Sequence record: PX405663.1
DNA from: a phage
Strand: one strand, 5' to 3'
DNA length: 45,326 nucleotides
Shown: one piece after another, positions 1 to 45,326 of the stretch
How the letters are laid out: every line of letters starts with the position of its first letter
Numbering within the stretch: the first letter of the stretch is position 1
Position numbers and translations under genes: made by a program
The notes under the pieces: model-generated
Seen by the model: the letters and a program-made list of their open reading frames with translations, nothing else
Told to the model about the DNA's origin: nothing
Databases searched by the model: none

Positions 1-818
1 TGGCACGCATCAACGCTGGGGCGGAAGTCGGCACGGGTAAGCCCCTTCTTGCCTCGGGAATACGCCTCCAGTGCGGCAATAGCGCGCTTGGATGCAAACT
101 TCGCGAATATCTCCAGCGCTTCTACCGAAATATCCCACTCCGACGCCCCGCCGCAATACGGCTGGAAGATAACCAGTCGCACGGTCGTAATGTCGTACAT
201 AGTTTGCAGCTTGCGCAGCAGGCCGAGCGCGTACAACATAAGCTGTTTGTTCTCTTTCGCCTCGACCTTATGCCGCCCGGTCTTCAGGTCGCCAACAATC
301 AGCATGTACGTCCCATCGGTCTTTTTCATGACCATGACCATATCTGCAGTACCGAACGTTTTAATCCTGTTGCCGTCGATCTCGTAGCCTGAGTGAAGGA
401 CGCGGGTCAGATCGGCGCGCATCTCAAGCTGAACAAACTCCGCCACTTCGATGAGCGGTCGCCAGTGGTCGATGTACGCGTCGCACTGTTTCACCATGTC
501 GTCGTTGACCAGTACGCCGCCTTTCGGTGCTTTCGGGTGTGCCTTTACTGGCCCCTTGCCTTCGTTCTCGACGTAGCACCCTTTATACGTCTTTGCGGTT
601 ATCAGCTTTTCACCGGCGATAATGCGGTTTAGCACCACTTCAGATACGGTGTGCATACTCGTACCGTTAATCGCGGCTTGCCCGGATTCGTTCGGGATAT
701 CTTTTTCTACCACCAGGGCAGCTGGGCAACCCATCCATTTTTTAGCACCGGATGGCCCGAGTAATGAGTGTTCCGTATTGCTACCGGATTGCGTCTTACG
801 TTTTGGTTTAATCGCCAT
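1..818 (-). CDS. Cas4/RecB-family PD-(D/E)xK exonuclease (DUF2800-like), N-terminal part; ORF runs off the window start and continues at 45199..44587 across the circular junction (about 476 aa in total)
   Basis: Codon-by-codon hand translation of the minus strand from ATG at 816..818 (TAATG overlap with upstream stop) is open to position 1: MAIKPKRKTQSG...WMGCPAAL...GTADMVMVMKKTDGTYMLIVGDLKTGRHKVEAKENKQLMLYALGL...RPSVDACQ; N-terminal Cys, D/E-K core with QxxxY, and CQWCRFADQC (C-x2-C-x5-C) spanning the junction are typical of Fe-S Cas4/AddB-type nucleases. Confidence 0.7.
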   Translation of the reverse strand, partial: MAIKPKRKTQSGSNTEHSLLGPSGAKKWMGCPAALVVEKDIPNESGQAAINGTSMHTVSEVVLNRIIAGEKLITAKTYKGCYVENEGKGPVKAHPKAPKGGVLVNDDMVKQCDAYIDHWRPLIEVAEFVQLEMRADLTRVLHSGYEIDGNRIKTFGTADMVMVMKKTDGTYMLIVGDLKTGRHKVEAKENKQLMLYALGLLRKLQTMYDITTVRLVIFQPYCGGASEWDISVEALEIFAKFASKRAIAALEAYSRGKKGLTRADFRPSVDAC

Positions 819-1006
819 TATTCCACCCGTGTAAATTGAGCAATGTAATAATCGTGTTCAACATTGGCCCGCTTCGCGGCTTCGTTCATGGTCGAGGCGA
901 GTTCGCAGGCTTGCGTCCAGCAGCGAATACAGTCCACATTCATAACAATTTCCGGTTGCTCGTCGCCGGTAATACGGCAACGAAATAAAACAAAGAATAT
1001 AGCCAT
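818..1006 (-). CDS. hypothetical protein (62 aa)
   Basis: ORF track; GGGAGA Shine-Dalgarno about 9 nt upstream; stop overlaps exonuclease start. Confidence 0.45.
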   Translation of the reverse strand: MAIFFVLFRCRITGDEQPEIVMNVDCIRCWTQACELASTMNEAAKRANVEHDYYIAQFTRVE

Positions 1007-1258
1007 TTATTTTGTCTCCCAGCGGTCAATTGTTTTTGCTTCGGATGCAACTGCGAAGCGAACATATTCCAGATTGGAATCCGCCCAAATATAAAAGTCG
1101 GGGTTAGTAAAGGTGGTGCGCTTAATTTGCGCGGGGGTGTTACGGCGTTTATCTATTACCGCAACGCGGGATTGAAAGCTGCCGATGCGTTCGAATAGCC
1201 AATAGTACGGGCGCTGGTCGCGGGAATCCACCGCCTCGATTAGCGTGAAGCGTGCCAT
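1007..1258 (-). CDS. hypothetical protein (83 aa)
   Basis: ORF track; GAGGA SD 8 nt upstream of ATG. Confidence 0.5.
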   Translation of the reverse strand: MARFTLIEAVDSRDQRPYYWLFERIGSFQSRVAVIDKRRNTPAQIKRTTFTNPDFYIWADSNLEYVRFAVASEAKTIDRWETK

Positions 1259-1306
1259 TGTCTCGTCCTCTAAAAATAGGCCCGCAGATTAGCGGGCCGG
1301 ATAATA

Positions 1307-1825
1307 TTAGTCTTCCAGTTCGAAATAAGTTTCGACGATTTCTTTAAGATCTTTGTGGAAGTCTTCGACGTCGTCATCTTCCAGCTTGGCGATTGATTTG
1401 ATCTCGAACGATTCCAGCAGGTCGTCGAATTCGTCGTTGGCATCGTCGTCGTCACCACCAGCGATAATAGCGGCATACTGTTTGATCTCGTCGCGCATCT
1501 CTGCCAGCGGATCGGCATCTTTCTTGCCTTTGCCTTTCGCCGGTGCTTTTTTACCCTTCGCCGGTTTTTCGTCTTCGGCTTCTTCATCGTCGTCATCTTC
1601 TACGACTTCTTTTTTGGCCTTACCTTTAGCCGGTGCTTTTTTGGTTTTCGCCGGTTTTTCGTCTTCGGTTTCATCGTCGTCATCTTCTACGACTTCTTTT
1701 TTGGCCTTAGACGGCTTCTTGTCTTCCGGCTTACCAACGGCAGCGCCAACGGTTTCATAATGCTTAGCGATGGTTTCCAGTGCTACTACGCCGCGAGTAA
1801 TCAGGTTTACGATTTGTTCAAACAT
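1307..1825 (-). CDS. highly charged tandem-repeat protein (172 aa), first gene of the minus-strand arm
   Basis: ORF track; GGAGA SD; protein has two copies of an approx 25-aa block KAKKEVVEDDDDE..EDEKPAK.KKAPAKGK and an acidic C-terminal half; underlying approx 75-bp tandem DNA repeat near 1540..1720. Confidence 0.6.
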   Translation of the reverse strand: MFEQIVNLITRGVVALETIAKHYETVGAAVGKPEDKKPSKAKKEVVEDDDDETEDEKPAKTKKAPAKGKAKKEVVEDDDDEEAEDEKPAKGKKAPAKGKGKKDADPLAEMRDEIKQYAAIIAGGDDDDANDEFDDLLESFEIKSIAKLEDDDVEDFHKDLKEIVETYFELED

Positions 1826-1925
1826 GGTATATCTCCGATTGGTTAAGTTTGGCGTCCGGGCGGTATGCCCGGTCGACGAGGGAGATATTAGATTGGTTGC
1901 AGAAGGGAGTCAACAACTAATTTCA

Positions 1926-1962
1926 AAAAAAAAGCGCCGAGGCAAAATGCAACGGCGCTAAC
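1926..1962 (-). terminator. hairpin plus T-run (read on minus strand) in the divergent control region; possible leader attenuator
   Basis: Plus strand shows A9 then AGCGCCG...CGGCGCT inverted repeat; on the minus strand this is a stem-loop followed by T9. Confidence 0.35.
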
Positions 1963-2025
1963 CAATAAGAGACAATGAGACGGGAATTATTATTACACGC
2001 GTGCGCGCCCGTTTCAATATCCAAA

Positions 2026-2058
2026 GGATTTGACACCGTGCAGTTTTGGGTGTAGTTT
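2026..2058 (+). promoter_or_regulatory. sigma70-like promoter for the plus-strand arm
   Basis: TTGACA, 17-nt spacer, TAGTTT about 35 nt upstream of the 2090 start codon. Confidence 0.4.
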
Positions 2059-2089
2059 CGTTGGTCATTAACCAACTGAGGGCAGAGCA

Positions 2090-2419
2090 ATGAATGTAAA
2101 CGACGCAATCGAAATGTTAACGAAGACTGTTAGCAGTGAAACAAGCCGGTCATGGGCTTATACCGATGCCGTTGGGGCGGTGTTGTTTGAAATCGAACGT
2201 CTGCGACTTACCGAAAAAGAATTGCGCGCGAAGCTGGAATTACTCAACGGTACTGCAGCAAGCAAGCTGCAAAAGCACAATGAAGAAATGGAAGAATACA
2301 AAAAACAGGTTATCCGTTTGCGCGCCGAGGGCAAATCCTGGGCAATGATTGCCGAGTTGACTGGGATTAATCAGAGCACAGTGCGCTCCTGGGTACGCAA
2401 TAATAAAACTTCTAAGTAA
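2090..2419 (+). CDS. coiled-coil plus C-terminal helix-turn-helix DNA-binding protein (109 aa)
   Basis: ORF track; GAGGG SD; C-terminal SWAMIAELTGINQSTVRSWV resembles an HTH. Confidence 0.55.
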   Translation: MNVNDAIEMLTKTVSSETSRSWAYTDAVGAVLFEIERLRLTEKELRAKLELLNGTAASKLQKHNEEMEEYKKQVIRLRAEGKSWAMIAELTGINQSTVRSWVRNNKTSK

Positions 2420-2429
2420 GGCCACGGCA

Positions 2430-4694
2430 ATGAGCTTAATTAAATTCGCTGTAACACGACCCGCTAAAAAAGGCGAAAAAGCCAGGGCGGAAAACTTCCA
2501 GATGACCACCGATGAATTTTTCGAATTTATCAAAGATGCGAAAGAAATCTCATCGGTGCATATCAACAAGACGGAAGATAAAGCCGAGTATGCGCGCCGC
2601 AAGCGTAAGGCCGATGGCATCGTAGCATATACCAGTGACGGCCTTCGCCGCAAGACCAGTGCGGTGGACCGCTCGATCCTGTTCTTCGATATCGACCGTA
2701 CCGACACCCGCACCTTACGCCGCTGCCGTAAGGCGTTCATTGACGCGGGTCTGGAACATGTGTTTCACACCACTACCGGCGACCGTCACCCGCTTAAAGG
2801 TGGAACGCGTTGCGCTCGCTTCCTGGTACTCACTGACAAGCCTGTACCGGCTGAAGACCTGGGCCGCGTCCAGTATGCACTATTACACCAACTGGGTCTG
2901 TCAGATGTGGACTTCGACGACTGCACGAAAGACACAAACCGCCTGATGTACCTGCCCCACCAGCAGTCTGTTATTAAGTGCCACTATGGCAAGCGCGCCC
3001 GCGTCCGTCGTCTGCTCCGCCTGGCTGACAAGCTGGGGGTGGAAAAAGAGGAAGTACGCCGCGAGCTTACCCAGGGCGACGACGCAGTGGCAGACGGTAT
3101 TCTGGACTGGTGCTTCCAGGCAGGATTCGAGGAGTTATCTTCCGGGCGGGGCTATGAAGTGCCGTGCCCGAACGAACATCTGCACAGCGGCGAAGGGTCC
3201 ACCGCCATAATGGTCAAGGATGGCGAGATCCGTTTCAAGTGTATGCACACCGGCAACGAGTGTTGCTCGGAACTGAATAGACACCAGCACCTGGCGCTAC
3301 GTCTTATCGGGATCCCGGACCACCTGAACGTCGAGCCACACAATATGTCCCGTAAGCAAATCGCCGCCATCCTTCCGGGGCTGGACGACGAGGAAGTCGA
3401 ATCCTTATATGAACATATTGTTGATGCGGTTGGAGACGGCGAAGAATACGGCGTGTGCACCGATGCGGATCTGGATAACGAGCCGGTTGCGCTGTTCAGT
3501 AAGCACGACCCGATTATCGAGGGGTTGATTAACTTTAAATCGACCTGGTACATGGCGGGTGAGTCGAATATCGGTAAGTCTTTCTATGTGCTGGGCCAGA
3601 TGGGCGCGGTTGCCGCCGGTATTCCGTTTGGTGGCGCGAAGGTCGTCCAGTCTCATTGCTTCTATTTCGACGCGGAAGGTGGCGAAGCCTCTAACCAGCG
3701 TAAAGAAGCATTGCAGATTAAATATGAGCACGACCTGGACAAGCTGCACATTATAGACCTGCAGTCACGCGGCTGGGATATCACCAGCAAATCAGGCTTG
3801 CGCGAAGTTATCAGCTTTATCAACCGCACCGCTAACGGCGAACCGGTTGGCCTGGTGGCGTTCGACTCACTCAACCAGACTGTTGCGTTGCGGTCCGCTG
3901 ATGCTAAACCGTTCGACGAGAACAACGCCAGCGATATGGGTGAAGTGGTCAAAGCGCTGAAGGCCATCGCGGAAAATACAGGTGGCAGTGCGGGCGTCAT
4001 CCACCACCCGGCTAAAGGTGCAAACGGCAGCAGAACGCCACGCGGGTCCGGCGCGCTGCATGGTGCTGTCGATTCTGCGTTCTTCCTGGAACAGCCGGAC
4101 GACAACCAGCCCGGACAATTGAACCTGTATCATGAGAAGTCACGTAACGGCATCAAGCAAGCGCCGCGCGGCTTCGTCCTGCTCAAGTGCAAGGTGAAGG
4201 TGGATCTCCGCAAGTCAGAAGCGTTCGAGGCGCACCAGTCCACCAGCACCGGGCCAGACTTCGGCGACGTGGTTGCCGGATGGGACGTCAAGCCGATTGC
4301 CTCCACGCCACGCGACGAGACTCTCTACCTCGTACCGGTTGCCCTGGCACCTTTCGCTATTGAACAGGCGAAGGCAGCAGGCAAGGCCGCGGTTAAGGAA
4401 GAGAACACCGCCGGACCGCGCAACGAAAAAGAGAAAGTGCTTTATGCGGCACTGGAAAAACTGATGGAAGATAACCCGGACCATACTGGATTCAGTAAAT
4501 CGGCAATTGTCCGCCAGGCGGGACTCGCGAAAGGCGGCACTTCGACGAAGGCAATCGACGATATGGTGGAGCGCGGGGTGATAGGTTTTTACACCGATCC
4601 GCACACCGGGGCCATCTATGGGTCGTCTAATTTGGTCATCAAATCGGATATCCCTATCACGCTTTCCGCGACCGATGACGATTTAAAAGATTAA
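2430..4694 (+). CDS. DNA primase-helicase (primase-polymerase-like N-terminal domain, zinc-binding region, P-loop NTPase/helicase C-terminal half)
   Basis: 754-aa ORF; FFDIDRTD and HVFHTTTGD primase-like motifs; CPNEHLHSG...CMHTGNEC zinc motif; Walker A GESNIGKS. Confidence 0.75.
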   Translation: MSLIKFAVTRPAKKGEKARAENFQMTTDEFFEFIKDAKEISSVHINKTEDKAEYARRKRKADGIVAYTSDGLRRKTSAVDRSILFFDIDRTDTRTLRRCRKAFIDAGLEHVFHTTTGDRHPLKGGTRCARFLVLTDKPVPAEDLGRVQYALLHQLGLSDVDFDDCTKDTNRLMYLPHQQSVIKCHYGKRARVRRLLRLADKLGVEKEEVRRELTQGDDAVADGILDWCFQAGFEELSSGRGYEVPCPNEHLHSGEGSTAIMVKDGEIRFKCMHTGNECCSELNRHQHLALRLIGIPDHLNVEPHNMSRKQIAAILPGLDDEEVESLYEHIVDAVGDGEEYGVCTDADLDNEPVALFSKHDPIIEGLINFKSTWYMAGESNIGKSFYVLGQMGAVAAGIPFGGAKVVQSHCFYFDAEGGEASNQRKEALQIKYEHDLDKLHIIDLQSRGWDITSKSGLREVISFINRTANGEPVGLVAFDSLNQTVALRSADAKPFDENNASDMGEVVKALKAIAENTGGSAGVIHHPAKGANGSRTPRGSGALHGAVDSAFFLEQPDDNQPGQLNLYHEKSRNGIKQAPRGFVLLKCKVKVDLRKSEAFEAHQSTSTGPDFGDVVAGWDVKPIASTPRDETLYLVPVALAPFAIEQAKAAGKAAVKEENTAGPRNEKEKVLYAALEKLMEDNPDHTGFSKSAIVRQAGLAKGGTSTKAIDDMVERGVIGFYTDPHTGAIYGSSNLVIKSDIPITLSATDDDLKD

Positions 4695-4794
4695 ATTTTG
4701 CGCGCATTGGTTGCCATTTTGCGTGCTTTTAGTCGGTCGTATTGGTTGCCGTGTAGTGTAAATATAGTGAATAGTTATGCAATAAAACTGCATA

Positions 4795-4965
4795 AAGTAA
4801 GCGGGACAAAAAGCGGGACAACCAGGGGGCGGGACAAAGCGGGACAGCACCCCTGTCCCGCCCCGGATGACGCGGCCTGGAGAGGAGCGGGACAGCGGGA
4901 CAGCACCCCAGTCTTTCAGACTAGACGGGGGGTCTGGCACCCCCCTCGTCTGAGACTGCATAAAA
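4795..4965. repeat. noncoding array 1: GCGGGACA(A/G) repeats in direct and inverted orientation ending in a conserved 51-bp imperfect hairpin (4908..4958)
   Basis: At least 7 copies of GCGGGACA within about 120 bp including the palindrome GGGACAGCACCCCTGTCCC; near-identical copy of the terminal element at 22101..22150. Confidence 0.8.
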
Positions 4966-5112
4966 TCCAGGATTGCATAATACACGGCAGCGTGATGCGA
5001 ATTGCGGTCGTCGACGAACTAGGCAACCAATACGAGTTGCAGAATGGTGGGTGAAAAATGCAGTTTGCAGTTTCAGCAGATAGCGATCAACTTTTTCATG
5101 CGCGTGATTGAT

Positions 5113-5169
5113 ATTGGTTGCACCCACCCTGGCACCCTGCTATATTGGTTGCACACCAACATGAGGACC
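5113..5169 (+). promoter_or_regulatory. tandem TATTGGTTGCA promoter-like motifs with TATATT -10 and conserved leader
   Basis: TTGCAC, 17 nt, TATATT; 27-nt stretch TATATTGGTTGCACACCAACATGAGGA is identical to the minus-strand sequence at 16214..16240. Confidence 0.55.
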
Positions 5170-5174
5170 GAACA

Positions 5175-5501
5175 ATGAAAGCGATTATCTGGAATTACGC
5201 AATGGCTATGGCGGCGGCACAAGAAGCGGCGGAGTTCGCCGGTGAAGGAGCGGAAGCGGTCGAAAGACTATCGGCAGCGTGGTCCGTTGTTCGCGTCACG
5301 CAGCAGGCCATCGCCTGTATGCTTGAGCGCCGCTTCGACACTATGGGAGAGATCCAGCCGTTGGCGAACGCTATCCAGGACTACGCGCTGGCATTTGCCC
5401 GTGAGCGCCTGGCGTATCGCTTCGGGATCGGTGAGACGGCAGCGACAAACGTCGCCCGGATTAAAGCCCAGCGCGAACTATTCGCCCAGCTTGCGAAATA
5501 A
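5175..5501 (+). CDS. hypothetical early protein (108 aa)
   Basis: ORF track frame, start moved to the ATG 7 nt after GAGGA. Confidence 0.5.
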   Translation: MKAIIWNYAMAMAAAQEAAEFAGEGAEAVERLSAAWSVVRVTQQAIACMLERRFDTMGEIQPLANAIQDYALAFARERLAYRFGIGETAATNVARIKAQRELFAQLAK

Positions 5502-5510
5502 GGGGTCAAA

Positions 5511-5780
5511 ATGGACCGCAGACGAGCTAAACGGCTTTCCTGGAGCATCCCATTGCATTGCGTACGAATATGGGCTAAGAATGCGAATGAGGGCGATTCT
5601 GTGTTCTGGTGCTACCGCGATGATGTGAAGCCGTTAACGCAGACTCGCTACTTGCACCAGTTCGCAGCACAACATGATTTCAGGGTGCGGACTTCCTTGC
5701 AACCAATGGGAATACGTATTACATTACGCCGGAAGCCCACCGTTGAGCGGGTAGGCAAACACTGGAGACTGAGCAAATGA
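5511..5780 (+). CDS. hypothetical protein (89 aa)
   Basis: ORF track; AAGGGG SD. Confidence 0.4.
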   Translation: MDRRRAKRLSWSIPLHCVRIWAKNANEGDSVFWCYRDDVKPLTQTRYLHQFAAQHDFRVRTSLQPMGIRITLRRKPTVERVGKHWRLSK

Positions 5781-5965
5781 TGATTAGGCTAAGCGACCAG
5801 GTGACGGACTCCGAGCTTGCGGAGTGGATCGCCGAAGGACGTGTCAGTTATCGATACGGGCCGCAGGTATGGGCTATTAAGCGCTGCCGTTGTGATATGC
5901 GCCCGCATAACGTGCGCAAGTTTATACGCAAGCATGGGGTATTTCTGGAGGCCGAGAAATGTTAA
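5777..5965 (+). CDS. hypothetical protein (62 aa)
   Basis: ORF track; ATGA start/stop overlap with upstream gene. Confidence 0.4.
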   Translation: MMIRLSDQVTDSELAEWIAEGRVSYRYGPQVWAIKRCRCDMRPHNVRKFIRKHGVFLEAEKC

Positions 5966-6093
5966 TAGGCGGATTCTCGCAGGAGTTTATCTACCTGCAC
6001 ATGTGCGTACTTGACTACGAACAAAACGGCATCGCTACGGTATGCGATGGCGACACGAAGACTATCGAAGAGATTGAGGAGACAGAGCAATGA
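5959..6093 (+). CDS. small acidic protein (44 aa), not in ORF track
   Basis: Hand-read ORF MLIGGFSQEFIYLHMCVLDYEQNGIATVCDGDTKTIEEIEETEQ; start overlaps the upstream stop, stop overlaps the next start (ATGA). Confidence 0.25.
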   Translation: MLIGGFSQEFIYLHMCVLDYEQNGIATVCDGDTKTIEEIEETEQ

Positions 6094-6734
6094 AATTACT
6101 ATTCCGCCGTAAAGCTGACGGCCGTATTCTGAAGCCGATCCAGACCCTGGATTCCTACGTCCGCCTACAAAACGCGGCAGGCAATCGGGTGTGGCGGGCG
6201 CCGAAACACACGCTGCCGCAGTTCTTCGACGTACTCACGCACGATATTGAGCGCGGCGATGTGCTGCGTGATATCCGCGACGGTAGTATGTGGATCGTTG
6301 AATATGTCGGGCCGCACGCGTTGCGGATGCAATCCCGCACGGATGGCGTAGCTGGTATGACTTACTTCGGGCTGGTCAACTATGAGCGAGTGGGCCGAAA
6401 ATACTGCCTTCGTGACCGCCAGCCACATGAGCGCGTTGAGTTCCGCAAGTCACAGCCCGCCTATGCGACCTACGACTCCCACCAGGTGCAGGCGAAGATG
6501 GGCCGCGCCGTACACCAAATCGTCAATCGCTTGGACGCCGTGACGAACGCACAGCGCCATGCGCAGGAATACGGTGTGGGATTCATCCGGGTAGAACGAG
6601 ACGGCAGTATGACGTCCATCGACCCGCGCTCGACCCAACTGAAGATAGTCGAAGTGAGCAAATGTTGCCGGGCAGAAGTTGTTCGCGACCCCGGCGGGCA
6701 AGCCTTCTGTCGCGAGTGTGCGGGTGTGATATGA
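6090..6734 (+). CDS. hypothetical protein with C-terminal Cys-rich zinc-ribbon-like motif (214 aa)
   Basis: ORF track; GAGGAGA SD; C-terminus KCCRAEV...CRECAG. Confidence 0.55.
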   Translation: MKLLFRRKADGRILKPIQTLDSYVRLQNAAGNRVWRAPKHTLPQFFDVLTHDIERGDVLRDIRDGSMWIVEYVGPHALRMQSRTDGVAGMTYFGLVNYERVGRKYCLRDRQPHERVEFRKSQPAYATYDSHQVQAKMGRAVHQIVNRLDAVTNAQRHAQEYGVGFIRVERDGSMTSIDPRSTQLKIVEVSKCCRAEVVRDPGGQAFCRECAGVI

Positions 6735-6877
6735 GCGCAACCATCCGTGATATGCTTATGCACAACCGTTTTGAGATAGGCGGTCGGGTATTTCGCAATT
6801 ACTTCGTGGCGCGTGCATGGGCGCGCCATATTGGCAAACCGGAAGGGGCAATTCGATGCTATACGTCTTCGCGGTAG
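6731..6877 (+). CDS. small hypothetical protein (48 aa)
   Basis: ATGA overlap with upstream gene; same frame as track ORF 6662..6877. Confidence 0.25.
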   Translation: MSATIRDMLMHNRFEIGGRVFRNYFVARAWARHIGKPEGAIRCYTSSR

Positions 6878-6953
6878 TATGTGGCGGTAGTCTGGCGGCC
6901 CTGGTGCTGTTGGCGTCGGTTATTAGTCTGGTTAAATACCTATGGAGCAGATT

Positions 6954-7241
6954 ATGATTCATGATGTGATTTATTGGTTTGGTTTGATCTGCGGGCTGTG
7001 CCTGCTTACAGCGGTGCTGTTGGGCGTCCTGATGTTCGTAGTATGGCCCGCCGTGGAAGCTGCCAGCATTACCCGCATGACGTTCGAGATATACAAGCGC
7101 CGTGGAATCAAGGAGCACCCGACCAGGTTGCGCATGTGGTGGCTGTGGTATCGGGATATGATAGGCGGTCGAACATTCGAAGCCGTCCGGTCTAGTGGAT
7201 GGGAGTGGAAAGGCGTCGGCAAGTGGTCCATTTTCGATTAA
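6954..7241 (+). CDS. small membrane protein (about 95 aa)
   Basis: ORF track 6942..7241; second in-frame ATG is 7 nt after GGAG; hydrophobic N-terminal segment. Confidence 0.45.
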   Translation: MIHDVIYWFGLICGLCLLTAVLLGVLMFVVWPAVEAASITRMTFEIYKRRGIKEHPTRLRMWWLWYRDMIGGRTFEAVRSSGWEWKGVGKWSIFD

Positions 7242-7258
7242 TTATGCAAGCGTGATAT

Positions 7259-7293
7259 AGTCCCAGTGAGCTAAAACTTACTGGGACTTTTTT
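7259..7293 (+). terminator. rho-independent terminator-like hairpin immediately before the lysis genes
   Basis: AGTCCCAGTGAGCTAAAACTTACTGGGACT followed by T6; the next ATG (7294) abuts the T-run. Confidence 0.5.
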
Positions 7294-7584
7294 ATGGATA
7301 AGCTAAACGAGTGGTTATTCGCCCTTGCGTGTCTTGCTGGTGGCTTCGTCGGCGCACGCATTCATGGCGAGGCAACGAAAGGGCCGTTGAATTTCGTTTT
7401 ATATGTCGTAGTTGGCTTCCTGTGTGCCATATTTGGTGCGCCAGCTATTGCCGAGTGGTCTGGTTTGTCTGGCGAGCGCACTGTCGCCGGTTTGGGCTTC
7501 GTAACTGCGATCTTCTGGATGCCAATCGCTGACCGGATCCGGGAGACTATTGCGTCGTTCCGACTTCCGGGGGGTGCAAAATGA
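7294..7584 (+). CDS. holin-like membrane protein (96 aa)
   Basis: ORF track; 2-3 predicted hydrophobic helices; sits immediately upstream of the endolysin. Confidence 0.5.
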   Translation: MDKLNEWLFALACLAGGFVGARIHGEATKGPLNFVLYVVVGFLCAIFGAPAIAEWSGLSGERTVAGLGFVTAIFWMPIADRIRETIASFRLPGGAK

Positions 7585-7826
7585 TTATCTCCGTCCTGTT
7601 GTTTGTTATCATAGGGGCTTCGTCCCTGTTTAACGTGTATGCGCCGTCCGTCCGGGATGGCATTTTCGGTCGGGTGCTGTATCTGTTAACGGCAATGGTC
7701 TGTATTATCGGATTGTTGCAAACAGGAGACGTATCGGATACCACCTGGACCGCGTTAATCTGGCTGTTTGCATTGCGCACCCTGCGTAATGCTGTTTTGA
7801 ATGGGGTAAAACATGCGATTCAGTGA
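7581..7826 (+). CDS. small membrane protein, holin/antiholin candidate (81 aa)
   Basis: ORF track; three hydrophobic segments; ATGA overlap with upstream gene. Confidence 0.5.
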   Translation: MIISVLLFVIIGASSLFNVYAPSVRDGIFGRVLYLLTAMVCIIGLLQTGDVSDTTWTALIWLFALRTLRNAVLNGVKHAIQ

Positions 7827-8304
7827 TAACGGTCTACGATTTACGGCAGCATGGGAGGCTTTCAGCCCGGTGCCGTATTTCGCGACCAAGAAAGAGCAGG
7901 CCCGCGGCCTGTATACCTGGGGCTATGGTCACACCGGCACTAATCCGCCTCGAAGCATTACCCGTGCTGAAGCGCTGGAACTGCTCAAGCGCGATGTGGC
8001 GTATGCCGAGGACTGGGTGAACAAATACGCACATCCGAGCATTAACCAGGCGCAATTCGACGCGCTGGTGGACCTGGTAATCAACGCCGGTCCAGGTCCG
8101 ATCGTACCGGATGACGTCGCGAATGATTTCGATGATGCGGTGCGACTGGGAGACTGGGCGAAGGTCCGGGCTACTCTGCCGCAGTTCCGCAAGCAGGGTG
8201 GATCGGTGCTCTTAGGTCTGGTCCGTCGTGCAATCGGCAGACAGGCGCTATTCGATGGTAAGCAGTGGGACGTTGCCGAGCGAATCGGGCGTAACGCAGC
8301 ATAA
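7813..8304 (+). CDS. endolysin, lysozyme-like (glycoside hydrolase family 24-like)
   Basis: 163-aa ORF with AWEAF...YTWGYGHTG...QFDALVDLVINAG pattern characteristic of phage lysozymes. Confidence 0.8.
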   Translation: MRFSDNGLRFTAAWEAFSPVPYFATKKEQARGLYTWGYGHTGTNPPRSITRAEALELLKRDVAYAEDWVNKYAHPSINQAQFDALVDLVINAGPGPIVPDDVANDFDDAVRLGDWAKVRATLPQFRKQGGSVLLGLVRRAIGRQALFDGKQWDVAERIGRNAA

Positions 8305-8320
8305 TACGAGGTAACACAGT

Positions 8321-8482
8321 ATGTTAAAAAGCATTCTTGATCATAACGCCGACGCGCTTGCCGCGCTGGCTAAAACCGAAGATCCGGGCGCGCGAGCTAT
8401 CATCGCGGACACTATCAACCACGCTGGGGTCTTCGATGCGAAGCTGCCGAGTCCGCCACCGCCGGAAGAACCAGAAGTGTAA
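8321..8482 (+). CDS. small Pro-rich hypothetical protein (53 aa), not in ORF track
   Basis: Hand-read ORF MLKSILDHNADALAALAKTEDPGARAIIADTINHAGVFDAKLPSPPPPEEPEV with GAGG SD. Confidence 0.25.
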   Translation: MLKSILDHNADALAALAKTEDPGARAIIADTINHAGVFDAKLPSPPPPEEPEV

Positions 8483-8488
8483 ACTACC

Positions 8489-8515
8489 AAGCCCGGATAA
8501 TTCCGGGCTTTTTAT
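8489..8515 (+). terminator. rho-independent terminator after the lysis cassette
   Basis: AGCCCGGATAATTCCGGGCT followed by TTTTTATT. Confidence 0.55.
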
Positions 8516-8548
8516 TGCTTGACTCGGGACCGTGGTATATTGTCCACG
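8513..8548 (+). promoter_or_regulatory. promoter-like element with inverted repeat CCGTGG..CCACGG flanking TATATTG
   Basis: TTGCTTGACT...TATATTG upstream of 8575; palindrome suggests an operator. Confidence 0.35.
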
Positions 8549-8574
8549 GTCCACTAATCAGGAATTAATTAAAT

Positions 8575-9717
8575 ATGCACCCGCAAACTAAAATTACCGA
8601 TGAGCAATTGATCGCAGAAATCCAGGCAGGGACTACAGTTAAAGAGATTGCGAAGAAATACGGGATTGCCCTACGCAATGTCTATATGCGGAAAGCCCGC
8701 CTGTCGAAAAAGGGAATTGGTCACGGCAACGATGCCGTAATCCGCAAGCGCGTTGCCGATGGCTTCGGTGTCAAGCGCGTATCGGCCCTGGTACGCGGCA
8801 ATGGCGAAGAGGTCATGTCGTGGGTCATCACTGAGCAGGACAAAGAGCGCCAACTCGAAGCTATGCGCGCTGTTGTCGAGGGTATGAACAGCGAAATCAC
8901 ACCGGCAGCGCCAGTAAAAGCCCCGCCAGTACCGATCCAGGCGCTCGACTTGCTCAACCTGTACACCGTGTCAGACTTCCACCTGGGCATGTTGGCCTGG
9001 GGTGAGGAGACTGGCGAGGACTGGGATATGGCAATCGCCGAAGATCTGTTTTACCGCTGGTTTGTCGAAGCCTTCGCACGCGCACCGGACGCGGGCACTG
9101 CCGTAATTAATATTCTCGGTGATATGGCGCACTTTGATAGTCTCGATGCTGTCACTCCGGCAAGTGGTCACATACTGGACGCTGACACCCGCTACCAGAA
9201 ACTGGTCCGATACATGATTCGCATGGTGCGCAACGTAGTCGAACTGGCGCTGCAAAAACACCACAAAGTCAAACTGCTAATCGTCCAGGGAAATCATGAC
9301 GAGTCGGGTATGATTTGGCTGGCTGAGATGTTCAATACTCTGTACGAGAACGAGCCGCGCGTCGATGTGGATACGTCACCGGACGTATACAAGATGGTGC
9401 AGCACGGTAAGACCACGCTGTTTTTCCACCACGGGCACAAAGCGCGATTCGATGCTATCGAGCAGGTTATGATCGCTAAATTCAGACAGGCTTTCGGGTC
9501 CAGTGAGTACAGCTACGCGCACGTAGGCCACTTGCACCACCAGAAGATTGTAGAGTCACGCAACATGATTGTTGAACAGCACCGAACGCTCGCAGCGAAA
9601 GACGCCTACGCCAGCCGTGGCGGATGGATGTCAGGTCGTAGTGCCAACGTCATTACCTACAGCGCCAACTACGGCGAAGTTGCACGCTTAACCATTAGCC
9701 CGGAAATGTTGAAGTAA
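8575..9717 (+). CDS. N-terminal HTH domain fused to calcineurin-like metallophosphoesterase
   Basis: 380-aa ORF; metallophosphatase motifs ILGDMAHFD, GNHDES, HHGH, GHLHH. Confidence 0.6.
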   Translation: MHPQTKITDEQLIAEIQAGTTVKEIAKKYGIALRNVYMRKARLSKKGIGHGNDAVIRKRVADGFGVKRVSALVRGNGEEVMSWVITEQDKERQLEAMRAVVEGMNSEITPAAPVKAPPVPIQALDLLNLYTVSDFHLGMLAWGEETGEDWDMAIAEDLFYRWFVEAFARAPDAGTAVINILGDMAHFDSLDAVTPASGHILDADTRYQKLVRYMIRMVRNVVELALQKHHKVKLLIVQGNHDESGMIWLAEMFNTLYENEPRVDVDTSPDVYKMVQHGKTTLFFHHGHKARFDAIEQVMIAKFRQAFGSSEYSYAHVGHLHHQKIVESRNMIVEQHRTLAAKDAYASRGGWMSGRSANVITYSANYGEVARLTISPEMLK

Positions 9718-9847
9718 CGGCGACCCGTAACCCTCCCAGCCTGCCGATTTGGTGGGCTTTTTTGCGCCTGTTATAATCCCCCTTAGATGGCAGGGCCGTC
9801 TCCTATGTTGCCGATGGTCGGCGCATATGAACAAAAGGGCTTATATC

Positions 9848-10399
9848 ATGGCAGAAATCAAAGTTAAGGGCCGACGCGCCAAACTGGACGGACGAGTAGC
9901 AGTAACCCCGCGCCGTAAACCAGGCGAGCAAACAGAGCATACCAATCTCGGACCTGAGATCGAGTACGGCAAACGTCGTAAAGGCGGCAAATGCGGACGC
10001 CCTACTGACTACCGATCTGTTTACTGCGACCAGCTTCGTCGCTATTTCGCCGATGCCGTAGCCTGGCAGATCAACTACTCTGACAAGGGCGCTGCGCAAG
10101 TCATCCCCCGCCACAAGATGCCGACTCTCGGTCGCTTTGCCGCGGATATTGGCGTGGGCATTGCCTGCCTGTATCGCTGGGCGCGCGCACATGAGGAGTT
10201 CGCCGAGGCGATGGCTGACGCTATGGAGTTACAGAAAACGTTCCTGATGGAAGCTGGCGGCGTGACCATCGCGGCGGGCTTCGCTACATTCCTGCTTAAA
10301 GCAAACCACGGCGTCCGGGACGATATTCCACTGGATGACGACGAAGATGATAACGGCGACGTCGTTGTCGAACCTACCGGCAAAGGTCAGGGCGAATAA
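9848..10399 (+). CDS. terminase small subunit (candidate); start may instead be 9827
   Basis: ORF track 9749..10399; internal ATG with AAAGGG SD; basic N-terminus, acidic C-terminus; stop overlaps TerL start (TAATG). Confidence 0.5.
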   Translation: MAEIKVKGRRAKLDGRVAVTPRRKPGEQTEHTNLGPEIEYGKRRKGGKCGRPTDYRSVYCDQLRRYFADAVAWQINYSDKGAAQVIPRHKMPTLGRFAADIGVGIACLYRWARAHEEFAEAMADAMELQKTFLMEAGGVTIAAGFATFLLKANHGVRDDIPLDDDEDDNGDVVVEPTGKGQGE

Positions 10400-11784
10400 T
10401 GCGTAACTATGCGGCAGAACACCGCGCACTGGAGCGCACGATCGCAAAGCGCAACCGACCACCACGCCCGACGCGCGTTGCGCAGGCCGTCCGCCTGTAC
10501 CAGCCTGATTGCCTTCCGCACCAGGTGGAACTACTGCGCGACACGAAGACTAAAATCCTCGGCCTGTGTTCCGGCTTCGGTGGTGGAAAGTCGTGGGTCG
10601 CTGCGAGAAAGGTCATCCAGCTTCTGACACTGAACCCGGGGCATGACGGCATCGTGACCGAGCCGACTATCCCACTCCTGGTTAAAATCATGTATCCGGA
10701 ACTGGAGAAGGCTTTCGACGAGGCGGGCTTCCGGTGGAAGTTCAACAAGCAGGACAAGATCTATAGCGTTCTGGTGAAAGGAAAATGGACCCGCGTTATC
10801 TGCGAGTCAATGGAGAACTACACCCGCCTAATCGGGGTTAACGCCGCGTGGATTGTTGCCGACGAGTTCGACACCACGAAGCAAGACGTCGCAATGGCGG
10901 CTTATCACAAATTGCTCGGTCGTCTGCGTGCAGGTCTTGTCCGCCAGTTTGTCATCGTGTCCACGCCGGAAGGCTTCCGGGCGATGTATCAAATCTTCGA
11001 GGTGGAGAAGGATAGCCAAAAGCGCCTGATCCGGGCGAAGACCACCGACAACCACCATTTACCGGCAGACTTTATCGACACGCTTCGCAGTCAGTACCCG
11101 GCTAACCTGATCGATGCGTACCTGAACGGTATGTTTGTTAACCTTACGTCGGGCGCGGTATACAAGATGTTTAACCGTGAGGAGAACGCAAGCACCGAAG
11201 AAGTGCAGCCGGAAGACACGCTGATTATCGGTATGGACTTTAACGTCACGAAAATGGCGGCGGTCGTGTATGTAAGACGGCAGCGTACCACCGAGAACAA
11301 GGAGTTCCGCGACGAGATTCACGCGGTGGATGAATTTGTGGACCTGTTTGACACACCGGCTATGATTGAGGCGATCGAGGAGCGCTACCCAGATCATTGC
11401 GCTGCCGGTAAGGTTGTCGTTTACCCGGACAGCAGCGGCAAATCCCGCAAGACGGTCAACGCGTCGTCGTCCGATATCGCACAACTGGAAGATGCGGGCT
11501 TCGAGGTGGAATATGACAGTGTTAACCCGCCTGTGAAAGACCGATTGATCGCGATGAATACGATGATGTGCAACTCGAAGGGTGTGCGCCAGTATTTTGT
11601 CAACCTGGATAAATGCCCTACACTAGCGAAATGTCTGGAACAGCAGGTGTACGACCTGAAGAAAGGCGAGCCGGATAAAACTGCCGGTGTGGACCACATG
11701 AATGACGCAGCGGGCTACCCTATTGCGCACTTGTTCCCTGTGATTCGTCCGATCGCCGTTGTTCCTACCGTAGATTTCTACTAA
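10399..11784 (+). CDS. terminase large subunit
   Basis: 461-aa ORF; Walker A GFGGGKS near N-terminus, ADEFD Walker B-like, nuclease-like C-terminal half. Confidence 0.85.
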   Translation: MRNYAAEHRALERTIAKRNRPPRPTRVAQAVRLYQPDCLPHQVELLRDTKTKILGLCSGFGGGKSWVAARKVIQLLTLNPGHDGIVTEPTIPLLVKIMYPELEKAFDEAGFRWKFNKQDKIYSVLVKGKWTRVICESMENYTRLIGVNAAWIVADEFDTTKQDVAMAAYHKLLGRLRAGLVRQFVIVSTPEGFRAMYQIFEVEKDSQKRLIRAKTTDNHHLPADFIDTLRSQYPANLIDAYLNGMFVNLTSGAVYKMFNREENASTEEVQPEDTLIIGMDFNVTKMAAVVYVRRQRTTENKEFRDEIHAVDEFVDLFDTPAMIEAIEERYPDHCAAGKVVVYPDSSGKSRKTVNASSSDIAQLEDAGFEVEYDSVNPPVKDRLIAMNTMMCNSKGVRQYFVNLDKCPTLAKCLEQQVYDLKKGEPDKTAGVDHMNDAAGYPIAHLFPVIRPIAVVPTVDFY

Positions 11785-11795
11785 GGAAACCGACC

Positions 11796-13316
11796 ATGAC
11801 CGTTAACGTTGACAACCAGCACCCGCTCTATGCGCGCATCGCGCCAGAGTGGAAAATGATCCGTGACTGCGTAGCGGGGGAGCGCGCCGTGAAGGCGTGC
11901 GGCCCCTTGTACCTACCACACCCCGCAAGCGGCGACACAACCGACCCGAAATCACGGGCACGGTATAAGGCGTATAAGCAACGTGCTGTCTTCCTGAACG
12001 CCACCGCCCGCACACTGAATGCGCTGTTAGGTGTCGCCTTCGCCAAACCGGTGAGTATGGACCTTTCCGGGGCAATGGCTGACCTGATTGATGACGTAGA
12101 CGGCAGCGGGATGCCGCTGGCGCAACTCCTGCGCGGCGCTATGTCTGAAGTTCTGCAATCAGGCCGTGCCGGGTTTATGGTAGACTACGACCGCCAGGCG
12201 CATTTTGACGAACTGGGTAACGTAGTACCGCAGACAGCCGCGGAGATGGCGGCACACCGCCCGCTTATCCGCCTGTATACGGCTGAACAGATCATTAACT
12301 GGCGGCAGACCCACGGGGTTGACACGCTAATCGTGCTGAAGGAAACGGACGAAATCAGCACCGAAGACCCGGACGACTTCGCAAACCACGAAGTAACGAT
12401 CTGGACCGAGCTTCGCATGATTGCAGGTAAGGCCCACGCCCGCCGCTGGTTTTACAACGCGGACACGTCCGAGGTGCAGATGGACTTGCCGCGAGGCTTC
12501 ACCCGCACCGACCTTGTACCGTTGGTGGATGCTGCCGGTAACGCGCTTACGCAACTGCCTTTCTGTTGGTGTGGTGCGGTTGATAACAATGCAACACCAG
12601 ATGCCGCACCGCTGGCGGATATCGCGTCCATCAACATTAAGCACTACAACGCCGAAGCGGACGTCGCCGAGATTGCGCACATCGTGGGCCAGCCTACGCT
12701 CATTACAACCGGCCTGACTCAATCATGGGCGGACAAAAACCTGAAGGGCGGGATCGCACTAGGCGCAACTAAGGGTGTTATCCTGGGCCAGAACATGGAC
12801 GCTAAACTTCTTCAGGCGGAGGAGCGCAACCTGTCGGTTGCCCTATGTGAGCGCCGTGAATTGCAAATGGCTAAACTGGGCGCTGCCCTGGTTGAGAAGG
12901 GGACCGCACCTAAGACGGCAACGGAGGCGGCTTATGATGCGCAGACTGATAACAGTATCTTGTCGCTGATTGCCGGTAATGTTGAGAAGGCTTTCAACCG
13001 TGCGCTGCAAATCGTCCAGCTTTTCACGGGGGACGCCGCAACCCAGCAAGTCACGTTGAATAAGTTCTACACCGAAATCACGGTTGACGCGCAGCTTATG
13101 ACCGCAATGATGTCGGGGGTGCAGACTGGTACTATCCGTCTGGCAGACTTTATCAAGTGGATGATGGCCCAGGGCGTTATCGATGACTCGCAAACCGTTG
13201 AGCAGGTGGAAGACGAATTGCGAAATCAGAATCCATTGCCTCAAATGTCCCCGGATGCGGTAGAATCTACCGAAGAAGACCCGGACAAGGTAGCGGACAA
13301 TGGCGAAGACAATTAA
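11796..13316 (+). CDS. portal protein
   Basis: 506-aa ORF immediately after TerL with AAGGA SD; size and position. Confidence 0.8.
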   Translation: MTVNVDNQHPLYARIAPEWKMIRDCVAGERAVKACGPLYLPHPASGDTTDPKSRARYKAYKQRAVFLNATARTLNALLGVAFAKPVSMDLSGAMADLIDDVDGSGMPLAQLLRGAMSEVLQSGRAGFMVDYDRQAHFDELGNVVPQTAAEMAAHRPLIRLYTAEQIINWRQTHGVDTLIVLKETDEISTEDPDDFANHEVTIWTELRMIAGKAHARRWFYNADTSEVQMDLPRGFTRTDLVPLVDAAGNALTQLPFCWCGAVDNNATPDAAPLADIASINIKHYNAEADVAEIAHIVGQPTLITTGLTQSWADKNLKGGIALGATKGVILGQNMDAKLLQAEERNLSVALCERRELQMAKLGAALVEKGTAPKTATEAAYDAQTDNSILSLIAGNVEKAFNRALQIVQLFTGDAATQQVTLNKFYTEITVDAQLMTAMMSGVQTGTIRLADFIKWMMAQGVIDDSQTVEQVEDELRNQNPLPQMSPDAVESTEEDPDKVADNGEDN

Positions 13317-14403
13317 TCAATATATGGCGGATCGCATGATTCGCCGTCACATCTTCACCCAGCGCCTGAGTAATGACCAGGCGCGGAGGGTGCTGGCTAT
13401 GTGGGAGAAGTTCCGGCCCACGTTACTGGGTAAGCTGACCGAGTTACTTGATGGCAAAAAGTCCATGAATAACAAAGCACTTACCACACTGTTAACGCAA
13501 CTCGACAAGACCGTCAAAACGGAACTGCGCACCGAGTTTAAGGCGTTGGCTGAAAGCCTTCAGGAGTTCGCCGACACCGAGGCTGATTATCTCGCCGACA
13601 CATTAACGGCAGCGATCCAGCCGGTAGTCGCCGTACCGGCGGTCGAGGTGGTTGGCGTAGTGACCGGCTCGCAGATCGCAGCAACGGCAATGAAAAACCC
13701 GTTCCAGGGCAATACCATGATGCAATGGCCCGACTCACTTTCTGAGTGGACCAGGACGCAGATCGGTAATCAGGTGCGGGCGGGATTCATCCAGGGCAAG
13801 CCAACGATGGAAATTATCGCGGACGTGAGGCGCGCGCTAGGCGGTCGTAGTGCGCAAGCTATATCGAGCGTTGTTAAGTCCGCAGTCAACCACTATGCGG
13901 CGACCGCCCGCGAATTAATGGTGAAAGCTAATGACGATATTCTCGAAGGTCGCCAATGGTTATCTACATTGGACACGCATACTTCTCCCATGTGCCAGCT
14001 ACGCGATCGCCTGTTTTATCCGGTTGATGTTACTCCCGATACGAAAGGGAAGCGAGGCGGAAAAGTGGTGGCGGGATCACAATATGGCGCCGGTCCGGGC
14101 AAGCTACATTATTGCTGCCGCTCGACGGAGACGTGGAAAGTCAAAGGTATGGAAGATTGGCCCAGTGGTAAGCGTCCGGCACTGAAGGCCGACGCAGGCA
14201 GATTGCTGAGTGAGCAGGTCGACGCGCAGACTGATTTCTTCTCATGGGTGCAGCGCCAGCCGCGCCATATCCTGGAGGAATTATATGGAGTGCAACGCGC
14301 CGACCAGATTATGCGCGGCGTGAAAGTGCCGAAGATGTTCGCCGATTCTGGTGAACTGATGTCTATTGCACAGCTTAAAAACCGGGGGTTATGGCGTGAT
14401 TAA
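13300..14403 (+). CDS. head morphogenesis / minor head protein
   Basis: 367-aa ORF directly after portal, overlapping its end; position and size. Confidence 0.6.
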   Translation: MAKTINQYMADRMIRRHIFTQRLSNDQARRVLAMWEKFRPTLLGKLTELLDGKKSMNNKALTTLLTQLDKTVKTELRTEFKALAESLQEFADTEADYLADTLTAAIQPVVAVPAVEVVGVVTGSQIAATAMKNPFQGNTMMQWPDSLSEWTRTQIGNQVRAGFIQGKPTMEIIADVRRALGGRSAQAISSVVKSAVNHYAATARELMVKANDDILEGRQWLSTLDTHTSPMCQLRDRLFYPVDVTPDTKGKRGGKVVAGSQYGAGPGKLHYCCRSTETWKVKGMEDWPSGKRPALKADAGRLLSEQVDAQTDFFSWVQRQPRHILEELYGVQRADQIMRGVKVPKMFADSGELMSIAQLKNRGLWRD

Positions 14404-14725
14404 ATACGCAGCGATTGGGCTGGTTATCGGTCTGGCGGTAGGATTCTGGCTAGGTGACTCCTATCGCGCTGGCGTAGTGGCGGAGGCGGCGCAAGAAGCG
14501 CAAGCCCAAGCCCAACGGCAGCAAACTAAAGTTGTTGAGCGCTCCGTGCAGGCCGAACAAGCCCGCGACGTAGAATACCGGACTATCACGAAAGAGGTTG
14601 TTAAATATGTTACGCGCCCTAACCGCCCTGATTGTAGTTTTGATGCTGAGCGCGTGCGGATCAAGCAACGTGCCGTTGATGCCGCTAACGGAGTCGGCGC
14701 TGCGACAGCCGTGCAAGTTCGATAA
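14396..14725 (+). CDS. i-spanin (Rz-like): N-terminal TM helix plus periplasmic coiled coil; start uncertain (track ORF 14366..14725 begins at TTG, GTG at 14396 has a GGGGG SD)
   Basis: AIGLVIGLAVGFWLG TM then AEAAQEAQAQAQRQQ coiled coil; o-spanin gene starts inside it in another frame. Confidence 0.55.
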   Translation: MIKYAAIGLVIGLAVGFWLGDSYRAGVVAEAAQEAQAQAQRQQTKVVERSVQAEQARDVEYRTITKEVVKYVTRPNRPDCSFDAERVRIKQRAVDAANGVGAATAVQVR

Positions 14726-14837
14726 CCCGTCCGCGGACCCCGACGAAGATTTGATGATTGACGTGAAAAATATGGAGTGCGGGGCGAGGCTGAGGGCGCA
14801 GGTCCTGGAGTTGCAGCAAATAATGAAGGGGCCGTAA
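14598..14837 (+). CDS. o-spanin (Rz1-like outer-membrane lipoprotein), overlapping the i-spanin gene
   Basis: 79 aa; signal peptide with lipobox LSAC; Pro-rich mature part; AAAGAGG SD. Confidence 0.6.
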   Translation: MLNMLRALTALIVVLMLSACGSSNVPLMPLTESALRQPCKFDNPSADPDEDLMIDVKNMECGARLRAQVLELQQIMKGP

Positions 14838-14849
14838 TGGCCCCTTTTT
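14826..14849 (+). terminator. rho-independent terminator at the o-spanin stop
   Basis: GGGGCCGTAATGGCCCC followed by TTTTT. Confidence 0.5.
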
Positions 14850-14851
14850 CG

Positions 14852-15616
14852 TTATCGCGGAATACCGCAAATCTCGTTGAGAGTTTTCACATCCAGCGCC
14901 ACCGCCGTGGATTTTGGCTTGTCCGGGTAAGGGATGAATTGCTCAACTTCAGGCCATGCCTTAATCAGCTTCTTGTCAGTATTGTGCAGGTCCAGCACAC
15001 CGGTAACGGTCAACTTGAACGCGTCATACTTAGCCCGCAACTCACGGCGGGCCTTGTCGTTACGGTCCAGGCGCTTACAGAAATCATGATCCGCCGGGAA
15101 ATCCGCACGGCAGTGTGGCTTATAGATCGGCAGCGCTTTCCCGTCCTCGTCCACTTCGCACACTGACGCGAGCATAACTTCTTCAAACCCCGGTACGATA
15201 TCGCCTAAATCGGGGGATAGCTTATTCATGTATTTATATTCCCAGTATCCGCGATGTGCGCGGCATTGGCGACCGTCACCGCTCAAGGATAAGGTGCGAA
15301 CATTTCCGCCTGCGTTGATTTCGAAAGTGGCGTCGTAAACGCTGCCGATACCTTTCGGGCGGTCGGCGTCATAACGATATGTCGCCTTGTTGGTGTAGAC
15401 GCAGACGCCGTACATCTGCGACGGGTCATCGCTGATTGCCTCGATACGCTCGCGGAGCGCTGCGAACGTGCGAATGCCTTCCGGCATACAGTCCAGCGTA
15501 ATGGCGTACGCCAGGTCGCGAGAGTCCATCATGATTTGTTTGGCTTCGGTTGCGATTTCGTGGTCGCGCAGGATGTTAGCCAGAATCTGATTTTTAATGT
15601 CTTTCGTCAGTCTCAT
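14852..15616 (-). CDS. hypothetical protein (254 aa), antisense island within the morphogenesis module
   Basis: ORF track; GAGGA SD 8 nt upstream; no motif recognised. Confidence 0.6.
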   Translation of the reverse strand: MRLTKDIKNQILANILRDHEIATEAKQIMMDSRDLAYAITLDCMPEGIRTFAALRERIEAISDDPSQMYGVCVYTNKATYRYDADRPKGIGSVYDATFEINAGGNVRTLSLSGDGRQCRAHRGYWEYKYMNKLSPDLGDIVPGFEEVMLASVCEVDEDGKALPIYKPHCRADFPADHDFCKRLDRNDKARRELRAKYDAFKLTVTGVLDLHNTDKKLIKAWPEVEQFIPYPDKPKSTAVALDVKTLNEICGIPR

Positions 15617-15697
15617 TTTTGTGTCCTCGTTGTTGGGGCTTTCGCCCCGTTTGGTTTAGTTAAACTTGATGTTGCCGCCAATAGGGTGCTTTGTTAG

Positions 15698-16210
15698 CTA
15701 CAAACGCATCGGCATGATAACAAGGAAGGCACCGCCTTTGAACAGCACACGTGTCGCCTTGTCTACTCCCTGAAATTCCAGTTTTAAGCTATCAAACTTA
15801 CGGTCGAACAATTTAGCAATTTTGCAGGCGTCGGACAGGTATACCCCGGCAAACCCTATAGCCTCCACTTTAGCGCTGTCGAAAGACGTAACACGACGCC
15901 AGTCTGGGAATCTGCCGTCTATGATCTCTACGGGTATGGTACCGATTAATACGTCTTTACTATCAAAGAACGCAGCGGATGTGCCGTCTATGTTGCAGTA
16001 TTCGAATTTTGTAGGTAAGCGGCCTTTAATTGCTACTATTTTACTTTCACCTTCGGGAATAACCGCGGACCCGCAGAACAAACGATGACCGTCGGTGGCC
16101 ACGATGAATCCTTTCTCGTCGAAAAATACACCCTTCAGATAGTACCGCACGTCATTAGTTGCGGCGCACATCATAGCGGCTTTAAGATCGGCATAGTTAA
16201 CTTTAATCAT
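15698..16210 (-). CDS. truncated DnaN-like protein (DNA polymerase III beta sliding-clamp domain fragment, about 170 aa)
   Basis: Track ORF 15698..16657 trimmed to the ATG 7 nt after GAGGA; VRYYLKGVFFDEKGFIVATDGHRLF, IIDGRFPDWRRV and C-terminal VIMPMRL closely match conserved E. coli DnaN segments. Confidence 0.7.
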   Translation of the reverse strand: MIKVNYADLKAAMMCAATNDVRYYLKGVFFDEKGFIVATDGHRLFCGSAVIPEGESKIVAIKGRLPTKFEYCNIDGTSAAFFDSKDVLIGTIPVEIIDGRFPDWRRVTSFDSAKVEAIGFAGVYLSDACKIAKLFDRKFDSLKLEFQGVDKATRVLFKGGAFLVIMPMRL

Positions 16211-16213
16211 TGT

Positions 16214-16262
16214 CATTTCCTCATGTTGGTGTGCAACCAATATACTGCAACCAACATACGCA
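16214..16262 (-). promoter_or_regulatory. tandem TATTGGTTGCA promoter-like motifs driving the antisense DnaN-like operon
   Basis: Minus strand reads TATGTTGGTTGCAGTATATTGGTTGCACACCAACATGAGGA; 27 nt identical to 5143..5169. Confidence 0.55.
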
Positions 16263-16358
16263 ACGCAAGCGAATTTTGCGATTATTTTTATCGCTGATAA
16301 TATTAGAAGCGTGAAGTCAAGCGGGTGGCCCGCTTTGCCACAATCCCAGGGGGATAGC

Positions 16359-17060
16359 ATGAAACTTACTAAAGCTGAATATGACGCGTTGCCGGAAGGT
16401 ATGAAAGCGCTTTTTGTTGCCGATGGTGACGGGTATAAATCAACGTTCATGACCGCCGAAGAAGTACAGGCGGAGATCAAGGGTCTGAAAGACAACAACG
16501 CGAAGCTGGTTAGCGAGAAGAAAGCAGAAGCCGAACGCCGCGCCGAAGCCGAGCGCCTTGCGAAAGAGAAAGAGGAAGCCGCAGCGCGCAAAAATGGCGA
16601 CCTCGAAGCGATCGACAAGTCCTGGAAAGATAAGTTTGCGAAACACGAAGCAGACACATCGGGAAAAATCGAAGCCTACCGCAAGCAGATCCACGACCTA
16701 ACCATCGGCAGCGCTGCCAAAGATTTGGCCTCGAAGCTGTTCGGTAAGAATGCGGGCATCATGCAACGCCACGTTATGGACCGTCTGACGCTGGAAGATG
16801 GCGAAGACGGCAGCTTGAAGGTGCGTGTCTTGCAGGATGGCAAACCGTCAGCGCTGACTATGGAAGAGCTTGAAAAAGAGTTCCGTAATAACGCCGATTT
16901 TGCATCCGTCCTGGCGGGCACGCCAGCCGGTGGTGCGCCGAGCAAACCGACGCAGGTCGTCGAAGATGTGAAGTCTAAAATCACTATGGGCCACAGCTTT
17001 GGCATCACCGACCTGACGAAACAGGCGGGTGAAATCATCGCTAAAATGGGCGACGAGTAA
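16359..17060 (+). CDS. scaffolding protein (candidate)
   Basis: Track ORF 16311..17060 trimmed to the ATG after AGGGGGA; Ala/Glu/Lys-rich coiled coil; directly upstream of the major capsid gene. Confidence 0.6.
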   Translation: MKLTKAEYDALPEGMKALFVADGDGYKSTFMTAEEVQAEIKGLKDNNAKLVSEKKAEAERRAEAERLAKEKEEAAARKNGDLEAIDKSWKDKFAKHEADTSGKIEAYRKQIHDLTIGSAAKDLASKLFGKNAGIMQRHVMDRLTLEDGEDGSLKVRVLQDGKPSALTMEELEKEFRNNADFASVLAGTPAGGAPSKPTQVVEDVKSKITMGHSFGITDLTKQAGEIIAKMGDE

Positions 17061-17156
17061 GCAAATGCCCGCGAAAGCGGGCAATTTTGCGAGCGCGTAA
17101 ATCTAGGGTAACATTAACGGTACTGGGCGAATGCTCACAACTCAAAGGATTCCGAT

Positions 17157-18257
17157 ATGTCTTTAACAGTGTTCCAGCGTAAACTCGTCACCGCGGTTAC
17201 GCAAATGATCCCTGATAACCTGAACGTGTTCAACGCTGCCGCTAACGGTGCTGTTGTTCTCGGTACGGGTGAAGTGCTGAAGGACGTTGTAGAAAAAATG
17301 TCCGTAGGCTTGATCGCCAACCTCGTTACCGACCGTAACGCCTATGCCCCTGTCGGTACTCCGGCGACCGCAAAAGTGCTGGCGCGTATGCTGACCAACT
17401 CCGTCAACCTGTCCGCGAAAGTGGGTCCGGTAGCAATCACTAAGGCTATGATGGCTAAAATCGAAACCAACGTTAACAGCGTTGCGGCTGAGATTGCGGC
17501 ACAGGCTACTCAAGCGATTATGCTGCATTACCTGAAGGCTGGCATCGGCGCAAGTAAAGCGGCGATCGAAAGCAACGCAGCGGCAAAATACACCCAACCG
17601 GCGCGCGTTGACGGCGTTGGCGGTCGCACCTTCCCGACCCTGGCAGACTTCCCGCTGGCGGCTTCTAAGTTCGGCGATCAGGCGTCTTTGATTAAGTCCT
17701 GGTTTATGGACGGCGTTACCTGGGCAAACTTCATTGCGTACCAGGCACTCCCTTCCGCGGAACAGGTATTCGCAATTGGCGATCTCCAGGTAATGGGTGA
17801 TGGCCTGGGCCGTCGCTTCATTATCTCCGATGCCGCTGCCGATGCTATGGGCGCGGGTAACATGTTGGGTCTGGTCCCTGGCGCGGTTGCAGTTACCACC
17901 AACGGCCTTGATATGCTGGCGCAGGAGAAAGGCGGTAACGAGAACATCGAACGCTGGTGGCAGGGCGAGTTCGACTTCAACGTGGCGGTTAAAGGCTATC
18001 GTCTGAAGGCGTCCGCACGTACTCCGGTCGAAGGTGTTCGCTCGTTCAAACTGTCCGACATCACCACTTCCGCTAACTGGGAACTGGATCAGGGCCAAGT
18101 AGACAACGCACCGGCAACCGTTCAGGATGTTGGCGCTGTTGGTGACGGCGATACTAAAGGCCGTCGTAAGACCCAGGCCGCGCAGGAAGTGCCGACCCGT
18201 CACATCAAAGAAACGGCAGGCGTACTGGTTACGCTTACCCCGACCAAAGCGTCCTGA
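17157..18257 (+). CDS. major capsid protein
   Basis: 366-aa ORF after scaffold, AAGGA SD, followed by a strong terminator. Confidence 0.75.
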   Translation: MSLTVFQRKLVTAVTQMIPDNLNVFNAAANGAVVLGTGEVLKDVVEKMSVGLIANLVTDRNAYAPVGTPATAKVLARMLTNSVNLSAKVGPVAITKAMMAKIETNVNSVAAEIAAQATQAIMLHYLKAGIGASKAAIESNAAAKYTQPARVDGVGGRTFPTLADFPLAASKFGDQASLIKSWFMDGVTWANFIAYQALPSAEQVFAIGDLQVMGDGLGRRFIISDAAADAMGAGNMLGLVPGAVAVTTNGLDMLAQEKGGNENIERWWQGEFDFNVAVKGYRLKASARTPVEGVRSFKLSDITTSANWELDQGQVDNAPATVQDVGAVGDGDTKGRRKTQAAQEVPTRHIKETAGVLVTLTPTKAS

Positions 18258-18275
18258 TCTACGCACATCCCAAAT

Positions 18276-18301
18276 GGGCGGGCATAAGCCCGCCTTTTTT
18301 A
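18276..18301 (+). terminator. rho-independent terminator after the capsid gene
   Basis: GGGCGGGCATAAGCCCGCC followed by T6. Confidence 0.6.
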
Positions 18302-18315
18302 TAGGAGTGAATCTA

Positions 18316-18816
18316 ATGTATGGCGACCCGCAAACATTTGTTGTTTATGCCGCGGCGCGAGGCGTTGAAATTACGCAGAGCGACGCAACGCGACACCTTA
18401 CCATTGTTAATGACTTCCTTAACGGCATCGACTGGATCGGCGAACAAGCGGACCCGACCGGAATTGACGCATGGCCCCGCGTCAACTACCCGTCAGACGG
18501 TAAGCCGGTGCAAAACACGCTTACTGAAGATTTGACAGTAGTTCCGGCGGGGCAGATTGTAGACTTCGCATCAATCCCTGTTGCCGTTGAGCAAGCAGTT
18601 TACCGGCTGGCAATGTTGGTGGCGGACGATGTTGATATTTCTCCGGTCAGCGATGGAAAGGAGACTATCCGTGAAACGGTAGGCCCGATCACGATGGAGT
18701 ATGACGCCGCGACGATTGGTAGCGGTGTGTCTTTCCCGTGGTGGGATGGCTTGCTGGGCTACTGGGTGAATGTAGACGGCAACGCAGCGGGTAATTTTGA
18801 CGTATTCCGGGGGTGA
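18316..18816 (+). CDS. head completion / head-tail connector protein (candidate)
   Basis: Track ORF 18127..18816 trimmed to the ATG after AGGAGTG; position between capsid and neck genes. Confidence 0.5.
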   Translation: MYGDPQTFVVYAAARGVEITQSDATRHLTIVNDFLNGIDWIGEQADPTGIDAWPRVNYPSDGKPVQNTLTEDLTVVPAGQIVDFASIPVAVEQAVYRLAMLVADDVDISPVSDGKETIRETVGPITMEYDAATIGSGVSFPWWDGLLGYWVNVDGNAAGNFDVFRG

Positions 18817-18920
18817 TATGAATCCTGCATTACTGGCGGCTATTATCGCCGCAAATACTAAACGCCAACCGGAACAGGAACCAGCGCCAGAACCGGAACC
18901 ACCGGTACAGGAGGATGAAA

Positions 18921-19274
18921 ATGGCGGGCTTTAATTACACGGGATTAAAGCGGAAAGTCAATCCGCTGATTAAAAAGTTCGGCATGACCGTTACGGTTAC
19001 GCGTCCTGGGTCGGTTGACCGCGTAGACGGCGACGAAGTGGTCATCCCTGCGACCTCGTTTGACGTCATCGGGCTTCGCGAGGAGTACAAGCCGAGCGAG
19101 ATCGACGGTACGCGTATCGTTGCCGGGGATGTGAAGTTTTTATGCCGGGCCGTCAAGGAAGTAAAGGTCGGAGATTTGGTTAGCCTGAACAATACAGACT
19201 ACCGGGTTATCAACCCCAACCCCCTGCAACCGGCGGGCATTACCATGCTGTTTCAATTACAGCTAAGGGGCTAA
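18921..19274 (+). CDS. head-tail joining protein (lambda FII-like position and size)
   Basis: Track ORF 18915..19274; second ATG is 7 nt after CAGGAGG; 117 aa. Confidence 0.5.
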   Translation: MAGFNYTGLKRKVNPLIKKFGMTVTVTRPGSVDRVDGDEVVIPATSFDVIGLREEYKPSEIDGTRIVAGDVKFLCRAVKEVKVGDLVSLNNTDYRVINPNPLQPAGITMLFQLQLRG

Positions 19275-19275
19275 C

Positions 19276-19869
19276 GTGGCTGAGGTCTACTCATTCGCTG
19301 CCACCATTGCAACATGGGTGGATAAGACGAAGGAGAACAACGATAAGGCGGTGCGGGCGTACGGTATGCAAATACTCGGACGCCTTATTGAGATCTCCCC
19401 GGTGGGCGACCCTCGCCGGTGGAAGATTAACAAGGCTTATGCGATGGCCCGCCAGCACGCGAACAAGGTGAACGCCGCACAGCGCCGCAAGAATGGCGGC
19501 AAACTGAAGCGCGGGCAGAAGAAGCACGCCAGTGTGCTCATCTCATTTAAAACTAAAAACGGCAACGTCACGTTCCGCCAACGTGGCTGGGCTGCGAAGA
19601 ATTACACCGGCGGACGCTTCCGGGGAAACTGGCAGGTTACGTTCGACCGCCCGGCTGTTGGCGCTATTGACCGCGTGGATAAGGCCGGAACGGCAACATT
19701 AGCCGCTGGGCGTGAAGTGTTGGCGCACTATGATTCGAGTGAATACGGATCGATCTGGTTTACTAACAACGTGCCATACGCGCAGAGACTTGAGTATGGC
19801 TGGAGTAAACAAGCGCCCGCGGGGATTGTTCGCGTCGTAGCGGCAGAAATTAATTCGAAGGTGAAATAA
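19276..19869 (+). CDS. tail completion protein (lambda Z-like position)
   Basis: 197-aa ORF with GTG start per track; synteny. Confidence 0.5.
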   Translation: MAEVYSFAATIATWVDKTKENNDKAVRAYGMQILGRLIEISPVGDPRRWKINKAYAMARQHANKVNAAQRRKNGGKLKRGQKKHASVLISFKTKNGNVTFRQRGWAAKNYTGGRFRGNWQVTFDRPAVGAIDRVDKAGTATLAAGREVLAHYDSSEYGSIWFTNNVPYAQRLEYGWSKQAPAGIVRVVAAEINSKVK

Positions 19870-20291
19870 TGAGCAATACCGTAATCCGCAAAGCGCTTAA
19901 CAGCGTGGTAGAAGAGTTATCGGCGAGCATGAGCACAAGCCCGAGTCCGATCAAGGTTAACTGGGAGAACGTGCAAGGGGACCACGCAAACGGGAGTGGT
20001 ATCTACCTGGAGCCGTACCTGCTACCTGCCCCGACCCAGTTTGTTGGCCTACAGCAAAAGGGGAGAATCTATGCAGGCGTATATCAGGTTGCCGTGGTGT
20101 TCCCTGCGGGCACGGGCACACAGTACGCGAGCGAACTGGCGGACGCCATCGCTACGTCGGATAAGTGGCTGACGGTAAAGATTTCCGGCGCTGCATTCCA
20201 GCTTCAGGACGCGCCATACACCAGTTCAGTGGTTGAGGACGTTGATCGCGCCCGCATCGTAGTTACCGTCCCCTACACCTGTTGCGTCTGA
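19869..20291 (+). CDS. tail terminator protein (lambda U-like position)
   Basis: 140-aa ORF, ATGA overlap with upstream gene; synteny. Confidence 0.5.
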   Translation: MSNTVIRKALNSVVEELSASMSTSPSPIKVNWENVQGDHANGSGIYLEPYLLPAPTQFVGLQQKGRIYAGVYQVAVVFPAGTGTQYASELADAIATSDKWLTVKISGAAFQLQDAPYTSSVVEDVDRARIVVTVPYTCCV

Positions 20292-20352
20292 TTTGGCGCT
20301 ATTCTGCGCGTGCTGTATCATTGAACCGTATATCTAAACAGGAGCGTTCATT

Positions 20353-21078
20353 ATGGGTTATCAACTTCCTAACGGGTCCAGCGTCCAGATTGGGTCCGTA
20401 CTGGGCAACGGCATCGCTGTTACGGCAGCTACCAACGCCGCCGCGTCGATCTCTGATCTTACGAAAGGTTGCGTTATCACCTGCGCGGCTTCTCATGGCC
20501 TGAAAGTTGGTGACGTGGTTATGTTCACTAAGACCCCGTGGGTCCGTGCGCTGAACCGCGCGTTCATCGTGGGCAAAGTGGCGACTAACGACGTTACACT
20601 GGCGCGCTTCGATACTCAAGACGTCACCAAATACCCTACCGGCGCTTTCAGCACAGGCACACCGGGTGAGGTGGTGAAGGTGTCGAGCTTTGTCGACTTC
20701 CCGTATATCACTAACGTTGCCGTGTCGGGTGGCGACCAGCAGACAACCACTTTCCAGCCGTTGCAGGTGAATACTGCGATCAGTCTGAATACCACGAAAA
20801 ACCCGTTGGTCCAGACCTACACTTTCACCCACGACGAAGAAGACCCGATCCGCCCGATTCTGGAAGACCTGGACGACACACAGAAAACCACTGTGATTAA
20901 GTTCACTAACCCGGCAGCGGCGAGCGGCAAAGGTGAGATCCGCATTTACCCGGCTAAGGTGTCTTTCCAGAAGATTCCATCGGCTGAAGTAAACAACGTG
21001 GAGACAGTGGAGGCCACGCTGACCATGCAGTCCGATATGGTTATTTACCGTAAGGACTTGGTCGAGGCGCTGTCTTGA
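20353..21078 (+). CDS. major tail protein (lambda V-like position)
   Basis: 241-aa ORF, GGAG SD, directly upstream of the chaperone and tape measure genes. Confidence 0.6.
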   Translation: MGYQLPNGSSVQIGSVLGNGIAVTAATNAAASISDLTKGCVITCAASHGLKVGDVVMFTKTPWVRALNRAFIVGKVATNDVTLARFDTQDVTKYPTGAFSTGTPGEVVKVSSFVDFPYITNVAVSGGDQQTTTFQPLQVNTAISLNTTKNPLVQTYTFTHDEEDPIRPILEDLDDTQKTTVIKFTNPAAASGKGEIRIYPAKVSFQKIPSAEVNNVETVEATLTMQSDMVIYRKDLVEALS

Positions 21079-21146
21079 TTTGGTCGCTTAAATAGCGGGT
21101 GATAATATGGGGCCAGCACGGCCCCTTTTTATTGGAGAATACTACA

Positions 21147-21509
21147 ATGGCTAAAGCACCACTCTTTACACTTGACCCTAAGCCTACCTTTAAGCTGCCG
21201 ATTGAGATCCCGCGCCCTGGTGAGAACGAACCGGGCAAAATGACGTTTACCGTGCGCCACCGTCCGATCGACGAGTTTTCGCAGACCATGCAGGATACTG
21301 AGCGCAAGTTGTCGGAATATGACGACAATGATCCTGACGGCTTTAACGTTATGGTCGAGGCCATCATGCACGTCGCAGAAGGCTGGAATCTGCCGGACGA
21401 ATTTAACGCGGAGAACGTCCGCCGCCTGGTGGTCAACTATCCGCGCGCGTTCGGCGTGTTCCACACTTCGTACTATCTCGAACTGATGGGATTGCGTGAA
21501 AAAAACTAA
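21147..21509 (+). CDS. tail assembly chaperone (lambda G-like)
   Basis: Track ORF 21099..21509 trimmed to the ATG after GGAGA; ends in slippery A_AAA_AAC. Confidence 0.6.
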   Translation: MAKAPLFTLDPKPTFKLPIEIPRPGENEPGKMTFTVRHRPIDEFSQTMQDTERKLSEYDDNDPDGFNVMVEAIMHVAEGWNLPDEFNAENVRRLVVNYPRAFGVFHTSYYLELMGLREKN

Positions 21510-21823
21510 TTGAGGCGGCGCGACGCTTTTATGGCCCGCCGCCACCCTCCGAAGATTTAGCCGCGAGTTTATGGGGGGCGACCCCTGAAGACGTTTGCCC
21601 CCCGATTGCACTATGGCCCGACAATGCGAAGGTAGTCGCAGTCTTCACAGATTGCTCCACGCAATGGCGCACCGGATTCGGTGGCGCATACGGCATCGAC
21701 TACGGTGTACTGGAATGGCTATTTAAGATGCACGGCATCGAAAACGCGCAACGTGCGTTTAAAGATATCAAGCTAATGGAACGCGTTGCGCTTGATGAAA
21801 TGGCGCGGCAGAACCCCACATAG
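21147..21823 (+). CDS. tail assembly chaperone frameshift product (lambda GT-like) via programmed -1 ribosomal frameshift at A_AAA_AAC (21500..21506)
   Basis: The -1 frame from 21506 is open for 105 codons to TAG at 21821..21823 (hand translated: LIEAARRFYGPPPPSEDLAAS...MARQNPT); position just upstream of the tape measure gene matches the conserved G/GT arrangement. Confidence 0.5.
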
Positions 21824-22160
21824 TTAAGCGGGACAGGCGGGACGTCCCGTTCTGTCCCGTTCCGTCCCGCCTCCTGCAAAACTGCATACTTACGCACCAC
21901 ATTTGCATAAACTAAAAGCGGGACAGGGGTGCTGTCCCGATCCGTCCCACCCCAAAAATGTGAATGTCTATTCAGTTTTAGTGCATAAAACAAACGGGAC
22001 AAAAAGCGGGACAGAATTGGGCGGGACAAAGCGGGACAGCACCCCTGTCCCCGCCAGTGCTGCCGCGGGTTTTAGCCAATCAGGACAGGCGGGACAAAGC
22101 CCAGTCTTTCAGACTAGACGGGGGTCGATGGCCCCCCTCGTCTGAGACTGAATAAGGTTT
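21824..22160. repeat. noncoding array 2: more than 15 GGGACA-core repeats in both orientations plus the conserved 51-bp hairpin (22101..22150), inserted between the tail chaperone and tape measure genes
   Basis: GCGGGACAG, GCGGGACG, CGTCCCG, CTGTCCCG and others; the palindrome GGGACAGCACCCCTGTCCC is shared with array 1. Confidence 0.8.
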
Positions 22161-22218
22161 GTTTTAAATTCGCTGATACAATGACCGACGGCAACTGCAT
22201 AAAAAGGGGGACTGCATA

Positions 22219-24861
22219 ATGGCAGATCAGGCAGCGGGCATCACGCTCAAGGCGGACGTCGCGCAAATTAAAACGGCTAATACTGTGCTGGACACATTTG
22301 CGCAGAAATCCGAGAACACAGAACAGAAAGTAAAAAAATTAAACGACACCCTCGGCAAGTCGAAAAAGGTTACTGGCGACGCCGCGGGCGGAATGGAAAA
22401 GTTAGCGACTGAATCGCAGCGCGCCGCCGACGGCATGACGAAACAGGAGCGACTCGCCAGCCGATTAGGCATGTCGACCAAAAACCTGGGATTTGCTTCA
22501 CGGAACGCGGCATTCCAGTTACAAGATATTGCGGTAACGCTTGAGATGGGTATGCCGGTGCACCGCGTCATGCTTCAGCAGTTACCACAGCTAACCGGCG
22601 CATTCGGCGGATTAGGTAACACGCTGCGTTATGTTGCGGGCTTCCTCGGCCCAGTAGGGATCGGACTTGCGGCAGTAACGGCGACGTTAGGCGTGGGCGT
22701 GGCAATCACGTCACGGGCAGAGAACCAGGTAGCCGCGCTTAATAAGACGCTGGCGCTGTCCGGTAATATCTCCGGCCTCACAGCTAACCAGATCCTGGTG
22801 CTGTCCGAGAACGCTGAGCGCATGGGCGGGTCATTTCGCAAGACGCGTGACACAATCCAGGCGCTGGCGGCGGCGGGTGTGAAAGCGGGTGGTGACTTCG
22901 GCGCATTGGCTAAGGTAGTTAATGACTTTGCGAAGGTGTCCAGCCAGCCGATCGAGGATGTGGTAGCGGCGGTGGCGAAGCTGTCAACCGACCCCGTTGG
23001 CGGACTGCGTGCGCTGGCGGATAAGTATCACGTCGTAAACGAAGCGCAGATCCAGCAGGTACAGTCGCTTGTTGATGCGGGTCGTGAGACAGACGCAGTT
23101 GCGTTGGCTAATAAAACAGCCGCTGCGTCGTTCACTAGCATGACCAATGAGATCAAGACGAACATGGGAACGCTTGAGCGGTCTATGAACGTCGTCACAT
23201 CGGCAGCGAAATCTATGTGGGACGCCATCCTGGATGTAGGCCGCGCGCAGTCCTCCAATGAATCCGAGATGAAAGCGCGCGAATCACTGCAGCGGCTGAC
23301 CACTGCTTACTATGCCGAGATGAAAGCGGTAAACGCTGCCGGTGGGGTAATGACTGAAGCGCAGAAAGCACGTATTAACATGCTTTACAGCGAACTGGTC
23401 GCCCAGGAAAAAGTGGTGGCATCGCTCACCCTGCGTAACCGTGCTGAGCGAGACAACGCCCGCGCCGCAGACGAATCCGCAAAGGCGAACGAGGAGGCCA
23501 ACCGCACTGCCCGTGACCGCGCCGCGTTCGAGAAGGAATACGCCACCAACGCTAAGAAACGCGCCGACGAGATCGCCCGTCTCAATTTGCTGAATAAGCG
23601 CGGCGTTATCGACGAGAAAGAGCTTGCCGAGGCGGTGAAGCAGGTAAACGAGCGGTACAAAGACCCAGCCCCGAAGAAGGCCGCCGCTGTTCGCGTGGAT
23701 GCCGGTATGAAAATGCTGGAAGTCGCACGGAGCGAACTGGCCCAGCTTCGAGAATCCGGCAAGCAGATCGAAGCCAACGCATCGACGCAGACCCGCACGC
23801 AACGCGCTCAAGCGGCCTTAAACAAGCTGATCGCGGATAATGAGCAGTTAATCGCCGCAAGCAAAGAAAGGGCGCTAACGGCAGCAGAAAAGCAGCAGAT
23901 GGTCGAATTCGGACGCGTGAAGGAAGTGCGCGAGCAGATCGTCGAAGAAGCCAAATTGCTGGACGCGAAAGAGAAGCAGGTTAAGGCGCACGCGCAGATC
24001 GATGCCTTCGTTAAGAACCAGAACGCCGAACTAAAAGCCACCGCCGCGGGGTATGCGCTTTCCACTCGCGAAGCGGCAAACCTGCGCGAAGAATTGCAGC
24101 TAATTGACCGCCTGAAGCGGGTTGGCGCTAACGATACCGATATTGACAAGGCGGTGTCTAAGCTGCGAGAAGTGCAGGAAGCACAGACCGGCGCTAACGC
24201 CTCGTTATGGGATGGATTCAGTCGCGGGCTTAAAGATAGCGTGGATGAAATGGGTAACGGATATACGCAGATGGCGTCGCTCACGAAATTCACATTCAGC
24301 GCTATGCAAGACACGATGAACGAGTTTTTCGAGACTGGCAAGCTGAACGCAAAGGATATGGTTAAATCCATCCTGAGCGAACTAATCAAGCTGGCTACCT
24401 CGCAGGCGTTCAAGTCCATCGTTAGCGCTTTCGGTGGCGACGGCGGCAAAAACGGATTGTTCGGCGCTATATTCTCTGGCCTCACTAAGAATGCGGACGG
24501 CGGAGCGTACGCAGGAGGCAATCTCGCGGCCTATTCGGGGAAAGTCGTAAGCCAGCCTACCTTTTTCAGTTATGGCGTCCAGGCGTTCGCTAAGGGCGCT
24601 GGGTTGATGGGTGAGGCTGGACCCGAGGCCATCATGCCACTGAAGCGCGGGCCGGACGGGAAACTGGGCGTTGCCGCGTCTGGCGCAGGCGGTGGTATGG
24701 TCGTGACGACTAACGTTTACACGGGGACCGGTAAAACGGATACCAGTGTCAGCGGGCCGGACCCCCGTACTGCGCAAGCGTTCGGCAAGCAAATCACCGA
24801 GGCGGTGAAGGCCGAGATCGTGAAGGCTACGAAACCGGGTGGTGTACTTTACAAACGATGA
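22219..24861 (+). CDS. tail tape measure protein
   Basis: 880-aa Ala/Gln/Lys-rich coiled-coil ORF; synteny. Confidence 0.85.
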   Translation: MADQAAGITLKADVAQIKTANTVLDTFAQKSENTEQKVKKLNDTLGKSKKVTGDAAGGMEKLATESQRAADGMTKQERLASRLGMSTKNLGFASRNAAFQLQDIAVTLEMGMPVHRVMLQQLPQLTGAFGGLGNTLRYVAGFLGPVGIGLAAVTATLGVGVAITSRAENQVAALNKTLALSGNISGLTANQILVLSENAERMGGSFRKTRDTIQALAAAGVKAGGDFGALAKVVNDFAKVSSQPIEDVVAAVAKLSTDPVGGLRALADKYHVVNEAQIQQVQSLVDAGRETDAVALANKTAAASFTSMTNEIKTNMGTLERSMNVVTSAAKSMWDAILDVGRAQSSNESEMKARESLQRLTTAYYAEMKAVNAAGGVMTEAQKARINMLYSELVAQEKVVASLTLRNRAERDNARAADESAKANEEANRTARDRAAFEKEYATNAKKRADEIARLNLLNKRGVIDEKELAEAVKQVNERYKDPAPKKAAAVRVDAGMKMLEVARSELAQLRESGKQIEANASTQTRTQRAQAALNKLIADNEQLIAASKERALTAAEKQQMVEFGRVKEVREQIVEEAKLLDAKEKQVKAHAQIDAFVKNQNAELKATAAGYALSTREAANLREELQLIDRLKRVGANDTDIDKAVSKLREVQEAQTGANASLWDGFSRGLKDSVDEMGNGYTQMASLTKFTFSAMQDTMNEFFETGKLNAKDMVKSILSELIKLATSQAFKSIVSAFGGDGGKNGLFGAIFSGLTKNADGGAYAGGNLAAYSGKVVSQPTFFSYGVQAFAKGAGLMGEAGPEAIMPLKRGPDGKLGVAASGAGGGMVVTTNVYTGTGKTDTSVSGPDPRTAQAFGKQITEAVKAEIVKATKPGGVLYKR

Positions 24862-24896
24862 TAAAATGGCCCTCACTACAACGTGGGGGCTTTTTT

Positions 24897-25496
24897 ATGT
24901 CACAAGGTACAATCACACTAACGAACGGAAGTAAGACCGTCACGGGCGCGGGGACGGCGTTCCTGAGCGAGATTGGGAAGGTCCGCGTATTTGCCCGCAT
25001 CGACGGCAACGACTACACCGGAAAAATTGCGGCATTCAACTCTAACACCGTAATCACCCTGGCGGATAACTGGGCAGGCCCGACAAAAGTCGGTGCAGCT
25101 TATGAGCTAATCGAAGCGCACGACCCGCGATCAAACGAATGGCCCTATTACTGGCACATGCAATTGCAGGGCGGTGGCGACGTGCAGTTAGCTTTCCGGT
25201 CGGAGGAATTGCAATTCGGTAATGGCTACGGACAGAACATCGCGGACGGCCCGAACGCCGAAACGAAACAGTTCCCCGTGCAATTCGTCGGGCTGACTAC
25301 TGACAAATGGTGTAACCCCAAACTGGTTTACAACTTCCTTCGCGGGCACTTCGTAAAACCGTTTGTCGTCACCGCGCCGGATGGCGAAACAGGTTTATTC
25401 GTGGTCGAGCGTTCGAGCTTGTCGTACACGGACAACGGGCACAACACGGCAACCGTATCCGCCACCCTTAAGACTGCTATTGGATTCGTAAGATGA
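24897..25496 (+). CDS. minor tail protein (lambda M position); alternative start 24858 overlapping the tape measure stop
   Basis: Track ORF 24858..25496; N-terminus MSQGTITLTNGSKTVTGAGTAF resembles the tail fibre N-terminus MAAGTLSVTNNSKAVVGVGTTF. Confidence 0.6.
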   Translation: MSQGTITLTNGSKTVTGAGTAFLSEIGKVRVFARIDGNDYTGKIAAFNSNTVITLADNWAGPTKVGAAYELIEAHDPRSNEWPYYWHMQLQGGGDVQLAFRSEELQFGNGYGQNIADGPNAETKQFPVQFVGLTTDKWCNPKLVYNFLRGHFVKPFVVTAPDGETGLFVVERSSLSYTDNGHNTATVSATLKTAIGFVR

Positions 25497-26281
25497 ATAA
25501 ACTATATCGCGAGGCGACACGCTTCGACCCATCTGGACGCGTTCGCCTGATTCACATTGACGCGCAGGACGTGGAACCTGGAGACGGTGCGATCGGCGCG
25601 GGCCATCACTATTTCCACTACTGCTTTATCCCGCACACTGCCGAGGATATTGCTGCCGCTGGTGGTGACGAGGATAAGCTAAAACCTAAATCCATCTTCT
25701 TCGGCGGGCAGGAGTTCGAATTCTGGCCCTTCGATCTGTCTGGCCTTAACTTCTCCACATCGACGGCAGCGGAACCGCAGCTAACCATCGTTGATATTGG
25801 CGGAATAATCACCAGGCTGTCGCTAAACCATGACCAGCTACTGGGCGCGAAGGTTGAGATCATTGATACGTTCGCGAAGTTCCTGGACAACGGGACAGAT
25901 CCAGACCCGACGCAGAAGCGAGTCCAGGAGTATTACATCGACTCGCAGGTCGGGCGCAATCCGGGCAAGCAAATTACCTTCGCACTATCCTCGCCTGCGG
26001 ATATGGAAGGGCAGGTCGTTCCCCGTCGCCAAATCATGAATATGTGCGAATGGGCGCTCAACGGGAAGTACGCCAGCGGGGACGGGTGCACCTGGAACCT
26101 TGCGAAACCCGGCATCAAGTATTACGACGAGCGAGGTAATGAAGTCATTGCGATGAATATGGACCGATGCGGCGGCTGTTTGTCCGACTGTTATCTTCGA
26201 TTTGGGCAAGGGCTTGCGGACCCGAAAGCGGCGGTGCTGGACTTCGGCGGCTTTCCGGGGTCCAGATTAATTAAGGGGTAG
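25493..26281 (+). CDS. minor tail protein (lambda L-like)
   Basis: 262 aa; C-terminal Cys cluster DRCGGCLSDC consistent with the Fe-S-containing L family; synteny. Confidence 0.65.
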   Translation: MNKLYREATRFDPSGRVRLIHIDAQDVEPGDGAIGAGHHYFHYCFIPHTAEDIAAAGGDEDKLKPKSIFFGGQEFEFWPFDLSGLNFSTSTAAEPQLTIVDIGGIITRLSLNHDQLLGAKVEIIDTFAKFLDNGTDPDPTQKRVQEYYIDSQVGRNPGKQITFALSSPADMEGQVVPRRQIMNMCEWALNGKYASGDGCTWNLAKPGIKYYDERGNEVIAMNMDRCGGCLSDCYLRFGQGLADPKAAVLDFGGFPGSRLIKG

Positions 26282-26283
26282 TT

Positions 26284-27024
26284 ATGTTAACGAAGAAGGT
26301 TAAAAGCGATATCGCCGCACACGTCGCGGCATGTCTGCCGGAAGAAGCCTGCGGCCTTGTTGTCATGGTGGGTCGCAAACAAGTTTTTATCCCGTGCGTT
26401 AACGTATTCGAAGACCCTACCGGTGCGCGCTCGCGTAAGGACGCGTTTACCATTAGTGATACGGCCTGGATGGACGCTGAGGATATGGGCGACGTCGTTC
26501 GCGTAGTCCACTCACACCCGGGTCAGCGCGAGTTAACCCCATCATTGGGTGACGTTAACGGATGCAACGGCAGCGGCGTCGTCTGGACCATCACTAACGA
26601 ATATGGCGACTTTATCGAGATCGACCCGGAAGACCCGCCGCTGGTGGGCCGCCGATTTGTTCTCGGAATTACGGATTGTTACGGCCTCGTCATGGACTGG
26701 CACAAAAAGCAGGGGGTAAACCTGCCAGACTTCCGCGTGCCGTATAACTGGTGGGAGACAGGCGAAAACCTGTATATGGACAATTGGTACGGTGCGGGCT
26801 TCAGGGAATGCGAGGAGAATACGCCGGGGGCGATGGTTATCATGCAGATCAGCGCGCCAGTACCTAACCATGCCGGGATATTCCTTCCGGGCAACCAACT
26901 ACTACACCACATCTACGGCAGCCTGTCGAGCGTGATACCCTTCCGATCAGGATTTTTCCGGGACAATGTGGTTAAATGGGTACGTCATAAAGACCTACCG
27001 GGGAATATAACAGAATGGCAATGA
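26284..27024 (+). CDS. tail tip protein K-like (MPN/JAB metalloprotease plus NlpC/P60 domains)
   Basis: EACG...VHSHPGQRELTPSLGD JAMM motif; TDCYGL and NHAGIF Cys/His NlpC-P60-like motifs. Confidence 0.75.
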   Translation: MLTKKVKSDIAAHVAACLPEEACGLVVMVGRKQVFIPCVNVFEDPTGARSRKDAFTISDTAWMDAEDMGDVVRVVHSHPGQRELTPSLGDVNGCNGSGVVWTITNEYGDFIEIDPEDPPLVGRRFVLGITDCYGLVMDWHKKQGVNLPDFRVPYNWWETGENLYMDNWYGAGFRECEENTPGAMVIMQISAPVPNHAGIFLPGNQLLHHIYGSLSSVIPFRSGFFRDNVVKWVRHKDLPGNITEWQ

Positions 27025-27632
27025 CCACATTTAAATTATACGGCGTTTTAGGACGTCGATTCGGTAAAGTGCATAAGCTGGACTGCTTCACACCGGGTGA
27101 AGGAATCACCGGCTTATGTGTGAAGTTGCCAGGCTTACAGGACTTTCTAATGTCGGCCCACCTGGACAACATGATGTTCAAAGTGCGCAAGGGCAATCAC
27201 ACTATGACCGGCTACGACGAATTGGGTGAGTTCCACGGCAACCGTGTCGTCACCATCGCGCCGGTTATGACTGGCGCAAAACGCGGACTAGGCCAATTGC
27301 TGGCGGGTGTAGCGATCGTAGTGGCGTCGTTCTATACGGGCGGGCTTGCTACTGCCGCTTTCGGGGCTTCGGCTGCCACCGCTGCCGCTATCGGTACGGC
27401 GACGTTTTCGTTCGGTATGTCGATGGCGCTGGGTGGCGTTATGCAATTGCTGTCGCCACAGCCGAAAGGATTGCAGACACGGCAGGACGTAGATAACAAG
27501 GCGTCTTATGCGTTCGGCGGGCCAGTAAATACGACCGCGCAAGGTACGGCGCTTGGTGTATTATGGGGGGAGCGTGAGATCGGCGGCGCTATTATTTCCG
27601 CCGGAATCGTAACCGAGGACTTGAACGAATGA
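27015..27632 (+). CDS. tail assembly protein I-like
   Basis: 205 aa, Gly/Ala-rich hydrophobic C-terminus; synteny. Confidence 0.65.
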   Translation: MAMTTFKLYGVLGRRFGKVHKLDCFTPGEGITGLCVKLPGLQDFLMSAHLDNMMFKVRKGNHTMTGYDELGEFHGNRVVTIAPVMTGAKRGLGQLLAGVAIVVASFYTGGLATAAFGASAATAAAIGTATFSFGMSMALGGVMQLLSPQPKGLQTRQDVDNKASYAFGGPVNTTAQGTALGVLWGEREIGGAIISAGIVTEDLNE

Positions 27633-30600
27633 CGATTATCTACGACGTCACAGGGCATAAAGGCGGCGGCGGCAAACAGCACACCCCACAGGAGACGCCC
27701 GATAGCCTGCATTCGATGGCTAAAATCCGCATCTTGCTCGCACTGGGCGAAGGGGAATTCGAAGGCATTCCCGACCCTAACGAATTGCGTCAGCGCGTAT
27801 ATCTTGACGGCACCCCGATCCAGAACGAGGACCGGTCCGAAAACTTCCCGGGCGCGCGCGTGGAGTTCCGCCCAGGCACACAGCACCAGGATGTGATCCA
27901 CGGATTTTCGGCGGTGGAAAGTGAGCAATCTGTCAGCGTAAAACTGGAAAACGGCACGCCGTGGGTGCGCCAGATTAACGATACCAGTCTGGACGCCGTT
28001 CGCATTCGAGTCGGCATACCGGCCCTGTACACTAACGAAGATAATGGCGACCTGGTTGGCGGGCGCATCGACTATAAAATCGTGGTGTATACGGATAACG
28101 CCGACCCGCGTGAGTTCAGATTCGCCGCCGTTGGTAAAACAATGTCGCTGTACGAGCGCGACCACCGCATCGAATTACCGCCAAACGTGAATACTGGCTG
28201 GCGAGTGGAGGTGCACCGCATAACGGCAGACTCCACATCGGCGAAAGTGGTTAATGATATCCGGGTGCAATCCATCACTGAGATTATCGACGCCCGCCTG
28301 CGTTACCCGCTAACCGCGCTGTTGTTTGTGGAGTTCGACGCTAAAGCGTTCCAGAACATCCCGCGCGTGTCCATCAAGTGCAAAGGCCGCAAAGTTCTAA
28401 TACCTAACAACTACGACCCGATTAATCATACCTATTCCGGGGACTGGGACGGCACGTTTAAACGCGCATGGACGGATAACCCGGCGTGGCACTGGTACGA
28501 TATTTGTATTACTGAGCGCTTCGGCCTCGGTCGCCGGATCAAGCCGCAAATGCTGAACCGGTACGCGCTTTACCAGATTGCGCAGCGCTGCGATCAACTG
28601 GTCAGTGACGGCAACGGTGGTCGAGAAATCCGCTTTAAGAATGATATGTACATTCAGTCACAGACGGATGCCTGGACCGTGCTTAAGGATTTAGCCGCCA
28701 TCTTCGCCGGAATGACCTGGTGGGGCAACCAGATGTTGAATATCGTCAGTGACCAGCCGGTAGCAGCGGTGTCCCACACTATCACCAACGCCTCGGTTAT
28801 TGATGGGCGCTTCGACTACGCGTCCGGTAGCCAGAAAACTCGGTACTCCACGTTCGCAGTAGCATACGGCAACCCGAAGAACCACTATGAAGATGCCATC
28901 GCAACGGGGCAACGTGTCGAACTGGTACGCCGCCATAAGATTAACCGTCTTGATATTACGGCGATCGGCTGTACGCGTGAATCTGAAGCGCAACGCCGCG
29001 GGCACTGGGCGCTAATTTCCAACCAGCTTGACCAGCAAGTTAGCTTTAAGGTGGGCATGGAGGGGTTATTCTTTATCCCTGGTAGCGTAGTCGCGATCGC
29101 AGATACTAATATTTCTGGCGGATTCGAGACTCGTGGCGGTCGACTGTTGTCAGACCCCGGAACGCGTACCGTGCTGAACACGGACAGCGAAATCACGTTC
29201 CGCCCTGGCGATAAGTTCCTGGTGCGCACCGATAGCGGTAATGTGGAGACTCGCGAGATCGCCAGCGTCAACGGCAACAAGGTTACGCTAAAAACTGCAC
29301 TGGATGCCGACCCGATTCCAGACCAGCCGTTTTGCGTTGATGGCAACGATATCCAGTTGCAGAAGTTCCGCATAACCGACCTGGAATATGACGACTCTAC
29401 CAGCACTTTTTCGGTGCGCGGGATTGAATACAACGATAGCAAATATGATGCCGTTGATAATGGCGCGCGCCTTGACCCAGGCATCTTTACGCAAGTGCCG
29501 GACGGTGTGATGAAGGGGCCGGAATCCGTGACCATAACCCCGTCGCAGATTTCATCGCAAGGCCAGCTAATCACCAACGTGGATATTGTTTTCCCGCCGG
29601 TTAAGGATGCCGTGGTGTATGAAATCCAGTGGCGACGTACCAGCTTGCAGAATATGGAAATCCAGTGGGGCAACGACTGGGTGAATATTCCGCGCACGGC
29701 GTCGAATGGCGCGCACATTCCTAACGTGTTCTCCGGTAACTACCAGGCACGCGTCCGTGCGATCGGTATGGGCGAGATTTCGTCCCCGTGGGTGTCGTCC
29801 GCTATCACGCCGATAGAAGGTCGTCTCGGCGGGCTTAACGCGCCTATCATCACCAACGCGATTTCGGGCCTCCACCAAATTTTGTGGAAGTGGAACCACA
29901 ACAACGCCGCGACGGATATTTCGTACACCGAGCTTGAAGTGCGCAAGACCGGTGAAACGGAGTGGAAATTTCTTACCAACGTCCCATATCCAGGGGCGGA
30001 GTATGCGCAAACGTCACTGGAGTTCGGGATCTATCAGCAGTTGCGCGCCCGTGTAGCGGATAAAATCGGCAACCTGTCGGACTGGTCGGCCCCGTTTGAA
30101 GGGCAGGTGAGTGACAAAGTTGACGAATACATGAAGGGGCTTGATGACGAGTTCTTGACTTCCGAGGACGGTAAACGCTTCCAGGAAGCGATCGACACCA
30201 TGCCGCAAGGTATCTATGAGTCTATGCTTACGGACGCCCAGCAGCTATTCAATGCCCGCGCCGAGTATAAAGGGATTTATGCGGAAATCACGGTGGCGTA
30301 TAACGTGGCGGCGGACGCGCATAAAGCCGTAGCGCAACTGGAAACGTTGATCGGCACGCGCCTTGATGACGCCGAAGCATCAATCCACACGTTGCAGACT
30401 GCGCAAAGCACACATGAACAAGCGTTCGCCCAGTACCAGCAAACTGTTGCCGCTAAGTTTTCGGAACAGGAAGCAGCCATCCAGCAGGTACAAACGGCAA
30501 CGGCGGACGTGGCTGGCGCACTGGCTGAGTACAAGACCCAGGTCGCGGCGCAGTTCGGTCAGCAGTCCGCAGCTATCGAGCAGAAGATGACGTCTTCGTT

Positions 30601-31075
30601 TAACCATGCTGGTGGCAGCGCCACGTACAGTCTTAAGGCTGGCGTGACGTATAACGGGACTTACTATGACGCCGGTATGCAGCTTTCGGTTGTGACGTCT
30701 GGCAACGCAGTTAAATCGCGTATTGCGTTCAAAGCCGACCAGTTCTATATCATGCACCCATCTAATGGGTCGCTTTCGTCCGCGTTTATCGTTGATGGTG
30801 GGCAGGTGTACATCGACACGGCACGCATCAAGGATGCGTCAATCAACTTTGCACAGATCACGGACACGCTGCAATCAAATAACTTCGTTTCCGGGTCACG
30901 TGGCTGGCGTATCCAGAAAGGCGGGGCCGCGGAGTTTAACGAGGTGACGGTGCGCGGCAACTTGTTCGCGACTACTGGTAACTTCGGGTTTTCCGGCGGG
31001 ACGGTGACGATCGACGCCACAGGCGTTAATGTGCCATTACCCGGCGGGGGGAGGGTGAAAGTCGGTACGTGGTAA
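27629..31075 (+). CDS. central tail fibre / tail tip protein J-like
   Basis: 1148-aa ORF, ATGA overlap with upstream gene; size and position. Confidence 0.85.
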   Translation: MTIIYDVTGHKGGGGKQHTPQETPDSLHSMAKIRILLALGEGEFEGIPDPNELRQRVYLDGTPIQNEDRSENFPGARVEFRPGTQHQDVIHGFSAVESEQSVSVKLENGTPWVRQINDTSLDAVRIRVGIPALYTNEDNGDLVGGRIDYKIVVYTDNADPREFRFAAVGKTMSLYERDHRIELPPNVNTGWRVEVHRITADSTSAKVVNDIRVQSITEIIDARLRYPLTALLFVEFDAKAFQNIPRVSIKCKGRKVLIPNNYDPINHTYSGDWDGTFKRAWTDNPAWHWYDICITERFGLGRRIKPQMLNRYALYQIAQRCDQLVSDGNGGREIRFKNDMYIQSQTDAWTVLKDLAAIFAGMTWWGNQMLNIVSDQPVAAVSHTITNASVIDGRFDYASGSQKTRYSTFAVAYGNPKNHYEDAIATGQRVELVRRHKINRLDITAIGCTRESEAQRRGHWALISNQLDQQVSFKVGMEGLFFIPGSVVAIADTNISGGFETRGGRLLSDPGTRTVLNTDSEITFRPGDKFLVRTDSGNVETREIASVNGNKVTLKTALDADPIPDQPFCVDGNDIQLQKFRITDLEYDDSTSTFSVRGIEYNDSKYDAVDNGARLDPGIFTQVPDGVMKGPESVTITPSQISSQGQLITNVDIVFPPVKDAVVYEIQWRRTSLQNMEIQWGNDWVNIPRTASNGAHIPNVFSGNYQARVRAIGMGEISSPWVSSAITPIEGRLGGLNAPIITNAISGLHQILWKWNHNNAATDISYTELEVRKTGETEWKFLTNVPYPGAEYAQTSLEFGIYQQLRARVADKIGNLSDWSAPFEGQVSDKVDEYMKGLDDEFLTSEDGKRFQEAIDTMPQGIYESMLTDAQQLFNARAEYKGIYAEITVAYNVAADAHKAVAQLETLIGTRLDDAEASIHTLQTAQSTHEQAFAQYQQTVAAKFSEQEAAIQQVQTATADVAGALAEYKTQVAAQFGQQSAAIEQKMTSSFNHAGGSATYSLKAGVTYNGTYYDAGMQLSVVTSGNAVKSRIAFKADQFYIMHPSNGSLSSAFIVDGGQVYIDTARIKDASINFAQITDTLQSNNFVSGSRGWRIQKGGAAEFNEVTVRGNLFATTGNFGFSGGTVTIDATGVNVPLPGGGRVKVGTW

Positions 31076-31102
31076 ATGCGAAGGGGCCATCCGGCCCCAT
31101 TT

Positions 31103-32068
31103 TCAATACATATTTGGGATGACGAGTAGCGGGGTAGGTACGGCAATATTTTTACCCGGCATCTGAAATTGCTGCCGTGAGTAGTTGCCGATGACGCGGT
31201 TTTTAGCGACGCGCACATTATTACCCGCCATGCGAATACCGTTCATGCGGACGTGATTATAGCCCCCGTTGTTCTGAATCAGCGCACCGGTGTATGAAAG
31301 CTGGATCAGGCTGTTTCCAATATTCTGGTCGCCCGTTCCGATGTTAATAGTGCGGTCATATACGAACGGCTTGTTCACCGTCGAGAACGTGACCTGATTC
31401 TGGCTATTCGTCATGGTGATCCCGGCCCCTGGCGTTGGTGGTGTATTGTTGAATATTACCAAATCCATGTCCACCGAAGCCGCCACATCGTCGATGCCAC
31501 CGTAGGACGCGTTGCGGACGATAATACTGCCGCCGTCGAAGCCTACTGATACGTTGCCATCGTCCCATCGGGCGAATGGGACACCGCTAACGGGCAATGC
31601 CATACTACCGTTGACGCGCACGCGCTGTGCGTATCGGCAGGTCATTAGCTTAGTCACGTTGGATATAGCGGTGAAGTCCGTCGAGTTCTCCACCAGTAAG
31701 CCCGCGTTACGTGAACCAACCGGCAGCACTTCCATTATGACGCCTGCCCATTGTGGTAAGCCAGAGTACGCGCCATACGCATCCTCCCCGCGCAGGGTGA
31801 TACCACTATTCCCGTTGCGGGTAACAGACGTAACGTAAAACGGGTCGGGAATTACCAGGGTCTGGTCGAATACCTCAATCACTTCTACCGGGCGAGTAAG
31901 CGCGACGACGACCTGCGACCCCTCCGTAAGAGGGGTATTAATCGTAAGCGTCTTGTTGGACTGGCAGCGCTGATCAAACGCAGTGCAGTATGACGGAGCG
32001 CGCAACCCGGCGGTTATCTCCATTACCGGCCTGCCGTCGTTATAGTCGATAAGTATTCCAGCGCCCAT
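31103..32068 (-). CDS. Asn/Gly/Val-rich beta-rich protein (about 321 aa), antisense between J and the tail fibre; receptor-related candidate
   Basis: Track ORF 31103..32077; the second ATG has the better GGGAG spacing. Confidence 0.5.
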   Translation of the reverse strand: MGAGILIDYNDGRPVMEITAGLRAPSYCTAFDQRCQSNKTLTINTPLTEGSQVVVALTRPVEVIEVFDQTLVIPDPFYVTSVTRNGNSGITLRGEDAYGAYSGLPQWAGVIMEVLPVGSRNAGLLVENSTDFTAISNVTKLMTCRYAQRVRVNGSMALPVSGVPFARWDDGNVSVGFDGGSIIVRNASYGGIDDVAASVDMDLVIFNNTPPTPGAGITMTNSQNQVTFSTVNKPFVYDRTINIGTGDQNIGNSLIQLSYTGALIQNNGGYNHVRMNGIRMAGNNVRVAKNRVIGNYSRQQFQMPGKNIAVPTPLLVIPNMY

Positions 32069-32070
32069 TA

Positions 32071-32292
32071 TTACCACTCCCGTGATTTAACTGATACTGT
32101 GCCTGAGAAGTTGCCGTCGCTATCGGATGACAGCCCAGTGAATCGCATGTCTACATCTCCTGCCGGGACTTTTTGCCCGTCAACGTAGCGCAACATGCAG
32201 CTACCGTAAGCAACCGTAACGCAATCGCCGTTGTTGCGATCTACGGCGCAACCGGACAAAAGAACCGCACAAATCATAATTAAAGTTTTCAT
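32071..32292 (-). CDS. small lipoprotein (about 73 aa), candidate superinfection-exclusion lipoprotein
   Basis: Track ORF 32071..32355 trimmed to MKTLIMICAVLLSGCAV (signal peptide with lipobox LSGC). Confidence 0.55.
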   Translation of the reverse strand: MKTLIMICAVLLSGCAVDRNNGDCVTVAYGSCMLRYVDGQKVPAGDVDMRFTGLSSDSDGNFSGTVSVKSREW

Positions 32293-32334
32293 GGTATCAT
32301 CTCTTATATTTGGTTGAGTTTTAGTATTACACCG

Positions 32335-32362
32335 CTCAACCAGGATTGCAACCAATTTACGA
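32335..32362 (-). promoter_or_regulatory. TATTGGTTGCA-type promoter-like motif oriented toward the antisense lipoprotein gene
   Basis: Minus strand reads AAATTGGTTGCAATCC about 45 nt upstream of the lipoprotein start; overlaps the tail fibre SD on the other strand. Confidence 0.45.
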
Positions 32363-32372
32363 GGATTTAGCT

Positions 32373-34688
32373 ATGGCAGCGGGTACGCTATCCGTAACGA
32401 ACAATAGCAAGGCGGTAGTAGGGGTCGGCACGACGTTTACCGCGTTTAAAGCTGGCGACTTCTTAACGCTGGTGGTAGGACAAGTCCCATACACCGTGGC
32501 AATCGCGTCCGTTGAAAGCGCAACCGCGCTTACGCTGGTGCTGCCGTTCGACGGCCCAACGGCAACCGGCCTCGCGTGGGATGGTGTTAAGCGCGATACC
32601 ATGTCACTGGCGACGATGGGCGTAACCGTACAGGCGCAGAAAGCGTTGCGATTGATGATCGCCGATGAAAACAACTGGCGTGCAATCTTCGGAGACGAAG
32701 AAGAAATCTCGATCACGCTGCCGAATGGTCAGGTAATGCAGGGTATGTCGTGGGGCTACCTGTCGTCTTTGCTGAAGGAAGTAGACCCCGTTGAGATGCG
32801 CAACCTGCAACAACAAGCCGCCGCATCTGAAGCCGCCGCGCAAGGATTTCGCAATGAGGCGGAAGGCTTCAAGAACACCGCGAATACCGCGAAAGATGCC
32901 GCAGTAGCAGCGAAGACCGCGGCGGAGACTGCACGGGGCGAAGCCAACACCGCAAAAACGGCAGCAGAGTCCGCAAAGACCGCCGCGGAGACCGCTAAAG
33001 ACCAGGCCGTAACCGCTAAAGACCAGGCTAAAGTCTTCCGCGACGAGGCCGAGGGTTTCGCAAATAGCACAGACGCGTCACAGAAAGTGCCGTACGCGGG
33101 TGTGCAAGTAGCATCTGCAACTGGAATGGCGGACCTGCTCAAGCAGTTGCGCGATAATGTTAAAGGTGGATTCTGGCGCATCGCTAATACATCTCAGTTC
33201 CCCGAGGGCGAACTGAGACCTTTTACACACGGACCCGGTATTTGTGGTGGTGCTGGGGATACATTCTTTGCTATTAACGTTGATTACTCATCAGCGCGCG
33301 TTAAAGTTTACGCTGGAAACAATAACGCTATCAATGGTACGAGTGGACAGGTGCGCGCCCTTGAGTTGGCTAGGCTAGATTCCCCCACTTTTACGGGTAA
33401 AGTGAATGCGCCTAATATTGGGGTTGGCACGGTTACACTACGGCCCGTAACTTCCGGGGAAGGCAGCGGTGACGGGGTTGTTTGGGAGTCTAGAAACGCC
33501 TCGGAGGCAAGTTTCGGTATTGCGAATGTCGGCGGGGGGTCCGCGGTTTTCCACAACTACTCAAAACCGGCAAACGGATCCGGCGTGGCTACAGGAGTGC
33601 TTATTGGGGGGTATGGGTCGCGTCCGTGGACTGGTACTACATATACGGACCACTCAAACGTGTCGCAGCACTTCCTCATGGACGGGACCGCTTCGGATAC
33701 TAACCACGGCGGCTGGTTTAGGTTGCTAACAACCCCATTGAATAAGACCAACGCCGACCGGAGGCAAACATTCGCGACCAGCAACAACGGCGACCTTTAT
33801 ATAGGTTTCGATGTGCCTATGGGGCTTTATAAGCTAACGCAGGAAAGTTACAACGGATTGGAAGTATTAAACGGTCGCGGTCTTAAACAAGTAAATAACA
33901 CAGCTAATGAAATAGCCTTAATCACCCCACGAAACGGGTCGACCGCTAATATAAACATCCGAGGTGTGGCTTTTGACGGCACAATGGCTGGCACTAAGGG
34001 GGCAACTCAGCCGGGAGACAACTTGTGGCTATCTTTTGCAGGTCACGATGGGGTGAAATTCACGGGTGCCGCTGCCGGTATGCGTATTCAGGCGTCGACT
34101 GGCTGGTCAACCACAAACACGCAATGCGGAATAACGTTTGCGACAACGAAAGCAGGGTCCACGCAGAGGGTGGATCGGTGGAGCATTACGAGCGACGGGT
34201 CGCTGTCCCCCGCAGCCGACAACACATACCCGATCGGCAGTGCAGTCTCCCGTGTTACCGCAGTCTTTGCCACAAATGGTGCAATACAGACCTCGGATGC
34301 AAGAATGAAGACCGAGGTTAGGGGTTTAACAGCGGCTGAGATGGGTGCCTCTAAAGAAATCGCCCGTGAGATTGGTATTTTCCAGTGGCTTGCGCGAGTA
34401 GCCGAAGAGGGGGATGAGGCGAGGCTCCATGCCGGTATTACCGTGCAGAAAGTGATGGAAATCATGCGGTCTTACGGTCTGGACCCCTTGAAGTATGGAT
34501 TCGTGTGTTACGACGAATGGGAGGAGACTTCAGAGGTTATAAGCGACCCCGATGATAATTCGAAGTCGACGATCAAGATAACCCCCGCGGGCAATAGATA
34601 TAGCTTGCGATATTCGGAACTAAACGTGTTTATCGCCCGAGGACTTGAGCAAAGAATCTCAGAACTGGAGGCTAAGTTAGCTGGTTGA
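32373..34688 (+). CDS. side tail fibre with C-terminal intramolecular chaperone (peptidase S74-like) domain
   Basis: Track ORF 32346..34688 (TTG) trimmed to the ATG 8 nt after GAGGA; C-terminal SDARMK...IGIFQWL...LKYGFVCYDEWEE...RISELEAKLAG resembles the self-cleaving chaperone of endosialidase/L-shaped fibres. Confidence 0.75.
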   Translation: MAAGTLSVTNNSKAVVGVGTTFTAFKAGDFLTLVVGQVPYTVAIASVESATALTLVLPFDGPTATGLAWDGVKRDTMSLATMGVTVQAQKALRLMIADENNWRAIFGDEEEISITLPNGQVMQGMSWGYLSSLLKEVDPVEMRNLQQQAAASEAAAQGFRNEAEGFKNTANTAKDAAVAAKTAAETARGEANTAKTAAESAKTAAETAKDQAVTAKDQAKVFRDEAEGFANSTDASQKVPYAGVQVASATGMADLLKQLRDNVKGGFWRIANTSQFPEGELRPFTHGPGICGGAGDTFFAINVDYSSARVKVYAGNNNAINGTSGQVRALELARLDSPTFTGKVNAPNIGVGTVTLRPVTSGEGSGDGVVWESRNASEASFGIANVGGGSAVFHNYSKPANGSGVATGVLIGGYGSRPWTGTTYTDHSNVSQHFLMDGTASDTNHGGWFRLLTTPLNKTNADRRQTFATSNNGDLYIGFDVPMGLYKLTQESYNGLEVLNGRGLKQVNNTANEIALITPRNGSTANINIRGVAFDGTMAGTKGATQPGDNLWLSFAGHDGVKFTGAAAGMRIQASTGWSTTNTQCGITFATTKAGSTQRVDRWSITSDGSLSPAADNTYPIGSAVSRVTAVFATNGAIQTSDARMKTEVRGLTAAEMGASKEIAREIGIFQWLARVAEEGDEARLHAGITVQKVMEIMRSYGLDPLKYGFVCYDEWEETSEVISDPDDNSKSTIKITPAGNRYSLRYSELNVFIARGLEQRISELEAKLAG

Positions 34689-34717
34689 AAAAGAAAGGGC
34701 CATACGGCCCTTTCTTA
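34688..34717. terminator. bidirectional rho-independent terminator between the convergent arms
   Basis: A-rich run, GGGCCATACGGCCC hairpin, T-rich run; flanked by stop codons of both convergent genes. Confidence 0.65.
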
Positions 34718-35290
34718 ATTTGAGTTTTCCCAGTCCATTTTGCGCCGCACCAGAGGGCTTTCGTAGTATTCCTTACCTTCAACCTCCACTAAAGGCCAAT
34801 CGTTCACGATCACGTATGGCTCTGCTATATCCTCAATCACACCGTGCGCGCTATGCTGCCCGAACGACACACCGACCAGAATAACACCGGCAACTCGACG
34901 GGTCAGATACTCGCGAGCGCAACGTGCCTCGACCAGTCCTCGACGGATGCCGCTGGTGGCTTTGACCTCATAGGTCCAGACGGCATCAATCATATGTTCG
35001 CGGAAGTCAGGGCCGGACTTAACCTTGCGCTTGCCGACCATGATGATATCGCCGCGGTCAATGGTGTTGGCGCTAAACAGGCCGGTACGCATAAGTAAGC
35101 CTTGCGGTATGCAACTACGCCCGCCCGCCTGCCCCTCAAGGTACATGCCCGCAAACATCTCGCCCAGCACACCGACAAGACGGCTTTGCTTGCACGCGTC
35201 AGACTTTAGGCGCCATTGGTCAAACTCGATGCTTGCGATCATTGCCGCCAGGTGGAATTGTTTACCGGTTATTTCATATTCGCCGTACAT
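34715..35290 (-). CDS. hypothetical protein (191 aa), possible PD-(D/E)xK-like fold
   Basis: ORF track; GAGGA SD; weak D...E.K pattern only. Confidence 0.5.
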   Translation of the reverse strand: MYGEYEITGKQFHLAAMIASIEFDQWRLKSDACKQSRLVGVLGEMFAGMYLEGQAGGRSCIPQGLLMRTGLFSANTIDRGDIIMVGKRKVKSGPDFREHMIDAVWTYEVKATSGIRRGLVEARCAREYLTRRVAGVILVGVSFGQHSAHGVIEDIAEPYVIVNDWPLVEVEGKEYYESPLVRRKMDWENSN

Positions 35291-35332
35291 TGTGTGGTCC
35301 TCATTGATGCGGGCCGAAGCCCGCGATTAGAG

Positions 35333-35827
35333 TTATTTAAGTGCGCCAGTCACCAGTGTTTTTTCCATGTTGCGGAAGTCTTCCGGCGTCATGAGGATTT
35401 TGGATCCGTCTTCGCCGGTGAGCACGACCATAGGCTGGAATTCTTGACCCGCAATGCCGAACTTAGCAGCATTGAAATTAGTGGCTTTGATCTTGGTAGG
35501 CCAGTCTTTTAGGCTGTCGTATTGCGCTGCCGTTGTATCGACCTGGATCTCGTCCTGCACGGTCATATAAGACTCGCCCAGCAGGGCGGCATACGCCACC
35601 AGATCCACGATATTATCTTCCTGGTGCTTACGGTGCTGGCGCACCAGCTTCAGGCAGATCAGGAAGGTCCAGGCTTCTTGCTCGGTCAGGTCGCGACCGG
35701 TAAGCGCGTTAAACACGGCGGCGATCTGTTTAGCGCTGCGTTCTTCTTTCGCGTTGTCATAGCCGTTTTCTTTCCCGCGCTGTTCCATAGTGGTGGCGGC
35801 GTTTTTGCAGTATTCGTATGCTTTCAT
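35333..35827 (-). CDS. hypothetical protein (about 164 aa)
   Basis: Track ORF 35333..35953 trimmed to MKAYEY with AAGGA SD. Confidence 0.5.
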   Translation of the reverse strand: MKAYEYCKNAATTMEQRGKENGYDNAKEERSAKQIAAVFNALTGRDLTEQEAWTFLICLKLVRQHRKHQEDNIVDLVAYAALLGESYMTVQDEIQVDTTAAQYDSLKDWPTKIKATNFNAAKFGIAGQEFQPMVVLTGEDGSKILMTPEDFRNMEKTLVTGALK

Positions 35828-35837
35828 TATGTTTTCC

Positions 35838-35905
35838 TTTTTAGTGGGGGCGGTATTGCCCCCGACGTGATTAAGATACTGCAACCAACCTATTGGTTGC
35901 AAGTG
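35838..35905 (-). promoter_or_regulatory. inverted pair of TGCAACCAA/TTGGTTGCA motifs followed by a leader hairpin
   Basis: Plus strand 35880..35902 TGCAACCAACCTATTGGTTGCA; GGGGGCGGTATTGCCCCC hairpin between motif and SD. Confidence 0.45.
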
Positions 35906-36360
35906 AATTTTGCAACGTTTATCGCATAAATTTTCGGGACCAGATCGCCGCACGCCCGACGAATTGCCGCGATGTTCTTCGGACAGTCTTCAATGATGAC
36001 CAGTTCCGACACGTCCGCGTAACAGACCATTTTGAACACGGCGCACGCCTTAAACTCTGGTGGCGGGGTGTCGTCCAGCATGTGGCGCATAAACAACCGG
36101 CCTACAGGGAATACCTCCAATTGCTCGGCGGTAGTGTCCCAACATTCTCTCTGCCGGTTGGTCAGATACGCGATCTCGAAGCCTTGATCTCTGTACATGC
36201 GCAGCAGCGGCAGCATATCCATGTTCAGGTCTTCGCGTACGTGCGCTTTGTGCCACTTCGCCCAAAATGTTGATTTGGTTTTTATACCCGGAACCAGGTC
36301 GGCACGCGCATCGCTTGAACCGTTAATAACGCCATCCAGATCGCAAATCAGTAATTTCAT
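35890..36360 (-). CDS. HAD-superfamily phosphatase-like protein
   Basis: 156 aa; N-terminal LICDLDGVI matches HAD motif I; GAGGAG SD. Confidence 0.5.
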   Translation of the reverse strand: MKLLICDLDGVINGSSDARADLVPGIKTKSTFWAKWHKAHVREDLNMDMLPLLRMYRDQGFEIAYLTNRQRECWDTTAEQLEVFPVGRLFMRHMLDDTPPPEFKACAVFKMVCYADVSELVIIEDCPKNIAAIRRACGDLVPKIYAINVAKFTCNQ

Positions 36361-36581
36361 TTCAACTCCTCGATCAGATTCATACGAACAACACGGGCAG
36401 AAAAAGCGTCACACACAAGATGACAACGGGCGGACATTACAAGCCAGCCGGTAAGGTCCATGCCGAGCAATTGCTCTGGGCGACTGACCCGCTGCACTTT
36501 GTTCTCCCTCGGGTTAATTTGGTAGCGTTTAACGATTTCGTCCACGACGCGCATACTGCGGTCAACGACTAAGATATTCAT
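36357..36581 (-). CDS. small hypothetical protein
   Basis: Track ORF 36357..36590 (GTG) or the ATG at 36581. Confidence 0.3.
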   Translation of the reverse strand: MNILVVDRSMRVVDEIVKRYQINPRENKVQRVSRPEQLLGMDLTGWLVMSARCHLVCDAFSARVVRMNLIEELK

Positions 36582-37047
36582 GTAGCTCACTCTCGCTCAT
36601 TATTTCAATTTGTGCGCTGCCGCTGGGCGGCGCTTCGTCAAATATTATTAATTGCTGGCACTTGTTATTGCTCGGACCGACTTCGCCGGTGACGGCGTGG
36701 ATGAATCTAATCCGCCAGTCCAGAAGAATTATCATATTGGCGGTCTTCCGGGCCAGCCTCGCCCACTTCGTCGACGTGTCCTGATTCAGCAGCATGACAG
36801 TCCGGCGTCCGTGCGCTGCGCACTCGACCCACGGCAGCGGATCGGAATATGGCGGGTTGCACCATTTCCACCCTTTCAACTCGGACCAGTCAGCATCAAG
36901 CGCGCTGTGTTCCGCCGTGAAGTATCGCGGTAGCAGGTGATTGGCATCGCTTGCCGCCATATCGTAACGGAATCGGTATTTCCGGCGCAGCGGTTTAAAT
37001 AAAGCTGGCGGCGTGCGCCAGCTATCTTTCTGCTCACTCTTCGTCAT
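36562..37047 (-). CDS. DNA N6-adenine methyltransferase (phage Dam-like)
   Basis: Track ORF 36562..37164 trimmed to avoid a 130-nt overlap; WRTPPALF and WCNPPYS (NPPY catalytic motif). Confidence 0.65.
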   Translation of the reverse strand: MTKSEQKDSWRTPPALFKPLRRKYRFRYDMAASDANHLLPRYFTAEHSALDADWSELKGWKWCNPPYSDPLPWVECAAHGRRTVMLLNQDTSTKWARLARKTANMIILLDWRIRFIHAVTGEVGPSNNKCQQLIIFDEAPPSGSAQIEIMSESELHEYLSR

Positions 37048-37492
37048 TCTGCGGGTCCAGTGCGTACAGGGCCGTTTTCTTGTCTCGGGTAAGTACGCGC
37101 TGGATCCGCGCCATCTCATCCTTGCCAAGAGGTCGGCTATCGGAATAGTAGCTGCCGTTCGCACGCCACGCTATCAGCACCAGGTCTTTCCTGTCGATCT
37201 TAGACTGGCGGCCCTTCGGTCGCACGTACTCCTCGGCGCGTTTACAATGCTCGCGCAGACCTTCGGCAGTGATGCGGTTTAGCGCCACGCTGGTGGTGTA
37301 TCCTGTGCGCTGCATAATCCCCATCAATTCGAAAAGCAGTTCGAAGCGCTCCTCTAACTCCATGCGGCGCTTTTCTTCCGTTTCATAGCTTGACAGGTAG
37401 GTATCTGCCAGCGCGCTGACGCGTTCTGCCTGCTCGCGGGCTTTAAGGCATTGCGCGGACCAGTAATCTTTTTCTTCTTGTAAAATTTTCAT
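37034..37492 (-). CDS. hypothetical coiled-coil protein (152 aa)
   Basis: ORF track; GGAG SD. Confidence 0.5.
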   Translation of the reverse strand: MKILQEEKDYWSAQCLKAREQAERVSALADTYLSSYETEEKRRMELEERFELLFELMGIMQRTGYTTSVALNRITAEGLREHCKRAEEYVRPKGRQSKIDRKDLVLIAWRANGSYYSDSRPLGKDEMARIQRVLTRDKKTALYALDPQNDEE

Positions 37493-37501
37493 CGTGTTGT
37501 C

Positions 37502-37580
37502 TCCAGGTATTAAAAAGGGCGTCCAAACCGGACACCCTCAATATAATGCAACCAATACGATTATGCAACCAATTTACGCA
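37502..37580 (-). promoter_or_regulatory. tandem TATTGGTTGCA motifs with TATATT, followed by leader hairpin plus T-run
   Basis: Minus strand reads AAATTGGTTGCATAATCGTATTGGTTGCATTATATTGAG then GGGTGTCCGGTTTGGACGCCC TTTTT then SD and ATG. Confidence 0.5.
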
Positions 37581-37897
37581 TAAAAGTTAGGGTCGCGCGC
37601 AACGTCCACCAAATAAAGATTGCTGATCCGGTTGCCGTAATGGCCTGGCGTGCGCTGACGGCACACAACGGCGAAGCCTGGGGGGATTGTATTGCCGGTC
37701 GCGATAATCCACGCCACGCGCGCGCCAGACAGCGTCTTGCCGTTGCATTCGATACGAGTACCGCCATCGGCAGTATTGAGGTTGCCAATCTTGCAGCCGG
37801 TTGACTTAAGGCGGATAACGCCGGTCTTGCTGTCGTAGGAAAAAAGCTGATTGGTCATTGCCACTGAAAAGTCGATGGCGTCGAATGCAGTATTCAT
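37574..37897 (-). CDS. HNH endonuclease-like protein (possibly degenerate)
   Basis: 107 aa; ARVAWIIATG...GHYGNRISNL resembles phage HNH homing-endonuclease layout but canonical His residues are not all evident. Confidence 0.35.
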   Translation of the reverse strand: MNTAFDAIDFSVAMTNQLFSYDSKTGVIRLKSTGCKIGNLNTADGGTRIECNGKTLSGARVAWIIATGNTIPPGFAVVCRQRTPGHYGNRISNLYLVDVARDPNFYA

Positions 37898-38589
37898 TTT
37901 AAATTTTCCTCGTTAACCGCTATTGCGAAGCCGCGCGGGGTGAGCGACCTGATTAATTTGGTGCGGGCAGATTTGCCTCCGAGGCGACTATACTGCTTCG
38001 AGTACCCTTTTTCAACGAAAACAGGTTTCTTCTCTGGCATACGGAAGCCGTTGCCGGTCCATAAGCAGGTCAGCTTCGGATATGAATCGCGGGCGTTGAT
38101 GTATTCCGGGAATAACGGGTGCACGTCATCCTCCGGCAGATATCCGCCATACTCCCACGGATCAAACGAGTGGTCCGGCTTACGCCATTGAGTTGATAGC
38201 ACGCTGCGCGGATTCTCAATCATATATGGCACTTCGAAGAAGTCACCCAGGTAAGCGGCGATCTTCGCGGTGCGCACCGCCTTAAGCTGAAAGGCTGGGT
38301 CTTTTGCACGCTTGCGCGGGAAAGCTGGCGCACCGCTCACCGCCAGATCCGTACACGGTGGGAACGCATAAATGATATCCGGCGTACCGAAATCGCCATT
38401 CATCGCGCGGTCTACAAAGTCCAGATCAATAAACTCATTGCGATATCGGATCCCGCGACCATAAATCCGGTAGTCCAGGTAAGACCCGTGATCAGCTTCG
38501 GAGTAGTTGAAGCAATAACACTTATGCCCCATCTCGGCAGCACGCTCAATCATCAAGCCGCTGCCGTCAAACAATGACCAGATAATCAT
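37894..38589 (-). CDS. divergent C5-cytosine methyltransferase-like protein (231 aa)
   Basis: SLFDGSG (motif I-like FxGxG), FPPCTD (motif IV-like Pro-Cys), ENP (motif VI-like); shorter than typical; ATGA overlap with helicase gene. Confidence 0.4.
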   Translation of the reverse strand: MIIWSLFDGSGLMIERAAEMGHKCYCFNYSEADHGSYLDYRIYGRGIRYRNEFIDLDFVDRAMNGDFGTPDIIYAFPPCTDLAVSGAPAFPRKRAKDPAFQLKAVRTAKIAAYLGDFFEVPYMIENPRSVLSTQWRKPDHSFDPWEYGGYLPEDDVHPLFPEYINARDSYPKLTCLWTGNGFRMPEKKPVFVEKGYSKQYSRLGGKSARTKLIRSLTPRGFAIAVNEENLK

Positions 38590-40010
38590 TTGCGCGCCTT
38601 TTTAGCTTTCATGTATTCCATCAAGTCGTCCTGAATATCGCGCTTACTGTCGCGACGCTCGGCGACCAGTTCGTCAAGTGTGCCGCGTGCCTGGATAATA
38701 TAGACGAATACAGGACGGGGGTGTCCGGCTTGCATCTGGCGAACCGGCCCGATACGCTCCACGATCTGCGCAAAGTGCTCATAGTTCCAGGTGTCTGAGA
38801 AGATAGCAAGGTGGTGTCCGCCATCCTGCAAGTTAAGGCCGTGACCCGCCGATGCCGGGTGTGCGAACATGATGGGGATCTCGCCCCTGTTCCACGCTTC
38901 CATATCCTTATTGCCTTGCTTTCCCTTACCCATAGCGACGCCGTGTGGGAATTTCTTCTTAAGACGTGCCAAGTCATGCTTGTACTGGTATGCGACGAGC
39001 AACGGTGCGCCGTTCAACTCCTCCACGATACTTTCCAGCGCGTCCAGCTTAGCGTCGTGAATTTTCACCCATTCGTCGGTCCGTTCGCCGTCTTCGTCGA
39101 CCTTATACACGGCCCCGGAAGCAAGCTGAAGGCACTTAATGGTCTTCGACGCAGCGTTCGCCGCCTCCACAGTTCCGCTTTCCAGTTCGGCAAATAGCTC
39201 CGCTTCGAACTGGTCATAAATCTTGCGGGCTTTCCTCGGCAGGTCCACAACAACCGGCGTATAGATTGGTTTATCACATCCGAAGTATTCAGCCGCGTCA
39301 ACGGTGAGCGATACGTCAGACAGGCGTTGTTGTATTTCTTTCTCGGAGTTCTTGAGCGGGGCGTGTTGCATCGTGAAGCTGCCAGGCTTAACAGGCTTGC
39401 TAATAAACCAGCGGTCCGTAAATGCCTTATAGCTACTGCCGAGGCGTTCGCCACCATCGACAAACCACGTCTGACCCCACAGGTCTTTCAGTCCGTTTGG
39501 CGCGGGTGTGCCTGTAAGGTTAATCCAGCGCTTGACGCGCTTATGTGCGATCGCCGCCAGGGCGCGGGCGCGCTTACTGCCCTGCTTGCTGCGGTAGCCT
39601 TTCAGCTTAGTGGATTCATCGGCAACAACGACCGTAAAGGGCCACTCGTCGCCGCAATAGTCAACCAGCCACTCAACCACATCATAGTTAACACAAACCA
39701 CGTTAGCGTCGCTCTCAAGCGCAGCGATGCGGTCCTTCTCTGACCCGGTGCCGTCTACTACCAGCAGGGCGGGGAAGCGCCATTTCTCCTGCTCCGGGGG
39801 CCATGTACCGGACGCAACGCGCAGCGGGGCCAGCACCAGTACGCGGTCCTCCTGGTTGGACAGGATACCAGTCTGGAACATTTTATTCAGCGCCCACATA
39901 GTCGCGCCGGTTTTACCCGACCCCATTGTCGCCCATATATTGCATCGCTTATGCTTGAGGATGAACGCGGTTATCAACTTCTGATATTCGCGACGTCGGA
40001 AACGTGCCAT
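38586..40010 (-). CDS. SNF2/DEAD-like superfamily 2 helicase
   Basis: Track ORF 38586..40100 trimmed to MARFRR; Walker A GSGKTG, DEST Walker B-like, C-terminal helicase domain. Confidence 0.75.
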   Translation of the reverse strand: MARFRRREYQKLITAFILKHKRCNIWATMGSGKTGATMWALNKMFQTGILSNQEDRVLVLAPLRVASGTWPPEQEKWRFPALLVVDGTGSEKDRIAALESDANVVCVNYDVVEWLVDYCGDEWPFTVVVADESTKLKGYRSKQGSKRARALAAIAHKRVKRWINLTGTPAPNGLKDLWGQTWFVDGGERLGSSYKAFTDRWFISKPVKPGSFTMQHAPLKNSEKEIQQRLSDVSLTVDAAEYFGCDKPIYTPVVVDLPRKARKIYDQFEAELFAELESGTVEAANAASKTIKCLQLASGAVYKVDEDGERTDEWVKIHDAKLDALESIVEELNGAPLLVAYQYKHDLARLKKKFPHGVAMGKGKQGNKDMEAWNRGEIPIMFAHPASAGHGLNLQDGGHHLAIFSDTWNYEHFAQIVERIGPVRQMQAGHPRPVFVYIIQARGTLDELVAERRDSKRDIQDDLMEYMKAKKARK

Positions 40011-40014
40011 ATCT

Positions 40015-40233
40015 TTATTCCGCCTTTTTCCAGACTTCGGTTTCACTGTTCCAATTCCTTTTTGTGGCGTCGTAGTTGGTGCGGTGCCCGATGTGCACAC
40101 CCGTCGCCCTGAAGCCCTTAAATTTTTGCCAGCATACCGTCAACGGCAGCGGGTCGTTCATGCCCGCGATAAACCATACGCGATCGCCCGGTTTACATTC
40201 GCCCAGCTTGGTGAGTCGGTAATGATCTTTCAT
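40015..40233 (-). CDS. hypothetical protein (about 72 aa)
   Basis: ORF track 40015..40239; AGGAGA SD favours the second ATG. Confidence 0.4.
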   Translation of the reverse strand: MKDHYRLTKLGECKPGDRVWFIAGMNDPLPLTVCWQKFKGFRATGVHIGHRTNYDATKRNWNSETEVWKKAE

Positions 40234-40244
40234 CGTCATGTCTC

Positions 40245-40270
40245 CTAAAAATGGCGGGCTTGTCCCGCCG
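40245..40270 (-). terminator. intra-operon hairpin plus T-run (minus strand) whose stem is GCGGGACAAGCCCGC
   Basis: Read on the minus strand: stem-loop followed by ATTTTT. Confidence 0.4.
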
Positions 40271-40276
40271 TATTAA

Positions 40277-40450
40277 TTATTTTTGCGCTGCGCGGTAGCG
40301 GCGCTGCCGTTCACGCTCTTTTTTATTGCGGCACGATTTGCACTCGGCACGATACCCATCGGGGCTGCGCGCAGTTTTGCCGGTGTATTTGTGGAACTGG
40401 GATAGCGGCTTGACGCAACCGCAATTACTACAACGTTTTTCTTCAACCAT
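40277..40450 (-). CDS. small zinc-ribbon protein (about 57 aa)
   Basis: Track ORF 40277..40522 trimmed to MVEEKRCSNCG with GAGGA SD; CxxC...CxxC. Confidence 0.4.
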   Translation of the reverse strand: MVEEKRCSNCGCVKPLSQFHKYTGKTARSPDGYRAECKSCRNKKERERQRRYRAAQK

Positions 40451-40490
40451 TTCTAAAATCCTCGATAGGGCTAACCTGCCAACTATACTG

Positions 40491-40769
40491 CTACGCGACC
40501 AATTCAGCAACCAATAAATCACAGTCGGCTATGTTGTCGATGACGCGAACGTCCGCACCGCGGCGGGCCATTCGCTCATGTTCTCGTACCTGGTGCGGCT
40601 TCGGTTTTCCTCTGGGGCGCTTCACTTCGACGAACACTATTTTGCCGTTGATTATAATAATCAGGTCGGGCGCACCTGCGCGCCCCTCCCATGCCAGTTT
40701 GCGGCAGAATCCGCCGACCTCTTTCACCCGTCGCATCAGGTGACTTTGAATCTTGCCTTCTGGTGTCAT
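40491..40769 (-). CDS. VRR-NUC domain nuclease
   Basis: 92 aa; APDLIIIINGKIVFVEVKRPRGKPKPHQVREHERM matches the VRR-NUC D..EVK..Q pattern. Confidence 0.65.
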   Translation of the reverse strand: MTPEGKIQSHLMRRVKEVGGFCRKLAWEGRAGAPDLIIIINGKIVFVEVKRPRGKPKPHQVREHERMARRGADVRVIDNIADCDLLVAELVA

Positions 40770-40957
40770 TTGGTCTGCAACTCCACGTTACGCAGACGGA
40801 GGTCTACCGGTATATCCGATCGCCCGGTTAGCGCCAGCGCCAGGTTTTCAGGCGTGACAAGTGCAGTTATGGTCTTGCCGCGTTCCAGTCTAATGACAAT
40901 TCGAATCTCGTCATTGTCCGTCGCGCCAGCGCGCATTATGCTCATTTCTGCTTTCAT
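40766..40957 (-). CDS. hypothetical protein (about 63 aa)
   Basis: Track ORF 40766..41002 trimmed to the ATG after AGGAAA; lies just after the polymerase stop. Confidence 0.4.
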   Translation of the reverse strand: MKAEMSIMRAGATDNDEIRIVIRLERGKTITALVTPENLALALTGRSDIPVDLRLRNVELQTK

Positions 40958-40961
40958 AATC

Positions 40962-43253
40962 TTATTTCCTGTATCTGTACATAATGTCGCCTTCCGCGGC
41001 AAGCGGGAAGCCTTTCGCCCAAACAGGCAGGTCGCACATCAGCGCGCATAGCTCCTCGGTCGTGTAGTCGTCAGTATCCGGAACTTCGGTGATCAATTCA
41101 TCGTGCACTGACAGGACGATCTCATAGCCAGCAGCCTCAACGCCGGGCATGGACCACGCGAGGATATCGCGACACAGCGCCTGTACGATGTTTTCCGTCA
41201 GTTTGCCGCCGTAGGTATACTGGAAGCCCCACTGGCGCGTCGTCTGATTCTCGCCCTGGTATTTGATGCGGGTGCTGGTGCGCTTCTTGCCGGTGTCTTC
41301 GTCGATCTCGGTCGTGACAGACAGCGCGATGCCGGGGTAGCTCATGATGCGCCCTGACGGCAACTCAATTTTCAACCACCACCCCGCGGCGTTCGGGTCG
41401 TCGCGCTCCTCGTCGAAGGTGGGGTCGTGCTTCGCCTTCGTGCGGACTATCTTGAGCGCTTTCTTGCCATCCGGGCGAACGTTCGCGCCAGCCCAGTACG
41501 CTTTGCCCGGATTGCGGATCGCGCAGAGCACCGCGTCTTCCAGTTCAGCCCAAAATTCTACCGTCTTCGGGTGCGACTCGCGCCACATTCGTTTGATCGC
41601 ATCACACGTCAACCATACGTTTTTCGGCAGTATATAAGTTGGGCGCTCGTCCTTCTTGCCAGGCTTCGGCGGGCGCTTCGCTTCGTTGATCCGGGCGTAC
41701 TCATAACCCCGTTTCGCCGCCGCCCAAATGTGATCGGGGAATGTGCCCTTCATCACTTCAGCCATCGCGTAAAGGTCGAGGCCCAGGTTTTTAGCGAACT
41801 GCAAGAACGCCGCCACGCCACCACCATAGCCCAGGCCCAATTCGCACGCCTTACCGATCTGGCGTAAGTCTTTGCGGTTGGCTTTAATGTATTCCGGGTC
41901 GAGGCCAAACATCTTACCGGCAGTTTCACAATAGATATCGCGACCCGCCCTAAACACCATTAGCGCGGTTTTCTCGCCAGCGATCCAGGCGAGGCCACGC
42001 CCTTCTACGTTGGAGAAGTCCGCTACGACAAACTTCTTACCCTTCGCCGGAATAATGCACCCGCGAACAGTAGAGGCCGTTAGCTTCGATATGTCATACG
42101 CCCAGTGTGCGGTCCCGCGTAACAGGGAGTTGATGCCGTTGGTGAGCATGTGCGACCGCACCCAAAACGCGACGTCGCTCTCGCCATCCCGGCGCTTAAT
42201 CTTCCCTTCGTGGTCGTCGCTATACTCGCCACGTGCCAGGTTTTGCGGCTGGAAGCCCTTTCCGGCCCAGCGTAGCGTGCGCTTTGCCCCACCATACTGA
42301 AGACAACCACGGCGGCGTCCATCGGCAGACAGCCCATTTACGAGCGGATTGTACTTAGTCGATGCCGTTGATGACGCGCCGAGGCGCATCTCGATAAGCA
42401 CTTTGCCCTCGTCGGGGAAGTCCGGGTCTTCCAGCAGTTCGTTAAGCGTGGATTTCTGCGCGTTGTGTATTGTGAACGCAGGTGCGAGGTCGCGCAGCGC
42501 TGGCAGGAAGTCATTGCCGGTCAGCTTACCGCCGAAGCGCTCCCATGCTTCTTCCTTCAATTCTTCCTTATGCGCCTGCACCGCTTTGATCGCGGCGTTA
42601 GCCAGGTCAACGTCCACATAGAAGCCGCGGTCGTTAATCATCTGGTCAATAAGCAGGATTTCATCTTCCTTCGGCGTGTTGCCCCAGTCTGGTATGCGCC
42701 AGTAGACTTCACGCATAGCAACAATATCCAGCGCGGCGTAGCGCAGGAATTTAGCCCACTCCTCGGGGTGCGTCTCGCGCGTATAGCGACGGATTTTGTA
42801 GGTCTTAGGGGTTGGCTTACAGAATCGTTTGATTAGCGCCTTGCCAGCCTTATCCTTCGCGTGCTCTGCGTCAACGCCCAACACCTGGCACTGCATATCG
42901 AGGCTACCCGGCAGCGCGTGGCGAAAGGCCATAATCATGGTATCTTCGATCTGGCCTACCGGCAGGTCAATGCCCCACTTCTCGCGAATAACCAGGCGGT
43001 CAAACAGGAGGCCGTTAGCCATCACGATTTTTGCTTTCTTGCGGGATACCCGGCGGAGCGCCTTGCGCAGTTCACGCGGCATTGTGGGGGATTCGGTGCA
43101 ATCCCATGTCTGTACGCGGCCCTCGTCGATGGCGTATGTGCAAATCATAATCTCGGTAGTTGGGTGTTCCGCGTAGGCGTATGCGCCCACTTTCTTCAGG
43201 TCCACCCCGCTAAATGTCTCGGTATCGAGAAAAAGGCGTTCGAAGTCTTTCAT
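40962..43253 (-). CDS. family A DNA polymerase with 3'-5' exonuclease domain
   Basis: 763-aa ORF; N-terminal LFLDTETFSG (Exo I DxE), C-terminal polymerase region; GAGGA SD. Confidence 0.9.
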   Translation of the reverse strand: MKDFERLFLDTETFSGVDLKKVGAYAYAEHPTTEIMICTYAIDEGRVQTWDCTESPTMPRELRKALRRVSRKKAKIVMANGLLFDRLVIREKWGIDLPVGQIEDTMIMAFRHALPGSLDMQCQVLGVDAEHAKDKAGKALIKRFCKPTPKTYKIRRYTRETHPEEWAKFLRYAALDIVAMREVYWRIPDWGNTPKEDEILLIDQMINDRGFYVDVDLANAAIKAVQAHKEELKEEAWERFGGKLTGNDFLPALRDLAPAFTIHNAQKSTLNELLEDPDFPDEGKVLIEMRLGASSTASTKYNPLVNGLSADGRRRGCLQYGGAKRTLRWAGKGFQPQNLARGEYSDDHEGKIKRRDGESDVAFWVRSHMLTNGINSLLRGTAHWAYDISKLTASTVRGCIIPAKGKKFVVADFSNVEGRGLAWIAGEKTALMVFRAGRDIYCETAGKMFGLDPEYIKANRKDLRQIGKACELGLGYGGGVAAFLQFAKNLGLDLYAMAEVMKGTFPDHIWAAAKRGYEYARINEAKRPPKPGKKDERPTYILPKNVWLTCDAIKRMWRESHPKTVEFWAELEDAVLCAIRNPGKAYWAGANVRPDGKKALKIVRTKAKHDPTFDEERDDPNAAGWWLKIELPSGRIMSYPGIALSVTTEIDEDTGKKRTSTRIKYQGENQTTRQWGFQYTYGGKLTENIVQALCRDILAWSMPGVEAAGYEIVLSVHDELITEVPDTDDYTTEELCALMCDLPVWAKGFPLAAEGDIMYRYRK

Positions 43254-43419
43254 TGCTTAATCCTCACTACGGCGTCAGCGCTGCCGATCATGGAGAATAT
43301 ACCGTCGGAAAGGGCTATCTCCTCGCCGTTGTTGCGGATCTCGGCAACTGTGAAATACTCCCCCAGTAGCTTGGACCATACCCGCATTCCGACTTTTACT
43401 TCGCTGGCTTTAATGCGCA
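43252..43419 (-). CDS. small hypothetical protein (about 55 aa), not in ORF track
   Basis: Hand-read ORF MRIKASEVKVGMRVWSKLLGEYF...; stop overlaps polymerase start (ATGA). Confidence 0.3.
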
Positions 43420-43433
43420 TTTTTCATTGTCCT

Positions 43434-43460
43434 ATTAAAAAGCCCGCATTAAGCGGGCTT
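43434..43460 (-). terminator. rho-independent terminator (minus strand) after the SSB-like gene
   Basis: Minus strand AAGCCCGCTTAATGCGGGCTT followed by TTTTT. Confidence 0.55.
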
Positions 43461-43478
43461 GATTAGTGGGCTTTGCCC

Positions 43479-44261
43479 TTAACGGCGGCGACGTTTGCGT
43501 GGCGCTTCGTCTTCGTCGTCGTCCTCATCTTCGTCATCGCGTGGCTTACGACGTTTGCGAGGTTTTTCATCTTCCTCGTCGTCGTCGTCATCGCGGCGCT
43601 TGGACTTTTTGGACTTGCGCGGCTTGTCATCTTCATCATCGTCATCACGACGTTTTGACTTCTTAGCCTTGCGCGGTGCTTCGTCTTCGTCATCGTTGTC
43701 CAGGTCTTCATCGGAGCAAGAAGAACCACCACCACCGAAGGATTCGCCGTCATCACGGAAGCGCAGACCCAGCAAGCCAGCACCGAGTCCCTTGCCGTTG
43801 GTATTGTTCCACGCCCAGATATCGAGTGACACGTTGCAATAACAACCGGAGTAGATCTCCTGGCCTTCGATCTCGTCGCCGTCGATGGTCAGGCCTTGTT
43901 CCGTCTGCTTCTCGCCGAGTGACGTTTGAATGATCGGCTGTTTGAACGATTTGGCGTTGATGTACAACATGCCTTCGAACTCTTCGGTTACTTCATCGCG
44001 CTCGTCGCCGTCGCGAACTGCGCATTCCTTAGAATCCTGTGCGTAGTGGCGGTCCATCCACTTATCGGCATTCTTCTCGGATTTCAGCTTGTCGGTGAGC
44101 ACTGCGCGCGCTGCCGCTTCCACTTTGTCCACCTGCGGATCTTCTTTATCAAGAAGAATCACGGCGCGGTATGCCGGTTTTTGTCCATCCTGTTTAGGGG
44201 TATCACGTTCCCAAATTTTCAGGAAACATACGCGCACATTTTTCAGGTTGACTTTAGCCAT
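43479..44261 (-). CDS. DUF2815-like putative ssDNA-binding protein with charged repeat C-terminal tail
   Basis: Track ORF 43479..44282 trimmed to MAKVNLKNVRV with GAGGAA SD; C-terminal repeats of DDDDE/KPRKSKKSKRR blocks; sits between exonuclease and polymerase genes. Confidence 0.5.
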   Translation of the reverse strand: MAKVNLKNVRVCFLKIWERDTPKQDGQKPAYRAVILLDKEDPQVDKVEAAARAVLTDKLKSEKNADKWMDRHYAQDSKECAVRDGDERDEVTEEFEGMLYINAKSFKQPIIQTSLGEKQTEQGLTIDGDEIEGQEIYSGCYCNVSLDIWAWNNTNGKGLGAGLLGLRFRDDGESFGGGGSSCSDEDLDNDDEDEAPRKAKKSKRRDDDDEDDKPRKSKKSKRRDDDDDEEDEKPRKRRKPRDDEDEDDDEDEAPRKRRRR

Positions 44262-44351
44262 TTTCCAATTCCTCATTTTCACATGTATCGGGGCTATTGG
44301 AAGCCACCCCGTTCGGCTTGGTTGCTAATCTACTTGGTTGCGCCTAAGCGG

Positions 44352-44594
44352 TCAAGCATTTTCATTAAAAAGATTTCGGGTAACGTAGTTGGTGGCGTTC
44401 TCGATCCAGCTTAACGGCGGTCGGTCGATGTTCTTCGCCACCCACCCGACGGCGGCGTCGCTATAGCCGTCGTCAAGCCAGCGGGTTGGATGACGAATCA
44501 TCCAGGCCACCATTAGCACGCCTTGCGCGCAATGCAGGATAAAGCCCAGCGCGCCGAGCAAAAACATCAATAAGATTGCGAATACTTTATTCAT
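44352..44594 (-). CDS. small membrane protein (80 aa)
   Basis: ORF track; GAGGAC SD; two hydrophobic helices. Confidence 0.45.
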   Translation of the reverse strand: MNKVFAILLMFLLGALGFILHCAQGVLMVAWMIRHPTRWLDDGYSDAAVGWVAKNIDRPPLSWIENATNYVTRNLFNENA

Positions 44595-45326
44595 TGCTTA
44601 AGTCCTCATCAGTGGCTTCAGACCATGCAGGGCGCGGGTCGTCGATTGGGGCTAATACCGGTTTAGCCGGTGCGCGTGTGATTTTATCACACAGCTTCGC
44701 CCACACTTTTGGTTTTTCGTCCTTCAATACCTTCTCGGCATCCGTAGGGCTGAGCAATGTTTCTTTGTACATCACATCGCGCTTGATCCGGGCCTTCGTG
44801 AAGATTTCAATCACTTCGCTCTCGTCCGCCCACTTACGGATCCCTTCCTTACCGGCAACCATCTTGAGGCCCAGCGATTCGCCATCGCCCGCCATTACAG
44901 CCTTAAATACCGCGGACTCGATCGCTTTGATGTGCTGGCGCATTGCGTCCAGGCCCTCATAAGCCTTGCGCAGTTCCGCAGCGCTCATAGCTCCGGGGGC
45001 CGCTTCTTTCTTACCACGCTTCGCACGTCGTGCCGCCTTCCGGGCTTCGCGGGCCATATTGCGGTCGTGGTTGGCGCATTCTTCCTCTGTCGCAATACTC
45101 ACGTCGTCGCCCAGGTCTTCGTCGGTTGCCGTTGGCGGTGTCATCGTATCGATTGCGGCCTTAGCGCGGGCACTACACTGATCCGCAAATCGGCACCACT
45201 GGCACGCATCAACGCTGGGGCGGAAGTCGGCACGGGTAAGCCCCTTCTTGCCTCGGGAATACGCCTCCAGTGCGGCAATAGCGCGCTTGGATGCAAACTT
45301 CGCGAATATCTCCAGCGCTTCTACCG
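44587..45326 (-). CDS. C-terminal part of the junction-spanning Cas4/RecB-family exonuclease (unique part 44587..45199; 45200..45326 duplicates 1..127)
   Basis: Track ORF 44587..45144 is the downstream part of a frame that stays open upstream to the window end and is in frame with the minus-strand ORF at 818..1. Confidence 0.7.
   Translation of the reverse strand, partial: VEALEIFAKFASKRAIAALEAYSRGKKGLTRADFRPSVDACQWCRFADQCSARAKAAIDTMTPPTATDEDLGDDVSIATEEECANHDRNMAREARKAARRAKRGKKEAAPGAMSAAELRKAYEGLDAMRQHIKAIESAVFKAVMAGDGESLGLKMVAGKEGIRKWADESEVIEIFTKARIKRDVMYKETLLSPTDAEKVLKDEKPKVWAKLCDKITRAPAKPVLAPIDDPRPAWSEATDEDLSNE
45200..45326. repeat. 127-bp exact duplicate of positions 1..127 (assembly overlap of a circular or terminally redundant genome)
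   Basis: Identical sequence at both window ends; the coding frame is continuous across the join. Confidence 0.85.

What the first reader, a model, noticed from the sequence alone, without database searches (positions are those of the whole stretch)
1..818. Cas4-like Fe-S exonuclease gene spans the window junction and has a roughly 200-aa C-terminal extension; it forms a DUF2800-like / DUF2815-like / PolA block
The exonuclease ORF is continuous from 818 through position 1 into 45199..44587, with the C-x2-C-x5-C cluster split by the junction. This proves the window ends are arbitrary. The extra C-terminal domain (KAARRAKRGKKE..., Lys-rich) is not part of the nuclease core and may be a DNA-binding or interaction domain. 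The exonuclease, SSB-like and polymerase genes form a compact replication-recombination block.
Basis: partly seen in the sequence, partly recalled or inferred. Interest (0 to 1): 0.45.

Follow-up and report, generated by a model that had tools for sequence, protein, structure and literature searches.

The report
Dhillonvirus DUF2800 recombination nuclease gene
The gene that runs across the window ends is the ordinary, already described DUF2800 nuclease of a Dhillonvirus coliphage, 98.5% identical to a nuclease studied in phage Bas14, and its "extra" C-terminal part is a standard domain of that family whose function is unknown.

Summary
The window is a circular assembly with an exact 127-bp end overlap. 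A 476-aa minus-strand ORF runs 818→1 and 45199→44587. It has Cys31 plus C272-x2-C275-x5-C281.

The genome is a Dhillonvirus, an E. coli siphophage that packages by headful. The ORF lies inside more than 140 related genome records.

The protein is 469/476 identical to Bas14_0045 (B14T). A 2026 preprint shows B14T is a PD-(D/E)XK nuclease that triggers retron type IX, with D177/K179 essential.

The "~200-aa C-terminal extension" is not an addition. Pfam DUF2800 covers residues 17–463 end to end. All 150 best family representatives have both halves.

The nuclease → Gp2.5-like SSB → PolA order holds in 74–79 of 80 phage loci and is already published.

Verdict: already known, low interest. The one small open point is the C-terminal domain, which the preprint called disordered.

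The parts
1..818 (-). 5' part of the DUF2800 nuclease gene. It holds codons 1-272 plus 2 nt of codon 273, with the ATG at 818..816. It includes C31, H56, E132, D159, D177-L-K179, Q192xxxY196 and C272.
44587..45199 (-). 3' part of the same gene. It holds the last nt of codon 273 through codon 476, and the stop at 44589..44587. It includes C275 and C281, the linker, the C-terminal domain and the acidic tail.
45200..45326 (.). Exact duplicate of window 1..127. This is the overlap left by a circular assembly, not a biological terminal repeat. It repeats codons 232-272 of the nuclease gene.
   Evidence: That 127 is the usual largest k-mer of common assemblers is my own knowledge.
45148..45199 (-). 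End of the nuclease domain (aa 274-290). The domain spans aa 17-290 and continues from window 1..770. It has an AddB/AdnA/Cas4-like PD-(D/E)XK fold with the four-cysteine iron-staple motif.
44989..45147 (-). Variable linker, aa 291-343. An acidic stretch (TATDEDLGDDVSIATEEE) is followed by a Lys/Arg-rich helix (AREARKAARRAKRGKKE). It is not conserved in the family.
44644..44988 (-). Conserved C-terminal domain of DUF2800, aa 344-458. It is basic and predicted to be folded (alpha/beta). K385 is invariant. G377, G383, V387, G389, G392, R394, W396 and P424 are nearly invariant.
44590..44643 (-). Conserved acidic C-terminal tail, aa 459-476 (DDPRPAWSEATDEDLSNE). The family motif is D-x-R-P ... [DE][DE][FL].
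44352..44594 (-). 80-aa ORF with a hydrophobic N-terminus (phrog_11211, unknown function). Its start overlaps the nuclease stop by 8 nt.
43479..44261 (-). Gp2.5-like / Enc34-type ssDNA-binding and annealing protein (PF10991, phrog_112). It has a mixed-charge repeat tail.
43250..43420 (-). 56-aa ORF (phrog_10102, unknown function) between the SSB and PolA genes.
40962..43253 (-). Family-A DNA polymerase (PF00476, phrog_17).
818..1258 (-). Two small upstream ORFs in the same operon: 818..1006 (62 aa, phrog_9934) and 1007..1258 (83 aa, phrog_4965). Both are of unknown function.

Best explanation
The ORF is the DUF2800 nuclease of a Dhillonvirus and is the ortholog of Bas14 B14T.

Shown here or in the literature:
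- It is one gene of a circularly assembled genome that packages by headful.
- Its N-terminal domain (aa 17-290) is a PD-(D/E)XK nuclease of the AddB/AdnA/Cas4 type. It carries the catalytic residues D159, D177 and K179, the QxxxY motif, and four invariant cysteines in the C...C-x2-C-x5-C arrangement.
- In the 98.5%-identical Bas14 protein, residues 18-295 alone cut structured DNA in vitro. The D177A/K179A mutant is inactive. The gene can be truncated without killing the phage.

Inferred:
- The protein is the end-processing nuclease of a three-gene module: nuclease, Gp2.5-like SSB/annealase, and PolA. It would produce or trim ssDNA that the annealase pairs and the polymerase extends. This would serve recombination-dependent replication, concatemer formation and break repair.
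- The C-terminal ~186 aa are not an add-on. They consist of a variable charged linker, a conserved basic folded domain (aa 344-458) and a conserved acidic tail.
- I think the basic domain most likely holds DNA or a partner protein.
- I think the acidic tail most likely docks on the SSB or the polymerase, as the acidic tails of T7-type SSBs do. This last step is speculation.
For: - Continuity and circularity.
- Family: PF10926 matches aa 17-463 to model positions 1-368/368 (E 1.6e-66). The C-terminal part alone matches model positions 245-368 (E 4.5e-20). PF12705 matches aa 109-281. phrog_69 'exonuclease' matches at 1.7e-106.
- Residues invariant over 105 members at 28-87% identity: S23, C31, G52, H56, E132, G156, D159, D177, K179, G181, Q192, Y196, C272, C275, C281, K385.
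- Fold: ACE1 (Cas4 family) 6.5e-7, AdnA 2e-6, Exo5, Cas4 SSO0001, MGME1, AddAB, Dna2. A profile search hits AdnA at 5e-4.
- Orthology to B14T: 469/476 identical with the same numbering.
- B14T experiments: bioRxiv 10.64898/2026.07.14.737667.
- C-terminal domain: all 150 top representatives have both halves and none matches the linker. Majority-residue frequency is 0.50 for this domain against 0.45 for the nuclease domain and 0.14 for the linker. Net charge is positive in 90% of members, and the tail is acidic.
- AlphaFold2: pLDDT 88-98 for the C-terminal domain within the full-length model (pTM 0.79) and 93.5 when modelled alone.
- Synteny: SSB directly downstream in 79/80 loci and PolA in 74/80, always in the order nuclease, SSB, PolA. 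The same holds for contigs of distant representatives. The module is described in PMC8093625.
Against: - No experiment shows a role in recombination or replication. [quoted passage not shown]
- B14T truncation mutants of Bas14 are viable, so the gene is dispensable on lab hosts.
- B14T cut msDNA internally, at the base of a stem-loop, so 'exonuclease' is an annotation and not a shown activity.
- The preprint describes the C-terminal region as disordered. The purified protein had lost it.
- My evidence that the C-terminal domain is folded is a prediction plus conservation.
- No solved structure or other sequence family gives a functional lead for this domain.
- Iron-sulfur binding is inferred from the motif only.
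Confidence: 0.75

Rival explanations
1. The C-terminal ~186 aa are an intrinsically disordered tail, as the B14T preprint states. On this view they have no fold of their own and at most act as a flexible charged spacer.
For: The preprint's AF3 model (pTM 0.66) was read that way. Purified B14T was trimmed to residues 18-295 and still cut msDNA. Residues 291-310 have low pLDDT (56-65) in my model. The linker is not conserved.
Against: Residues 344-458 are as conserved as the nuclease domain, with 2% gaps and a narrow length range of 107-127 aa over 105 members. K385 is invariant and about ten G/R/W/P positions are nearly invariant. pLDDT is 88-98 in the full model and 93.5 alone, with defined helices and strands. 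Pfam models this stretch as part of the domain. Cleavage in the linker would remove a folded C-terminal domain just as well.
Confidence: 0.12
2. The protein is a true Cas4, meaning a CRISPR-associated or CRISPR-interfering nuclease carried by the phage, rather than a recombination nuclease.
For: It has the same four-cysteine motif and PD-(D/E)XK fold. Cas4-family structures are among the best fold matches (9iac, 4ic1, 8d3l).
Against: No Cas4 Pfam or NCBIfam model is matched at E<=1 / 0.01; only DUF2800 and PDDEXK_1 are. AdnA, Exo5, AddB and Dna2 match about as well. The gene sits in a replication module in 74-79 of 80 loci, with no cas genes or CRISPR arrays seen in the annotated or Pfam-labelled contexts. 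Cas4 proteins lack the C-terminal domain (my own knowledge: they are about 200 aa).
Confidence: 0.03
3. The main role of the nuclease is to degrade host DNA or defence nucleic acids (a counter-defence or host-takeover role), not to resect phage DNA. Its place in the replication block would then only reflect early co-expression.
For: It cleaves a host defence DNA (retron msDNA) in vitro and in cells. It is dispensable for plaque formation. No recombination assay exists.
Against: Cutting msDNA activates the defence and harms the phage, so it is not a counter-defence in that case. The tight and very widespread adjacency to a Gp2.5-type annealase and PolA fits the usual nuclease-annealase pairing. 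The closest folds are end-resection nucleases.
Confidence: 0.1

Closest known systems
Bas14_0045 (B14T) of Escherichia phage TheodorHerzl, the trigger of retron type IX (bioRxiv 10.64898/2026.07.14.737667)
   Same: 469/476 identical, same length and numbering (D177, K179), and same gene neighbourhood. This is the same protein for practical purposes.
   Different: Seven substitutions, of which two lie in the region following the basic linker block (P341S and S345T in Bas14). Nothing else differs. The preprint does not mention the four cysteines and calls the C-terminal part disordered.
Pfam DUF2800 (PF10926) / PHROG 69 'exonuclease', listed as RecB-like probable prophage proteins in Steczkiewicz et al. 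2012 (PMC3424549)
   Same: End-to-end match to the model, covering both the nuclease half and the C-terminal half.
   Different: At 476 aa it is longer than the family median of about 420 aa. The extra length comes from a longer linker and short inserts in the nuclease domain.
AddB / AdnA / Cas4 / Exo5 / Dna2 iron-staple PD-(D/E)XK nuclease domains
   Same: Fold-level matches (Foldseek E 6.5e-7 to 1e-3). Same D...D-x-K, QxxxY and C...C-x2-C-x5-C motifs.
   Different: It is a stand-alone protein with no helicase partner domain. It carries a conserved C-terminal domain and acidic tail that none of these have. Sequence identity is only 11-17%.
Phage nuclease-annealase pairs such as lambda Exo-Red beta and RecE-RecT
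   Same: A PD-(D/E)XK nuclease gene lies next to an ssDNA-annealing protein gene. RecE and lambda Exo appear among the weaker fold matches.
   Different: The annealase here is a T7 Gp2.5-type OB-fold protein, not Red beta/RecT. The nuclease is of the RecB/AddB type with an iron-sulfur motif, not a toroidal lambda Exo. The pair is joined to a PolA gene. No recombination activity has been shown.

Membership tests
Pfam DUF2800 (PF10926) | Full-length match to the profile above the gathering score (21 bits) | tested here: met
   225.5 bits, E 1.6e-66, aa 17-463 against model positions 1-368/368
Pfam DUF2800 (PF10926) | Two-part architecture: nuclease half plus conserved C-terminal half | tested here: met
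   The N-terminal half alone matches model positions 1-239. The C-terminal half alone matches positions 245-368. All 150 top representatives have both halves.
PD-(D/E)XK nuclease superfamily (RecB-like branch) | Catalytic D ... (D/E)-x-K motif plus QxxxY | tested here: met
   D159, D177-L-K179 and Q192xxxY196 are invariant over 105 members. PF12705 matches at E 6.8e-8. D177A/K179A is inactive in the 98.5%-identical B14T.
PD-(D/E)XK nuclease superfamily (RecB-like branch) | Metal-dependent DNA cleavage | not testable with these tools
   Reported for B14T residues 18-295 with Mg2+ on retron msDNA. Not measured for this exact sequence.
AddB/Cas4-type iron-staple nuclease domain | Four cysteines arranged as C-x(n)-C-x2-C-x5-C around the nuclease core | tested here: met
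   C31, C272, C275 and C281 are invariant over 105 members
AddB/Cas4-type iron-staple nuclease domain | Bound 4Fe-4S cluster | not testable with these tools
   Needs UV-visible or EPR spectroscopy or a structure. The B14T preprint does not mention it.
Cas4 (CRISPR-associated; Pfam Cas_Cas4 and NCBIfam Cas4 models) | Match to a Cas4 sequence model | tested here: not met
   No Cas4 family is listed at E<=1 in Pfam or at E<=0.01 in NCBIfam
Cas4 (CRISPR-associated; Pfam Cas_Cas4 and NCBIfam Cas4 models) | Association with cas genes or a CRISPR array | tested here: not met
   The neighbours are replication genes in this phage and in distant relatives. I did not run a dedicated CRISPR array search on the window.
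duf2800-gp2.5-polA phage replication/recombination module (PMC8093625) | Nuclease, Gp2.5-like SSB and PolA genes adjacent, on one strand and in this order | tested here: met
   Window: 818..44587, 44261..43479 and 43253..40962, all on the minus strand. 79/80 loci have the SSB and 74/80 have PolA in that order.
Two-component nuclease-annealase recombinase (works like lambda Red or RecET) | Nuclease-dependent homologous recombination with the partner annealase | not testable with these tools
   Only the gene adjacency is shown. No recombination assay is known to me.

The most novel reading that the evidence does not exclude
The conserved basic C-terminal domain and acidic tail of DUF2800 proteins would be a previously unrecognised module with a fold not seen in solved structures. 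It would tether the nuclease to DNA ends and to the Gp2.5-like SSB or PolA. That would make the three genes a physically coupled resection-annealing-synthesis machine. The published view of this region as 'disordered' would then be wrong.
Probability: 0.3. Interest if true: 0.4.

Novelty: already known. Interest (0 to 1): 0.18.

Why it matters
Little is new here. The gene, its family, its fold class and its gene neighbourhood are all in the literature, and a near-identical protein has been studied at the bench.

This check adds three things:
- The window is placed in Dhillonvirus.
- The "extension" is shown to be a normal part of the family.
- The C-terminal domain is shown to be strongly conserved, basic, confidently predicted to fold, and unlike any solved structure, although the only experimental paper calls it disordered.

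DUF2800 nucleases are very common in phages (9,653 representative clusters at E<=1e-3). They are now also known as a trigger of a bacterial defence system. A structure and a partner map for the C-terminal domain would help explain what the nuclease does for the phage and why bacteria sense it.

Tried and rejected
I used P0001, which is 97% identical, instead.
- A word-indexed homologue search with the C-terminal domain alone returned one fragment only. This reflects a limit of the index and is not evidence of rarity.
- The full protein found nothing in PDB sequences by phmmer. The family profile found only weak AdnA and ACE1 matches to the nuclease half. The C-terminal domain profile found nothing credible.
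- The afdb50 library was not available.
- BFVD gave weak matches of the C-terminal domain to stand-alone 135-166-aa phage proteins, and to 'Siphovirus Gp157' and 'host-nuclease inhibitor' entries (E 0.008-2.7). I could not fetch those sequences. Neither Pfam nor PHROGs linked the domain to any family other than DUF2800 / phrog_69. I therefore do not claim a Gam- or Gp157-like relation.
A 19-member alignment worked.
- I rejected a frameshift or chimera at the junction, because the same ORF is internal in many independent genomes.
- I could not inspect model coordinates or predicted aligned error. Whether the C-terminal domain packs on the nuclease domain is therefore not established. A pTM of 0.79 only hints at it.

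Full report
**1. The observation**

The first 127 bases of the window are identical to the last 127, that is 1..127 equals 45200..45326. After removing one copy, the circle is 45,199 bp. On this circle a single minus-strand ORF begins at the ATG at 818..816. It crosses position 1 into 45199 and ends with its stop codon at 44589..44587. It encodes 476 aa.

The cysteines are at 31, 272, 275 and 281. C272 is encoded at 5..3, C275 at 45195..45193 and C281 at 45177..45175. Because of the overlap, the motif can also be read unbroken at 45204..45175.

The ORF start overlaps the stop of an upstream 62-aa ORF (TAATG). Its stop overlaps the start of an 80-aa ORF by 8 nt. It is therefore one cistron of a tightly packed minus-strand operon.

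**2. What the genome is**

The block 40900..45326 matches 159 phage records. In 145 of them, one place covers at least 80% of the query at 90% identity or more. Nearly all are Escherichia or Shigella phages of the genus Dhillonvirus, such as SSL-2009a, slur05 and the BASEL phages.

In SSL-2009a the same 476-aa gene is gp48 'exonuclease' and lies well inside the record. The same is true in KarlBarth (bas17_0046) and TheodorHerzl (bas14_0045).

Dhillonviruses assemble as circles, and PhageTerm predicts headful packaging (PMC9022532). The window ends are therefore arbitrary. The 127-bp repeat is an assembly overlap. My own knowledge is that 127 is the usual largest k-mer of common assemblers.

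**3. What the protein is**

Pfam DUF2800 (PF10926) matches residues 17-463 against model positions 1-368 of 368 (E 1.6e-66). PDDEXK_1 matches residues 109-281. PHROG 69 'exonuclease' matches at 1.7e-106. NCBIfam has no model for it.

An alignment of 105 family members at 28-87% identity has these invariant residues: S23, C31, G52, H56, E132, G156, D159, D177, K179, G181, Q192, Y196, C272, C275, C281 and K385. They correspond to:
- the PD-(D/E)XK catalytic set;
- the QxxxY motif of RecB-like nucleases;
- the four cysteines in the arrangement known from AddB, Cas4, Dna2 and Exo5 (that comparison is my own knowledge).

An AlphaFold2 model has mean pLDDT 91.7 and pTM 0.79. It was built on P0001, which is 97% identical, with the 105-member alignment. 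Its best matches among solved structures are:
- the Argonaute-associated Cas4-family protein ACE1 (6.5e-7);
- AdnA (2e-6);
- Exo5, Cas4 SSO0001, MGME1, AddAB and Dna2;
- more weakly, RecE and lambda exonuclease.

The family profile also reaches AdnA by sequence (5e-4). 'Cas4-like Fe-S nuclease' is therefore fair as a description of fold and motif. No Cas4 sequence model is matched and the context is not CRISPR. I do not file it as a Cas4.

**4. It has already been studied**

The protein is 469/476 identical, without gaps, to Bas14_0045 of phage TheodorHerzl. A preprint of July 2026 (bioRxiv 10.64898/2026.07.14.737667) names this protein B14T. It reports the following:
- Bas14 mutants that escape retron type IX (Sen3) carry missense or truncating mutations in this gene.
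- Expression of B14T alone triggers the retron.
- D177A/K179A abolishes the effect.
- Purified B14T, which had been trimmed to residues 18-295, cuts the retron msDNA at the base of its stem-loop.
- The authors' fold comparison points to AdnA and RecB.
- The role of the protein in the phage life cycle is unknown.

The window protein has D177 and K179 at the same numbers. The preprint does not mention cysteines or iron. It describes the part after the nuclease domain as a predicted disordered region.

**5. The 'C-terminal extension'**

Residues 291-476 on their own match DUF2800 model positions 245-368 (E 4.5e-20). They also match PHROG 69 positions 335-475.

An exhaustive search of 1.84 billion cluster representatives found 9,653 relatives at E<=1e-3. 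In the 150 best (median length about 420 aa, mostly 30-40% identical to the query), every one matches both the nuclease half and the C-terminal half. None matches the linker. The top 150 are ranked by full-length score, which favours two-domain members. Shorter forms may exist further down the list.

Across the 105-member alignment the regions behave as follows:

| Region | Length | Majority-residue frequency | Gaps | Charge |
|---|---|---|---|---|
| Nuclease half | median 260 aa | 0.45 | 8% | median pI 5.0 |
| Linker (aa 291-343 here) | 7-67 aa | 0.14 | 59% | acidic; no conserved column |
| C-terminal domain (aa 344-458) | 107-127 aa | 0.50 | 2% | median pI 9.3; net positive in 90% |
| Tail | median 23 aa | 0.47 | 3% | median pI 4.1 |

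The C-terminal domain has K385 invariant. G377, G383, V387, G389, G392, R394, W396 and P424 are nearly invariant. The tail carries D460-x-R462-P, followed by an acidic [DE][DE][FL] motif.

It is shared by Dhillonviruses and a few relatives. It is shortened in some Dhillonviruses (465-466-aa forms). In the Klebsiella-phage-like clade at 55-60% identity it is absent or replaced by a different insert.

**6. Is the C-terminal domain folded, and what is it?**

In the full-length model, residues ~345-470 have pLDDT 88-98. Only residues 1-10 and ~290-310 are poor. Modelled alone from the window's own sequence (aa 338-476, 43-sequence alignment), the domain gives pLDDT 93.5 and pTM 0.67. The model has a long helix, a small sheet and several short helices.

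- The domain profile finds nothing in PDB sequences.
- All 43 domain sequences hit only DUF2800 in Pfam and only phrog_69 in PHROGs.
- Against predicted viral structures, it matches the C-terminal parts of other phage DUF2800 / 'RecB-like exonuclease' proteins, including actinophage ones. There are also weak, unverified matches to stand-alone 135-166-aa phage proteins.

The domain is therefore real, conserved and probably folded. It is specific to this nuclease family and has no functional lead from homology. The loss of this part during B14T purification is what cleavage in the exposed linker would produce. It does not show disorder. It does show that the domain is not needed for catalysis in vitro.

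**7. The gene block**

Downstream on the same strand lie:
- an 80-aa hydrophobic ORF (phrog_11211);
- the Gp2.5-like / Enc34-type SSB (PF10991, E 4.5e-31; phrog_112);
- a 56-aa ORF;
- PolA.

VRR-NUC and SNF2-helicase genes follow. A primase-helicase gene is transcribed divergently at 2430..4694.

In contigs of distant family representatives, the order DUF2800, Enc34_ssDNA-bd, DNA_pol_A was found in every contig long enough to show it. Among 80 phage loci fetched with a family pattern, a profile built from the window's SSB found an SSB directly downstream on the same strand in 79. The exception is a contig end. A PolA profile found PolA further downstream in 74, always in that order. These loci are not independent of one another.

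The module is already described as duf2800-gp2.5-polA (PMC8093625). DUF2800 was classed as RecB-like in 2012 (PMC3424549). T7-type SSBs use acidic C-terminal tails to contact their polymerase and helicase and to dock on neighbouring OB folds (PMC5686142).

**8. Most likely mechanism**

Shown: a metal-dependent PD-(D/E)XK nuclease acting on structured DNA. This comes from the near-identical B14T.

Inferred from synteny and fold class: it processes DNA ends or branched intermediates. The product is ssDNA that the adjacent annealase/SSB coats and pairs and that PolA extends. This would serve recombination-dependent replication, concatemer formation for headful packaging, and repair of cut genomes.

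Speculative: the basic C-terminal domain holds DNA or a partner, and the acidic tail docks on the SSB or PolA.

Against a strong claim: the gene is dispensable for plaque formation in Bas14, and no recombination assay exists.

**9. Verdict**

The thing itself is an already known gene in a well-sampled phage genus. The only point of some freshness is that the C-terminal domain is conserved and probably folded rather than disordered, with no known structural relative.

Noticed in passing
window 43479..43700 (-), C-terminus of the SSB gene; compare L012:4142-4876: The Gp2.5-like SSB ends in about 80 aa of alternating acidic and basic blocks (DDDDEDD-KPRKSKKSKRR and similar). The last residues are PRKRRRR, not the acidic/aromatic end typical of T7-type SSBs. 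The DNA shows a 54-bp tandem repeat (2.3 copies). Bas14 lacks one block, so the copy number varies within the genus.
   Followed up: partly
window 44989..45147 (-) and 43479..43700 (-): The nuclease linker (an acidic run followed by AREARKAARRAKRGKKE) has the same acidic-then-basic block style as the SSB tail in the same phage. This may be coincidence, or it may reflect a shared electrostatic interaction mode. I did not test it.
   Followed up: no
window 44352..44594 (-): An 80-aa ORF with a hydrophobic N-terminal segment (MNKVFAILLMFLLGALGFILHC...) sits between the nuclease and SSB genes. Its start overlaps the nuclease stop by 8 nt. It matches phrog_11211 (unknown function). A small ORF also occupies this position in some distant relatives, for example 67 aa in L005.
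   Followed up: partly
window 1279..1298 (-): A perfect 7-bp GC stem (GGCCCGC/GCGGGCC) followed by a T-rich tract lies between the 172-aa ORF (1307..1825) and the 83-aa ORF (1007..1258), upstream of the nuclease. It looks like an intrinsic terminator or attenuator inside the operon. The count of such sites in the region is not above chance.
   Followed up: no
window 1589..1606 and 1676..1693 (+): The same 28-base string (GTCGTCATCTTCTACGACTTCTTTTTTG) occurs twice, 87 bp apart, inside the acidic 172-aa ORF (phrog_3127, unknown function). This points to an internal repeat in that protein.
   Followed up: no
L009:6001-8277 and L010:1805-4081 (protein P0137): One family member is 758 aa long, with about 350 extra residues before the DUF2800 part and no Pfam hit on record for them. 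Unlike the C-terminal part of the window protein, this is a genuine extension.
   Followed up: no
window 40962..43253 (-): The PolA matches Pfam DNA_pol_A only over residues 393-482 (58 bits). It also gives a weak hit to the DpoZ model over residues 36-245 (E 1e-4, far below the cut-off). It is a divergent family-A polymerase, and I did not examine its exonuclease domain.
   Followed up: no
whole window: No tRNA genes were found. G+C content is 54.6%.
   Followed up: yes

What the first reader, a model, noticed from the sequence alone, without database searches (positions are those of the whole stretch)
1307..1825. First gene of the minus-strand arm encodes a tandem-repeat protein of alternating acidic and basic blocks; a similar charged repeat tail is on the SSB-like protein (43479..44261)
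Both proteins contain repeated blocks of DDDDE-type acidic runs alternating with KKAPAKGK or KSKKSKRR basic runs, encoded by 60-75-bp tandem DNA repeats (1540..1720 and 43490..43700). Highly acidic first-expressed phage proteins are often DNA mimics or anti-restriction factors; alternating charge repeats also resemble histone-like condensation modules. Repeat copy number is a likely source of strain-to-strain length variation.
Basis: partly seen in the sequence, partly recalled or inferred. Interest (0 to 1): 0.5.

Follow-up and report, generated by a model that had tools for sequence, protein, structure and literature searches.

The report
Charged-linker protein partnered with phage SSB
The charged tandem repeats are real, but they form only a floppy, length-variable linker in an uncharacterised phage replication-module protein whose very acidic end domain has changed charge in step with unusual basic blocks in the tail of the phage's single-stranded-DNA-binding protein; an anti-restriction role is not supported.

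Summary
The window is a Dhillonvirus (HK578-like coliphage) genome. ORF 1307..1825(-) is real, with its own sigma-70 promoter and terminator. It carries a 90-bp x 2.2 tandem repeat. The SSB tail (43482..43694) has four acid/basic blocks.

The repeat encodes only a disordered polyampholyte linker. This lies between a conserved N-terminal helix and a conserved, very acidic three-helix C-terminal domain. Among 96 Dhillonvirus cluster representatives the linker runs from 14 to 78 aa. The flanks stay about 95% identical, so copy-number variation is confirmed.

The family is PHROG 3127, function unknown. It always heads the arm holding the DUF2800 nuclease, the gp2.5/Enc34-type SSB and PolA, in Dhillonvirus and Guernseyvirinae (about 640 genomes). 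Weak, non-acidic relatives occupy the same slot in other phages.

K/R blocks in the SSB tail and the acidic C-domain co-occur perfectly, though as a single clade. Their charges co-vary (Spearman -0.83, 58 loci, not corrected for phylogeny).

Best reading: a flexible adaptor of the replication/recombination module, probably contacting the SSB tail. No Ocr, ArdA or Gam membership was found, and published data report Dhillonviruses as restriction-sensitive. Function remains untested.

The parts
1307..1825 (-). Gene for the 172-aa protein (PHROG 3127; equivalent to SO-1 gp46 and jat_19)
   Evidence: ORF. phrog_3127 match E=1.8e-53 over the full length. 155 phage records hold it.
1733..1825 (-). 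Residues 1-31: conserved N-terminal amphipathic helix (MFEQIVNLITRGVVALETIAKHYE...)
   Evidence: AF2 helix 2-28, pLDDT about 76-83 with the diverse alignment. 96% mean pairwise identity among 97 Dhillonvirus representatives. L8, R11, V13, A15, E17 and A20 are kept across the whole family.
1520..1732 (-). Residues 32-102: disordered polyampholyte linker made of the acid/basic tandem repeats
   Evidence: pLDDT below 50-55. 23 D/E against 22 K/R, 63% charged residues. Length 14-78 aa in relatives, with 96 distinct linkers in 97 representatives.
1518..1709 (.). Tandem DNA repeat, period 90 bp, 2.2 copies
   Evidence: TRF score 287, 87% matches. Unit alignment.
1310..1519 (-). Residues 103-172: conserved acidic three-helix C-terminal domain (net charge -21, pI 4.05)
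   Evidence: AF2 helices 106-123, 127-139 and 150-168, pLDDT 90-97. Charge. A profile search of 1.84 billion representatives finds only 40 proteins; in all those inspected the domain lies at the C-terminus.
1885..1913 (-). Sigma-70-type promoter TTGACT-17-TAATAT of the gene
   Evidence: Conserved in jat, SO-1 and phiEco273.
1270..1298 (-). Intrinsic terminator (7 G-C pairs plus T run) directly after the stop codon
   Evidence: The same motif is present in 10 of 10 Dhillonvirus loci that cover the site.
43479..44261 (-). gp2.5/Enc34-type SSB (ssDNA-binding and annealing protein)
   Evidence: Pfam Enc34_ssDNA-bd, 108 bits against a cut-off of 26. phrog_112 E=7e-57.
43482..43694 (-). SSB C-terminal tail: four acid-run / K,R-run blocks, ending in APRKRRRR
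   Evidence: 32 D/E and 28 K/R in 71 aa. TRF 43571..43696, period 54. Tails of complete genes in Dhillonvirus relatives run 48-85 aa.

Best explanation
The 172-aa protein belongs to an uncharacterised phage family (PHROG 3127). The family heads the replication/recombination operon: this gene, 0-2 small genes, a DUF2800 PD-(D/E)XK exonuclease, a small gene, a gp2.5/Enc34-type SSB, a small gene, then PolA.

The protein is built as a two-ended flexible tether. It has a conserved N-terminal amphipathic helix, a disordered linker and a conserved three-helix C-terminal domain.

The tandem repeats make up only the linker. This is a blocky polyampholyte that expands and contracts in frame, presumably by slippage or unequal recombination of the 90-bp unit. 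The exact length seems to matter little. At least one basic K/G/P block next to the C-domain is always kept.

In the clade of Dhillonvirus plus Guernseyvirinae, the C-domain has become strongly acidic. In the same clade the normally purely acidic SSB tail has acquired K/R blocks.

I infer that the acidic C-domain, and perhaps the acid blocks of the linker, bind the basic blocks of the SSB tail electrostatically. The N-helix would hold a second partner: itself, the nuclease or the helicase-primase. The protein would then recruit or organise SSB-coated ssDNA at the phage replication/recombination machinery.

Shown: architecture, disorder, conservation pattern, synteny, repeat variability, co-occurrence and charge co-variation. 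Inferred: the physical partner and the role.
For: - Architecture: AF2 gives H2-28, a disordered 29-105 and a three-helix bundle 106-168 at pLDDT 90-97.
- Conservation: N31 is 96% and C70 is 95% identical among 97 representatives, while 96 of 97 linkers differ and linker length spans 14-78 aa.
- Synteny is conserved down to about 25-40% identity: L004, L005, Shemara, the Jerseyvirus EnJE6, L090 and L091.
- Abundance: 155 Dhillonvirus records and 485 records of Jerseyvirus, Kagunavirus and related phages hold it.
- Link to the SSB: of 33 loci with K/R blocks in the SSB tail, 31 have the acidic C-domain ORF upstream; the other two lack upstream DNA. None of about 50 loci with canonical acidic tails has it.
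- Charge co-variation: C-terminal 65-aa net charge against SSB-tail K/R count gives Spearman -0.83 over 58 loci, -0.86 over 42 groups, and -0.64 within the derived clade.
- The slot protein in canonical loci shares the N-helix / linker / C-domain plan but is near neutral, mean -2.5 against -13.3. PHROG cross-hits link 3127 with 18562, 408, 5053 and others.
- Established knowledge: the gp2.5-type acidic tail is the docking site for replisome partners (as reviewed in PMC5686142 and PMC13402713).
Against: - No experiment and no complex prediction were possible, so the partner is pure inference.
- The K/R-tail SSBs and the acidic C-domain proteins form one monophyletic clade on the SSB tree. Co-occurrence therefore reflects a single origin.
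- The correlations are not corrected for phylogeny; roughly 8-10 independent lineages underlie them.
- Homology to the neutral slot proteins rests on weak E-values (1e-4 to about 1) plus position. hhalign against one Vibrio example was negative.
- Both regions could simply share a mutational tendency to grow charged low-complexity sequence.
- A three-helix bundle gives no functional clue.
Confidence: 0.4

Rival explanations
1. DNA-binding, H1-like or AT-hook-like organiser. The K/A/P basic blocks of the linker bind the DNA minor groove. The acidic blocks and the acidic C-domain modulate this, as an autoinhibitor or chaperone in the manner of the HMGB1 acidic tail. The protein would coat or bridge phage or host DNA early in infection.
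For: - Basic blocks such as KKAPAKGKAKK resemble H1 and AlgP-type tails (own knowledge).
- Relatives carry canonical AT-hook cores: PAKRGRPAKPK in P0106-P0108, KPKRGRKPATKK in P0149, and many TRGK / TRTRK motifs.
- Every natural deletion variant keeps at least one basic block next to the C-domain; the shortest linker is PKANGTAKNGKGKK.
- Short K/P/G blocks also occur in the neutral slot proteins.
Against: - The window protein has no RGR core.
- The linker is net -1 and the protein net -23, pI 4.5.
- Four Dhillonvirus representatives lack acid runs and others vary widely, so there is no fixed stoichiometry.
- No Pfam DNA-binding family matches.
Confidence: 0.2
2. Host-nuclease (RecBCD) inhibitor of the recombination module, analogous to lambda Gam or T7 gp5.9. 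The acidic three-helix domain would mimic DNA and protect linear phage DNA ends while the phage exonuclease and SSB/annealing protein act.
For: - The gene lies next to an exonuclease and an annealing-type SSB, as gam lies next to exo and bet in lambda (own knowledge).
- The domain is extremely acidic (net -21 in 70 aa).
- P2 OLD, which is triggered by RecBCD inhibitors, defends against Dhillonviruses (bioRxiv 10.64898/2026.07.10.737580).
Against: - No similarity to Gam, gp5.9 or Abc2 was found.
- Probable remote homologues in the same slot are not acidic, so DNA mimicry cannot be the ancestral function.
- The OLD paper also names replication-origin hairpins as triggers.
- A long linker with basic blocks and a conserved N-helix are not explained.
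Confidence: 0.12
3. Ocr/ArdA-like anti-restriction or other anti-defence protein expressed first after infection.
For: - It is an acidic protein with its own strong promoter, and the first gene of an early arm.
- Some first-expressed phage proteins, such as T7 Ocr, are DNA mimics (own knowledge).
Against: - No family or fold match was found.
- The position inside the replication module is fixed across two phage groups.
- The BASEL study reports Dhillonviruses as restriction-sensitive; TheodorHerzl carries the gene (PMC8594841; PMC11990801).
- The published Dhillonvirus anti-defence gene, anti-Tmn, is a different ORF with a beta-sheet domain (PMC11846954).
Confidence: 0.08
4. The repeats are functionless expansions or assembly artefacts in a dispensable ORF.
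For: - Linker length and sequence are almost unconstrained.
- Low-complexity GAN/AAR-rich DNA is prone to slippage (own knowledge).
Against: - All 96 variants analysed stay in frame; three other representatives (P0097, P0103, P0104) are frameshifted or truncated.
- The flanks are under strong constraint.
- Polyampholyte character is retained in lineages with unrelated linker sequence.
- The gene has been retained in about 640 genomes.
- Independent assemblies agree.
Confidence: 0.05

Closest known systems
T7 gp2.5 / Enterobacter phage Enc34 ORF6 single-stranded-DNA-binding proteins
   Same: The window SSB has the same OB-fold family (Pfam Enc34_ssDNA-bd) and a disordered C-terminal tail that begins with acidic residues. 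It sits in the same module, alongside DUF2800 and PolA.
   Different: Canonical tails are purely acidic. In Enc34, 16 of the last 29 residues are D/E (PMC5686142). In about 50 other loci the tail reads ..DDFDDL.. with 0-1 K/R. Here the tail is a 71-aa polyampholyte with four K/R blocks and ends in RKRRRR.
SSB-tail-binding mediators and loaders (T4 gp59, lambda Orf/NinB, RecO, the chi subunit)
   Same: The proposed role is similar: a small helical protein encoded with the replication/recombination genes that docks on the SSB tail and links it to another factor (own knowledge).
T7 Ocr / ArdA DNA-mimic anti-restriction proteins
   Same: Very acidic, helical, and expressed from an early promoter.
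   Different: There is no homology or fold match. Only a 65-aa bundle is folded. The gene is embedded in the replication module. The BASEL study reports Dhillonviruses as restriction-sensitive, and at least TheodorHerzl carries the gene (PMC8594841).
Alternating acidic/basic disordered regions of eukaryotic nucleolar and chromatin proteins (Nopp140, nucleolin, HMGB1 tail), and the TonB EP/KP spacer
   Same: Blocks of D/E alternate with K/A/P-rich blocks. In relatives there are EPEPEP and KPKPK runs. Only weak compositional hits were seen: BUD22 at E=0.02 and TonB at E=0.016.
   Different: These are resemblances of composition only, far below family cut-offs. There is no homology and no evidence of the same function.

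Membership tests
PHROG 3127 (phage protein family of unknown function) | Full-length match to the family profile | tested here: met
   E=1.8e-53, residues 1-172 against profile positions 1-178 of 178. All 36 diverse relatives also match.
PHROG 3127 (phage protein family of unknown function) | Position at the head of the arm holding the DUF2800 nuclease, Enc34-type SSB and PolA, divergent from the HTH regulator and AAA_25 helicase-primase | tested here: met
   Seen in the window, jat, SO-1 and phiEco273, L004 and L005, Shemara and EnJE6, and L090 and L091.
Ocr / ArdA DNA-mimic anti-restriction proteins | Sequence membership (Pfam Ocr or ArdA models) or a solved-structure relative | tested here: not met
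   No such hit at E<=0.1-1 in Pfam or NCBIfam. The PDB profile search found nothing relevant.
Ocr / ArdA DNA-mimic anti-restriction proteins | Elongated folded body displaying a DNA-like array of carboxylates | tested here: not met
Ocr / ArdA DNA-mimic anti-restriction proteins | Protects phage from type I restriction | not testable with these tools
   Literature only. The BASEL study reports Dhillonviruses as sensitive to type I and II restriction relative to Queuovirinae (PMC8594841). At least TheodorHerzl carries the gene.
Histone H1-like / AT-hook DNA-binding proteins | AT-hook core R-G-R-P flanked by basic residues | tested here: not met
   Absent from the window protein. Present in relatives P0106-P0108 (PAKRGRPAK) and P0149.
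Histone H1-like / AT-hook DNA-binding proteins | Net strongly basic K/A/P-rich region | tested here: not met
   K/A/P blocks exist, but the linker is net -1 and the protein net -23.
Histone H1-like / AT-hook DNA-binding proteins | Binds DNA | not testable with these tools
   Needs EMSA or in vivo localisation.
gp2.5 / Enc34-type SSB (second protein of the finding) | OB-fold of the Enc34_ssDNA-bd family | tested here: met
   108.3 bits against a cut-off of 26. phrog_112 E=7e-57.
gp2.5 / Enc34-type SSB (second protein of the finding) | Purely acidic C-terminal tail | tested here: not met
   The tail has 28 K/R among 71 residues and ends in APRKRRRR. Canonical relatives have 0-1 K/R.
RecBCD inhibitors (lambda Gam, T7 gp5.9, P22 Abc2) | Sequence or fold relationship | tested here: not met
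RecBCD inhibitors (lambda Gam, T7 gp5.9, P22 Abc2) | Inhibits RecBCD | not testable with these tools
   There is only an indirect hint: P2 OLD restricts Dhillonviruses.

The most novel reading that the evidence does not exclude
The acidic C-domain protein and the K/R-block SSB tail are a co-evolved, charge-reversed version of the classical contact between an acidic SSB tail and its partner. Because both carry multivalent acid/basic block repeats, they may form an electrostatic network, possibly a condensate, that organises the phage replication/recombination compartment. Repeat number would then tune valency.
Probability: 0.2. Interest if true: 0.7.

Novelty: new variant of a known kind. Interest (0 to 1): 0.45.

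Why it matters
Acidic C-terminal tails are treated as a universal feature of bacterial and phage SSBs, and as the hub for replisome partners. This large group of coliphages and Salmonella phages includes BASEL and SECphi model phages and therapy candidates. Here the tail has become a polyampholyte, together with a very acidic small protein encoded at the head of the same operon.

If the two proteins interact, this would be a natural charge-swap experiment on how SSB tails recruit partners. It would also give a function to a widespread 'dark' family, PHROG 3127 and its probable relatives, in a common phage replication module.

This SSB is also the trigger of retron Eco8 and is implicated in Hachiman and ShosTA escape, so its partners matter for phage-defence work.

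Tried and rejected
- Pfam, NCBIfam and PHROGs scans gave only phrog_3127 plus compositional noise such as BUD22, TonB and DUF6669.
- A profile search of PDB sequences found nothing.
- An exhaustive HMM search of 1.84 billion representatives with the C-domain profile found 40 proteins. None of those inspected carries an informative fused domain.
- hhalign of the family against the Vibrio phage slot protein was negative. That homology claim therefore rests on PHROG cross-hits and position only.
- Literature search: the Dhillonvirus anti-Tmn gene is a different ORF. RAZR, retron Eco8, Borvo and Hachiman triggers in SECphi4/18 are the portal protein, the SSB or the polymerase, not this gene. One search was uninformative.
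- A DNA comparison of the two repeat regions showed no homology beyond codon-level runs, so gene conversion is rejected.
- A first correlation attempt using HMM envelope boundaries was unreliable. It was replaced by a fixed last-65-aa definition.
- Linker length does not correlate with SSB-tail length.

Full report
**What the window is.**
A megablast search of bases 1-5000 finds 162 phage records. Nearly all are Escherichia phages of the genus Dhillonvirus (HK578-like small siphoviruses); the best is phiEco273 at 96.6% identity. The first and last 127 bases of the window are identical. It is therefore a circular assembly opened inside the DUF2800 PD-(D/E)XK nuclease gene.

Annotated relatives (jat, SO-1, phiEco273) give the gene order on the minus strand:
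- a divergent intergenic region
- the 172-aa gene (SO-1 gp46)
- an 83-aa gene
- a 62-aa gene
- the nuclease
- an 80-aa gene
- the gp2.5/Enc34-type SSB
- a 56-aa gene
- PolA

On the other strand an HTH protein and an AAA_25 helicase-primase diverge from the same intergenic region.

ORF 1307..1825(-) encodes the quoted 172-aa protein. TRF finds a 90-bp unit in 2.2 copies at 1518..1709, and a 54-bp unit in 2.3 copies at 43571..43696.

The protein has two 30/31-aa units, each an acid run followed by a K/A/P basic run. The SSB tail has four acid/K,R blocks and ends in APRKRRRR. The two regions share a motif (acid run, then [EK/DA]P[AR]K, then basic run). They share no DNA homology beyond codon-level runs.

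The gene has a TTGACT-17-TAATAT promoter, a GGAG ribosome-binding site and a strong terminator immediately after the stop codon. The promoter is conserved in three relatives. The terminator is present in all ten Dhillonvirus loci that cover the site.

**Anatomy of the protein.**
AlphaFold2 was run with two different alignments, and both give the same picture:
- a helix at residues 2-28
- a disordered stretch from about 29 to 105 (pLDDT about 35-55)
- a three-helix bundle at 106-168 (pLDDT 90-97)

The repeats lie entirely within the disordered part. The charge pattern follows the same division:

| Region | Residues | D/E | K/R | Net charge |
|---|---|---|---|---|
| Linker | 32-102 | 23 | 22 | -1 |
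| C-domain | 103-172 | 27 | 6 | -21 (pI 4.05) |
| Whole protein | 1-172 | 53 | 30 | -23 |

**Variation among relatives.**
A search of 5.8 billion proteins returned 166 homologues. In 96 Dhillonvirus-type cluster representatives the linker runs from 14 to 78 aa. Lengths cluster near 41 aa (one unit) and 66 aa (two units). Four representatives have no acidic run at all. The shortest linker still keeps one basic block, PKANGTAKNGKGKK.

The first 31 residues are 96% identical on average and the last 70 residues 95%. Yet 96 of 97 linkers are distinct. The predicted strain-to-strain length variation is therefore real. All 96 variants analysed are in frame and come from independent assemblies, so an assembly error is excluded; three other representatives (P0097, P0103, P0104) are frameshifted or truncated. 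SSB tails also vary, from 48 to 85 aa in complete Dhillonvirus genes.

**Family and context.**
The protein is a full-length member of PHROG 3127, a family of unknown function. Members at 25-45% identity occur in Guernseyvirinae, for example Jerseyvirus EnJE6 gp11 and Cornellvirus Shemara gp52. tblastn with the EnJE6 protein finds 485 records, mainly Salmonella and Escherichia phages including named Kagunavirus records. Members also occur on metagenomic contigs.

In every case the gene sits at or near the head of the same arm. It is divergent from an HTH/XRE regulator and the helicase-primase, and it lies directly or nearly directly upstream of the DUF2800 nuclease.

An exhaustive profile search with the C-domain against 1.84 billion representatives found only 40 proteins. 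The 33 whose sequences were inspected are 115-212 aa long and carry the domain at the C-terminus; in three it is duplicated.

All members keep the same plan: an N-helix (consensus ML[DE]KFLxLLERFVVAHELIAANS), a charged low-complexity linker and an acidic bundle. The linker sequences are unrelated between lineages but remain polyampholytic. They include EP/KP runs and canonical AT-hooks such as PAKRGRPAK.

No Pfam, NCBIfam or PDB-sequence relative exists. Fold searches return only generic or designed three-helix bundles and uncharacterised phage proteins.

**Link to the SSB.**
I fetched 80 viral loci around Enc34-type SSBs. For each I extracted the SSB tail and searched the flanks with the C-domain profile.

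- Every SSB tail with K/R blocks (6-29 K/R) has the acidic C-domain ORF upstream: 31 of 33 loci. The two exceptions lack upstream DNA.
- None of about 50 loci with canonical tails (..DDFDDL.., 0-1 K/R) has it.

The Enc34 paper describes the acidic tail as characteristic of all prokaryotic and phage SSBs. It also shows that the tail enforces ssDNA specificity (PMC5686142). The tail in this window is therefore atypical.

On a neighbour-joining tree of SSB cores, the K/R-tail tips form one clade. The co-occurrence thus reflects a single origin that has been retained without exception across deep divergence.

**Probable remote relatives.**
With a more diverse profile, the weak hits in canonical loci (E from 1e-4 to about 1) fall mostly (about 30 of 41) on one ORF. 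It lies on the same strand and ends 1.1-1.6 kb upstream of the SSB, just before the nuclease.

These 137-175-aa proteins (some about 300 aa) share the overall plan: a short N-helix, an A/P/T-rich linker and a helical C-domain of about 60 aa. Their C-domains are near neutral.

PHROG cross-hits connect 3127 with 18562, 408, 5053, 7721, 32389 and others, all of unknown function. One direct hhalign test was negative. I therefore treat this homology as probable, not proven.

**Charge co-variation.**
I compared the net charge of the last 65 residues of the slot protein with the K/R count of the SSB tail.

| Comparison | n | Spearman rho |
|---|---|---|
| All loci | 58 | -0.83 |
| Loci grouped by close SSB lineage | 42 groups | -0.86 |
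| Within the derived clade | 30 | -0.64 |

The mean C-terminal charge is -2.5 in canonical loci and -13.3 in derived loci. These statistics are not corrected for phylogeny, and perhaps 8-10 independent lineages underlie them. Linker length does not track tail length.

**Interpretation.**
The repeats are an evolutionarily labile, disordered polyampholyte spacer between two constrained binding modules. This is the architecture of a flexible adaptor.

Three observations point to a role within the replication/recombination module, most economically through an electrostatic contact with the SSB tail:
- the fixed place at the head of the replication/recombination operon
- retention in about 640 genomes
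- the charge relationship with the SSB tail

The partner of the N-helix is unknown. It could be the protein itself, the nuclease or the helicase-primase. All of this is inference; nothing here tests binding.

Anti-restriction or DNA mimicry is not supported:
- There is no family or fold relationship to known DNA mimics.
- The probable relatives are not acidic.
- The gene is a fixed module component.
- The BASEL studies describe Dhillonviruses as restriction-sensitive; TheodorHerzl (Bas14) carries the gene (PMC8594841; PMC11990801).
- The one published Dhillonvirus anti-defence gene, anti-Tmn, is a different ORF (PMC11846954).

A Gam-like RecBCD inhibitor remains a minority possibility. The gene neighbours an exonuclease and an annealing protein, and P2 OLD restricts Dhillonviruses.

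DNA binding by the basic blocks is plausible, given the AT-hooks in relatives and the retained basic block. It is untested, and it may be part of the adaptor function.

**Novelty.**
The gene family is already catalogued, but without a function, and I found no paper that addresses it. The polyampholyte SSB tail, and its co-variation with an acidic partner-like protein, appear not to have been described in the literature I could search. I rate this a new variant of a known kind (SSB-tail-centred replisome organisation), of moderate interest.

Noticed in passing
window 1-127 and 45200-45326: The first and last 127 bases are identical, which is a circular-assembly overlap typical of k=127 assemblers. 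The true genome is 45,199 bp, and the DUF2800 nuclease gene is split across the window ends (its C-terminal part is at 44587..45144).
   Followed up: yes
window 1925-2017 (- strand): A promoter-like site (TTGAAA-17-AATAAT with TG, 10 of 12 matches) is followed about 30 nt later by a strong hairpin (GCGCCG..CGGCGC) and a U9 run. This could give a small RNA of about 55-65 nt just upstream of the gene's own promoter. The region is nearly invariant in jat, SO-1 and phiEco273. There is no Rfam match. The fold z-score is -2.98.
   Followed up: partly
window 1826-1884; L001:3378-3560, L003:3325-3500: Many Dhillonviruses carry an extra leader of about 140-170 nt between the promoter and the MFEQ start codon; this window lacks it. 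The leader is in frame, so some records annotate a 59-aa N-terminal extension (MQDANWRGAT...; P0005, P0054, P0068, P0070, P0074; SO-1 gp46 at 202 aa). Guernseyvirinae homologues and this window argue for the MFEQ start.
   Followed up: partly
window 4799-4904: Short direct repeats (AAGCGGGACAAA x1.9 and AGCGGGAC x2.4) lie just downstream of the helicase-primase gene. The site corresponds to SO-1 'region B', annotated as direct, inverted and palindromic repeats and a possible origin.
   Followed up: no
window 2090-2419 (+): Different records annotate this 109-aa protein as transposase, resolvase or 'DNA recombination nuclease inhibitor gamma'. Pfam supports only a C-terminal HTH (HTH_23, HTH_28, Sigma70_r4_2). 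The Gam label looks unfounded.
   Followed up: partly
window 43250-43420 (-): A 56-aa ORF lies between the SSB and PolA (phrog_10102, unknown function). It appears to correspond to the 'SECphi4 56aa protein of unknown function' that was cloned in the Stokar-Avihail escape-mutant study. Which defence system it relates to was not established here.
   Followed up: no
P0122, P0123, P0130 (metagenomic relatives): Three family members of 208-212 aa carry two tandem copies of the C-terminal three-helix domain.
   Followed up: no
L017:8001-8660 (IMGVR_UViG_3300045988_003101, contig end): The SSB tail of this public contig ends in ...AVSYTHLRAHET at the contig end. This is the translation of the Nextera transposase adaptor (CTGTCTCTTATACACATCTCCGAGCCCACGAGAC), so the contig carries adaptor contamination.
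   Followed up: partly
phage records H140, H143, H144, H156, H165: Several Guernseyvirinae records label the homologue '13.88 kDa late protein' or 'late protein'. No evidence was found to support this annotation.
   Followed up: no

What the first reader, a model, noticed from the sequence alone, without database searches (positions are those of the whole stretch)
4795..4965. Dense GCGGGACA repeat array with palindromes in a 480-bp noncoding gap after the primase-helicase gene
Within about 120 bp there are at least seven copies of GCGGGACA(A/G) in direct and inverted orientation, including the perfect inverted repeat GGGACAG-CACCC-CTGTCCC, flanked by several CTGCATAA boxes and followed by a conserved GC-rich hairpin. 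Closely spaced short direct repeats (iterons) are the classic signature of replication origins and of multimeric regulator-binding arrays; its position beside the replication genes makes an origin or a phage-specific control hub plausible. No coding capacity is evident.
Basis: partly seen in the sequence, partly recalled or inferred. Interest (0 to 1): 0.75.

Follow-up and report, generated by a model that had tools for sequence, protein, structure and literature searches.

The report
Likely two-part phage replication origin
The GCGGGACA repeats just after this coliphage's primase-helicase gene, which have a twin copy inside the tail genes, are most likely the origin sites that the enzyme's own DNA-binding end recognises; the design is known, but it is newly worked out for this phage group.

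Summary
Seven exact GCGGGACA copies (6 direct, 1 inverted) lie at 4801-4902, against 2.4 expected in the whole 45-kb genome. They sit in a 480-bp gap with no conserved ORF, next to one of the genome's most AT-rich stretches and before a conserved long hairpin.

The window is a Dhillonvirus genome. GenBank record GQ502199 already flags both as "repeat regions A/B", without a function.

Homologues of the 754-aa protein (AEP primase, Zn ribbon, RepA-like helicase, C-terminal winged helix) carry the same array-plus-hairpin layout after the gene. The repeated word differs by lineage, in at least nine classes. Near-identical enzymes with different words differ only in the winged helix. In two lineages with a switched word, the distant tail-gene array switched as well. 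The neighbouring small HTH protein does not co-vary.

Best reading (about 0.6): iteron sites read by the primase-helicase's own winged helix, forming a bipartite origin like SaPI Rep-ori or P4 ori/crr. Binding and origin firing are inferred, not shown. It is a new member of a known kind, of moderate interest.

The parts
2430..4694 (+). Gene for the 754-aa primase-helicase. Domains: AEP/Prim-Pol (about aa 1-205), Zn ribbon (aa 246-279), RepA-like AAA_25 helicase (aa 357-531), C-terminal winged helix.
4425..4640 (+). Coding region of the C-terminal winged-helix domain (aa 666-737), the proposed reader of the repeats.
4695..5174 (.). Region B: the 480-bp noncoding gap that holds the finding.
4755..4800 (.). 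AT-rich segment with TGAATAG / TTATGCA / CTGCATAA boxes, directly 5' of the first repeat. It is a candidate unwinding element and/or promoter.
   Evidence: Window 4761-4800 is 78% AT and ranks third in a genome that is 45% AT. The boxes are conserved across lineages that use different repeat words.
4801..4846 (+). Four direct GCGGGACA iterons (4801, 4813, 4829, 4839).
   Evidence: They are invariant in 17 Dhillonvirus-like sequences while the spacers vary.
4854..4861 (-). Inverted iteron. With the copy at 4839-4847 it forms the palindrome 4839-4861.
   Evidence: This arm is less conserved than the direct copies.
4887..4902 (+). Two abutting direct iterons (4887, 4895).
4909..4958 (+). Long imperfect three-segment hairpin, CAGTCTTTCAGACTAGACGGGGGG-loop-CCCCCCTCGTCTGAGACTG.
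   Evidence: Fold z = -3.0. The stem is invariant and the loop variable within the genus. The same three-helix shape appears with a different sequence in each distant lineage.
4956..4991 (+). CTGCATAA (4956) and TTGCATAA (4973) boxes 17 nt apart, followed by CGGCAGC (4985).
   Evidence: The same pair with the same spacing occurs at 22195/22212.
5118..5146 (+). Promoter-like TTGCAC-17 nt-TATATT overlapped by two TATTGGTTGC boxes. It precedes the next gene (ATG at 5175).
   Evidence: Read directly from the sequence. It falls below the threshold of the consensus scan.
21825..22218 (.). Region A: the second, paralogous array, in the gap between the tail assembly chaperone (stop at 21824) and the tape-measure gene (ATG at 22219).
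21826..21950 (.). Two extra palindromic iteron clusters: 21826-21871 (2 direct + 3 inverted GGGAC cores) and 21918-21950 (1 direct + 2 inverted).
   Evidence: The first is annotated as a 'terminator' or 'repeat_region' in some records.
21994..22097 (+). Core array homologous to 4800-4902: four direct copies, one inverted copy, a spacer, then two direct copies.
   Evidence: The pairwise alignment is 71% identical.
22102..22150 (+). Second copy of the long hairpin.
22174..22219 (+). Extended -10-like TGATACAAT (22174-22182), CGGCAAC, and two CTGCATAA boxes (22195, 22212). The second box overlaps the tape-measure start codon.
2090..2419 (+). Small HTH_23 / sigma-70 region-4-like protein upstream of the primase-helicase. 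It was tested as an alternative reader and rejected.
   Evidence: Pfam hit. Its recognition helix STVRSWVRN is identical in phages using CGGGACA, GTGTGGCA and GTGTGCCA.

Best explanation
The GCGGGACA copies are iterons, short binding sites for the winged-helix domain at the C-terminus of the primase-helicase encoded immediately upstream. Region B (4755-4990) and its paralogue region A (21825-22218) together form a bipartite, cis-acting replication-initiation system.

Proposed sequence of events. All steps are inferred unless marked as shown.
1. The winged helix of several protomers docks on the direct and inverted iterons. This concentrates and oligomerises the RepA-like helicase next to the AT-rich segment.
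2. The duplex opens there, and the conserved long hairpin can extrude on the unwound strand.
3. The N-terminal AEP primase makes the first primer, and the phage DNA polymerase I extends it.
4. Region A is either a second origin or a P4-crr-like partner site bound by the same protein.

What is shown here: the repeats, their strong excess and their conservation; the domain architecture; the co-variation of the repeat word with the winged helix, including at the distant array; and the absence of any conserved coding frame. What is not shown: physical binding, unwinding, priming, and the actual start site of replication.
For: 1. Excess and clustering. There are 14 exact copies against 2.4 expected, 13 of them in two gaps. 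The CGGGACA clusters rank first among all 7-mer clusters in the genome.
2. Binding-site style of conservation. The words are invariant while the spacers, spacing (8-16 nt) and copy number vary.
3. Position and context. [quoted passage not shown]
4. Domain architecture. The protein ends in a winged helix, preceded by an AEP primase and a RepA-like helicase.
5. Conserved layout with lineage-specific words. In homologues at 33-87% identity the order of elements after the gene is the same: AT-rich boxes, four direct copies, inverted copy or copies, a spacer, two direct copies, a hairpin. The word differs by lineage: CGGGACA, GTGTGGCA, GTGTGCCA, TTGCGAGT, GGGGGAGA, TGTCGGA, CGGACAA, AGGGATA, GGGGATG.
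6. Natural domain swaps. Enzymes 94-99% identical in the primase and helicase domains, but using different words, are only 43-50% identical in the winged helix. Same-word pairs on different backbones keep 68-71%. The swap boundary lies about 320 nt before the stop codon, at the start of the linker and winged helix.
7. The distant array switches too. On contig ERR11172925_9173 the tail-gene gap carries 4 GTGGCA and 0 CGGGAC copies, matching the array after the primase-helicase gene on the same contig. The same holds for the sample pairs ERR13731138 (GTGGCA) and SRR25999232 (GTGCCA).
8. Other candidate readers fail. The upstream HTH has an identical recognition helix in all three classes. Downstream ORF families do not track the word.
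9. Precedent. SaPI Rep and PriRep5 read 5-6-nt iterons, 6-12 of them immediately downstream of rep, through a C-terminal winged-helix domain (PMC9371898). The pRN1 origin is a stem-loop 3' of the gene for a primase-helicase-WH protein, conserved as a structure but not as a sequence (PMC4234260).
Against: There are no replication data. The cumulative GC-skew minimum lies at about 1-2 kb, in the divergent promoter region, and it follows the coding strand, so it neither supports nor excludes region B.

Some relatives that keep a WH-like C-terminus have no array directly after the gene: Jersey, K1G, LotteLoewe, and loci L035-38, L040 and L043.

Phage EE09 lacks the palindrome and the two 3'-most direct iterons (three of the seven copies) in region B and is still a viable isolate.

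The layout differs from SaPI: the AT-rich stretch is at the flank rather than the centre. The helicase is RepA-like, not SF3.

Both arrays sit in transcribed, co-oriented regions with promoter-like boxes on both sides, so a transcriptional role for the same protein-DNA complex cannot be excluded.

The winged-helix assignment rests on a model. Foldseek E-values are weak (0.03 or higher) and the P4 alpha domain was not among the top hits.

In the two sample-level pairs, assignment to one genome rests on contig lengths that sum to about 45 kb. Only the ERR11172925 case lies on a single contig.
Confidence: 0.6

Rival explanations
1. The arrays are bound by the winged helix, or by another phage factor, but serve mainly as a transcriptional control hub. 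Possible roles are a roadblock or attenuator after the primase-helicase and tail-chaperone genes, autoregulation, or activation of the promoters just downstream (tape-measure gene; genes from 5175). They would not be start sites of replication.
For: Both arrays lie inside co-oriented transcription units. They sit between promoter-like boxes: TG(A/C)ATA-17 nt-CATAAA upstream, and TGATACAAT or TTGCATAAT downstream. Other annotators called the first palindrome of region A a terminator. A drop in expression between the chaperone and the tape measure would make biological sense.
Against: The consensus scans find no sigma-70 promoter or + strand intrinsic terminator in either gap. The reader domain is part of a primase-helicase, and all characterised analogues of that architecture use it for origin recognition. 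A purely regulatory site would not need an adjacent AT-rich stretch and a structure-conserved hairpin.
Confidence: 0.2
2. The conserved units act as RNA: a cis-acting leader, antiterminator or processing element, or a protein-sponge RNA made of the GGGACA repeats and hairpins. This would be analogous to nut/put sites, which occur downstream of two promoters.
For: Most copies are in the sense orientation in both regions. The long hairpin is conserved as a structure with lineage-specific sequence. The RNA fold is stable, -28 to -31 kcal/mol for the hairpin segment. Promoter-like boxes lie just upstream.
Against: No Rfam family matches, even at E = 1. Functional copies occur in both orientations. 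The palindrome arms are not kept by compensatory change: the right arm simply degenerates. The word co-varies with a dsDNA-binding-type winged helix. The hairpin is explained equally well as a single-stranded DNA structure.
Confidence: 0.07
3. The repeats are sites for a different DNA transaction: packaging (pac/terminase), partition-like centromeres, recombination hot spots, or sites for a host protein.
For: Dispersed arrays of short repeats are also typical of centromere and terminase-binding sites. Three records start their linear sequence inside region B.
Against: The terminase genes lie elsewhere, and two identical pac sites would be unusual. The phage is virulent, so a partition function has no obvious use. 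Host-factor sites would not change word among phages of the same host. The source paper reports no termini for these phages. No similar DNA is found in E. coli genomes or plasmids.
Confidence: 0.08
4. The feature is not real: a chance or compositional repeat, or a protein-coding region. Several GenBank records annotate hypothetical proteins across the gap.
For: JL1, Ioannina and others carry CDS annotations in the gap. ORFs of 100-118 codons are open in the window.
Against: None of 100 shuffles reaches the observed count. The ORFs match no PHROG or Pfam family. The frames are broken by indels in relatives.
Confidence: 0.01

Closest known systems
SaPI Rep / PriRep5 and the SaPI ori (Staphylococcus aureus pathogenicity islands)
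   Same: A self-loading helicase, fused to a primase in SaPI5, has a C-terminal winged helix that reads short iterons. Six to twelve of them lie immediately downstream of the ORF, with an AT-rich stretch and copies in both orientations. Different islands have different words and matching specificities (PMC9371898).
   Different: The SaPI motor is an AAA+/SF3-type helicase with 3'-5' polarity, whereas here it is RepA-like AAA_25. In SaPI the AT-rich region is central, whereas here it is at the 5' flank. SaPI has no second distant array and no long hairpin.
Satellite phage P4 alpha protein with ori and crr
   Same: One polypeptide combines a primase, a helicase and a C-terminal winged-helix origin-binding domain (PMC2777425). 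Octamer iterons occur in two separated clusters, both bound by the protein (ori and the cis replication region crr; from my own knowledge of the P4 literature, not read here).
   Different: The P4 primase is DnaG-type and its helicase is SF3. There is no sequence or top-ranking fold match to the P4 domain. The P4 sites are 4.5 kb apart; here they are 17 kb apart, and one lies inside the tail operon.
pRN1 ORF904 (Sulfolobus plasmid) and related phage replication proteins (e.g. Bordetella BIP-1)
   Same: The protein combines an AEP prim-pol, a helicase and a winged helix. The origin lies just 3' of its own gene and consists of a long stem-loop that is conserved as a structure but not as a sequence (PMC4234260). 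The hairpin here behaves the same way.
   Different: No iterons were found in pRN1. Its helicase is SF3 and its stem-loop is about 100 nt.
RSF1010/IncQ oriV with RepA, RepB' and RepC
   Different: RSF1010 uses three separate proteins, 20-bp iterons and two ssi hairpins on opposite strands. Here there is one fused protein, 8-nt words and one hairpin per locus in the same orientation.
Bacillus phage SPP1 oriL/oriR
   Same: Two distant clusters of the same initiator-binding repeats, one of them in the late-gene region (my own knowledge, not checked here).
   Different: The SPP1 initiator G38P is a separate protein that recruits a loader and a DnaB-type helicase. There is no homology.

Membership tests
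Iteron origin read by a self-loading primase/helicase with a C-terminal winged helix (SaPI Rep, P4 alpha, pRN1 ORF904 type) | Six or more short repeats, in both orientations, immediately 3' of the initiator ORF | tested here: met
   Seven GCGGGACA copies at 4801-4902, starting 107 nt after the stop codon. The same holds in homologues.
Iteron origin read by a self-loading primase/helicase with a C-terminal winged helix (SaPI Rep, P4 alpha, pRN1 ORF904 type) | The initiator carries primase, helicase and C-terminal winged-helix domains | tested here: met
Iteron origin read by a self-loading primase/helicase with a C-terminal winged helix (SaPI Rep, P4 alpha, pRN1 ORF904 type) | Iteron word matches the specificity of the winged helix | tested here: met
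   Comparative evidence only. There are nine word classes, each with its own turn/recognition-helix signature. Domain swaps occur at 94-99% core identity. The distant array switches in step. No binding assay was possible.
Iteron origin read by a self-loading primase/helicase with a C-terminal winged helix (SaPI Rep, P4 alpha, pRN1 ORF904 type) | AT-rich unwinding region within or next to the iterons | tested here: met
   4761-4800 is 78% AT, third highest in the genome. Region A has 21955-21994 at 75% AT. The stretch flanks the array rather than sitting at its centre.
Iteron origin read by a self-loading primase/helicase with a C-terminal winged helix (SaPI Rep, P4 alpha, pRN1 ORF904 type) | Superfamily 3 / AAA+ helicase motor | tested here: not met
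   The motor is Pfam AAA_25, with only a weak PDB sequence hit to RSF1010 RepA. The element therefore works like these systems but is not a homologous member of their protein family.
Iteron origin read by a self-loading primase/helicase with a C-terminal winged helix (SaPI Rep, P4 alpha, pRN1 ORF904 type) | Demonstrated binding, melting and origin activity | not testable with these tools
   Needs EMSA or footprinting, marker-frequency analysis, and plasmid ori assays.
RSF1010/IncQ oriV | Three and a half 20-bp iterons bound by a separate RepC protein | tested here: not met
   The words are 8 nt with variable spacing. No separate initiator co-varies with them.
RSF1010/IncQ oriV | Two ssi hairpins on opposite strands | tested here: not met
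   There is one hairpin per locus, and both are in the + orientation.
P4 ori/crr two-site arrangement | Two separated clusters of the same octamer in one genome | tested here: met
   Region B and region A. Klebsiella phage VLCpiS11a also has two clusters, with its own word.
P4 ori/crr two-site arrangement | The second site is required in cis for replication | not testable with these tools
   Requires deletion genetics.
Intrinsic terminator plus sigma-70 promoter intergenic region | GC-rich hairpin followed by a T-run, and consensus -35/-10 hexamers | tested here: not met
   The scans found no + strand terminator and no promoter at 9 of 12 matches or better in either gap. Weaker promoter-like boxes do exist.
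Known structured RNA families (Rfam 15) | Covariance-model match | tested here: not met
   No hit at the gathering score in the whole window, and none at E <= 1 in 4650-5250.

The most novel reading that the evidence does not exclude
The winged helix plus its iterons is an exchangeable 'replicon identity' cassette, rewritten at two distant sites at once. It keeps co-infecting relatives from using each other's origins. The second array, wedged between the tail chaperone and tape-measure genes with its own promoter, would physically couple helicase loading or replication to late tail-gene transcription, rather than being a simple spare origin.
Probability: 0.15. Interest if true: 0.7.

Novelty: new member of a known kind. 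Interest (0 to 1): 0.5.

Why it matters
Dhillonviruses and their Guernseyvirinae relatives are common, much-isolated coliphages and Salmonella phages. They are part of the BASEL collection and of many therapy candidates. I found no described origin of replication for them in the accessible literature; the repeats appear only as an uninterpreted GenBank note.

This analysis gives a concrete, testable origin and names the protein domain that should read it. It offers at least nine natural specificity pairs of winged helix and word. Some sit on near-identical enzyme backbones, which makes them ready material for studying how a small DNA-binding domain retargets. It also explains why assemblies of these phages break at two places. 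Finally, it flags several database CDS annotations in the gap as probably spurious.

Tried and rejected
- **GC skew.** It tracks the coding strand, with a minimum at the divergent promoter region, so it is not informative.
- **Promoter and terminator scans.** Nothing reached threshold on the + strand.
- **Rfam.** No match.
Rejected, because its recognition helix is identical across three word classes.
Rejected, because the ORF families cross word classes.
- **Protein search with the C-terminal 135 aa alone.** It returned only two fragments; the full-length search was used instead.
- **Pattern scans for the GTGGCA-plus-hairpin lineage.** Both IMG/VR and JGI metagenomes returned nothing. The lineage was reached instead through the tape-measure protein in Logan assemblies.
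- **Foldseek against PDB.** It gave only weak winged-helix hits, and the P4 alpha domain was not recovered, so no claim of specific kinship to P4 is made.
- **Record start inside region B in WFI, PTXU06 and Zar3M.** I considered whether this marks real genome ends. The source paper reports no termini for these phages, so I treat the start as arbitrary.
- **Searches of E. coli genomes and plasmids for satellites carrying the array.** No match.

Full report
**What the window is**

The 45,326-bp window is essentially a complete genome of a Dhillonvirus, an HK578-like virulent siphophage of E. coli. The gap region is 90-95% identical to EC115, StarDew, JL1 and HK578, and about 159 phage records match it. 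The genes from 2090 to about 35 kb are on the + strand: a small HTH protein, the primase-helicase, small early genes, lysis genes, terminase, and head and tail genes. The DNA polymerase, nuclease and SNF2 helicase genes are on the - strand.

**Check of the observation**

- Exact GCGGGACA occurs 14 times in the genome, against a mean of 2.38 (maximum 7) in 100 dinucleotide-preserving shuffles.
- Seven of these lie at 4801-4902, six direct and one inverted. The Poisson expectation for that span is 0.006.
- The palindrome GCGGGACAG/CTGTCCCGC spans 4839-4861.
- TGCATAA boxes lie at 4775(-), 4789, 4957 and 4974.
- A long GC-rich hairpin occupies 4909-4958. A 191-nt fold that includes it has z = -3.0 against shuffles.
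- The gap from the stop codon at 4694 to the next ATG at 5175 is 480 bp.

ORFs of 100-118 codons are open in the window, and some GenBank records annotate CDSs there. These ORFs match no Pfam or PHROG family. In five diverse relatives the frames are interrupted by 1-nt indels, a 56-nt deletion and 22-50-nt insertions. The gap is therefore noncoding.

Six further exact copies, or about 14 GGGAC cores, lie at 21825-22218. This is a 394-bp noncoding gap between the tail assembly chaperone (Phage_TAC_4, with the frameshift product ending at 21824) and the tape-measure gene (ATG at 22219).

The 3' 230 nt of this "region A" is a paralogue of the finding ("region B"). It has the same AT-rich boxes, four direct copies, an inverted copy, a spacer, two direct copies, the same hairpin (22102-22150) and the same pair of CTGCATAA boxes 17 nt apart. 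Identity is 71%. Region A also has two extra palindromic clusters upstream.

Both regions are conserved in all Dhillonvirus records. Together they hold 22 of the 63 GGGAC pentamers of the genome in 2% of its length.

The GenBank record of Sodalis phage SO-1 (GQ502199, deposited 2009) already annotates both as repeat_region "region A" and "region B", [quoted passage not shown]. My full-text searches found no paper that characterises them.

**Nature of the conservation**

Across 17 distinct Dhillonvirus-like sequences, the four leading CGGGACA words are invariant. The spacers between them differ freely (for example ACCAGGGG, AACTTGGG, AACTACAA, AAATTGAA). Start-to-start spacing ranges from 8 to 16 nt. 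The inverted arm is more degenerate than the direct copies. Phage EE09 lacks the palindrome and the two 3'-most direct copies altogether.

This is the pattern of protein-binding words, not of a single folded RNA. The hairpin behaves differently: its stem is invariant within the genus while the loop varies.

**The neighbouring protein**

The 754-aa product of 2430..4694 has four parts:
- A Cys/His zinc ribbon.
- A RepA-type AAA_25 helicase core (Pfam E = 2e-19). The only PDB sequence hit is a weak one to RSF1010 RepA.

**Comparative test 1: same layout, different word**

I collected full-length homologues from GenBank phages, from Logan and ENA assemblies and from IMG/VR. In most of them the gap just after the gene has the same order of elements, but the repeated word is lineage-specific.

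| Repeated word | Where found |
|---|---|
| CGGGACA | Dhillonvirus, L009, L024, L025 |
| GTGTGGCA | L010, L011 |
| GTGTGCCA | L071 |
| TTGCGAGT | Klebsiella phage VLCpiS11a and IMG/VR relatives |
| GGGGGAGA | Salmonella phage St162 group |
| TGTCGGA | L039, L048, L052 |
| CGGACAA | L042, L044-47 |
| AGGGATA | L041 |
| GGGGATG | L053 |

The flanking framework is shared across these classes: the GAATAGTTATGCA-type AT-rich boxes, a TTATTCA/TGAATA box after the hairpin, and CGGCAGC repeats. Each class has its own signature at the turn and the start of the recognition helix of the winged helix, for example KGGT-STKAI, GGS-STKPI, PGGS-TSKPV, SGN-YKKVL, GGD-RYKIL, GGR-RRPA and GGN-xRRR.

**Comparative test 2: natural domain swaps**

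- St162-type enzymes (GGGGAGA) and L042/L044 (CGGACAA) are 94-98% identical in the primase domain and 97-98% in the helicase domain. In the winged helix they are only 43-44% identical.
- L048 (TGTCGGA) and L045-47 (CGGACAA) are 98-99% identical in both core domains and 50% in the winged helix.
- Same-word pairs on different backbones keep 68-71% identity in the winged helix.

At the DNA level, identity falls from about 90% to about 50% at roughly 320 nt before the stop codon. That point is the start of the linker and winged helix. Identity stays low through the array and the hairpin.

**Comparative test 3: breaking the linkage confound**

The winged-helix codons and the proximal array are adjacent, so a single recombination event could move both without any functional tie. 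The distant array tests this.

- **Single-contig case.** Contig ERR11172925_9173 (27.6 kb) starts inside the chaperone/tape-measure gap and ends inside the gap after the primase-helicase gene. The assembly evidently broke at the A/B repeat. Its tail-gene gap has four GTGGCA and no CGGGAC copies, followed by the usual hairpin. This matches the GTGTGGCA array at its other end.
- **Sample ERR13731138.** Two contigs of 34.5 and 10.9 kb both carry GTGTGGCA arrays.
- **Sample SRR25999232.** Two contigs of 33.4 and 11.1 kb both carry GTGTGCCA arrays, and the enzyme has a third variant of the winged helix.

So the array 17 kb from the gene changes its word in step with the winged helix. Physical linkage does not explain that; a shared trans-acting reader does.

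**Other candidate readers**

Its HTH and recognition helix (...GINxSTVRSWVRN) are the same in phages of all three word classes.
- The first ORFs downstream of the gap fall into families that cross word classes, and same-word phages carry different ones.

The winged helix is the only co-varying DNA-binding segment I found.

**The hairpin**

In every lineage the array is followed by an imperfect hairpin of about 50 nt with three helical segments. The sequences differ between lineages:

| Lineage | Helical segments (5' arm, outer to inner) |
|---|---|
| Dhillonvirus (window) | CAGTC / TCAGAC / GGGGGG |
| L041 | TCCTC / GAGGA / GGGGTG |
| L048 | ATCATC / GATG / TGGTGG |
| L053 | GTCTCC / GGAG / GGGGG |
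| VLCpiS11a | ATGCTCAC / TTGCGT / ... |

The hairpin is thus conserved as a structure. The origin stem-loop 3' of the pRN1 primase-helicase-WH gene behaves the same way (PMC4234260).

In the window the hairpin is not followed by a T-run. Whether it acts as single-stranded DNA (a priming signal), as a cruciform, or as RNA cannot be decided here.

**Mechanism proposed**

The most economical reading is an iteron-type, self-loading origin. Winged-helix domains of several protomers bind the words. The RepA-like helicase assembles and opens the adjacent 78%-AT stretch at 4761-4800, which is the third most AT-rich 40-mer in the genome. The hairpin forms on the unwound strand. The AEP primase starts synthesis, and the phage DNA polymerase I extends the primer. 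Region A is either a second origin or a P4-crr-like partner site.

Only the sequence anatomy, the protein architecture and the co-variation are shown here. Binding, melting, priming and the start site are inferred from analogy with three systems:
- SaPI Rep and PriRep5: a C-terminal winged-helix domain reads 5-6-nt iterons placed immediately downstream of rep (PMC9371898).
- P4 alpha: primase, helicase and winged helix in one polypeptide (PMC2777425).
- pRN1.

**Evidence against, and limits**

- GC skew follows the coding strand and has its minimum at 1-2 kb, so it does not help.
- Some relatives (Jersey, K1G, LotteLoewe, L035-38, L040, L043) have a terminator and a reverse-oriented HTH gene after the primase-helicase gene instead of an array. 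Placement directly after the gene is therefore not universal.
- EE09 manages with four iterons in region B.
- Both arrays sit in transcribed regions between promoter-like boxes, so a role of the same complex in transcription is a live alternative. I put it at about 0.2.
- An RNA-level function (about 0.07) is disfavoured by the two orientations, the lack of compensatory changes in the palindrome, and the absence of any Rfam match.
- Packaging, partition or host-factor sites (about 0.08) do not fit the lineage-specific words.
- The core of region B has no counterpart in E. coli genomes or plasmids.

**Comparison with known systems, and novelty**

In function this looks like the SaPI, P4 and pRN1 class of origins. 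It is not a homologous member of those protein families, because the helicase motor is RepA/AAA_25-like rather than SF3. The domain set resembles a fusion of the three RSF1010 functions, but the 20-bp iterons and the paired opposite-strand ssi sites of IncQ are absent.

I file it as a new member of a known kind. The repeats had been noticed before, in the SO-1 GenBank note. What is new here is the assignment of a reader domain, the nine or more word classes, the domain swaps, and the concerted switch at the distant array.

Interest is moderate (0.5). A specialist would not be shocked, but the result makes the unknown origin of a widely used phage group directly testable. It also supplies a natural series of retargeted winged-helix/iteron pairs.

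Noticed in passing
window 1892, 4706, 4741, 5023(-), 5113, 5144, 5699(-), 16233(-), 16247(-), 35881(-)/35893, 37548(-), 37565(-), 44318, 44334: A second over-represented motif, (A)TTGGTTGC, occurs 13 times as ATTGGTTGC against 0.39 expected. It sits mostly in intergenic, promoter-like positions where its TTGC(A) serves as a -35-like hexamer, and often appears in pairs. It is also present in Klebsiella phage VLCpiS11a. In Salmonella phage St162 it is absent, and TTGGCTGC occurs instead in the gap after the primase-helicase gene. It could be an early-promoter element or the operator of the small HTH protein.
   Followed up: partly
window 5141-5167 and 16215-16241 (- strand): A cassette of about 27 nt, TATATTGGTTGCACACCAACATGAGGA, is repeated before two unrelated genes. 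It contains a -10-like box, a small GGTTG/CAACC hairpin and a Shine-Dalgarno sequence. One of the genes is the reverse-oriented 'moron' gene.
   Followed up: no
window 4985-4991, 22189-22195; L009 12513-12545; L011 6833-6890; L008 12933-12978: CGGCAGC/CGGCAAC repeats (1-3 copies) follow the hairpin in every lineage, whatever the iteron word. They might be priming or start sites read by a conserved part of the enzyme, or part of a conserved promoter or leader.
   Followed up: no
L048, L042, L053, L008 hairpins: In several Salmonella-phage lineages the loop or 3' arm of the long hairpin contains a degenerate inverted copy of that lineage's own iteron, for example TGTCGGA in L048 and ATCCCC in L053.
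   Followed up: no
L007 (NC_069154) 35652-35934 vs 4743-5297: Klebsiella phage VLCpiS11a also has a second, paralogous TTGCGAGT array. It lies between a spanin gene and the head-morphogenesis gene, not in the tail operon. Distal arrays therefore sit at different late-region sites in different genera.
   Followed up: partly
L010/L068 (ERR11172925_9173), L011+L069, L071+L070: Metagenomic assemblies of these phages break exactly at the A/B repeat. Contig pairs of about 28-34 kb and 11 kb sum to one genome. This is a practical warning for assembling this group.
   Followed up: yes
GenBank JL1 gp15 (L001 3168-3512), Ioannina WFD55469 (L005 40197-40583) and others over window 4695-5174: The hypothetical-protein CDSs annotated across the gap in several records are probably spurious. 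They match no family and their frames are not conserved.
   Followed up: yes
L006 (EE09) 31941-34282 and 31461-31940: EE09 annotates the primase-helicase as two CDSs (a split or frameshift). Its region B has a 56-nt deletion that removes three iterons. It is a natural reduced-array variant.
   Followed up: no
MG065648.1 'Campylobacter phage A144': A 35-kb record labelled as a Campylobacter phage encodes a primase-helicase 99.3% identical to the window's and carries region A. It looks like a mislabelled or contaminating Dhillonvirus.
   Followed up: no

What the first reader, a model, noticed from the sequence alone, without database searches (positions are those of the whole stretch)
4908..4958. 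Conserved 51-bp imperfect hairpin present twice (4908..4958 and 22101..22150) with identical stems and different loops
CCAGTCTTTCAGACTAGACGGGGG-loop-CCCCCTCGTCTGAGACTG is identical in both copies in the arms while the central loop differs (GTCTGGCAC versus TCGATGGC), which implies selection on the structure rather than the sequence. The long imperfect stem with internal mini-palindromes (AGTCT-TTC-AGACT) resembles RNase III processing sites or structured regulatory RNAs more than a simple intrinsic terminator, since no U-run follows.
Basis: seen in the sequence. Interest (0 to 1): 0.65.

Follow-up and report, generated by a model that had tools for sequence, protein, structure and literature searches.

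The report
Conserved hairpin in phage iteron modules
The twice-repeated hairpin is real and is the structured end of a roughly 200-bp non-coding cassette of short repeats that sits beside the phage's replication helicase-primase gene, so it most likely belongs to the phage's replication origin, although a role as an RNA signal is not excluded.

Summary
The window is a complete Dhillonvirus (HK578/SO-1-like coliphage) genome. The 51-nt imperfect hairpin occurs exactly twice (4908-4958 and 22101-22150).

It is not a stand-alone element. It ends a ~200-bp repeated cassette made of an AT-rich palindrome box, six or seven GCGGGACA octamers in both orientations, and then the hairpin. One cassette lies just downstream of the helicase-primase gene. 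The other lies just upstream of the tape-measure gene.

Within Dhillonvirus the arms, bulges included, are invariant and only the apical loop varies. That is sequence conservation, not covariation. In more distant siphoviruses with a homologous helicase-primase, the same cassette architecture recurs at the same place. There the octamers are lineage-specific and a three-tier hairpin keeps its pairing through compensatory changes.

Octamer type tracks residues in the C-terminal winged-helix-like domain of the helicase-primase. The helicase core of that protein resembles RSF1010 RepA.

Best reading (about 0.45): an iteron-type replication origin plus a duplicated auxiliary copy, with the hairpin as its structure-forming entry or priming site. 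Main rival (about 0.3): an RNA hairpin at operon boundaries, acting as terminator, 3'-end stabiliser or RNase III site.

The SO-1 GenBank record already flags the two regions as repeats. I found no functional study.

The parts
4908..4958 (+). Hairpin, copy B (downstream of the helicase-primase gene). It has three tiers: CAGUC(U)/(A)GACUG, CAGAC/GUCUG, and GGGGGG(U)/(A)CCCCCC with apical loop CUGGC.
22101..22150 (+). Hairpin, copy A (upstream of the tape-measure gene). The arms are the same as in copy B. The apical part is GGGGGUC-GAU-GGCCCCC.
4767..4965 (+). Cassette B, the ~200-bp repeated module. It runs from the palindrome box through the octamer array and small hairpin, a spacer and two more octamers to the main hairpin.
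   Evidence: The module is found in 159 phage records, all Dhillonvirus-like.
21960..22155 (+). Cassette A, the second copy of the module, about 80% identical to cassette B.
4801..4902 (.). GCGGGACA octamer (iteron) block of cassette B. Plus-strand copies start at 4801, 4813, 4829, 4839, 4887 and 4895. An inverted copy lies at 4854-4861.
   Evidence: 14 exact copies in the window against 2.4 expected, 13 of them in the two intergenic regions.
21994..22096 (.). Octamer block of cassette A. It holds (A)CGGGACA at 21994, GCGGGACA at 22006, 22021, 22031 and 22089, and an imperfect inverted copy near 22044-22052.
21828..21953 (.). Extra octamers in direct and inverted orientation, upstream of cassette A. 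They include the 12-bp palindrome CGGGACGTCCCG and the hairpin GCGGGACAGGGGTGCTGTCCCG.
   Evidence: The corresponding HK578 site is annotated as a predicted terminator.
4839..4861 (+). Small perfect hairpin made of a direct and an inverted octamer: GCGGGACAG-CACCC-CUGUCCCGC. The equivalent in cassette A is at 22031-22053.
   Evidence: The same site is annotated as a predicted 'terminator' in phage CS16.
4768..4781 (.). Palindrome box TGAATAGTTATGCA at the 5' edge of cassette B, inside an AT-rich stretch (GC 27-33% over 4750-4809).
   Evidence: The box is conserved in distant lineages as two copies 21 bp apart.
21961..21974 (.). Palindrome box TGAATGTCTATTCA at the 5' edge of cassette A.
   Evidence: this and the box at 4768 are the only two matches in the window.
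22174..22182 (+). TGATACAAT, an extended -10-like promoter element 24 nt after hairpin A. It is invariant in 19 distinct cassette A sequences. The cassette B counterpart is CATAAT at 4976-4981.
   Evidence: This is my reading of the sequence; the promoter scan reported no site in this region.
2430..4694 (+). Helicase-primase gene (754 aa), the presumed trans-acting partner. It has an N-terminal DxD..H domain, a CHC-type zinc motif, a RepA-like helicase core and a C-terminal winged-helix-like domain (residues about 666-737, nt about 4425-4640).

Best explanation
The hairpin is the structure-forming part of an iteron-type replication-origin cassette. Cassette B (4767-4965), directly 3' of the helicase-primase gene, is the primary origin. 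Cassette A (21960-22155) is a duplicated second origin or origin enhancer.

Proposed sequence of events:
1. The C-terminal winged-helix-like domain of the helicase-primase binds the GCGGGACA octamers as independent sites, in either orientation.
2. The protein assembles there, and the duplex opens in the flanking AT-rich DNA.
3. The adjacent imperfect palindrome then folds into a hairpin on the displaced strand or strands.
4. That hairpin serves as a structure- and sequence-specific entry or priming site for the primase and RepA-like helicase, in the manner of the ssi hairpins of RSF1010.

What is shown and what is inferred:
- Shown: the anatomy, the conservation, the position next to the helicase-primase gene, the structural conservation of the hairpin, the match between octamer type and C-terminal domain residues, and the RepA-like fold.
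- Inferred: that the protein binds the octamers, that replication starts here, and every step involving the hairpin.
For: 1. Position. In every lineage examined, a cluster of 7-8-mers lies just downstream of the homologous helicase-primase gene. The lineages are Dhillonvirus, the VLCpiS11a group, Kagunavirus St162 and about eight metagenomic lineages, with 37-87% protein identity.
2. The repeats behave like iterons.
- There are 6-9 copies, in both orientations, at irregular spacing.
- GCGGGACA occurs 14 times against 2.4 expected, and 13 copies lie in the two regions.
- The repeat sequence is lineage-specific: GCGGGACA, GTGTGGCA, GTGTGCCA, GGTGCCA, CGGACAA, TTCCGACA, AGGGATA, GGGGAGA, GGGGATG, TTGCGAGT. 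The architecture around it is conserved.
3. Octamer type tracks the helix-turn of the C-terminal domain: FSKSAI..GGT[S/N]T with GCGGGACA, FSRRAIL..GGSST with GTGTGGCA, and GGST[S/T] with G(T)GCCA. These lineages are about equally diverged overall. The small HTH proteins encoded upstream do not track it.
4. Protein fold. The AF2 model gives three helices plus a beta-hairpin at residues 666-737 (pLDDT 70-83). The helicase core's best structural matches are RSF1010 RepA chains (1olo, 1nlf, 1g8y; TM 0.64-0.68). Pfam AAA_25 matches at E = 2e-19.
5. An AT-rich dip (GC 27-33%) abuts the octamers.
6. The hairpin is stable as DNA on both strands. Its shape is kept by compensatory changes across lineages.
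7. The cassette, octamers included, was duplicated into the late operon at different places in two lineages. A bare terminator would not need to carry its octamers along.
Against: - There is no experimental evidence of any kind. Binding and initiation are inferred.
- The match between protein residues and octamer type rests on few independent lineages.
- All cassettes point in the direction of transcription.
- The G-run is always on the 5' side of the hairpin.
- G.U pairs outnumber A.C mismatches on the sense strand, 11 to 4.
- In several relatives a U-rich box (UUAUUCAUUC) directly follows the hairpin. These four points fit an RNA element equally well or better.
- The AT-rich stretch is short.
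- DnaA boxes are not enriched.
- A second origin inside the tail operon is unusual.
- St162 has only one cassette.
- The RSF1010 analogy is incomplete. That system has two separate ssi hairpins on opposite strands, and the primase type here is only weakly indicated.
Confidence: 0.45

Rival explanations
1. The hairpin is an RNA element on the sense transcript, marking operon boundaries: the end of the early replication operon, and the junction between the tail-chaperone and tape-measure genes. It would act as a terminator or attenuator, as a protective 3' stem-loop, or as an RNase III processing site like those of T7. The octamers would be a neighbouring and functionally separate origin or regulator site.
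For: - Both copies are co-oriented with the flanking genes, and so are all cassettes in relatives.
- The RNA fold is strong: -27 to -28 kcal/mol, z about -4.
- The roughly 20-bp stem with internal loops has the general look of T7 RNase III sites (from my knowledge of T7 R1.1-type sites).
- In five or more relatives a U-rich UUAUUCAUUC tract follows the stem directly.
- G.U pairs lean to the sense strand, 11 versus 4.
- Compensatory changes preserve the pairing.
- Both cassettes are followed by a -10-like element, so they lie at transcription-unit boundaries.
Against: - In this phage no U-tract follows. The downstream sequences are CAUAAAAUCC and AAUAAGGUUU, and the scan finds no plus-strand terminator-like site.
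- The complementary strand folds as well or better in 11 of 14 cases.
- No Rfam family matches.
- Invariant bulge bases and a conserved AUGGGG motif imply sequence-specific recognition beyond simple termination.
- A terminator function does not explain why the octamers were copied together with the hairpin, twice and independently.
- I found no transcript data for this group.
Confidence: 0.3
2. The element works as duplex DNA. The short palindromes AGTCT-N3-AGACT and GTCT-N-AGAC, flanking the G/C palindrome, would be operators for a dimeric phage regulator. That regulator would control the promoters just downstream (TGATACAAT before the tape-measure gene, CATAAT in region B).
For: - The arms are conserved as sequence, non-pairing bases included.
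- The centre of the dyad is free to vary, as in many operators.
- The hairpin centre lies about 55-63 bp upstream of the start sites inferred from the -10-like elements.
- Both strands are equivalent in folding.
Against: - The two arms are unequal (24 versus 19 nt), with spacings that differ between the half-sites. That suits a symmetric dimer poorly.
- Across lineages the arm sequence changes completely while complementarity is kept: AGTCT/AGACT, ATCATC/GATGAT, TCCTC/GAGGA, TCTCC/GGAGA.
- The candidate HTH proteins encoded upstream do not change with it.
- The compensatory pairs seen are what a folded strand predicts.
Confidence: 0.1
3. The element is a packaging (pac) or recombination site, or a selfish repeat that spreads within and between phage genomes without benefit to the phage.
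For: - The cassette occurs 2-4 times in some records.
- It was duplicated to different places in two lineages.
- Loop types are shared between A and B copies of different phages.
- LM40P1 carries the same extra C in both of its copies, which suggests gene conversion.
- Headful packaging is predicted for the genus (PMC9022532).
Against: - Neither copy is near the small-terminase gene.
- I saw no terminal inverted repeats, target duplications or transposase-type gene. The protein annotated as a 'transposase' is only a small HTH protein.
- The position next to the helicase-primase gene is fixed across lineages down to 37% protein identity.
- The cassette has no match in 5,426 complete E. coli genomes.
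Confidence: 0.05

Closest known systems
'Region A' and 'region B' repeat_region features in the Sodalis phage SO-1 GenBank record (NC_013600)
   Same: This is the same element. Region A (11214-11597) lies between the tail chaperone and tape-measure genes. Region B (40178-40657) lies after the helicase-primase gene. Both are described as direct, inverted and palindromic repeats that resemble each other.
   Different: I found no analysis of the hairpin, of the octamers as iterons, or of the wider family in the searchable literature.
Iteron origins placed next to their initiator-helicase gene: the SaPI pri-rep-ori module, and phage P4 alpha protein with its ori and crr sites (from my knowledge)
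   Same: - Short repeats in both orientations lie close to the gene of a primase-helicase.
- The repeat sequence is specific to each lineage and matches a C-terminal DNA-binding domain.
- In P4 there is a second, distant repeat cluster (crr) that is required in cis, which parallels cassette A.
   Different: - The protein families differ. Here the helicase is RepA/AAA_25-type, not an SF3 or D5-type enzyme.
- As far as I recall, neither the P4 nor the SaPI origin has a conserved three-tier hairpin as a fixed component.
- Origin function is untested here.
RSF1010 oriV: iterons plus the ssiA and ssiB hairpins, with RepA helicase, RepB' primase and RepC (from my knowledge)
   Same: - The closest solved structure to the phage helicase core is RSF1010 RepA.
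- That system combines iterons with conserved DNA hairpins that a dedicated primase reads once the DNA is unwound.
   Different: - RSF1010 has two separate ssi hairpins on opposite strands and three separate proteins. Here there is one palindrome and one fused protein.
- The primase type is only hinted at: DxD..H motifs, and a PF08800 match in 1 of 14 members.
- There is no sequence similarity between the hairpins.
T7-type RNase III processing sites (R1.1 and others; from my knowledge)
   Same: Both are intergenic, co-oriented with transcription, about 50-60 nt long, and fold as an imperfect stem of about two helical turns with internal loops. Neither is followed by a U-run. Several copies per genome share sequence.
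   Different: - This phage has no RNA polymerase of its own.
- Only two copies exist, each tied to an octamer array.
- Cleavage is untested, and there is no Rfam match.
- Both strands fold equally well.
Lambda nut and HK022 put sites: two-copy cis-acting RNA elements for antitermination (from my knowledge)
   Same: There are two near-identical copies per genome, co-oriented with long operons. In relatives the 5' arm can form a small hairpin next to a G/C-rich hairpin, and its loop region (CUCUAAC, UCUUAAC) faintly recalls boxA.
   Different: - There is no boxA or boxB consensus.
- The copies do not lie just after early promoters.
- No N-like protein has been identified.
- The element is always coupled to octamer arrays beside the replication gene.

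Membership tests
Iteron-type replication origin adjacent to its initiator gene | A cluster of short repeated protein-binding sites (iterons). | tested here: met
   GCGGGACA occurs 14 times against 2.4 expected, with 13 copies in the two regions. Equivalent clusters exist in all related lineages examined.
Iteron-type replication origin adjacent to its initiator gene | The repeats lie next to or within the gene of the replication initiator or helicase. | tested here: met
   Cassette B starts 73 bp after the helicase-primase stop codon. The same position is found in lineages with 37-87% protein identity.
Iteron-type replication origin adjacent to its initiator gene | The repeat sequence co-varies with the initiator's DNA-binding domain. 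| tested here: inconclusive
   The C-terminal helix-turn motif tracks octamer type across 8 Dhillon-like lineages and, more loosely, across distant ones. This is a correlation from few independent lineages. Binding was not tested.
Iteron-type replication origin adjacent to its initiator gene | An adjacent AT-rich DNA-unwinding element. | tested here: inconclusive
   A 60-bp stretch at 27-33% GC (4750-4809) abuts the octamers. It is short and has no recognisable 13-mer-type repeats.
Iteron-type replication origin adjacent to its initiator gene | Replication initiates at the site. | not testable with these tools
   This needs marker-frequency analysis, 2D gels or a plasmid origin assay.
RSF1010-type ssi (single-strand initiation) hairpin | The partner helicase is of the RepA family. 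| tested here: met
   Foldseek's top hits are 1olo, 1nlf and 1g8y, with TM 0.64-0.68 normalised to the target. Pfam AAA_25 matches at E = 2e-19.
RSF1010-type ssi (single-strand initiation) hairpin | Two ssi hairpins lie on opposite strands and are read by a RepB'-type primase. | tested here: inconclusive
   There is one palindrome, which folds on both strands. The primase domain shows DxD..H motifs, and PF08800 matches only 1 of 14 members. The profile has no PDB match.
Intrinsic (Rho-independent) terminator | A G+C-rich hairpin followed directly by a U-run. | tested here: not met
   No plus-strand terminator-like site is found in either region. The downstream sequences are CAUAAAAUCC and AAUAAGGUUU. 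Some relatives do have a U-rich box after the stem.
RNase III processing site (T7 type) | An imperfect double-stranded stem of about 20 bp with an internal loop, in a transcribed intergenic region. | tested here: met
   The hairpin has 20 pairs in three tiers with bulges, lies between co-oriented genes and has no terminator before it. This is a resemblance of shape only.
RNase III processing site (T7 type) | Cleavage by RNase III, or processed ends in vivo. | not testable with these tools
   I found no transcript data for Dhillonvirus or its relatives.
Any described RNA family (Rfam 15) | A match at or above the family's gathering score. | tested here: not met
   There are 0 matches at gathering thresholds across the whole window. 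Only sub-threshold, miRNA-like hairpin noise appears in the two regions.
Host repetitive element (REP/BIME-like) or prophage-borne element | Presence in host chromosomes. | tested here: not met
   The cassette has no match in 20,395 records from 5,426 complete E. coli genomes.
DnaA-dependent origin | A cluster of DnaA boxes (TTATNCACA). | tested here: not met
   There are 23 matches with up to 1 mismatch against 26.8 expected. Only two fall in region A and none in region B.

The most novel reading that the evidence does not exclude
The cassette is transcribed from its own weak promoter (GTGAAT-N18-CATAAA, conserved at the 5' edge of both copies). The product would be a structured RNA of about 160 nt carrying six or seven GGGACA motifs and ending in the three-tier hairpin. 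This RNA would act at the RNA level. It could work in cis on RNA polymerase as a put- or nut-like antiterminator at the entry to the late genes. Or it could work in trans as a decoy that titrates a host RNA-binding protein, as CsrB does for CsrA. This would be a new class of phage regulatory RNA shared by a large group of enterobacterial siphoviruses.
Probability: 0.08. Interest if true: 0.8.

Novelty: new variant of a known kind. Interest (0 to 1): 0.5.

Why it matters
Dhillonviruses and their Guernseyvirinae relatives are among the most frequently isolated coliphages and Salmonella phages. They are used in therapy cocktails and in defence-system studies. Yet the group is called understudied (PMC9022532), and I found no report of a mapped replication origin.

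If the cassette is the origin, three things follow:
- It gives a defined cis element, and a predicted code linking protein residues to octamer sequence, for a fused primase-helicase-initiator.
- It explains why escape mutations from the OLD defence map to the helicase-primase and its promoter (bioRxiv 10.64898/2026.07.10.737580).
- It offers a natural series of swapped specificities for studying how initiators and origins co-evolve.

The obligatory, covarying three-tier hairpin would then be an unusual origin component worth testing biochemically. If instead it is an RNA signal, it marks the early/late switch in these phages. Either way, annotators should stop calling small 'hypothetical proteins' across it.

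Tried and rejected
1. DnaA boxes. TGCATAA looked like part of TGTGNATAA, but DnaA boxes are not enriched.
2. HUH/IS200-type transposase reading the hairpins. The protein annotated as a 'transposase' (2090-2419) is only a 109-aa protein with a C-terminal HTH.
3. That HTH protein as the octamer reader. Its HTH is invariant across lineages with four different octamers. The Cro-like proteins of other lineages do not track octamer or hairpin either.
4. Alignment-based consensus folding across all lineages. MAFFT misaligns the arms and RNAalifold finds only 3 pairs. I used per-lineage folds, a Dhillon-like alignment and one sister lineage instead.
5. The covariance model from Dhillon-like hairpins is too sequence-specific to reach distant lineages. 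It reaches only L083, and L068/L070 at E = 0.005.
6. Strand assignment by folding energy gave no preference, or a slight minus-strand advantage. The G.U versus A.C count leans weakly to the plus strand. The question is unresolved.
7. Domain identification by sequence.
- The N-terminal profile has no PDB match.
- The C-terminal profile gives only a summed repeat artefact against BurrH.
- Full-length phmmer gives RepA only at E = 0.53.
8. The whole-model Foldseek search is dominated by RecA-fold hits, so the end domains were not classified.
9. The literature searches tried found no functional or transcript data.
10. GC skew over the genome follows gene orientation and does not locate an origin.
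11. Coding potential of the cassette is unlikely. The G-run, C-run and loop lengths vary by 1 nt between copies.
Full report
OBSERVATION

The arms CCAGTCTTTCAGACTAGACGGGGG and CCCCCTCGTCTGAGACTG are identical in the two copies, and the centres differ.

Each copy folds into one unbranched imperfect hairpin of about 20 pairs. As RNA the energies are -28.0 and -27.2 kcal/mol, z about -4. As DNA they are -13 to -15 kcal/mol, z -3.7 to -4.35, on either strand. A covariance model finds exactly two sense-strand copies in the window; its only other window matches are weak reverse-strand hits on the same two palindromes. It also finds two copies in each of three other complete genomes of the genus.

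WHAT THE WINDOW IS

The window is a complete Dhillonvirus genome (HK578/SO-1-like E. coli siphovirus) with a 127-bp assembly overlap at its ends.

Copy B lies in the 480-bp gap between the helicase-primase gene (2430-4694) and the small genes that lead into lysis, terminase and head genes. Copy A lies in the 395-bp gap between the tail-assembly-chaperone genes and the tape-measure gene (22219-24861). All flanking genes are on the plus strand.

THE HAIRPIN IS PART OF A LARGER CASSETTE

The repeat extends over about 200 bp: 4767-4965 versus 21960-22155. Reading 5' to 3', each cassette contains:
- a palindrome box, TGAATAGTTATGCA or TGAATGTCTATTCA, the only two matches to TGAATnnnnATTCA in the window. 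It sits in an AT-rich stretch, 27-33% GC in cassette B and about 35% in cassette A;
- a TGCATAA motif;
- four direct GCGGGACA octamers and one inverted one, which together form a small perfect hairpin;
- a spacer;
- two more octamers;
- the main hairpin;
- 18-24 nt later, a -10-like element (CATAAT, or TGATACAAT).

GCGGGACA occurs 14 times in the window against 2.4 expected, and 13 of these are in the two gaps. More octamers in both orientations, including the 12-bp palindrome CGGGACGTCCCG, lie upstream of cassette A.

CONSERVATION INSIDE THE GENUS

The cassette is present in 159 phage records, all Dhillonvirus by sequence, usually twice per genome. It is absent from 5,426 complete E. coli genomes.

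- Among 27 distinct hairpin sequences, AGTCTTTCAGACTAGACGGGGG never changes. The 3' arm changes only in the internal loop: TCG to TCCG, GCG or ATCG.
- Variation is confined to the length of the G and C runs and to the apical 3-5 nt.
- In separate alignments of 19 cassette A and 17 cassette B sequences, the arms are the most conserved blocks, followed by the octamers.
- On 10 distinct Dhillon-like hairpins, 91% of cells pair and 8 of 11 lower-stem pairs never vary. Only 3 pairs change on both sides, a result reached by 18-27 of 500 shuffles.

So inside the genus the signal is sequence conservation, including the unpaired bulge bases.

Phage LM40P1 carries the same extra C in both of its copies, and loop types are shared between A and B copies of different phages. 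Both facts suggest exchange between copies.

THE WIDER FAMILY

I searched with the helicase-primase protein and fetched the DNA around its relatives. The same architecture appears directly downstream of the homologous gene in many lineages with 37-87% protein identity. It consists of:
- one or two TGAATAGTTATGCA boxes, two copies exactly 21 bp apart in most non-Dhillon lineages;
- 6-9 lineage-specific 7-8-mers in both orientations;
- a conserved GGGTTTGYTGCCGA-like spacer;
- two more repeats;
- a long imperfect hairpin;
- in the non-Dhillon lineages, a conserved TTATTCATTCATGCA..ACACGGCARC box. Only the ACGGCARC part is recognisable in the Dhillon cassettes;
- a promoter region.

The repeat differs by lineage:
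- GCGGGACA: Dhillonvirus, L051, L081, L084
- GTGTGGCA: L080, L082
- GTGTGCCA: L083
- GGTGCCA: L085
- CGGACAA: L068-L073
- TTCCGACA: L065, L074, L078
- AGGGATA: L067
- GGGGAGA: St162, L060, L077
- GGGGATG: L079
- TTGCGAGT: VLCpiS11a, L054-L059

The hairpin keeps one shape in all of them: a basal stem, a middle stem and a G-rich/C-rich apical stem. The z-scores run from -1.9 to -4.0. The arm sequences differ between lineages:
- AGTCT/AGACT
- ATCATC(TA)/(TA)GATGAT
- TCCTC/GAGGA
- TCTCC/GGAGA

Further points on pairing:
- L082 has different octamers but the Dhillon 5' arm, with the apical stem changed from GGGGG/CCCCC to GGGUG/CACCC.
- L083 changes C-G to G-C in the middle stem.
- In the TTGCGAGT group, two sub-lineages differ at 4 of 26 pairs by changes on both sides, with no pair broken.

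A second cassette exists in Dhillonvirus, before the tape-measure gene. One also exists, at a different place, in VLCpiS11a, between the head-morphogenesis and spanin genes. St162 has only one.

WHO READS THE OCTAMERS

The 109-aa HTH protein encoded just upstream of the helicase-primase has an invariant HTH in lineages with four different octamers. Other lineages carry Cro-like proteins that track neither octamer nor hairpin. These small proteins are better candidates for the separate TTGGTTGC boxes, which occur 18 times against 2 expected.

The helicase-primase itself has these features:
- conserved DxD and H motifs in its N-terminal domain and a CPNxxH...C.H...C zinc motif;
- a RepA-type helicase core. 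Pfam AAA_25 matches at E = 2e-19. The best structural matches are RSF1010 RepA chains 1olo, 1nlf and 1g8y, with TM 0.64-0.68;
- a C-terminal module of three helices plus a beta-hairpin at residues 666-737, pLDDT 70-83.

In that C-terminal module a helix-turn motif follows the octamer type, among lineages that are about equally diverged overall:
- FSKSAI..GGT[S/N]T with GCGGGACA
- FSRRAIL..GGSST with GTGTGGCA
- GGST[S/T] with G(T)GCCA

Looser parallels hold among the distant lineages: GDRY and GGRY go with GGGGAGA and GGGGATG, and RRR goes with the CGACA and GGACA types. This is a correlation, not a binding test.

STRAND AND MOLECULE

- Both strands fold equally well. With RNA parameters the complementary strand is as good or better in 11 of 14 hairpins.
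- On the sense strand G.U pairs outnumber A.C mismatches 11 to 4.
- The G-run is always 5' of the C-run, and all cassettes point with transcription.
- No plus-strand terminator-like site is found in this phage. In several relatives a U-rich box follows the stem.
- Rfam has no match.

I cannot decide between single-stranded DNA and RNA from sequence alone.

MECHANISM

I commit to an iteron-type origin cassette (0.45). The helicase-primase binds the octamers through its C-terminal domain and opens the flanking AT-rich DNA. The palindrome then folds on the displaced strand or strands as the entry or priming site. Cassette A acts as a second origin or enhancer.

This reading rests on known systems recalled from memory. 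They are the SaPI pri-rep-ori module, P4 alpha protein with ori and crr, and RSF1010 with its iterons, ssiA/ssiB hairpins and RepA.

The main rival (0.3) is an RNA hairpin at operon boundaries, acting as terminator or attenuator, 3' stabiliser or RNase III site. Lesser rivals are a duplex operator (0.1) and a pac, recombination or selfish element (0.05).

PRIOR KNOWLEDGE AND NOVELTY

- The SO-1 GenBank record already marks 'region A' and 'region B' as mutually similar repeat regions.
- The HK578 and CS16 records annotate nearby small hairpins as predicted terminators.
- I found no functional study, no transcript map and no origin map.

The existence of the repeats is therefore known. The following appear undescribed:
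- the family-wide architecture;
- the swapping of octamers, tracked by residues of the helicase-primase C-terminal domain;
- the covarying three-tier hairpin.

I rate the finding a new variant of a known kind, with interest 0.5.

Noticed in passing
window 1893, 4707, 4742, 5023(-), 5114, 5145, 16233(-), 16247(-), 35881(-), 35893, 37548(-), 37565(-), 44318, 44334 and others: A second repeat system. TTGGTTGC occurs 18 times against 2 expected, mostly in pairs in intergenic or promoter regions (for example TTGCAC-17-TATATT at 5117-5145). The small HTH protein (2090-2419) has an invariant HTH in all Dhillon-like lineages and is a candidate reader of these boxes. Other lineages carry TGTTGGCTG boxes and a Cro-like HTH protein instead.
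   Followed up: partly
window 4768-4781 and 21961-21974; L060, L067, L068, L072 and others, just after the helicase-primase stop codon: Palindromes TGAATnnnnAT(T/G)CA lie at the 5' edge of every cassette. In most non-Dhillon lineages there are two copies exactly 21 bp apart (GTGAATAGTTATGCAGAAAAA, twice). From memory, this matches the consensus and spacing of E. coli ArgR operators (ARG boxes). That suggests a host architectural factor, but it is untested.
   Followed up: partly
window 5141-5178 versus 16207-16244: A 38-nt inverted repeat, 89% complementary, covers a TTGGTTGC box, a leader and a ribosome-binding site. The same promoter and 5' UTR cassette appears to be reused for a minus-strand gene in the head region.
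   Followed up: no
window 1-127 and 45200-45326: An exact 127-bp terminal duplication. It is most likely an assembly overlap of a circularly permuted, headful-packaged genome (PMC9022532).
   Followed up: no
window 1362-1697 and 43495-43713: A 90-nt tandem duplication (1513-1692) and TCGTCGTC-rich repeats lie inside minus-strand ORFs. These would encode acidic and lysine-rich low-complexity protein segments.
   Followed up: no
window 4401-4691 (C-terminal domain of the helicase-primase): A profile of this domain gives a summed E-value of 1e-17 against the TALE-like repeat protein BurrH (4cja), but no single stretch is significant. This is probably only a helix-GG-helix resemblance.
   Followed up: no
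Apical loops: window 4927-4935 and 22120-22127; L065, L067, L071, L072: The 5' side of the apical loop reads GGGTC, TGGTC or GTGTC in most lineages. In several lineages the loop carries an inverted, octamer-like sequence (TCTGTCGGA, TCTGTCCGA, TTGGCCAC). GTC is the T7 primase recognition core (from memory). Its relevance here is unknown.
   Followed up: no
Phage records MG065648 (Campylobacter phage A144), OQ221563 (Acinetobacter phage NJ01) and OQ291023 (Salmonella phage Kenya-K19): These records are Dhillonviruses by sequence (78-97% identity in the cassette), so their host labels look doubtful.
   Followed up: no
window 21919-21939 (minus strand): The only canonical terminator-like site in either region is on the minus strand: CGGGACAGCACCCCTGTCCCG followed by CTTTTAGTTT. 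It is built from a direct and an inverted octamer and could block antisense transcription into the tail genes.
   Followed up: no

What the first reader, a model, noticed from the sequence alone, without database searches (positions are those of the whole stretch)
5113..5169. Genome-wide family of promoter-like elements built on TATTGGTTGCA, always oriented with the downstream gene
The motif (A/T)ATTGGTTGCA(N) recurs in intergenic regions at 1891..1901 (+), 5113..5123 and 5145..5155 (+), 16233..16257 (-), 32346..32356 (-), 35880..35902 (inverted pair), 37537..37564 (-, tandem) and 40507..40516 (-), often as tandem copies and often with TTGCA(N) placed 17-18 nt upstream of a TATATT-like hexamer. 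This looks like an extended -35 or activator site defining a phage promoter class recognised by host RNA polymerase with or without a phage factor.
Basis: partly seen in the sequence, partly recalled or inferred. Interest (0 to 1): 0.6.

Follow-up and report, generated by a model that had tools for sequence, protein, structure and literature searches.

The report
Conserved operator word inside phage promoters
A nine-base word, TTGGTTGC(A), is built into the core of about nine host-type promoters of this Dhillonvirus (HK578-like) E. coli phage and is unchanged across the whole clade, so it is most likely the binding site of a phage regulator, probably the small helix-turn-helix protein gp49, and not just a promoter hexamer.

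Summary
The motif is real. TTGGTTGC occurs 18 times against about 2 expected, and 14 copies lie in the 7% of the genome that is non-coding. The window is a complete, circularly permuted Dhillonvirus genome.

Fourteen copies sit inside sigma-70-like promoter units, in three fixed registers relative to the -10 hexamer:
- over the -35, where TTGCAN is the hexamer with a 17-nt spacer;
- directly upstream of the -10, in either orientation, including promoters that already have a consensus TTGAC -35;
- directly downstream of the -10.

The 8-mer is 100% conserved in ten relatives, against 89% for neighbouring intergenic bases. It is still the most frequent or near-most frequent 8-mer in relatives with about 70% nucleotide identity, although copy number and spacing change.

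This pattern fits an operator for a sequence-specific protein better than a simple extended -35. The only recognisable HTH protein is gp49 (2090-2419), whose coiled-coil and HTH half is the most conserved protein segment in the clade.

I favour promoter occlusion (repression and autoregulation). A dual repressor/activator switch remains plausible. Nothing here was tested experimentally, and I found no published description. It is a new member of a known kind.

The parts
5114..5121 (+). Motif copy in register A (over the -35) of the gp51-operon promoter. TTGCAC (5118-5123), a 17-nt spacer, then TATATT (5141-5146).
   Evidence: invariant in 11 genomes while the spacer diverges
5145..5152 (+). 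Motif copy in register C (+4..+11 from the first base of the -10, i.e. about -8..-1) of the same promoter. It is part of the dyad TTGGTTGCACACCAA (5145-5159).
1893..1900 (+). Motif copy lying reversed in the spacer (register B, -10..-3) of the leftward early promoter TTGACT-17-TAATAT (1913..1885, minus strand) that faces gp48.
   Evidence: conserved; doubled to two adjacent copies in L011, L012 and L014
2030..2075 (+). Predicted promoter of gp49/helicase-primase: TTGACA (2030-2035), 17 nt, TAGTTT (2053-2058). It is followed by the dyad TTGGTCATTAACCAA (2061-2075). In distant relatives this place carries an exact reversed motif copy.
   Evidence: sequence reading
2090..2419 (+). gp49 (109 aa; HK578 gp45), the candidate binder. 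It has a variable N-terminus, a predicted 58-residue helix and a C-terminal helix-turn-helix.
   Evidence: Pfam HTH_23, HTH_28 and Sigma70_r4_2 above their cut-offs; model pLDDT 84; residues 46-106 nearly invariant; most conserved protein segment against L014 and L012
4707..4714 (+). 'GCC-type' copy (GCATTGGTTGCC) in the 480-nt non-coding gap after the helicase-primase gene. It is not in a promoter unit.
   Evidence: one to two extra copies in relatives
4742..4749 (+). GCC-type copy. A weak promoter-like unit, TTGCCG-18-AATAGT (4746-4775), points into the GGGACA/hairpin element.
5023..5030 (-). GCC-type copy on the opposite strand. Together with 4707 and 4742 it brackets the GGGACA/hairpin element.
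5699..5706 (-). Copy inside the coding sequence of orf89, antisense. It is conserved even where the flanks diverge.
16233..16254 (-). Two copies, 16247-16254 in register B and 16233-16240 in register C, in the promoter TTGCGT-18-TATATT (16268..16239) of a minus-strand beta-clamp-like gene (15698-16192).
32348..32355 (-). Register A copy in the promoter TTGCAA-17-AATACT (32351..32323) of the lipoprotein gp26 and the DUF6453 protein gp25.
   Evidence: L004 has a second copy here
35881..35900 (.). Inverted pair. 35881-35888 (minus strand) is in register B. 35893-35900 (plus strand) supplies the TTGCAA -35 of the promoter 35902..35873 of gp29.
   Evidence: replaced by a direct tandem in L004
37548..37572 (-). 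Tandem copies 17 nt apart. 37565-37572 is in register A (TTGCAT = -35) and 37548-37555 is in register B. The -10 is TATATT (37545-37540). The promoter drives gp33 and the Dam-like methyltransferase.
40495..40514 (-). Register A copy 40507-40514 (TTGCTG-17-TATAGT, 40510..40482) plus a degenerate copy, TTGGTCGC, at 40495-40502. The promoter drives gp39, gp38 and the helicase gp37.
44318..44341 (+). Two reversed copies inside the leftward promoter TTGACC-17-TAGATT (44355..44327) of the SSB/DNA-polymerase genes. 44334-44341 is in register B and 44318-44325 lies just downstream of the -10.
26891..26898 (-). Copy inside a tail gene. It is probably a chance occurrence: it has no TA prefix, it is absent in L004 and L006, and it is not in a promoter unit.

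Best explanation
TTGGTTGC(A), usually preceded by TA, is the recognition site (operator) of a sequence-specific DNA-binding protein. It is embedded in the core of at least nine sigma-70-type promoters of the early, replication and accessory ('moron') genes of Dhillonvirus phages.

Host RNA polymerase reads these promoters. In one architecture the site's own TTGCAN serves as a weak -35 hexamer. In the other, a consensus TTGAC -35 is used and the site lies reversed in the spacer.

Every promoter carries at least one copy over the -35, directly upstream of the -10, or over -8..-1. A bound protein should therefore exclude RNA polymerase. This would give coordinated shut-off or feedback control of all these transcription units, including the regulator's own operon.

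The most likely protein is gp49 (HK578 gp45). It is made from the early rightward operon together with the helicase-primase, and is predicted to be a long coiled coil ending in a helix-turn-helix.

Shown here: the site family, its promoter registers and its conservation. Inferred: that a protein binds it, that the protein is gp49, and that the effect is negative.
For: - Enrichment and non-coding bias: 18 copies against about 2 expected, 14 of 18 in non-coding DNA.
- All-or-none 8-mer: one-mismatch variants are not enriched.
- Fourteen of 18 copies lie inside TTGnnn-16..18-TAnnnT units at three quantised registers, with register B used in both orientations.
- Pooled over 14 genomes and 246 copies, co-oriented copies peak at -27, -10 and +4 and anti-oriented copies at -10/-9, -22/-21 and +7. 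There are 1.05 promoter contexts per copy against 0.093 for 200 permuted 8-mers.
- Reversed copies occur in the spacers of promoters with TTGACT or TTGACC -35 hexamers.
- All 104 motif columns are 100% identical across relatives, against 88.7% for the other intergenic columns (p=7e-11). The sequence between copies diverges, and copy number and spacing change: 9, 13, 14, 16, 17 and 31 nt.
- The dyad TTGGT-N5-ACCAA occurs three times against 0.05 expected, each just after a -10, and one is in gp49's own leader. As RNA hairpins these are not significant.
- gp49 is the only protein of 30 scanned with an HTH above Pfam cut-offs.
- gp49's C-terminal half is the most conserved protein segment against distant relatives: 85% and 82%.
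- The gp49 family is found only in this clade, always next to the helicase-primase gene.
Against: - There is no binding, transcription-start or expression data for any Dhillonvirus.
- The co-variation test failed to discriminate. The motif is identical even where the gp49 recognition helix differs: P0026/L136, and CHD5UKE2.
- An invariant site could equally reflect an invariant host protein.
- Other small proteins of unknown fold could be the binder.
- The existence of two distinct promoter architectures hints that the factor may do different things at each, namely activate where its site replaces the -35.
- The strict sigma-70 scan does not call the register-A promoters, so their activity without a factor is not established.
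- Related genomes are not independent samples.
Confidence: 0.5

Rival explanations
1. Dual switch, the closest rival to the first reader's idea. The same phage factor activates the promoters whose weak -35 is replaced by a co-oriented site (gp51, gp26, gp29, gp33, gp39, beta-clamp-like gene). It represses the promoters with a consensus -35 and a reversed site in the spacer (leftward early promoter, SSB/polymerase promoter, its own promoter). This would give an early-to-middle switch in the manner of phi29 p4, lambda CI at PRM/PR, or T4 MotA.
For: - There are two clearly distinct architectures.
- The register-A site is always exactly 17 (16-18) nt from the -10, also in distant relatives.
- Its -35 matches the consensus at only 3-4 of 6 positions, and the strict scan misses these promoters.
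- gp49 is an early product with a sigma-70-region-4-like HTH.
Against: - Several register-A promoters also carry a co-oriented copy abutting or overlapping the -10/+1 (5145, 16233, 16247, 37548), which should hinder RNA polymerase.
- The -10 hexamers are strong (TATATT, TATAGT) and TTG is present, so an activator may not be needed. Strong promoters with a TTGC-type -35 exist; this last point is from my own knowledge and was not tested.
- There is no homology to known activators.
Confidence: 0.28
2. The site is bound by a host protein, for example a CytR-like factor that recognises GTTGCA-containing octamers in direct or inverted orientation with flexible spacing. The phage uses it to tie its promoters to host physiology.
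For: - The site is absolutely invariant across phages whose own proteins have diverged, which is what a non-co-evolving host partner would give.
- The CytR octamer GTTGCATT and pentamer TTGCA, with variable spacing and orientation, are described in PMC3454398. Some copies read GTTGCATT (37548; the gp51 promoter in most relatives).
Against: - The conserved part is TTGGTTGC. The TTGG is outside the CytR motif, and the ATT end of the CytR octamer is not conserved here.
- CytR operators are sandwiched between two CRP sites, and no CRP-like site lies next to any motif promoter: 13 found against 14.5 expected, none adjacent.
- The sister phage T1, on the same host, does not use the word in promoters.
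Confidence: 0.08
3. The sites are primarily replication elements: initiator-binding iterons for the gp49/helicase-primase pair. The origin would lie in the 480-nt gap after the helicase-primase gene, and the promoter copies would be secondary.
For: - Five copies cluster in the 480-nt non-coding gap right after the helicase-primase gene, in an arrangement of two forward copies, a repeat/hairpin element, then a reverse copy. This arrangement is conserved in distant relatives.
- gp49 is always co-transcribed with the helicase-primase.
- A preprint treats the HK578 gp45-gp46 operon as related to replication initiation (10.64898/2026.07.10.737580).
Against: - Most copies are dispersed singly or in pairs at fixed registers inside promoters all round the genome, which an origin function does not explain.
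- The gap is dominated by a different repeat, GCGGGACA.
- No origin has been mapped.
Confidence: 0.1
4. There is no factor. The word is simply the preferred -35 region of a family of promoter cassettes that spread by duplication.
For: - TTGCAN functions as a plausible -35.
- The 5145 and 16233 copies share a longer identical stretch including the ribosome-binding site.
- The promoter regions at 16239-16279 and 35873-35913 are 78% alike.
Against: - Copies in the spacer, at +1, in reverse orientation and outside promoters are conserved just as perfectly.
- TTGG is not needed by sigma-70.
- Flanks diverge while the 8-mer never does, even at about 70% genome identity.
Confidence: 0.04

Closest known systems
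Dispersed asymmetric operators of temperate-phage repressors: mycobacteriophage L5 gp71 operator/'stoperator' sites and P1 C1 operators (from my own knowledge, not tested here)
   Same: A short asymmetric site is present in many copies scattered round a phage genome, mostly in short intergenic regions, singly or in pairs. It is recognised by one small HTH protein and gives coordinate control of many transcription units.
   Different: - The orientation here is mixed and not uniformly co-directional with transcription.
- The sites lie at fixed registers inside promoter cores, not within transcribed regions.
- The phage is of a virulent type, with no integrase or immunity repressor in the annotations of relatives.
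- There is no sequence relationship.
Global kor regulon of IncP-1 plasmids (KorA/KorB operators in many promoters; from my own knowledge)
   Same: One small HTH protein with a dimerisation helix has operators overlapping the -10 or -35 of many promoters of a replicon, including its own, coordinating replication and accessory functions.
   Different: The kor operators are palindromic, and the system is on a plasmid, not a phage. No homology was detected.
T4 middle promoters (MotA box plus AsiA sigma appropriation) and phi29 p4
   Same: A phage-specific word replaces or overlaps the -35 at a fixed distance from a good -10 and defines a promoter class read by host polymerase. The same factor set turns early promoters down.
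   Different: - The MotA box is centred near -30, 11-13 nt from the -10. Here the 8-mer spans about -39..-32, with a normal 17-nt spacer.
- Extra copies here lie over the spacer and the -10/+1.
- No MotA or AsiA domains were found among the 30 proteins scanned.
E. coli CytR operators (PMC3454398)
   Same: They share a GTTGCA core, occur as direct or inverted repeats and have flexible spacing.
   Different: They need flanking CRP sites, which are absent here. The conserved positions also differ: TTGG is conserved here and the ATT end is not.

Membership tests
Sigma-70 (housekeeping) promoter | A TTGACA-like hexamer, a 16-18 nt spacer and a TATAAT-like hexamer with A2 and T6 | tested here: met
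   Nine units meet relaxed criteria, TTGnnn plus at least 4 of 6 in the -10. Only the two with TTGACT or TTGACC pass the stricter scan.
Sigma-70 (housekeeping) promoter | Transcription starts 6-8 nt downstream of the -10 | not testable with these tools
   No 5'-end or RNA-seq data for any Dhillonvirus were found.
Repressor operator overlapping a core promoter | The site overlaps the -35, the spacer, the -10 or +1, so that the bound protein excludes polymerase | tested here: met
   Registers -27..-20, -10..-3 and +4..+11 relative to the first base of the -10.
Repressor operator overlapping a core promoter | A cognate protein binds the site specifically | not testable with these tools
   gp49 is proposed from its HTH, its conservation and its distribution. 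The co-variation test was uninformative.
L5-type stoperators | All sites are oriented the same way relative to the direction of transcription and act within transcribed regions | tested here: not met
   Six of 18 copies are antisense, and 14 of 18 lie in promoter cores.
T4 MotA-box middle promoter | The box is centred at about -30, 11-13 nt upstream of the -10, with no -35 | tested here: not met
   The 8-mer ends 19-20 nt before the -10, and TTGCAN sits at the normal -35 with a 17-nt spacer.
T4 MotA-box middle promoter | MotA and AsiA homologues are encoded | tested here: not met
   No such Pfam domains were found in the 30 non-structural proteins scanned. The remaining proteins are annotated structural or enzymatic in relatives.
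Lambda CII-activated promoter | TTGC-N6-TTGC direct repeats straddling the -35 | tested here: not met
   There is one match in the window, in coding sequence at 10881, and none at motif sites.
CytR/CRP-regulated promoter | CytR half-sites lie between two CRP sites | tested here: not met
   CRP-like sites number 13 against 14.5 expected, and none is adjacent to a motif promoter. Definition taken from PMC3454398.
Replication-origin iterons | A single cluster of repeated initiator sites beside an AT-rich unwinding region near the initiator gene | tested here: inconclusive
   Five copies cluster in 4695-5174, next to the helicase-primase gene, but 13 others are dispersed at promoters.
Sigma factor (for gp49) | Region 2 (-10 recognition and core binding) as well as region 4 | tested here: not met
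   Only the C-terminal 40 residues match Sigma70_r4_2, HTH_23 or HTH_28. The rest is one long helix. Fold search gives only generic HTH hits, none with E<=0.001.

The most novel reading that the evidence does not exclude
gp49 is a minimal 'region-4-like' adaptor. It reads TTGGTTGCA in place of the -35 and recruits host RNA polymerase to a phage-specific promoter class. The same protein, bound in the reverse orientation in the spacer, shuts the consensus early promoters. Through the site cluster next to its partner helicase-primase it also marks the replication origin. One 109-residue protein would then couple the early-to-middle transcription switch to replication initiation in a widespread group of virulent coliphages.
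Probability: 0.1. Interest if true: 0.7.

Novelty: new member of a known kind. Interest (0 to 1): 0.45.

Why it matters
Dhillonviruses are among the most commonly isolated E. coli siphophages. They are in the BASEL collection and are candidates for therapy and engineering, yet I found no published account of their transcription programme. This motif gives a testable map of about nine promoters, a single candidate regulator, and a handle for engineering, for example regulated promoters or predictable expression of inserted genes. It also explains why the C-terminal half of a tiny 'hypothetical' or mis-annotated ('transposase', 'Gam') protein is among the most conserved sequences of the clade. 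It does not reveal a new principle, because dispersed operators for one small repressor or activator are well known in other phages and plasmids.

Tried and rejected
- **Physical genome end.** From I first thought that many GenBank records start inside the 480-nt gap, which would make it a physical genome end. That was wrong. The apparent start came from a paralogous repeat (4767-4931 against 21960-22124) being joined by the search logic.
- **RNA hairpin.** The TTGGTTGCACACCAA leaders fold weakly, -3 to -5 kcal/mol, with non-significant z-scores.
- **Co-variation between the gp49 recognition helix and the motif.** This could not be done. The motif is identical in CHD5UKE2 (swapped N-terminus) and in L136, whose gp49 homologue is only 46% identical.
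- **Tandem motif in IMG/VR.** The scan gave 12 Dhillonvirus-like loci and 108 unrelated ones, which are coding or tandem repeats without promoter context.
- **T1, the sister family.** It has 8 copies, mostly in coding sequence and without promoter context, and it has other frequent words of its own.
- **Known architectures.** CytR/CRP was not met and lambda CII repeats were not met.
- **Rfam and tRNA scans.** Nothing was found.
- **gp49 against solved structures and folds.** Only generic HTH matches came up: LuxR/GerE, resolvase, IstA and DeoR.
- **Literature.** Searches for the motif string, and for Dhillonvirus or HK578 with 'promoter' or 'transcriptome', gave no description.
- **PWM scan.** It added no further copies beyond the exact 8-mers.

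Full report
**What the window is.** The 45,326-nt window is a complete, circularly permuted genome of a Dhillonvirus (HK578-like) E. coli siphophage. It is 90-93% identical to EK99P-1, EE09, Zumzum and about 160 other records. I mapped the EK99P-1 annotation onto the window to get a gene map. The first and last 127 nt are identical, which looks like an assembly overlap, so the unique length is 45,199 nt. About 7.3% of the genome is non-coding.

**Checking the observation.** ATTGGTTGCA with up to one mismatch occurs 15 times against 3.2 expected. The core TTGGTTGC occurs 18 times against 1.96 expected, with a maximum of 6 in the shuffles. Fourteen of the 18 lie in non-coding DNA (p=2.6e-13), and two of the remaining four only touch the last codons of a gene. 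One-mismatch variants are not enriched, so the 8-mer behaves as all-or-none. Seven copies were missed: 4707+, 4742+, 5023-, 5699-, 26891-, 44318+ and 44334+. The claim that copies always point with the downstream gene is wrong for 5023, 5699, 35893, 44318 and 44334. It is misleading for 1893, which lies reversed in the spacer of a leftward promoter.

**Anatomy relative to promoters.** I scanned for TTGnnn, 16-18 nt, then TAnnnT with at least 4 of 6 matches. Fourteen of the 18 copies fall inside such a unit, at only three registers measured from the first base of the -10 hexamer.
- Register A, -27..-20, co-oriented. The site's TTGCAN is the -35 with a 17-nt spacer. Copies: 5114, 32348, 37565, 40507.
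- Register B, -10..-3, directly upstream of the -10. Co-oriented copies: 16247, 35881, 37548. Reversed copies: 1893 and 44334, in promoters whose -35 is TTGACT or TTGACC.
- Register C, about +4..+11, which is roughly -8..-1 relative to the start. Copies: 5145 and 16233, and 44318 reversed.

Copy 35893, reversed, supplies the TTGCAA -35 of the gp29 promoter. Pooled over 14 genomes and 246 copies, the same peaks dominate. Co-oriented copies peak at -27 (55), -10 (30) and +4 (23). Reversed copies peak at -10/-9 (26), -22/-21 (19) and +7 (10). The motif gives 1.05 promoter contexts per copy, against 0.093 for 200 permuted 8-mers. The genomes are related, so these counts are not independent, but the pattern holds in the distant ones.

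**Genes served.** The promoters drive these transcription units:
- the gp51 operon;
- a beta-clamp-like accessory gene;
- the lipoprotein gp26 and the DUF6453 protein gp25;
- gp29;
- gp33 and the Dam-like methylase;
- gp39, gp38 and the helicase gp37;
- SSB and the DNA polymerase;
- the leftward early operon starting with gp48.

No copy precedes the structural genes on the plus strand (8575-31075).

**Conservation.** In alignments of eight motif-bearing intergenic regions from up to ten relatives, all 104 motif columns are 100% identical. The other columns average 88.7%, even though they include -10 hexamers and ribosome-binding sites (p=7e-11). The spacer between 5114 and 5145 differs at many positions between genomes, while both copies are untouched. 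Arrangements change. L004 has a second copy at the gp26 promoter and a direct tandem instead of the inverted pair at gp29. Relatives have one or two more GCC-type copies in the 480-nt gap. They also have an extra small gene preceded by TTGACT, a reversed copy, CATACT and another reversed copy.

Metagenomic relatives with only about 70-72% nucleotide identity (L011, L012, L014, L136) tell the same story. GCAACCAA is the most frequent 8-mer in the first three and is tied for second in L136, at the same promoters and with spacings of 9, 13, 16 or 17 nt. The upstream copy is again 16-17 nt from the -10. In L011, L012 and L014, gp49's own leader carries an exact reversed copy. The window has the dyad TTGGTCATTAACCAA there (2061-2075). 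The dyad TTGGT-N5-ACCAA occurs three times against 0.05 expected, each just after a -10. As RNA hairpins these are insignificant.

**What this means.** Sigma-70 has no use for TTGG upstream of the -35. It also has no use for a specific 8-mer in the spacer or at +1, in either orientation. An invariant word with free copy number and spacing but fixed registers on the promoter is the signature of a separate sequence-specific protein. Because every regulated promoter has at least one copy overlapping a core element, the default expectation is occlusion of RNA polymerase. This step is inference.

**Candidate protein.** Of 30 non-structural proteins scanned, only gp49 (2090-2419) has an HTH above Pfam cut-offs, matching HTH_23, HTH_28 and Sigma70_r4_2. 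The model (pLDDT 84) has a short N-terminal helix, one 58-residue helix and a terminal HTH. Structure and sequence comparisons give only generic HTH relatives. The family is tiny: 26 clusters among 5.8 billion proteins. Every contig I examined has the order gp49 then helicase-primase. Its N-terminal 45 residues are swapped between lineages, while residues 46-106 are almost invariant. That half is the most conserved protein segment between the window and L014 or L012, at 85% and 82%, compared with about 80% for DNA polymerase and the large terminase. A regulator locked to about 17 sites would be constrained in just this way. But the motif is unchanged even where the recognition helix differs (INVSTIKNWIYRK in P0026), so the link remains circumstantial. 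A preprint treats the HK578 equivalents (gp45-gp46) as a replication-initiation operon and reports an OLD-escape deletion in its promoter. It does not mention the motif.

**Sign of regulation.** I favour repression and autoregulation, for four reasons:
- copies lie over -8..-1 and next to the -10;
- reversed copies lie in consensus promoters;
- there is an operator-like dyad in gp49's own leader;
- the -10 hexamers are strong, and TTG is present in the register-A promoters.

The two distinct architectures leave room for a dual switch, with activation where the site replaces the -35 and repression elsewhere. My estimates are about 0.5 for the operator/repressor model, 0.28 for the dual switch, 0.1 for a primary replication role, 0.08 for a host factor and 0.04 for no factor.

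**Comparison with known systems.** The closest analogues in function are dispersed asymmetric operators of phage repressors (L5 gp71, P1 C1) and the kor regulon of IncP plasmids. These comparisons are from my own knowledge. Membership fails for several families:
- L5-type stoperators, because orientation is mixed and the sites lie in promoter cores;
- MotA boxes, because the spacing is wrong and no MotA or AsiA is encoded;
- CII sites;
- CytR/CRP.

The word is not used in promoters of T1, nor in other viral contigs carrying tandem copies. I found no published description, although the library is incomplete.

**Verdict.** This is a real, clade-specific and strongly constrained regulatory word, most likely the operator of gp49. 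It is a new member of a known kind of system and is of moderate interest.

Noticed in passing
window 1-127 and 45200-45326: There is an exact 127-nt direct repeat at the two ends of the window. This is consistent with the overlap left by assembling a circular or terminally redundant genome. The unique length is 45,199 nt, and the exonuclease gene (gp45) runs across the junction.
   Followed up: yes
window 4767-4958 and 21960-22150: Two paralogous non-coding elements, 71-84% alike, lie in the 480-nt gap after the helicase-primase gene and in the 398-nt gap before the tape-measure gene. Both are packed with the octamer GCGGGACA / TGTCCCGC: 14 copies against 2.4 expected, 13 of them here. Both end in a long G+C hairpin (CAGACTAGACGGGGGG...CCCCCCTCGTCTGAGACTG). 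As RNA, 4776-4965 folds with z=-3.7. There is no Rfam match. This is a second repeat family, distinct from the motif, and could be an origin, a packaging site or a non-coding RNA.
   Followed up: partly
window 1927-2017, minus strand: A near-consensus leftward promoter, TTGAAA-17-(TG)AATAAT at 2017..1989, is followed about 55 nt later by a strong intrinsic terminator (GCGCCG...CGGCGC plus T9, about 1966-1927). This lies upstream of the motif-bearing promoter at 1913..1885. The stretch is almost invariant in relatives. It may be a short leader or small RNA, or an attenuator needing antitermination.
   Followed up: no
window 37511-37539, minus strand: The gp33 promoter is followed immediately by a stable hairpin plus a T5 tract (GAGGGTGTCCGGTTTGGACGCCCTTTTT; -17.6 kcal/mol, z=-2.9). 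The predicted start would fall inside the 5' arm. The structure could therefore stop read-through from the upstream HNH gene while letting promoter-initiated transcripts pass.
   Followed up: partly
window 8527-8552: A perfect 9-bp inverted repeat flanks a -10-like TATATT (GGACCGTGG-TATATTGT-CCACGGTCC) directly upstream of the exonuclease gene gp62. It is conserved in all relatives and has no recognisable -35. It could be the site of a different regulator, or a late promoter.
   Followed up: no
window 8511-8526, compared with L001, L002, L003, L007 and L009: Relatives carry an extra small gene here (protein MARKDIW...) behind a promoter of the form TTGACT, reversed motif, CATACT, reversed motif. 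In the window the gene and both motif copies are deleted, leaving only TTGACTCG.
   Followed up: partly
window 2090-2224 (gp49 residues 1-45): The N-terminal third of gp49 is replaced by unrelated sequences in different lineages, including a 149-residue form in CHD5UKE2. The coiled-coil and HTH part stays nearly invariant. This modular exchange suggests that the N-terminus contacts a variable partner.
   Followed up: partly
window 1513-1692, within gp48-like (1307-1825, minus strand): A 90-nt tandem duplication (80% identity) encodes alternating lysine/alanine/proline-rich and acidic stretches in the first gene of the leftward early operon. Similar acidic repeats occur in the SSB gene (43495-43713).
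   Followed up: no
window 14852-16192, minus strand: Two minus-strand genes are embedded in the plus-strand structural region. One is an Nmad5 ('nucleotide modification associated domain 5') protein, matched at E=1.7e-59. The other is a weak DNA-polymerase-III-beta-like protein. The latter is driven by a motif-bearing promoter.
   Followed up: no
many GenBank records of relatives: gp49 orthologues are annotated variously as transposase, resolvase or 'DNA recombination nuclease inhibitor gamma'. None of these is supported by the domain evidence here, which shows only a C-terminal HTH.
   Followed up: partly
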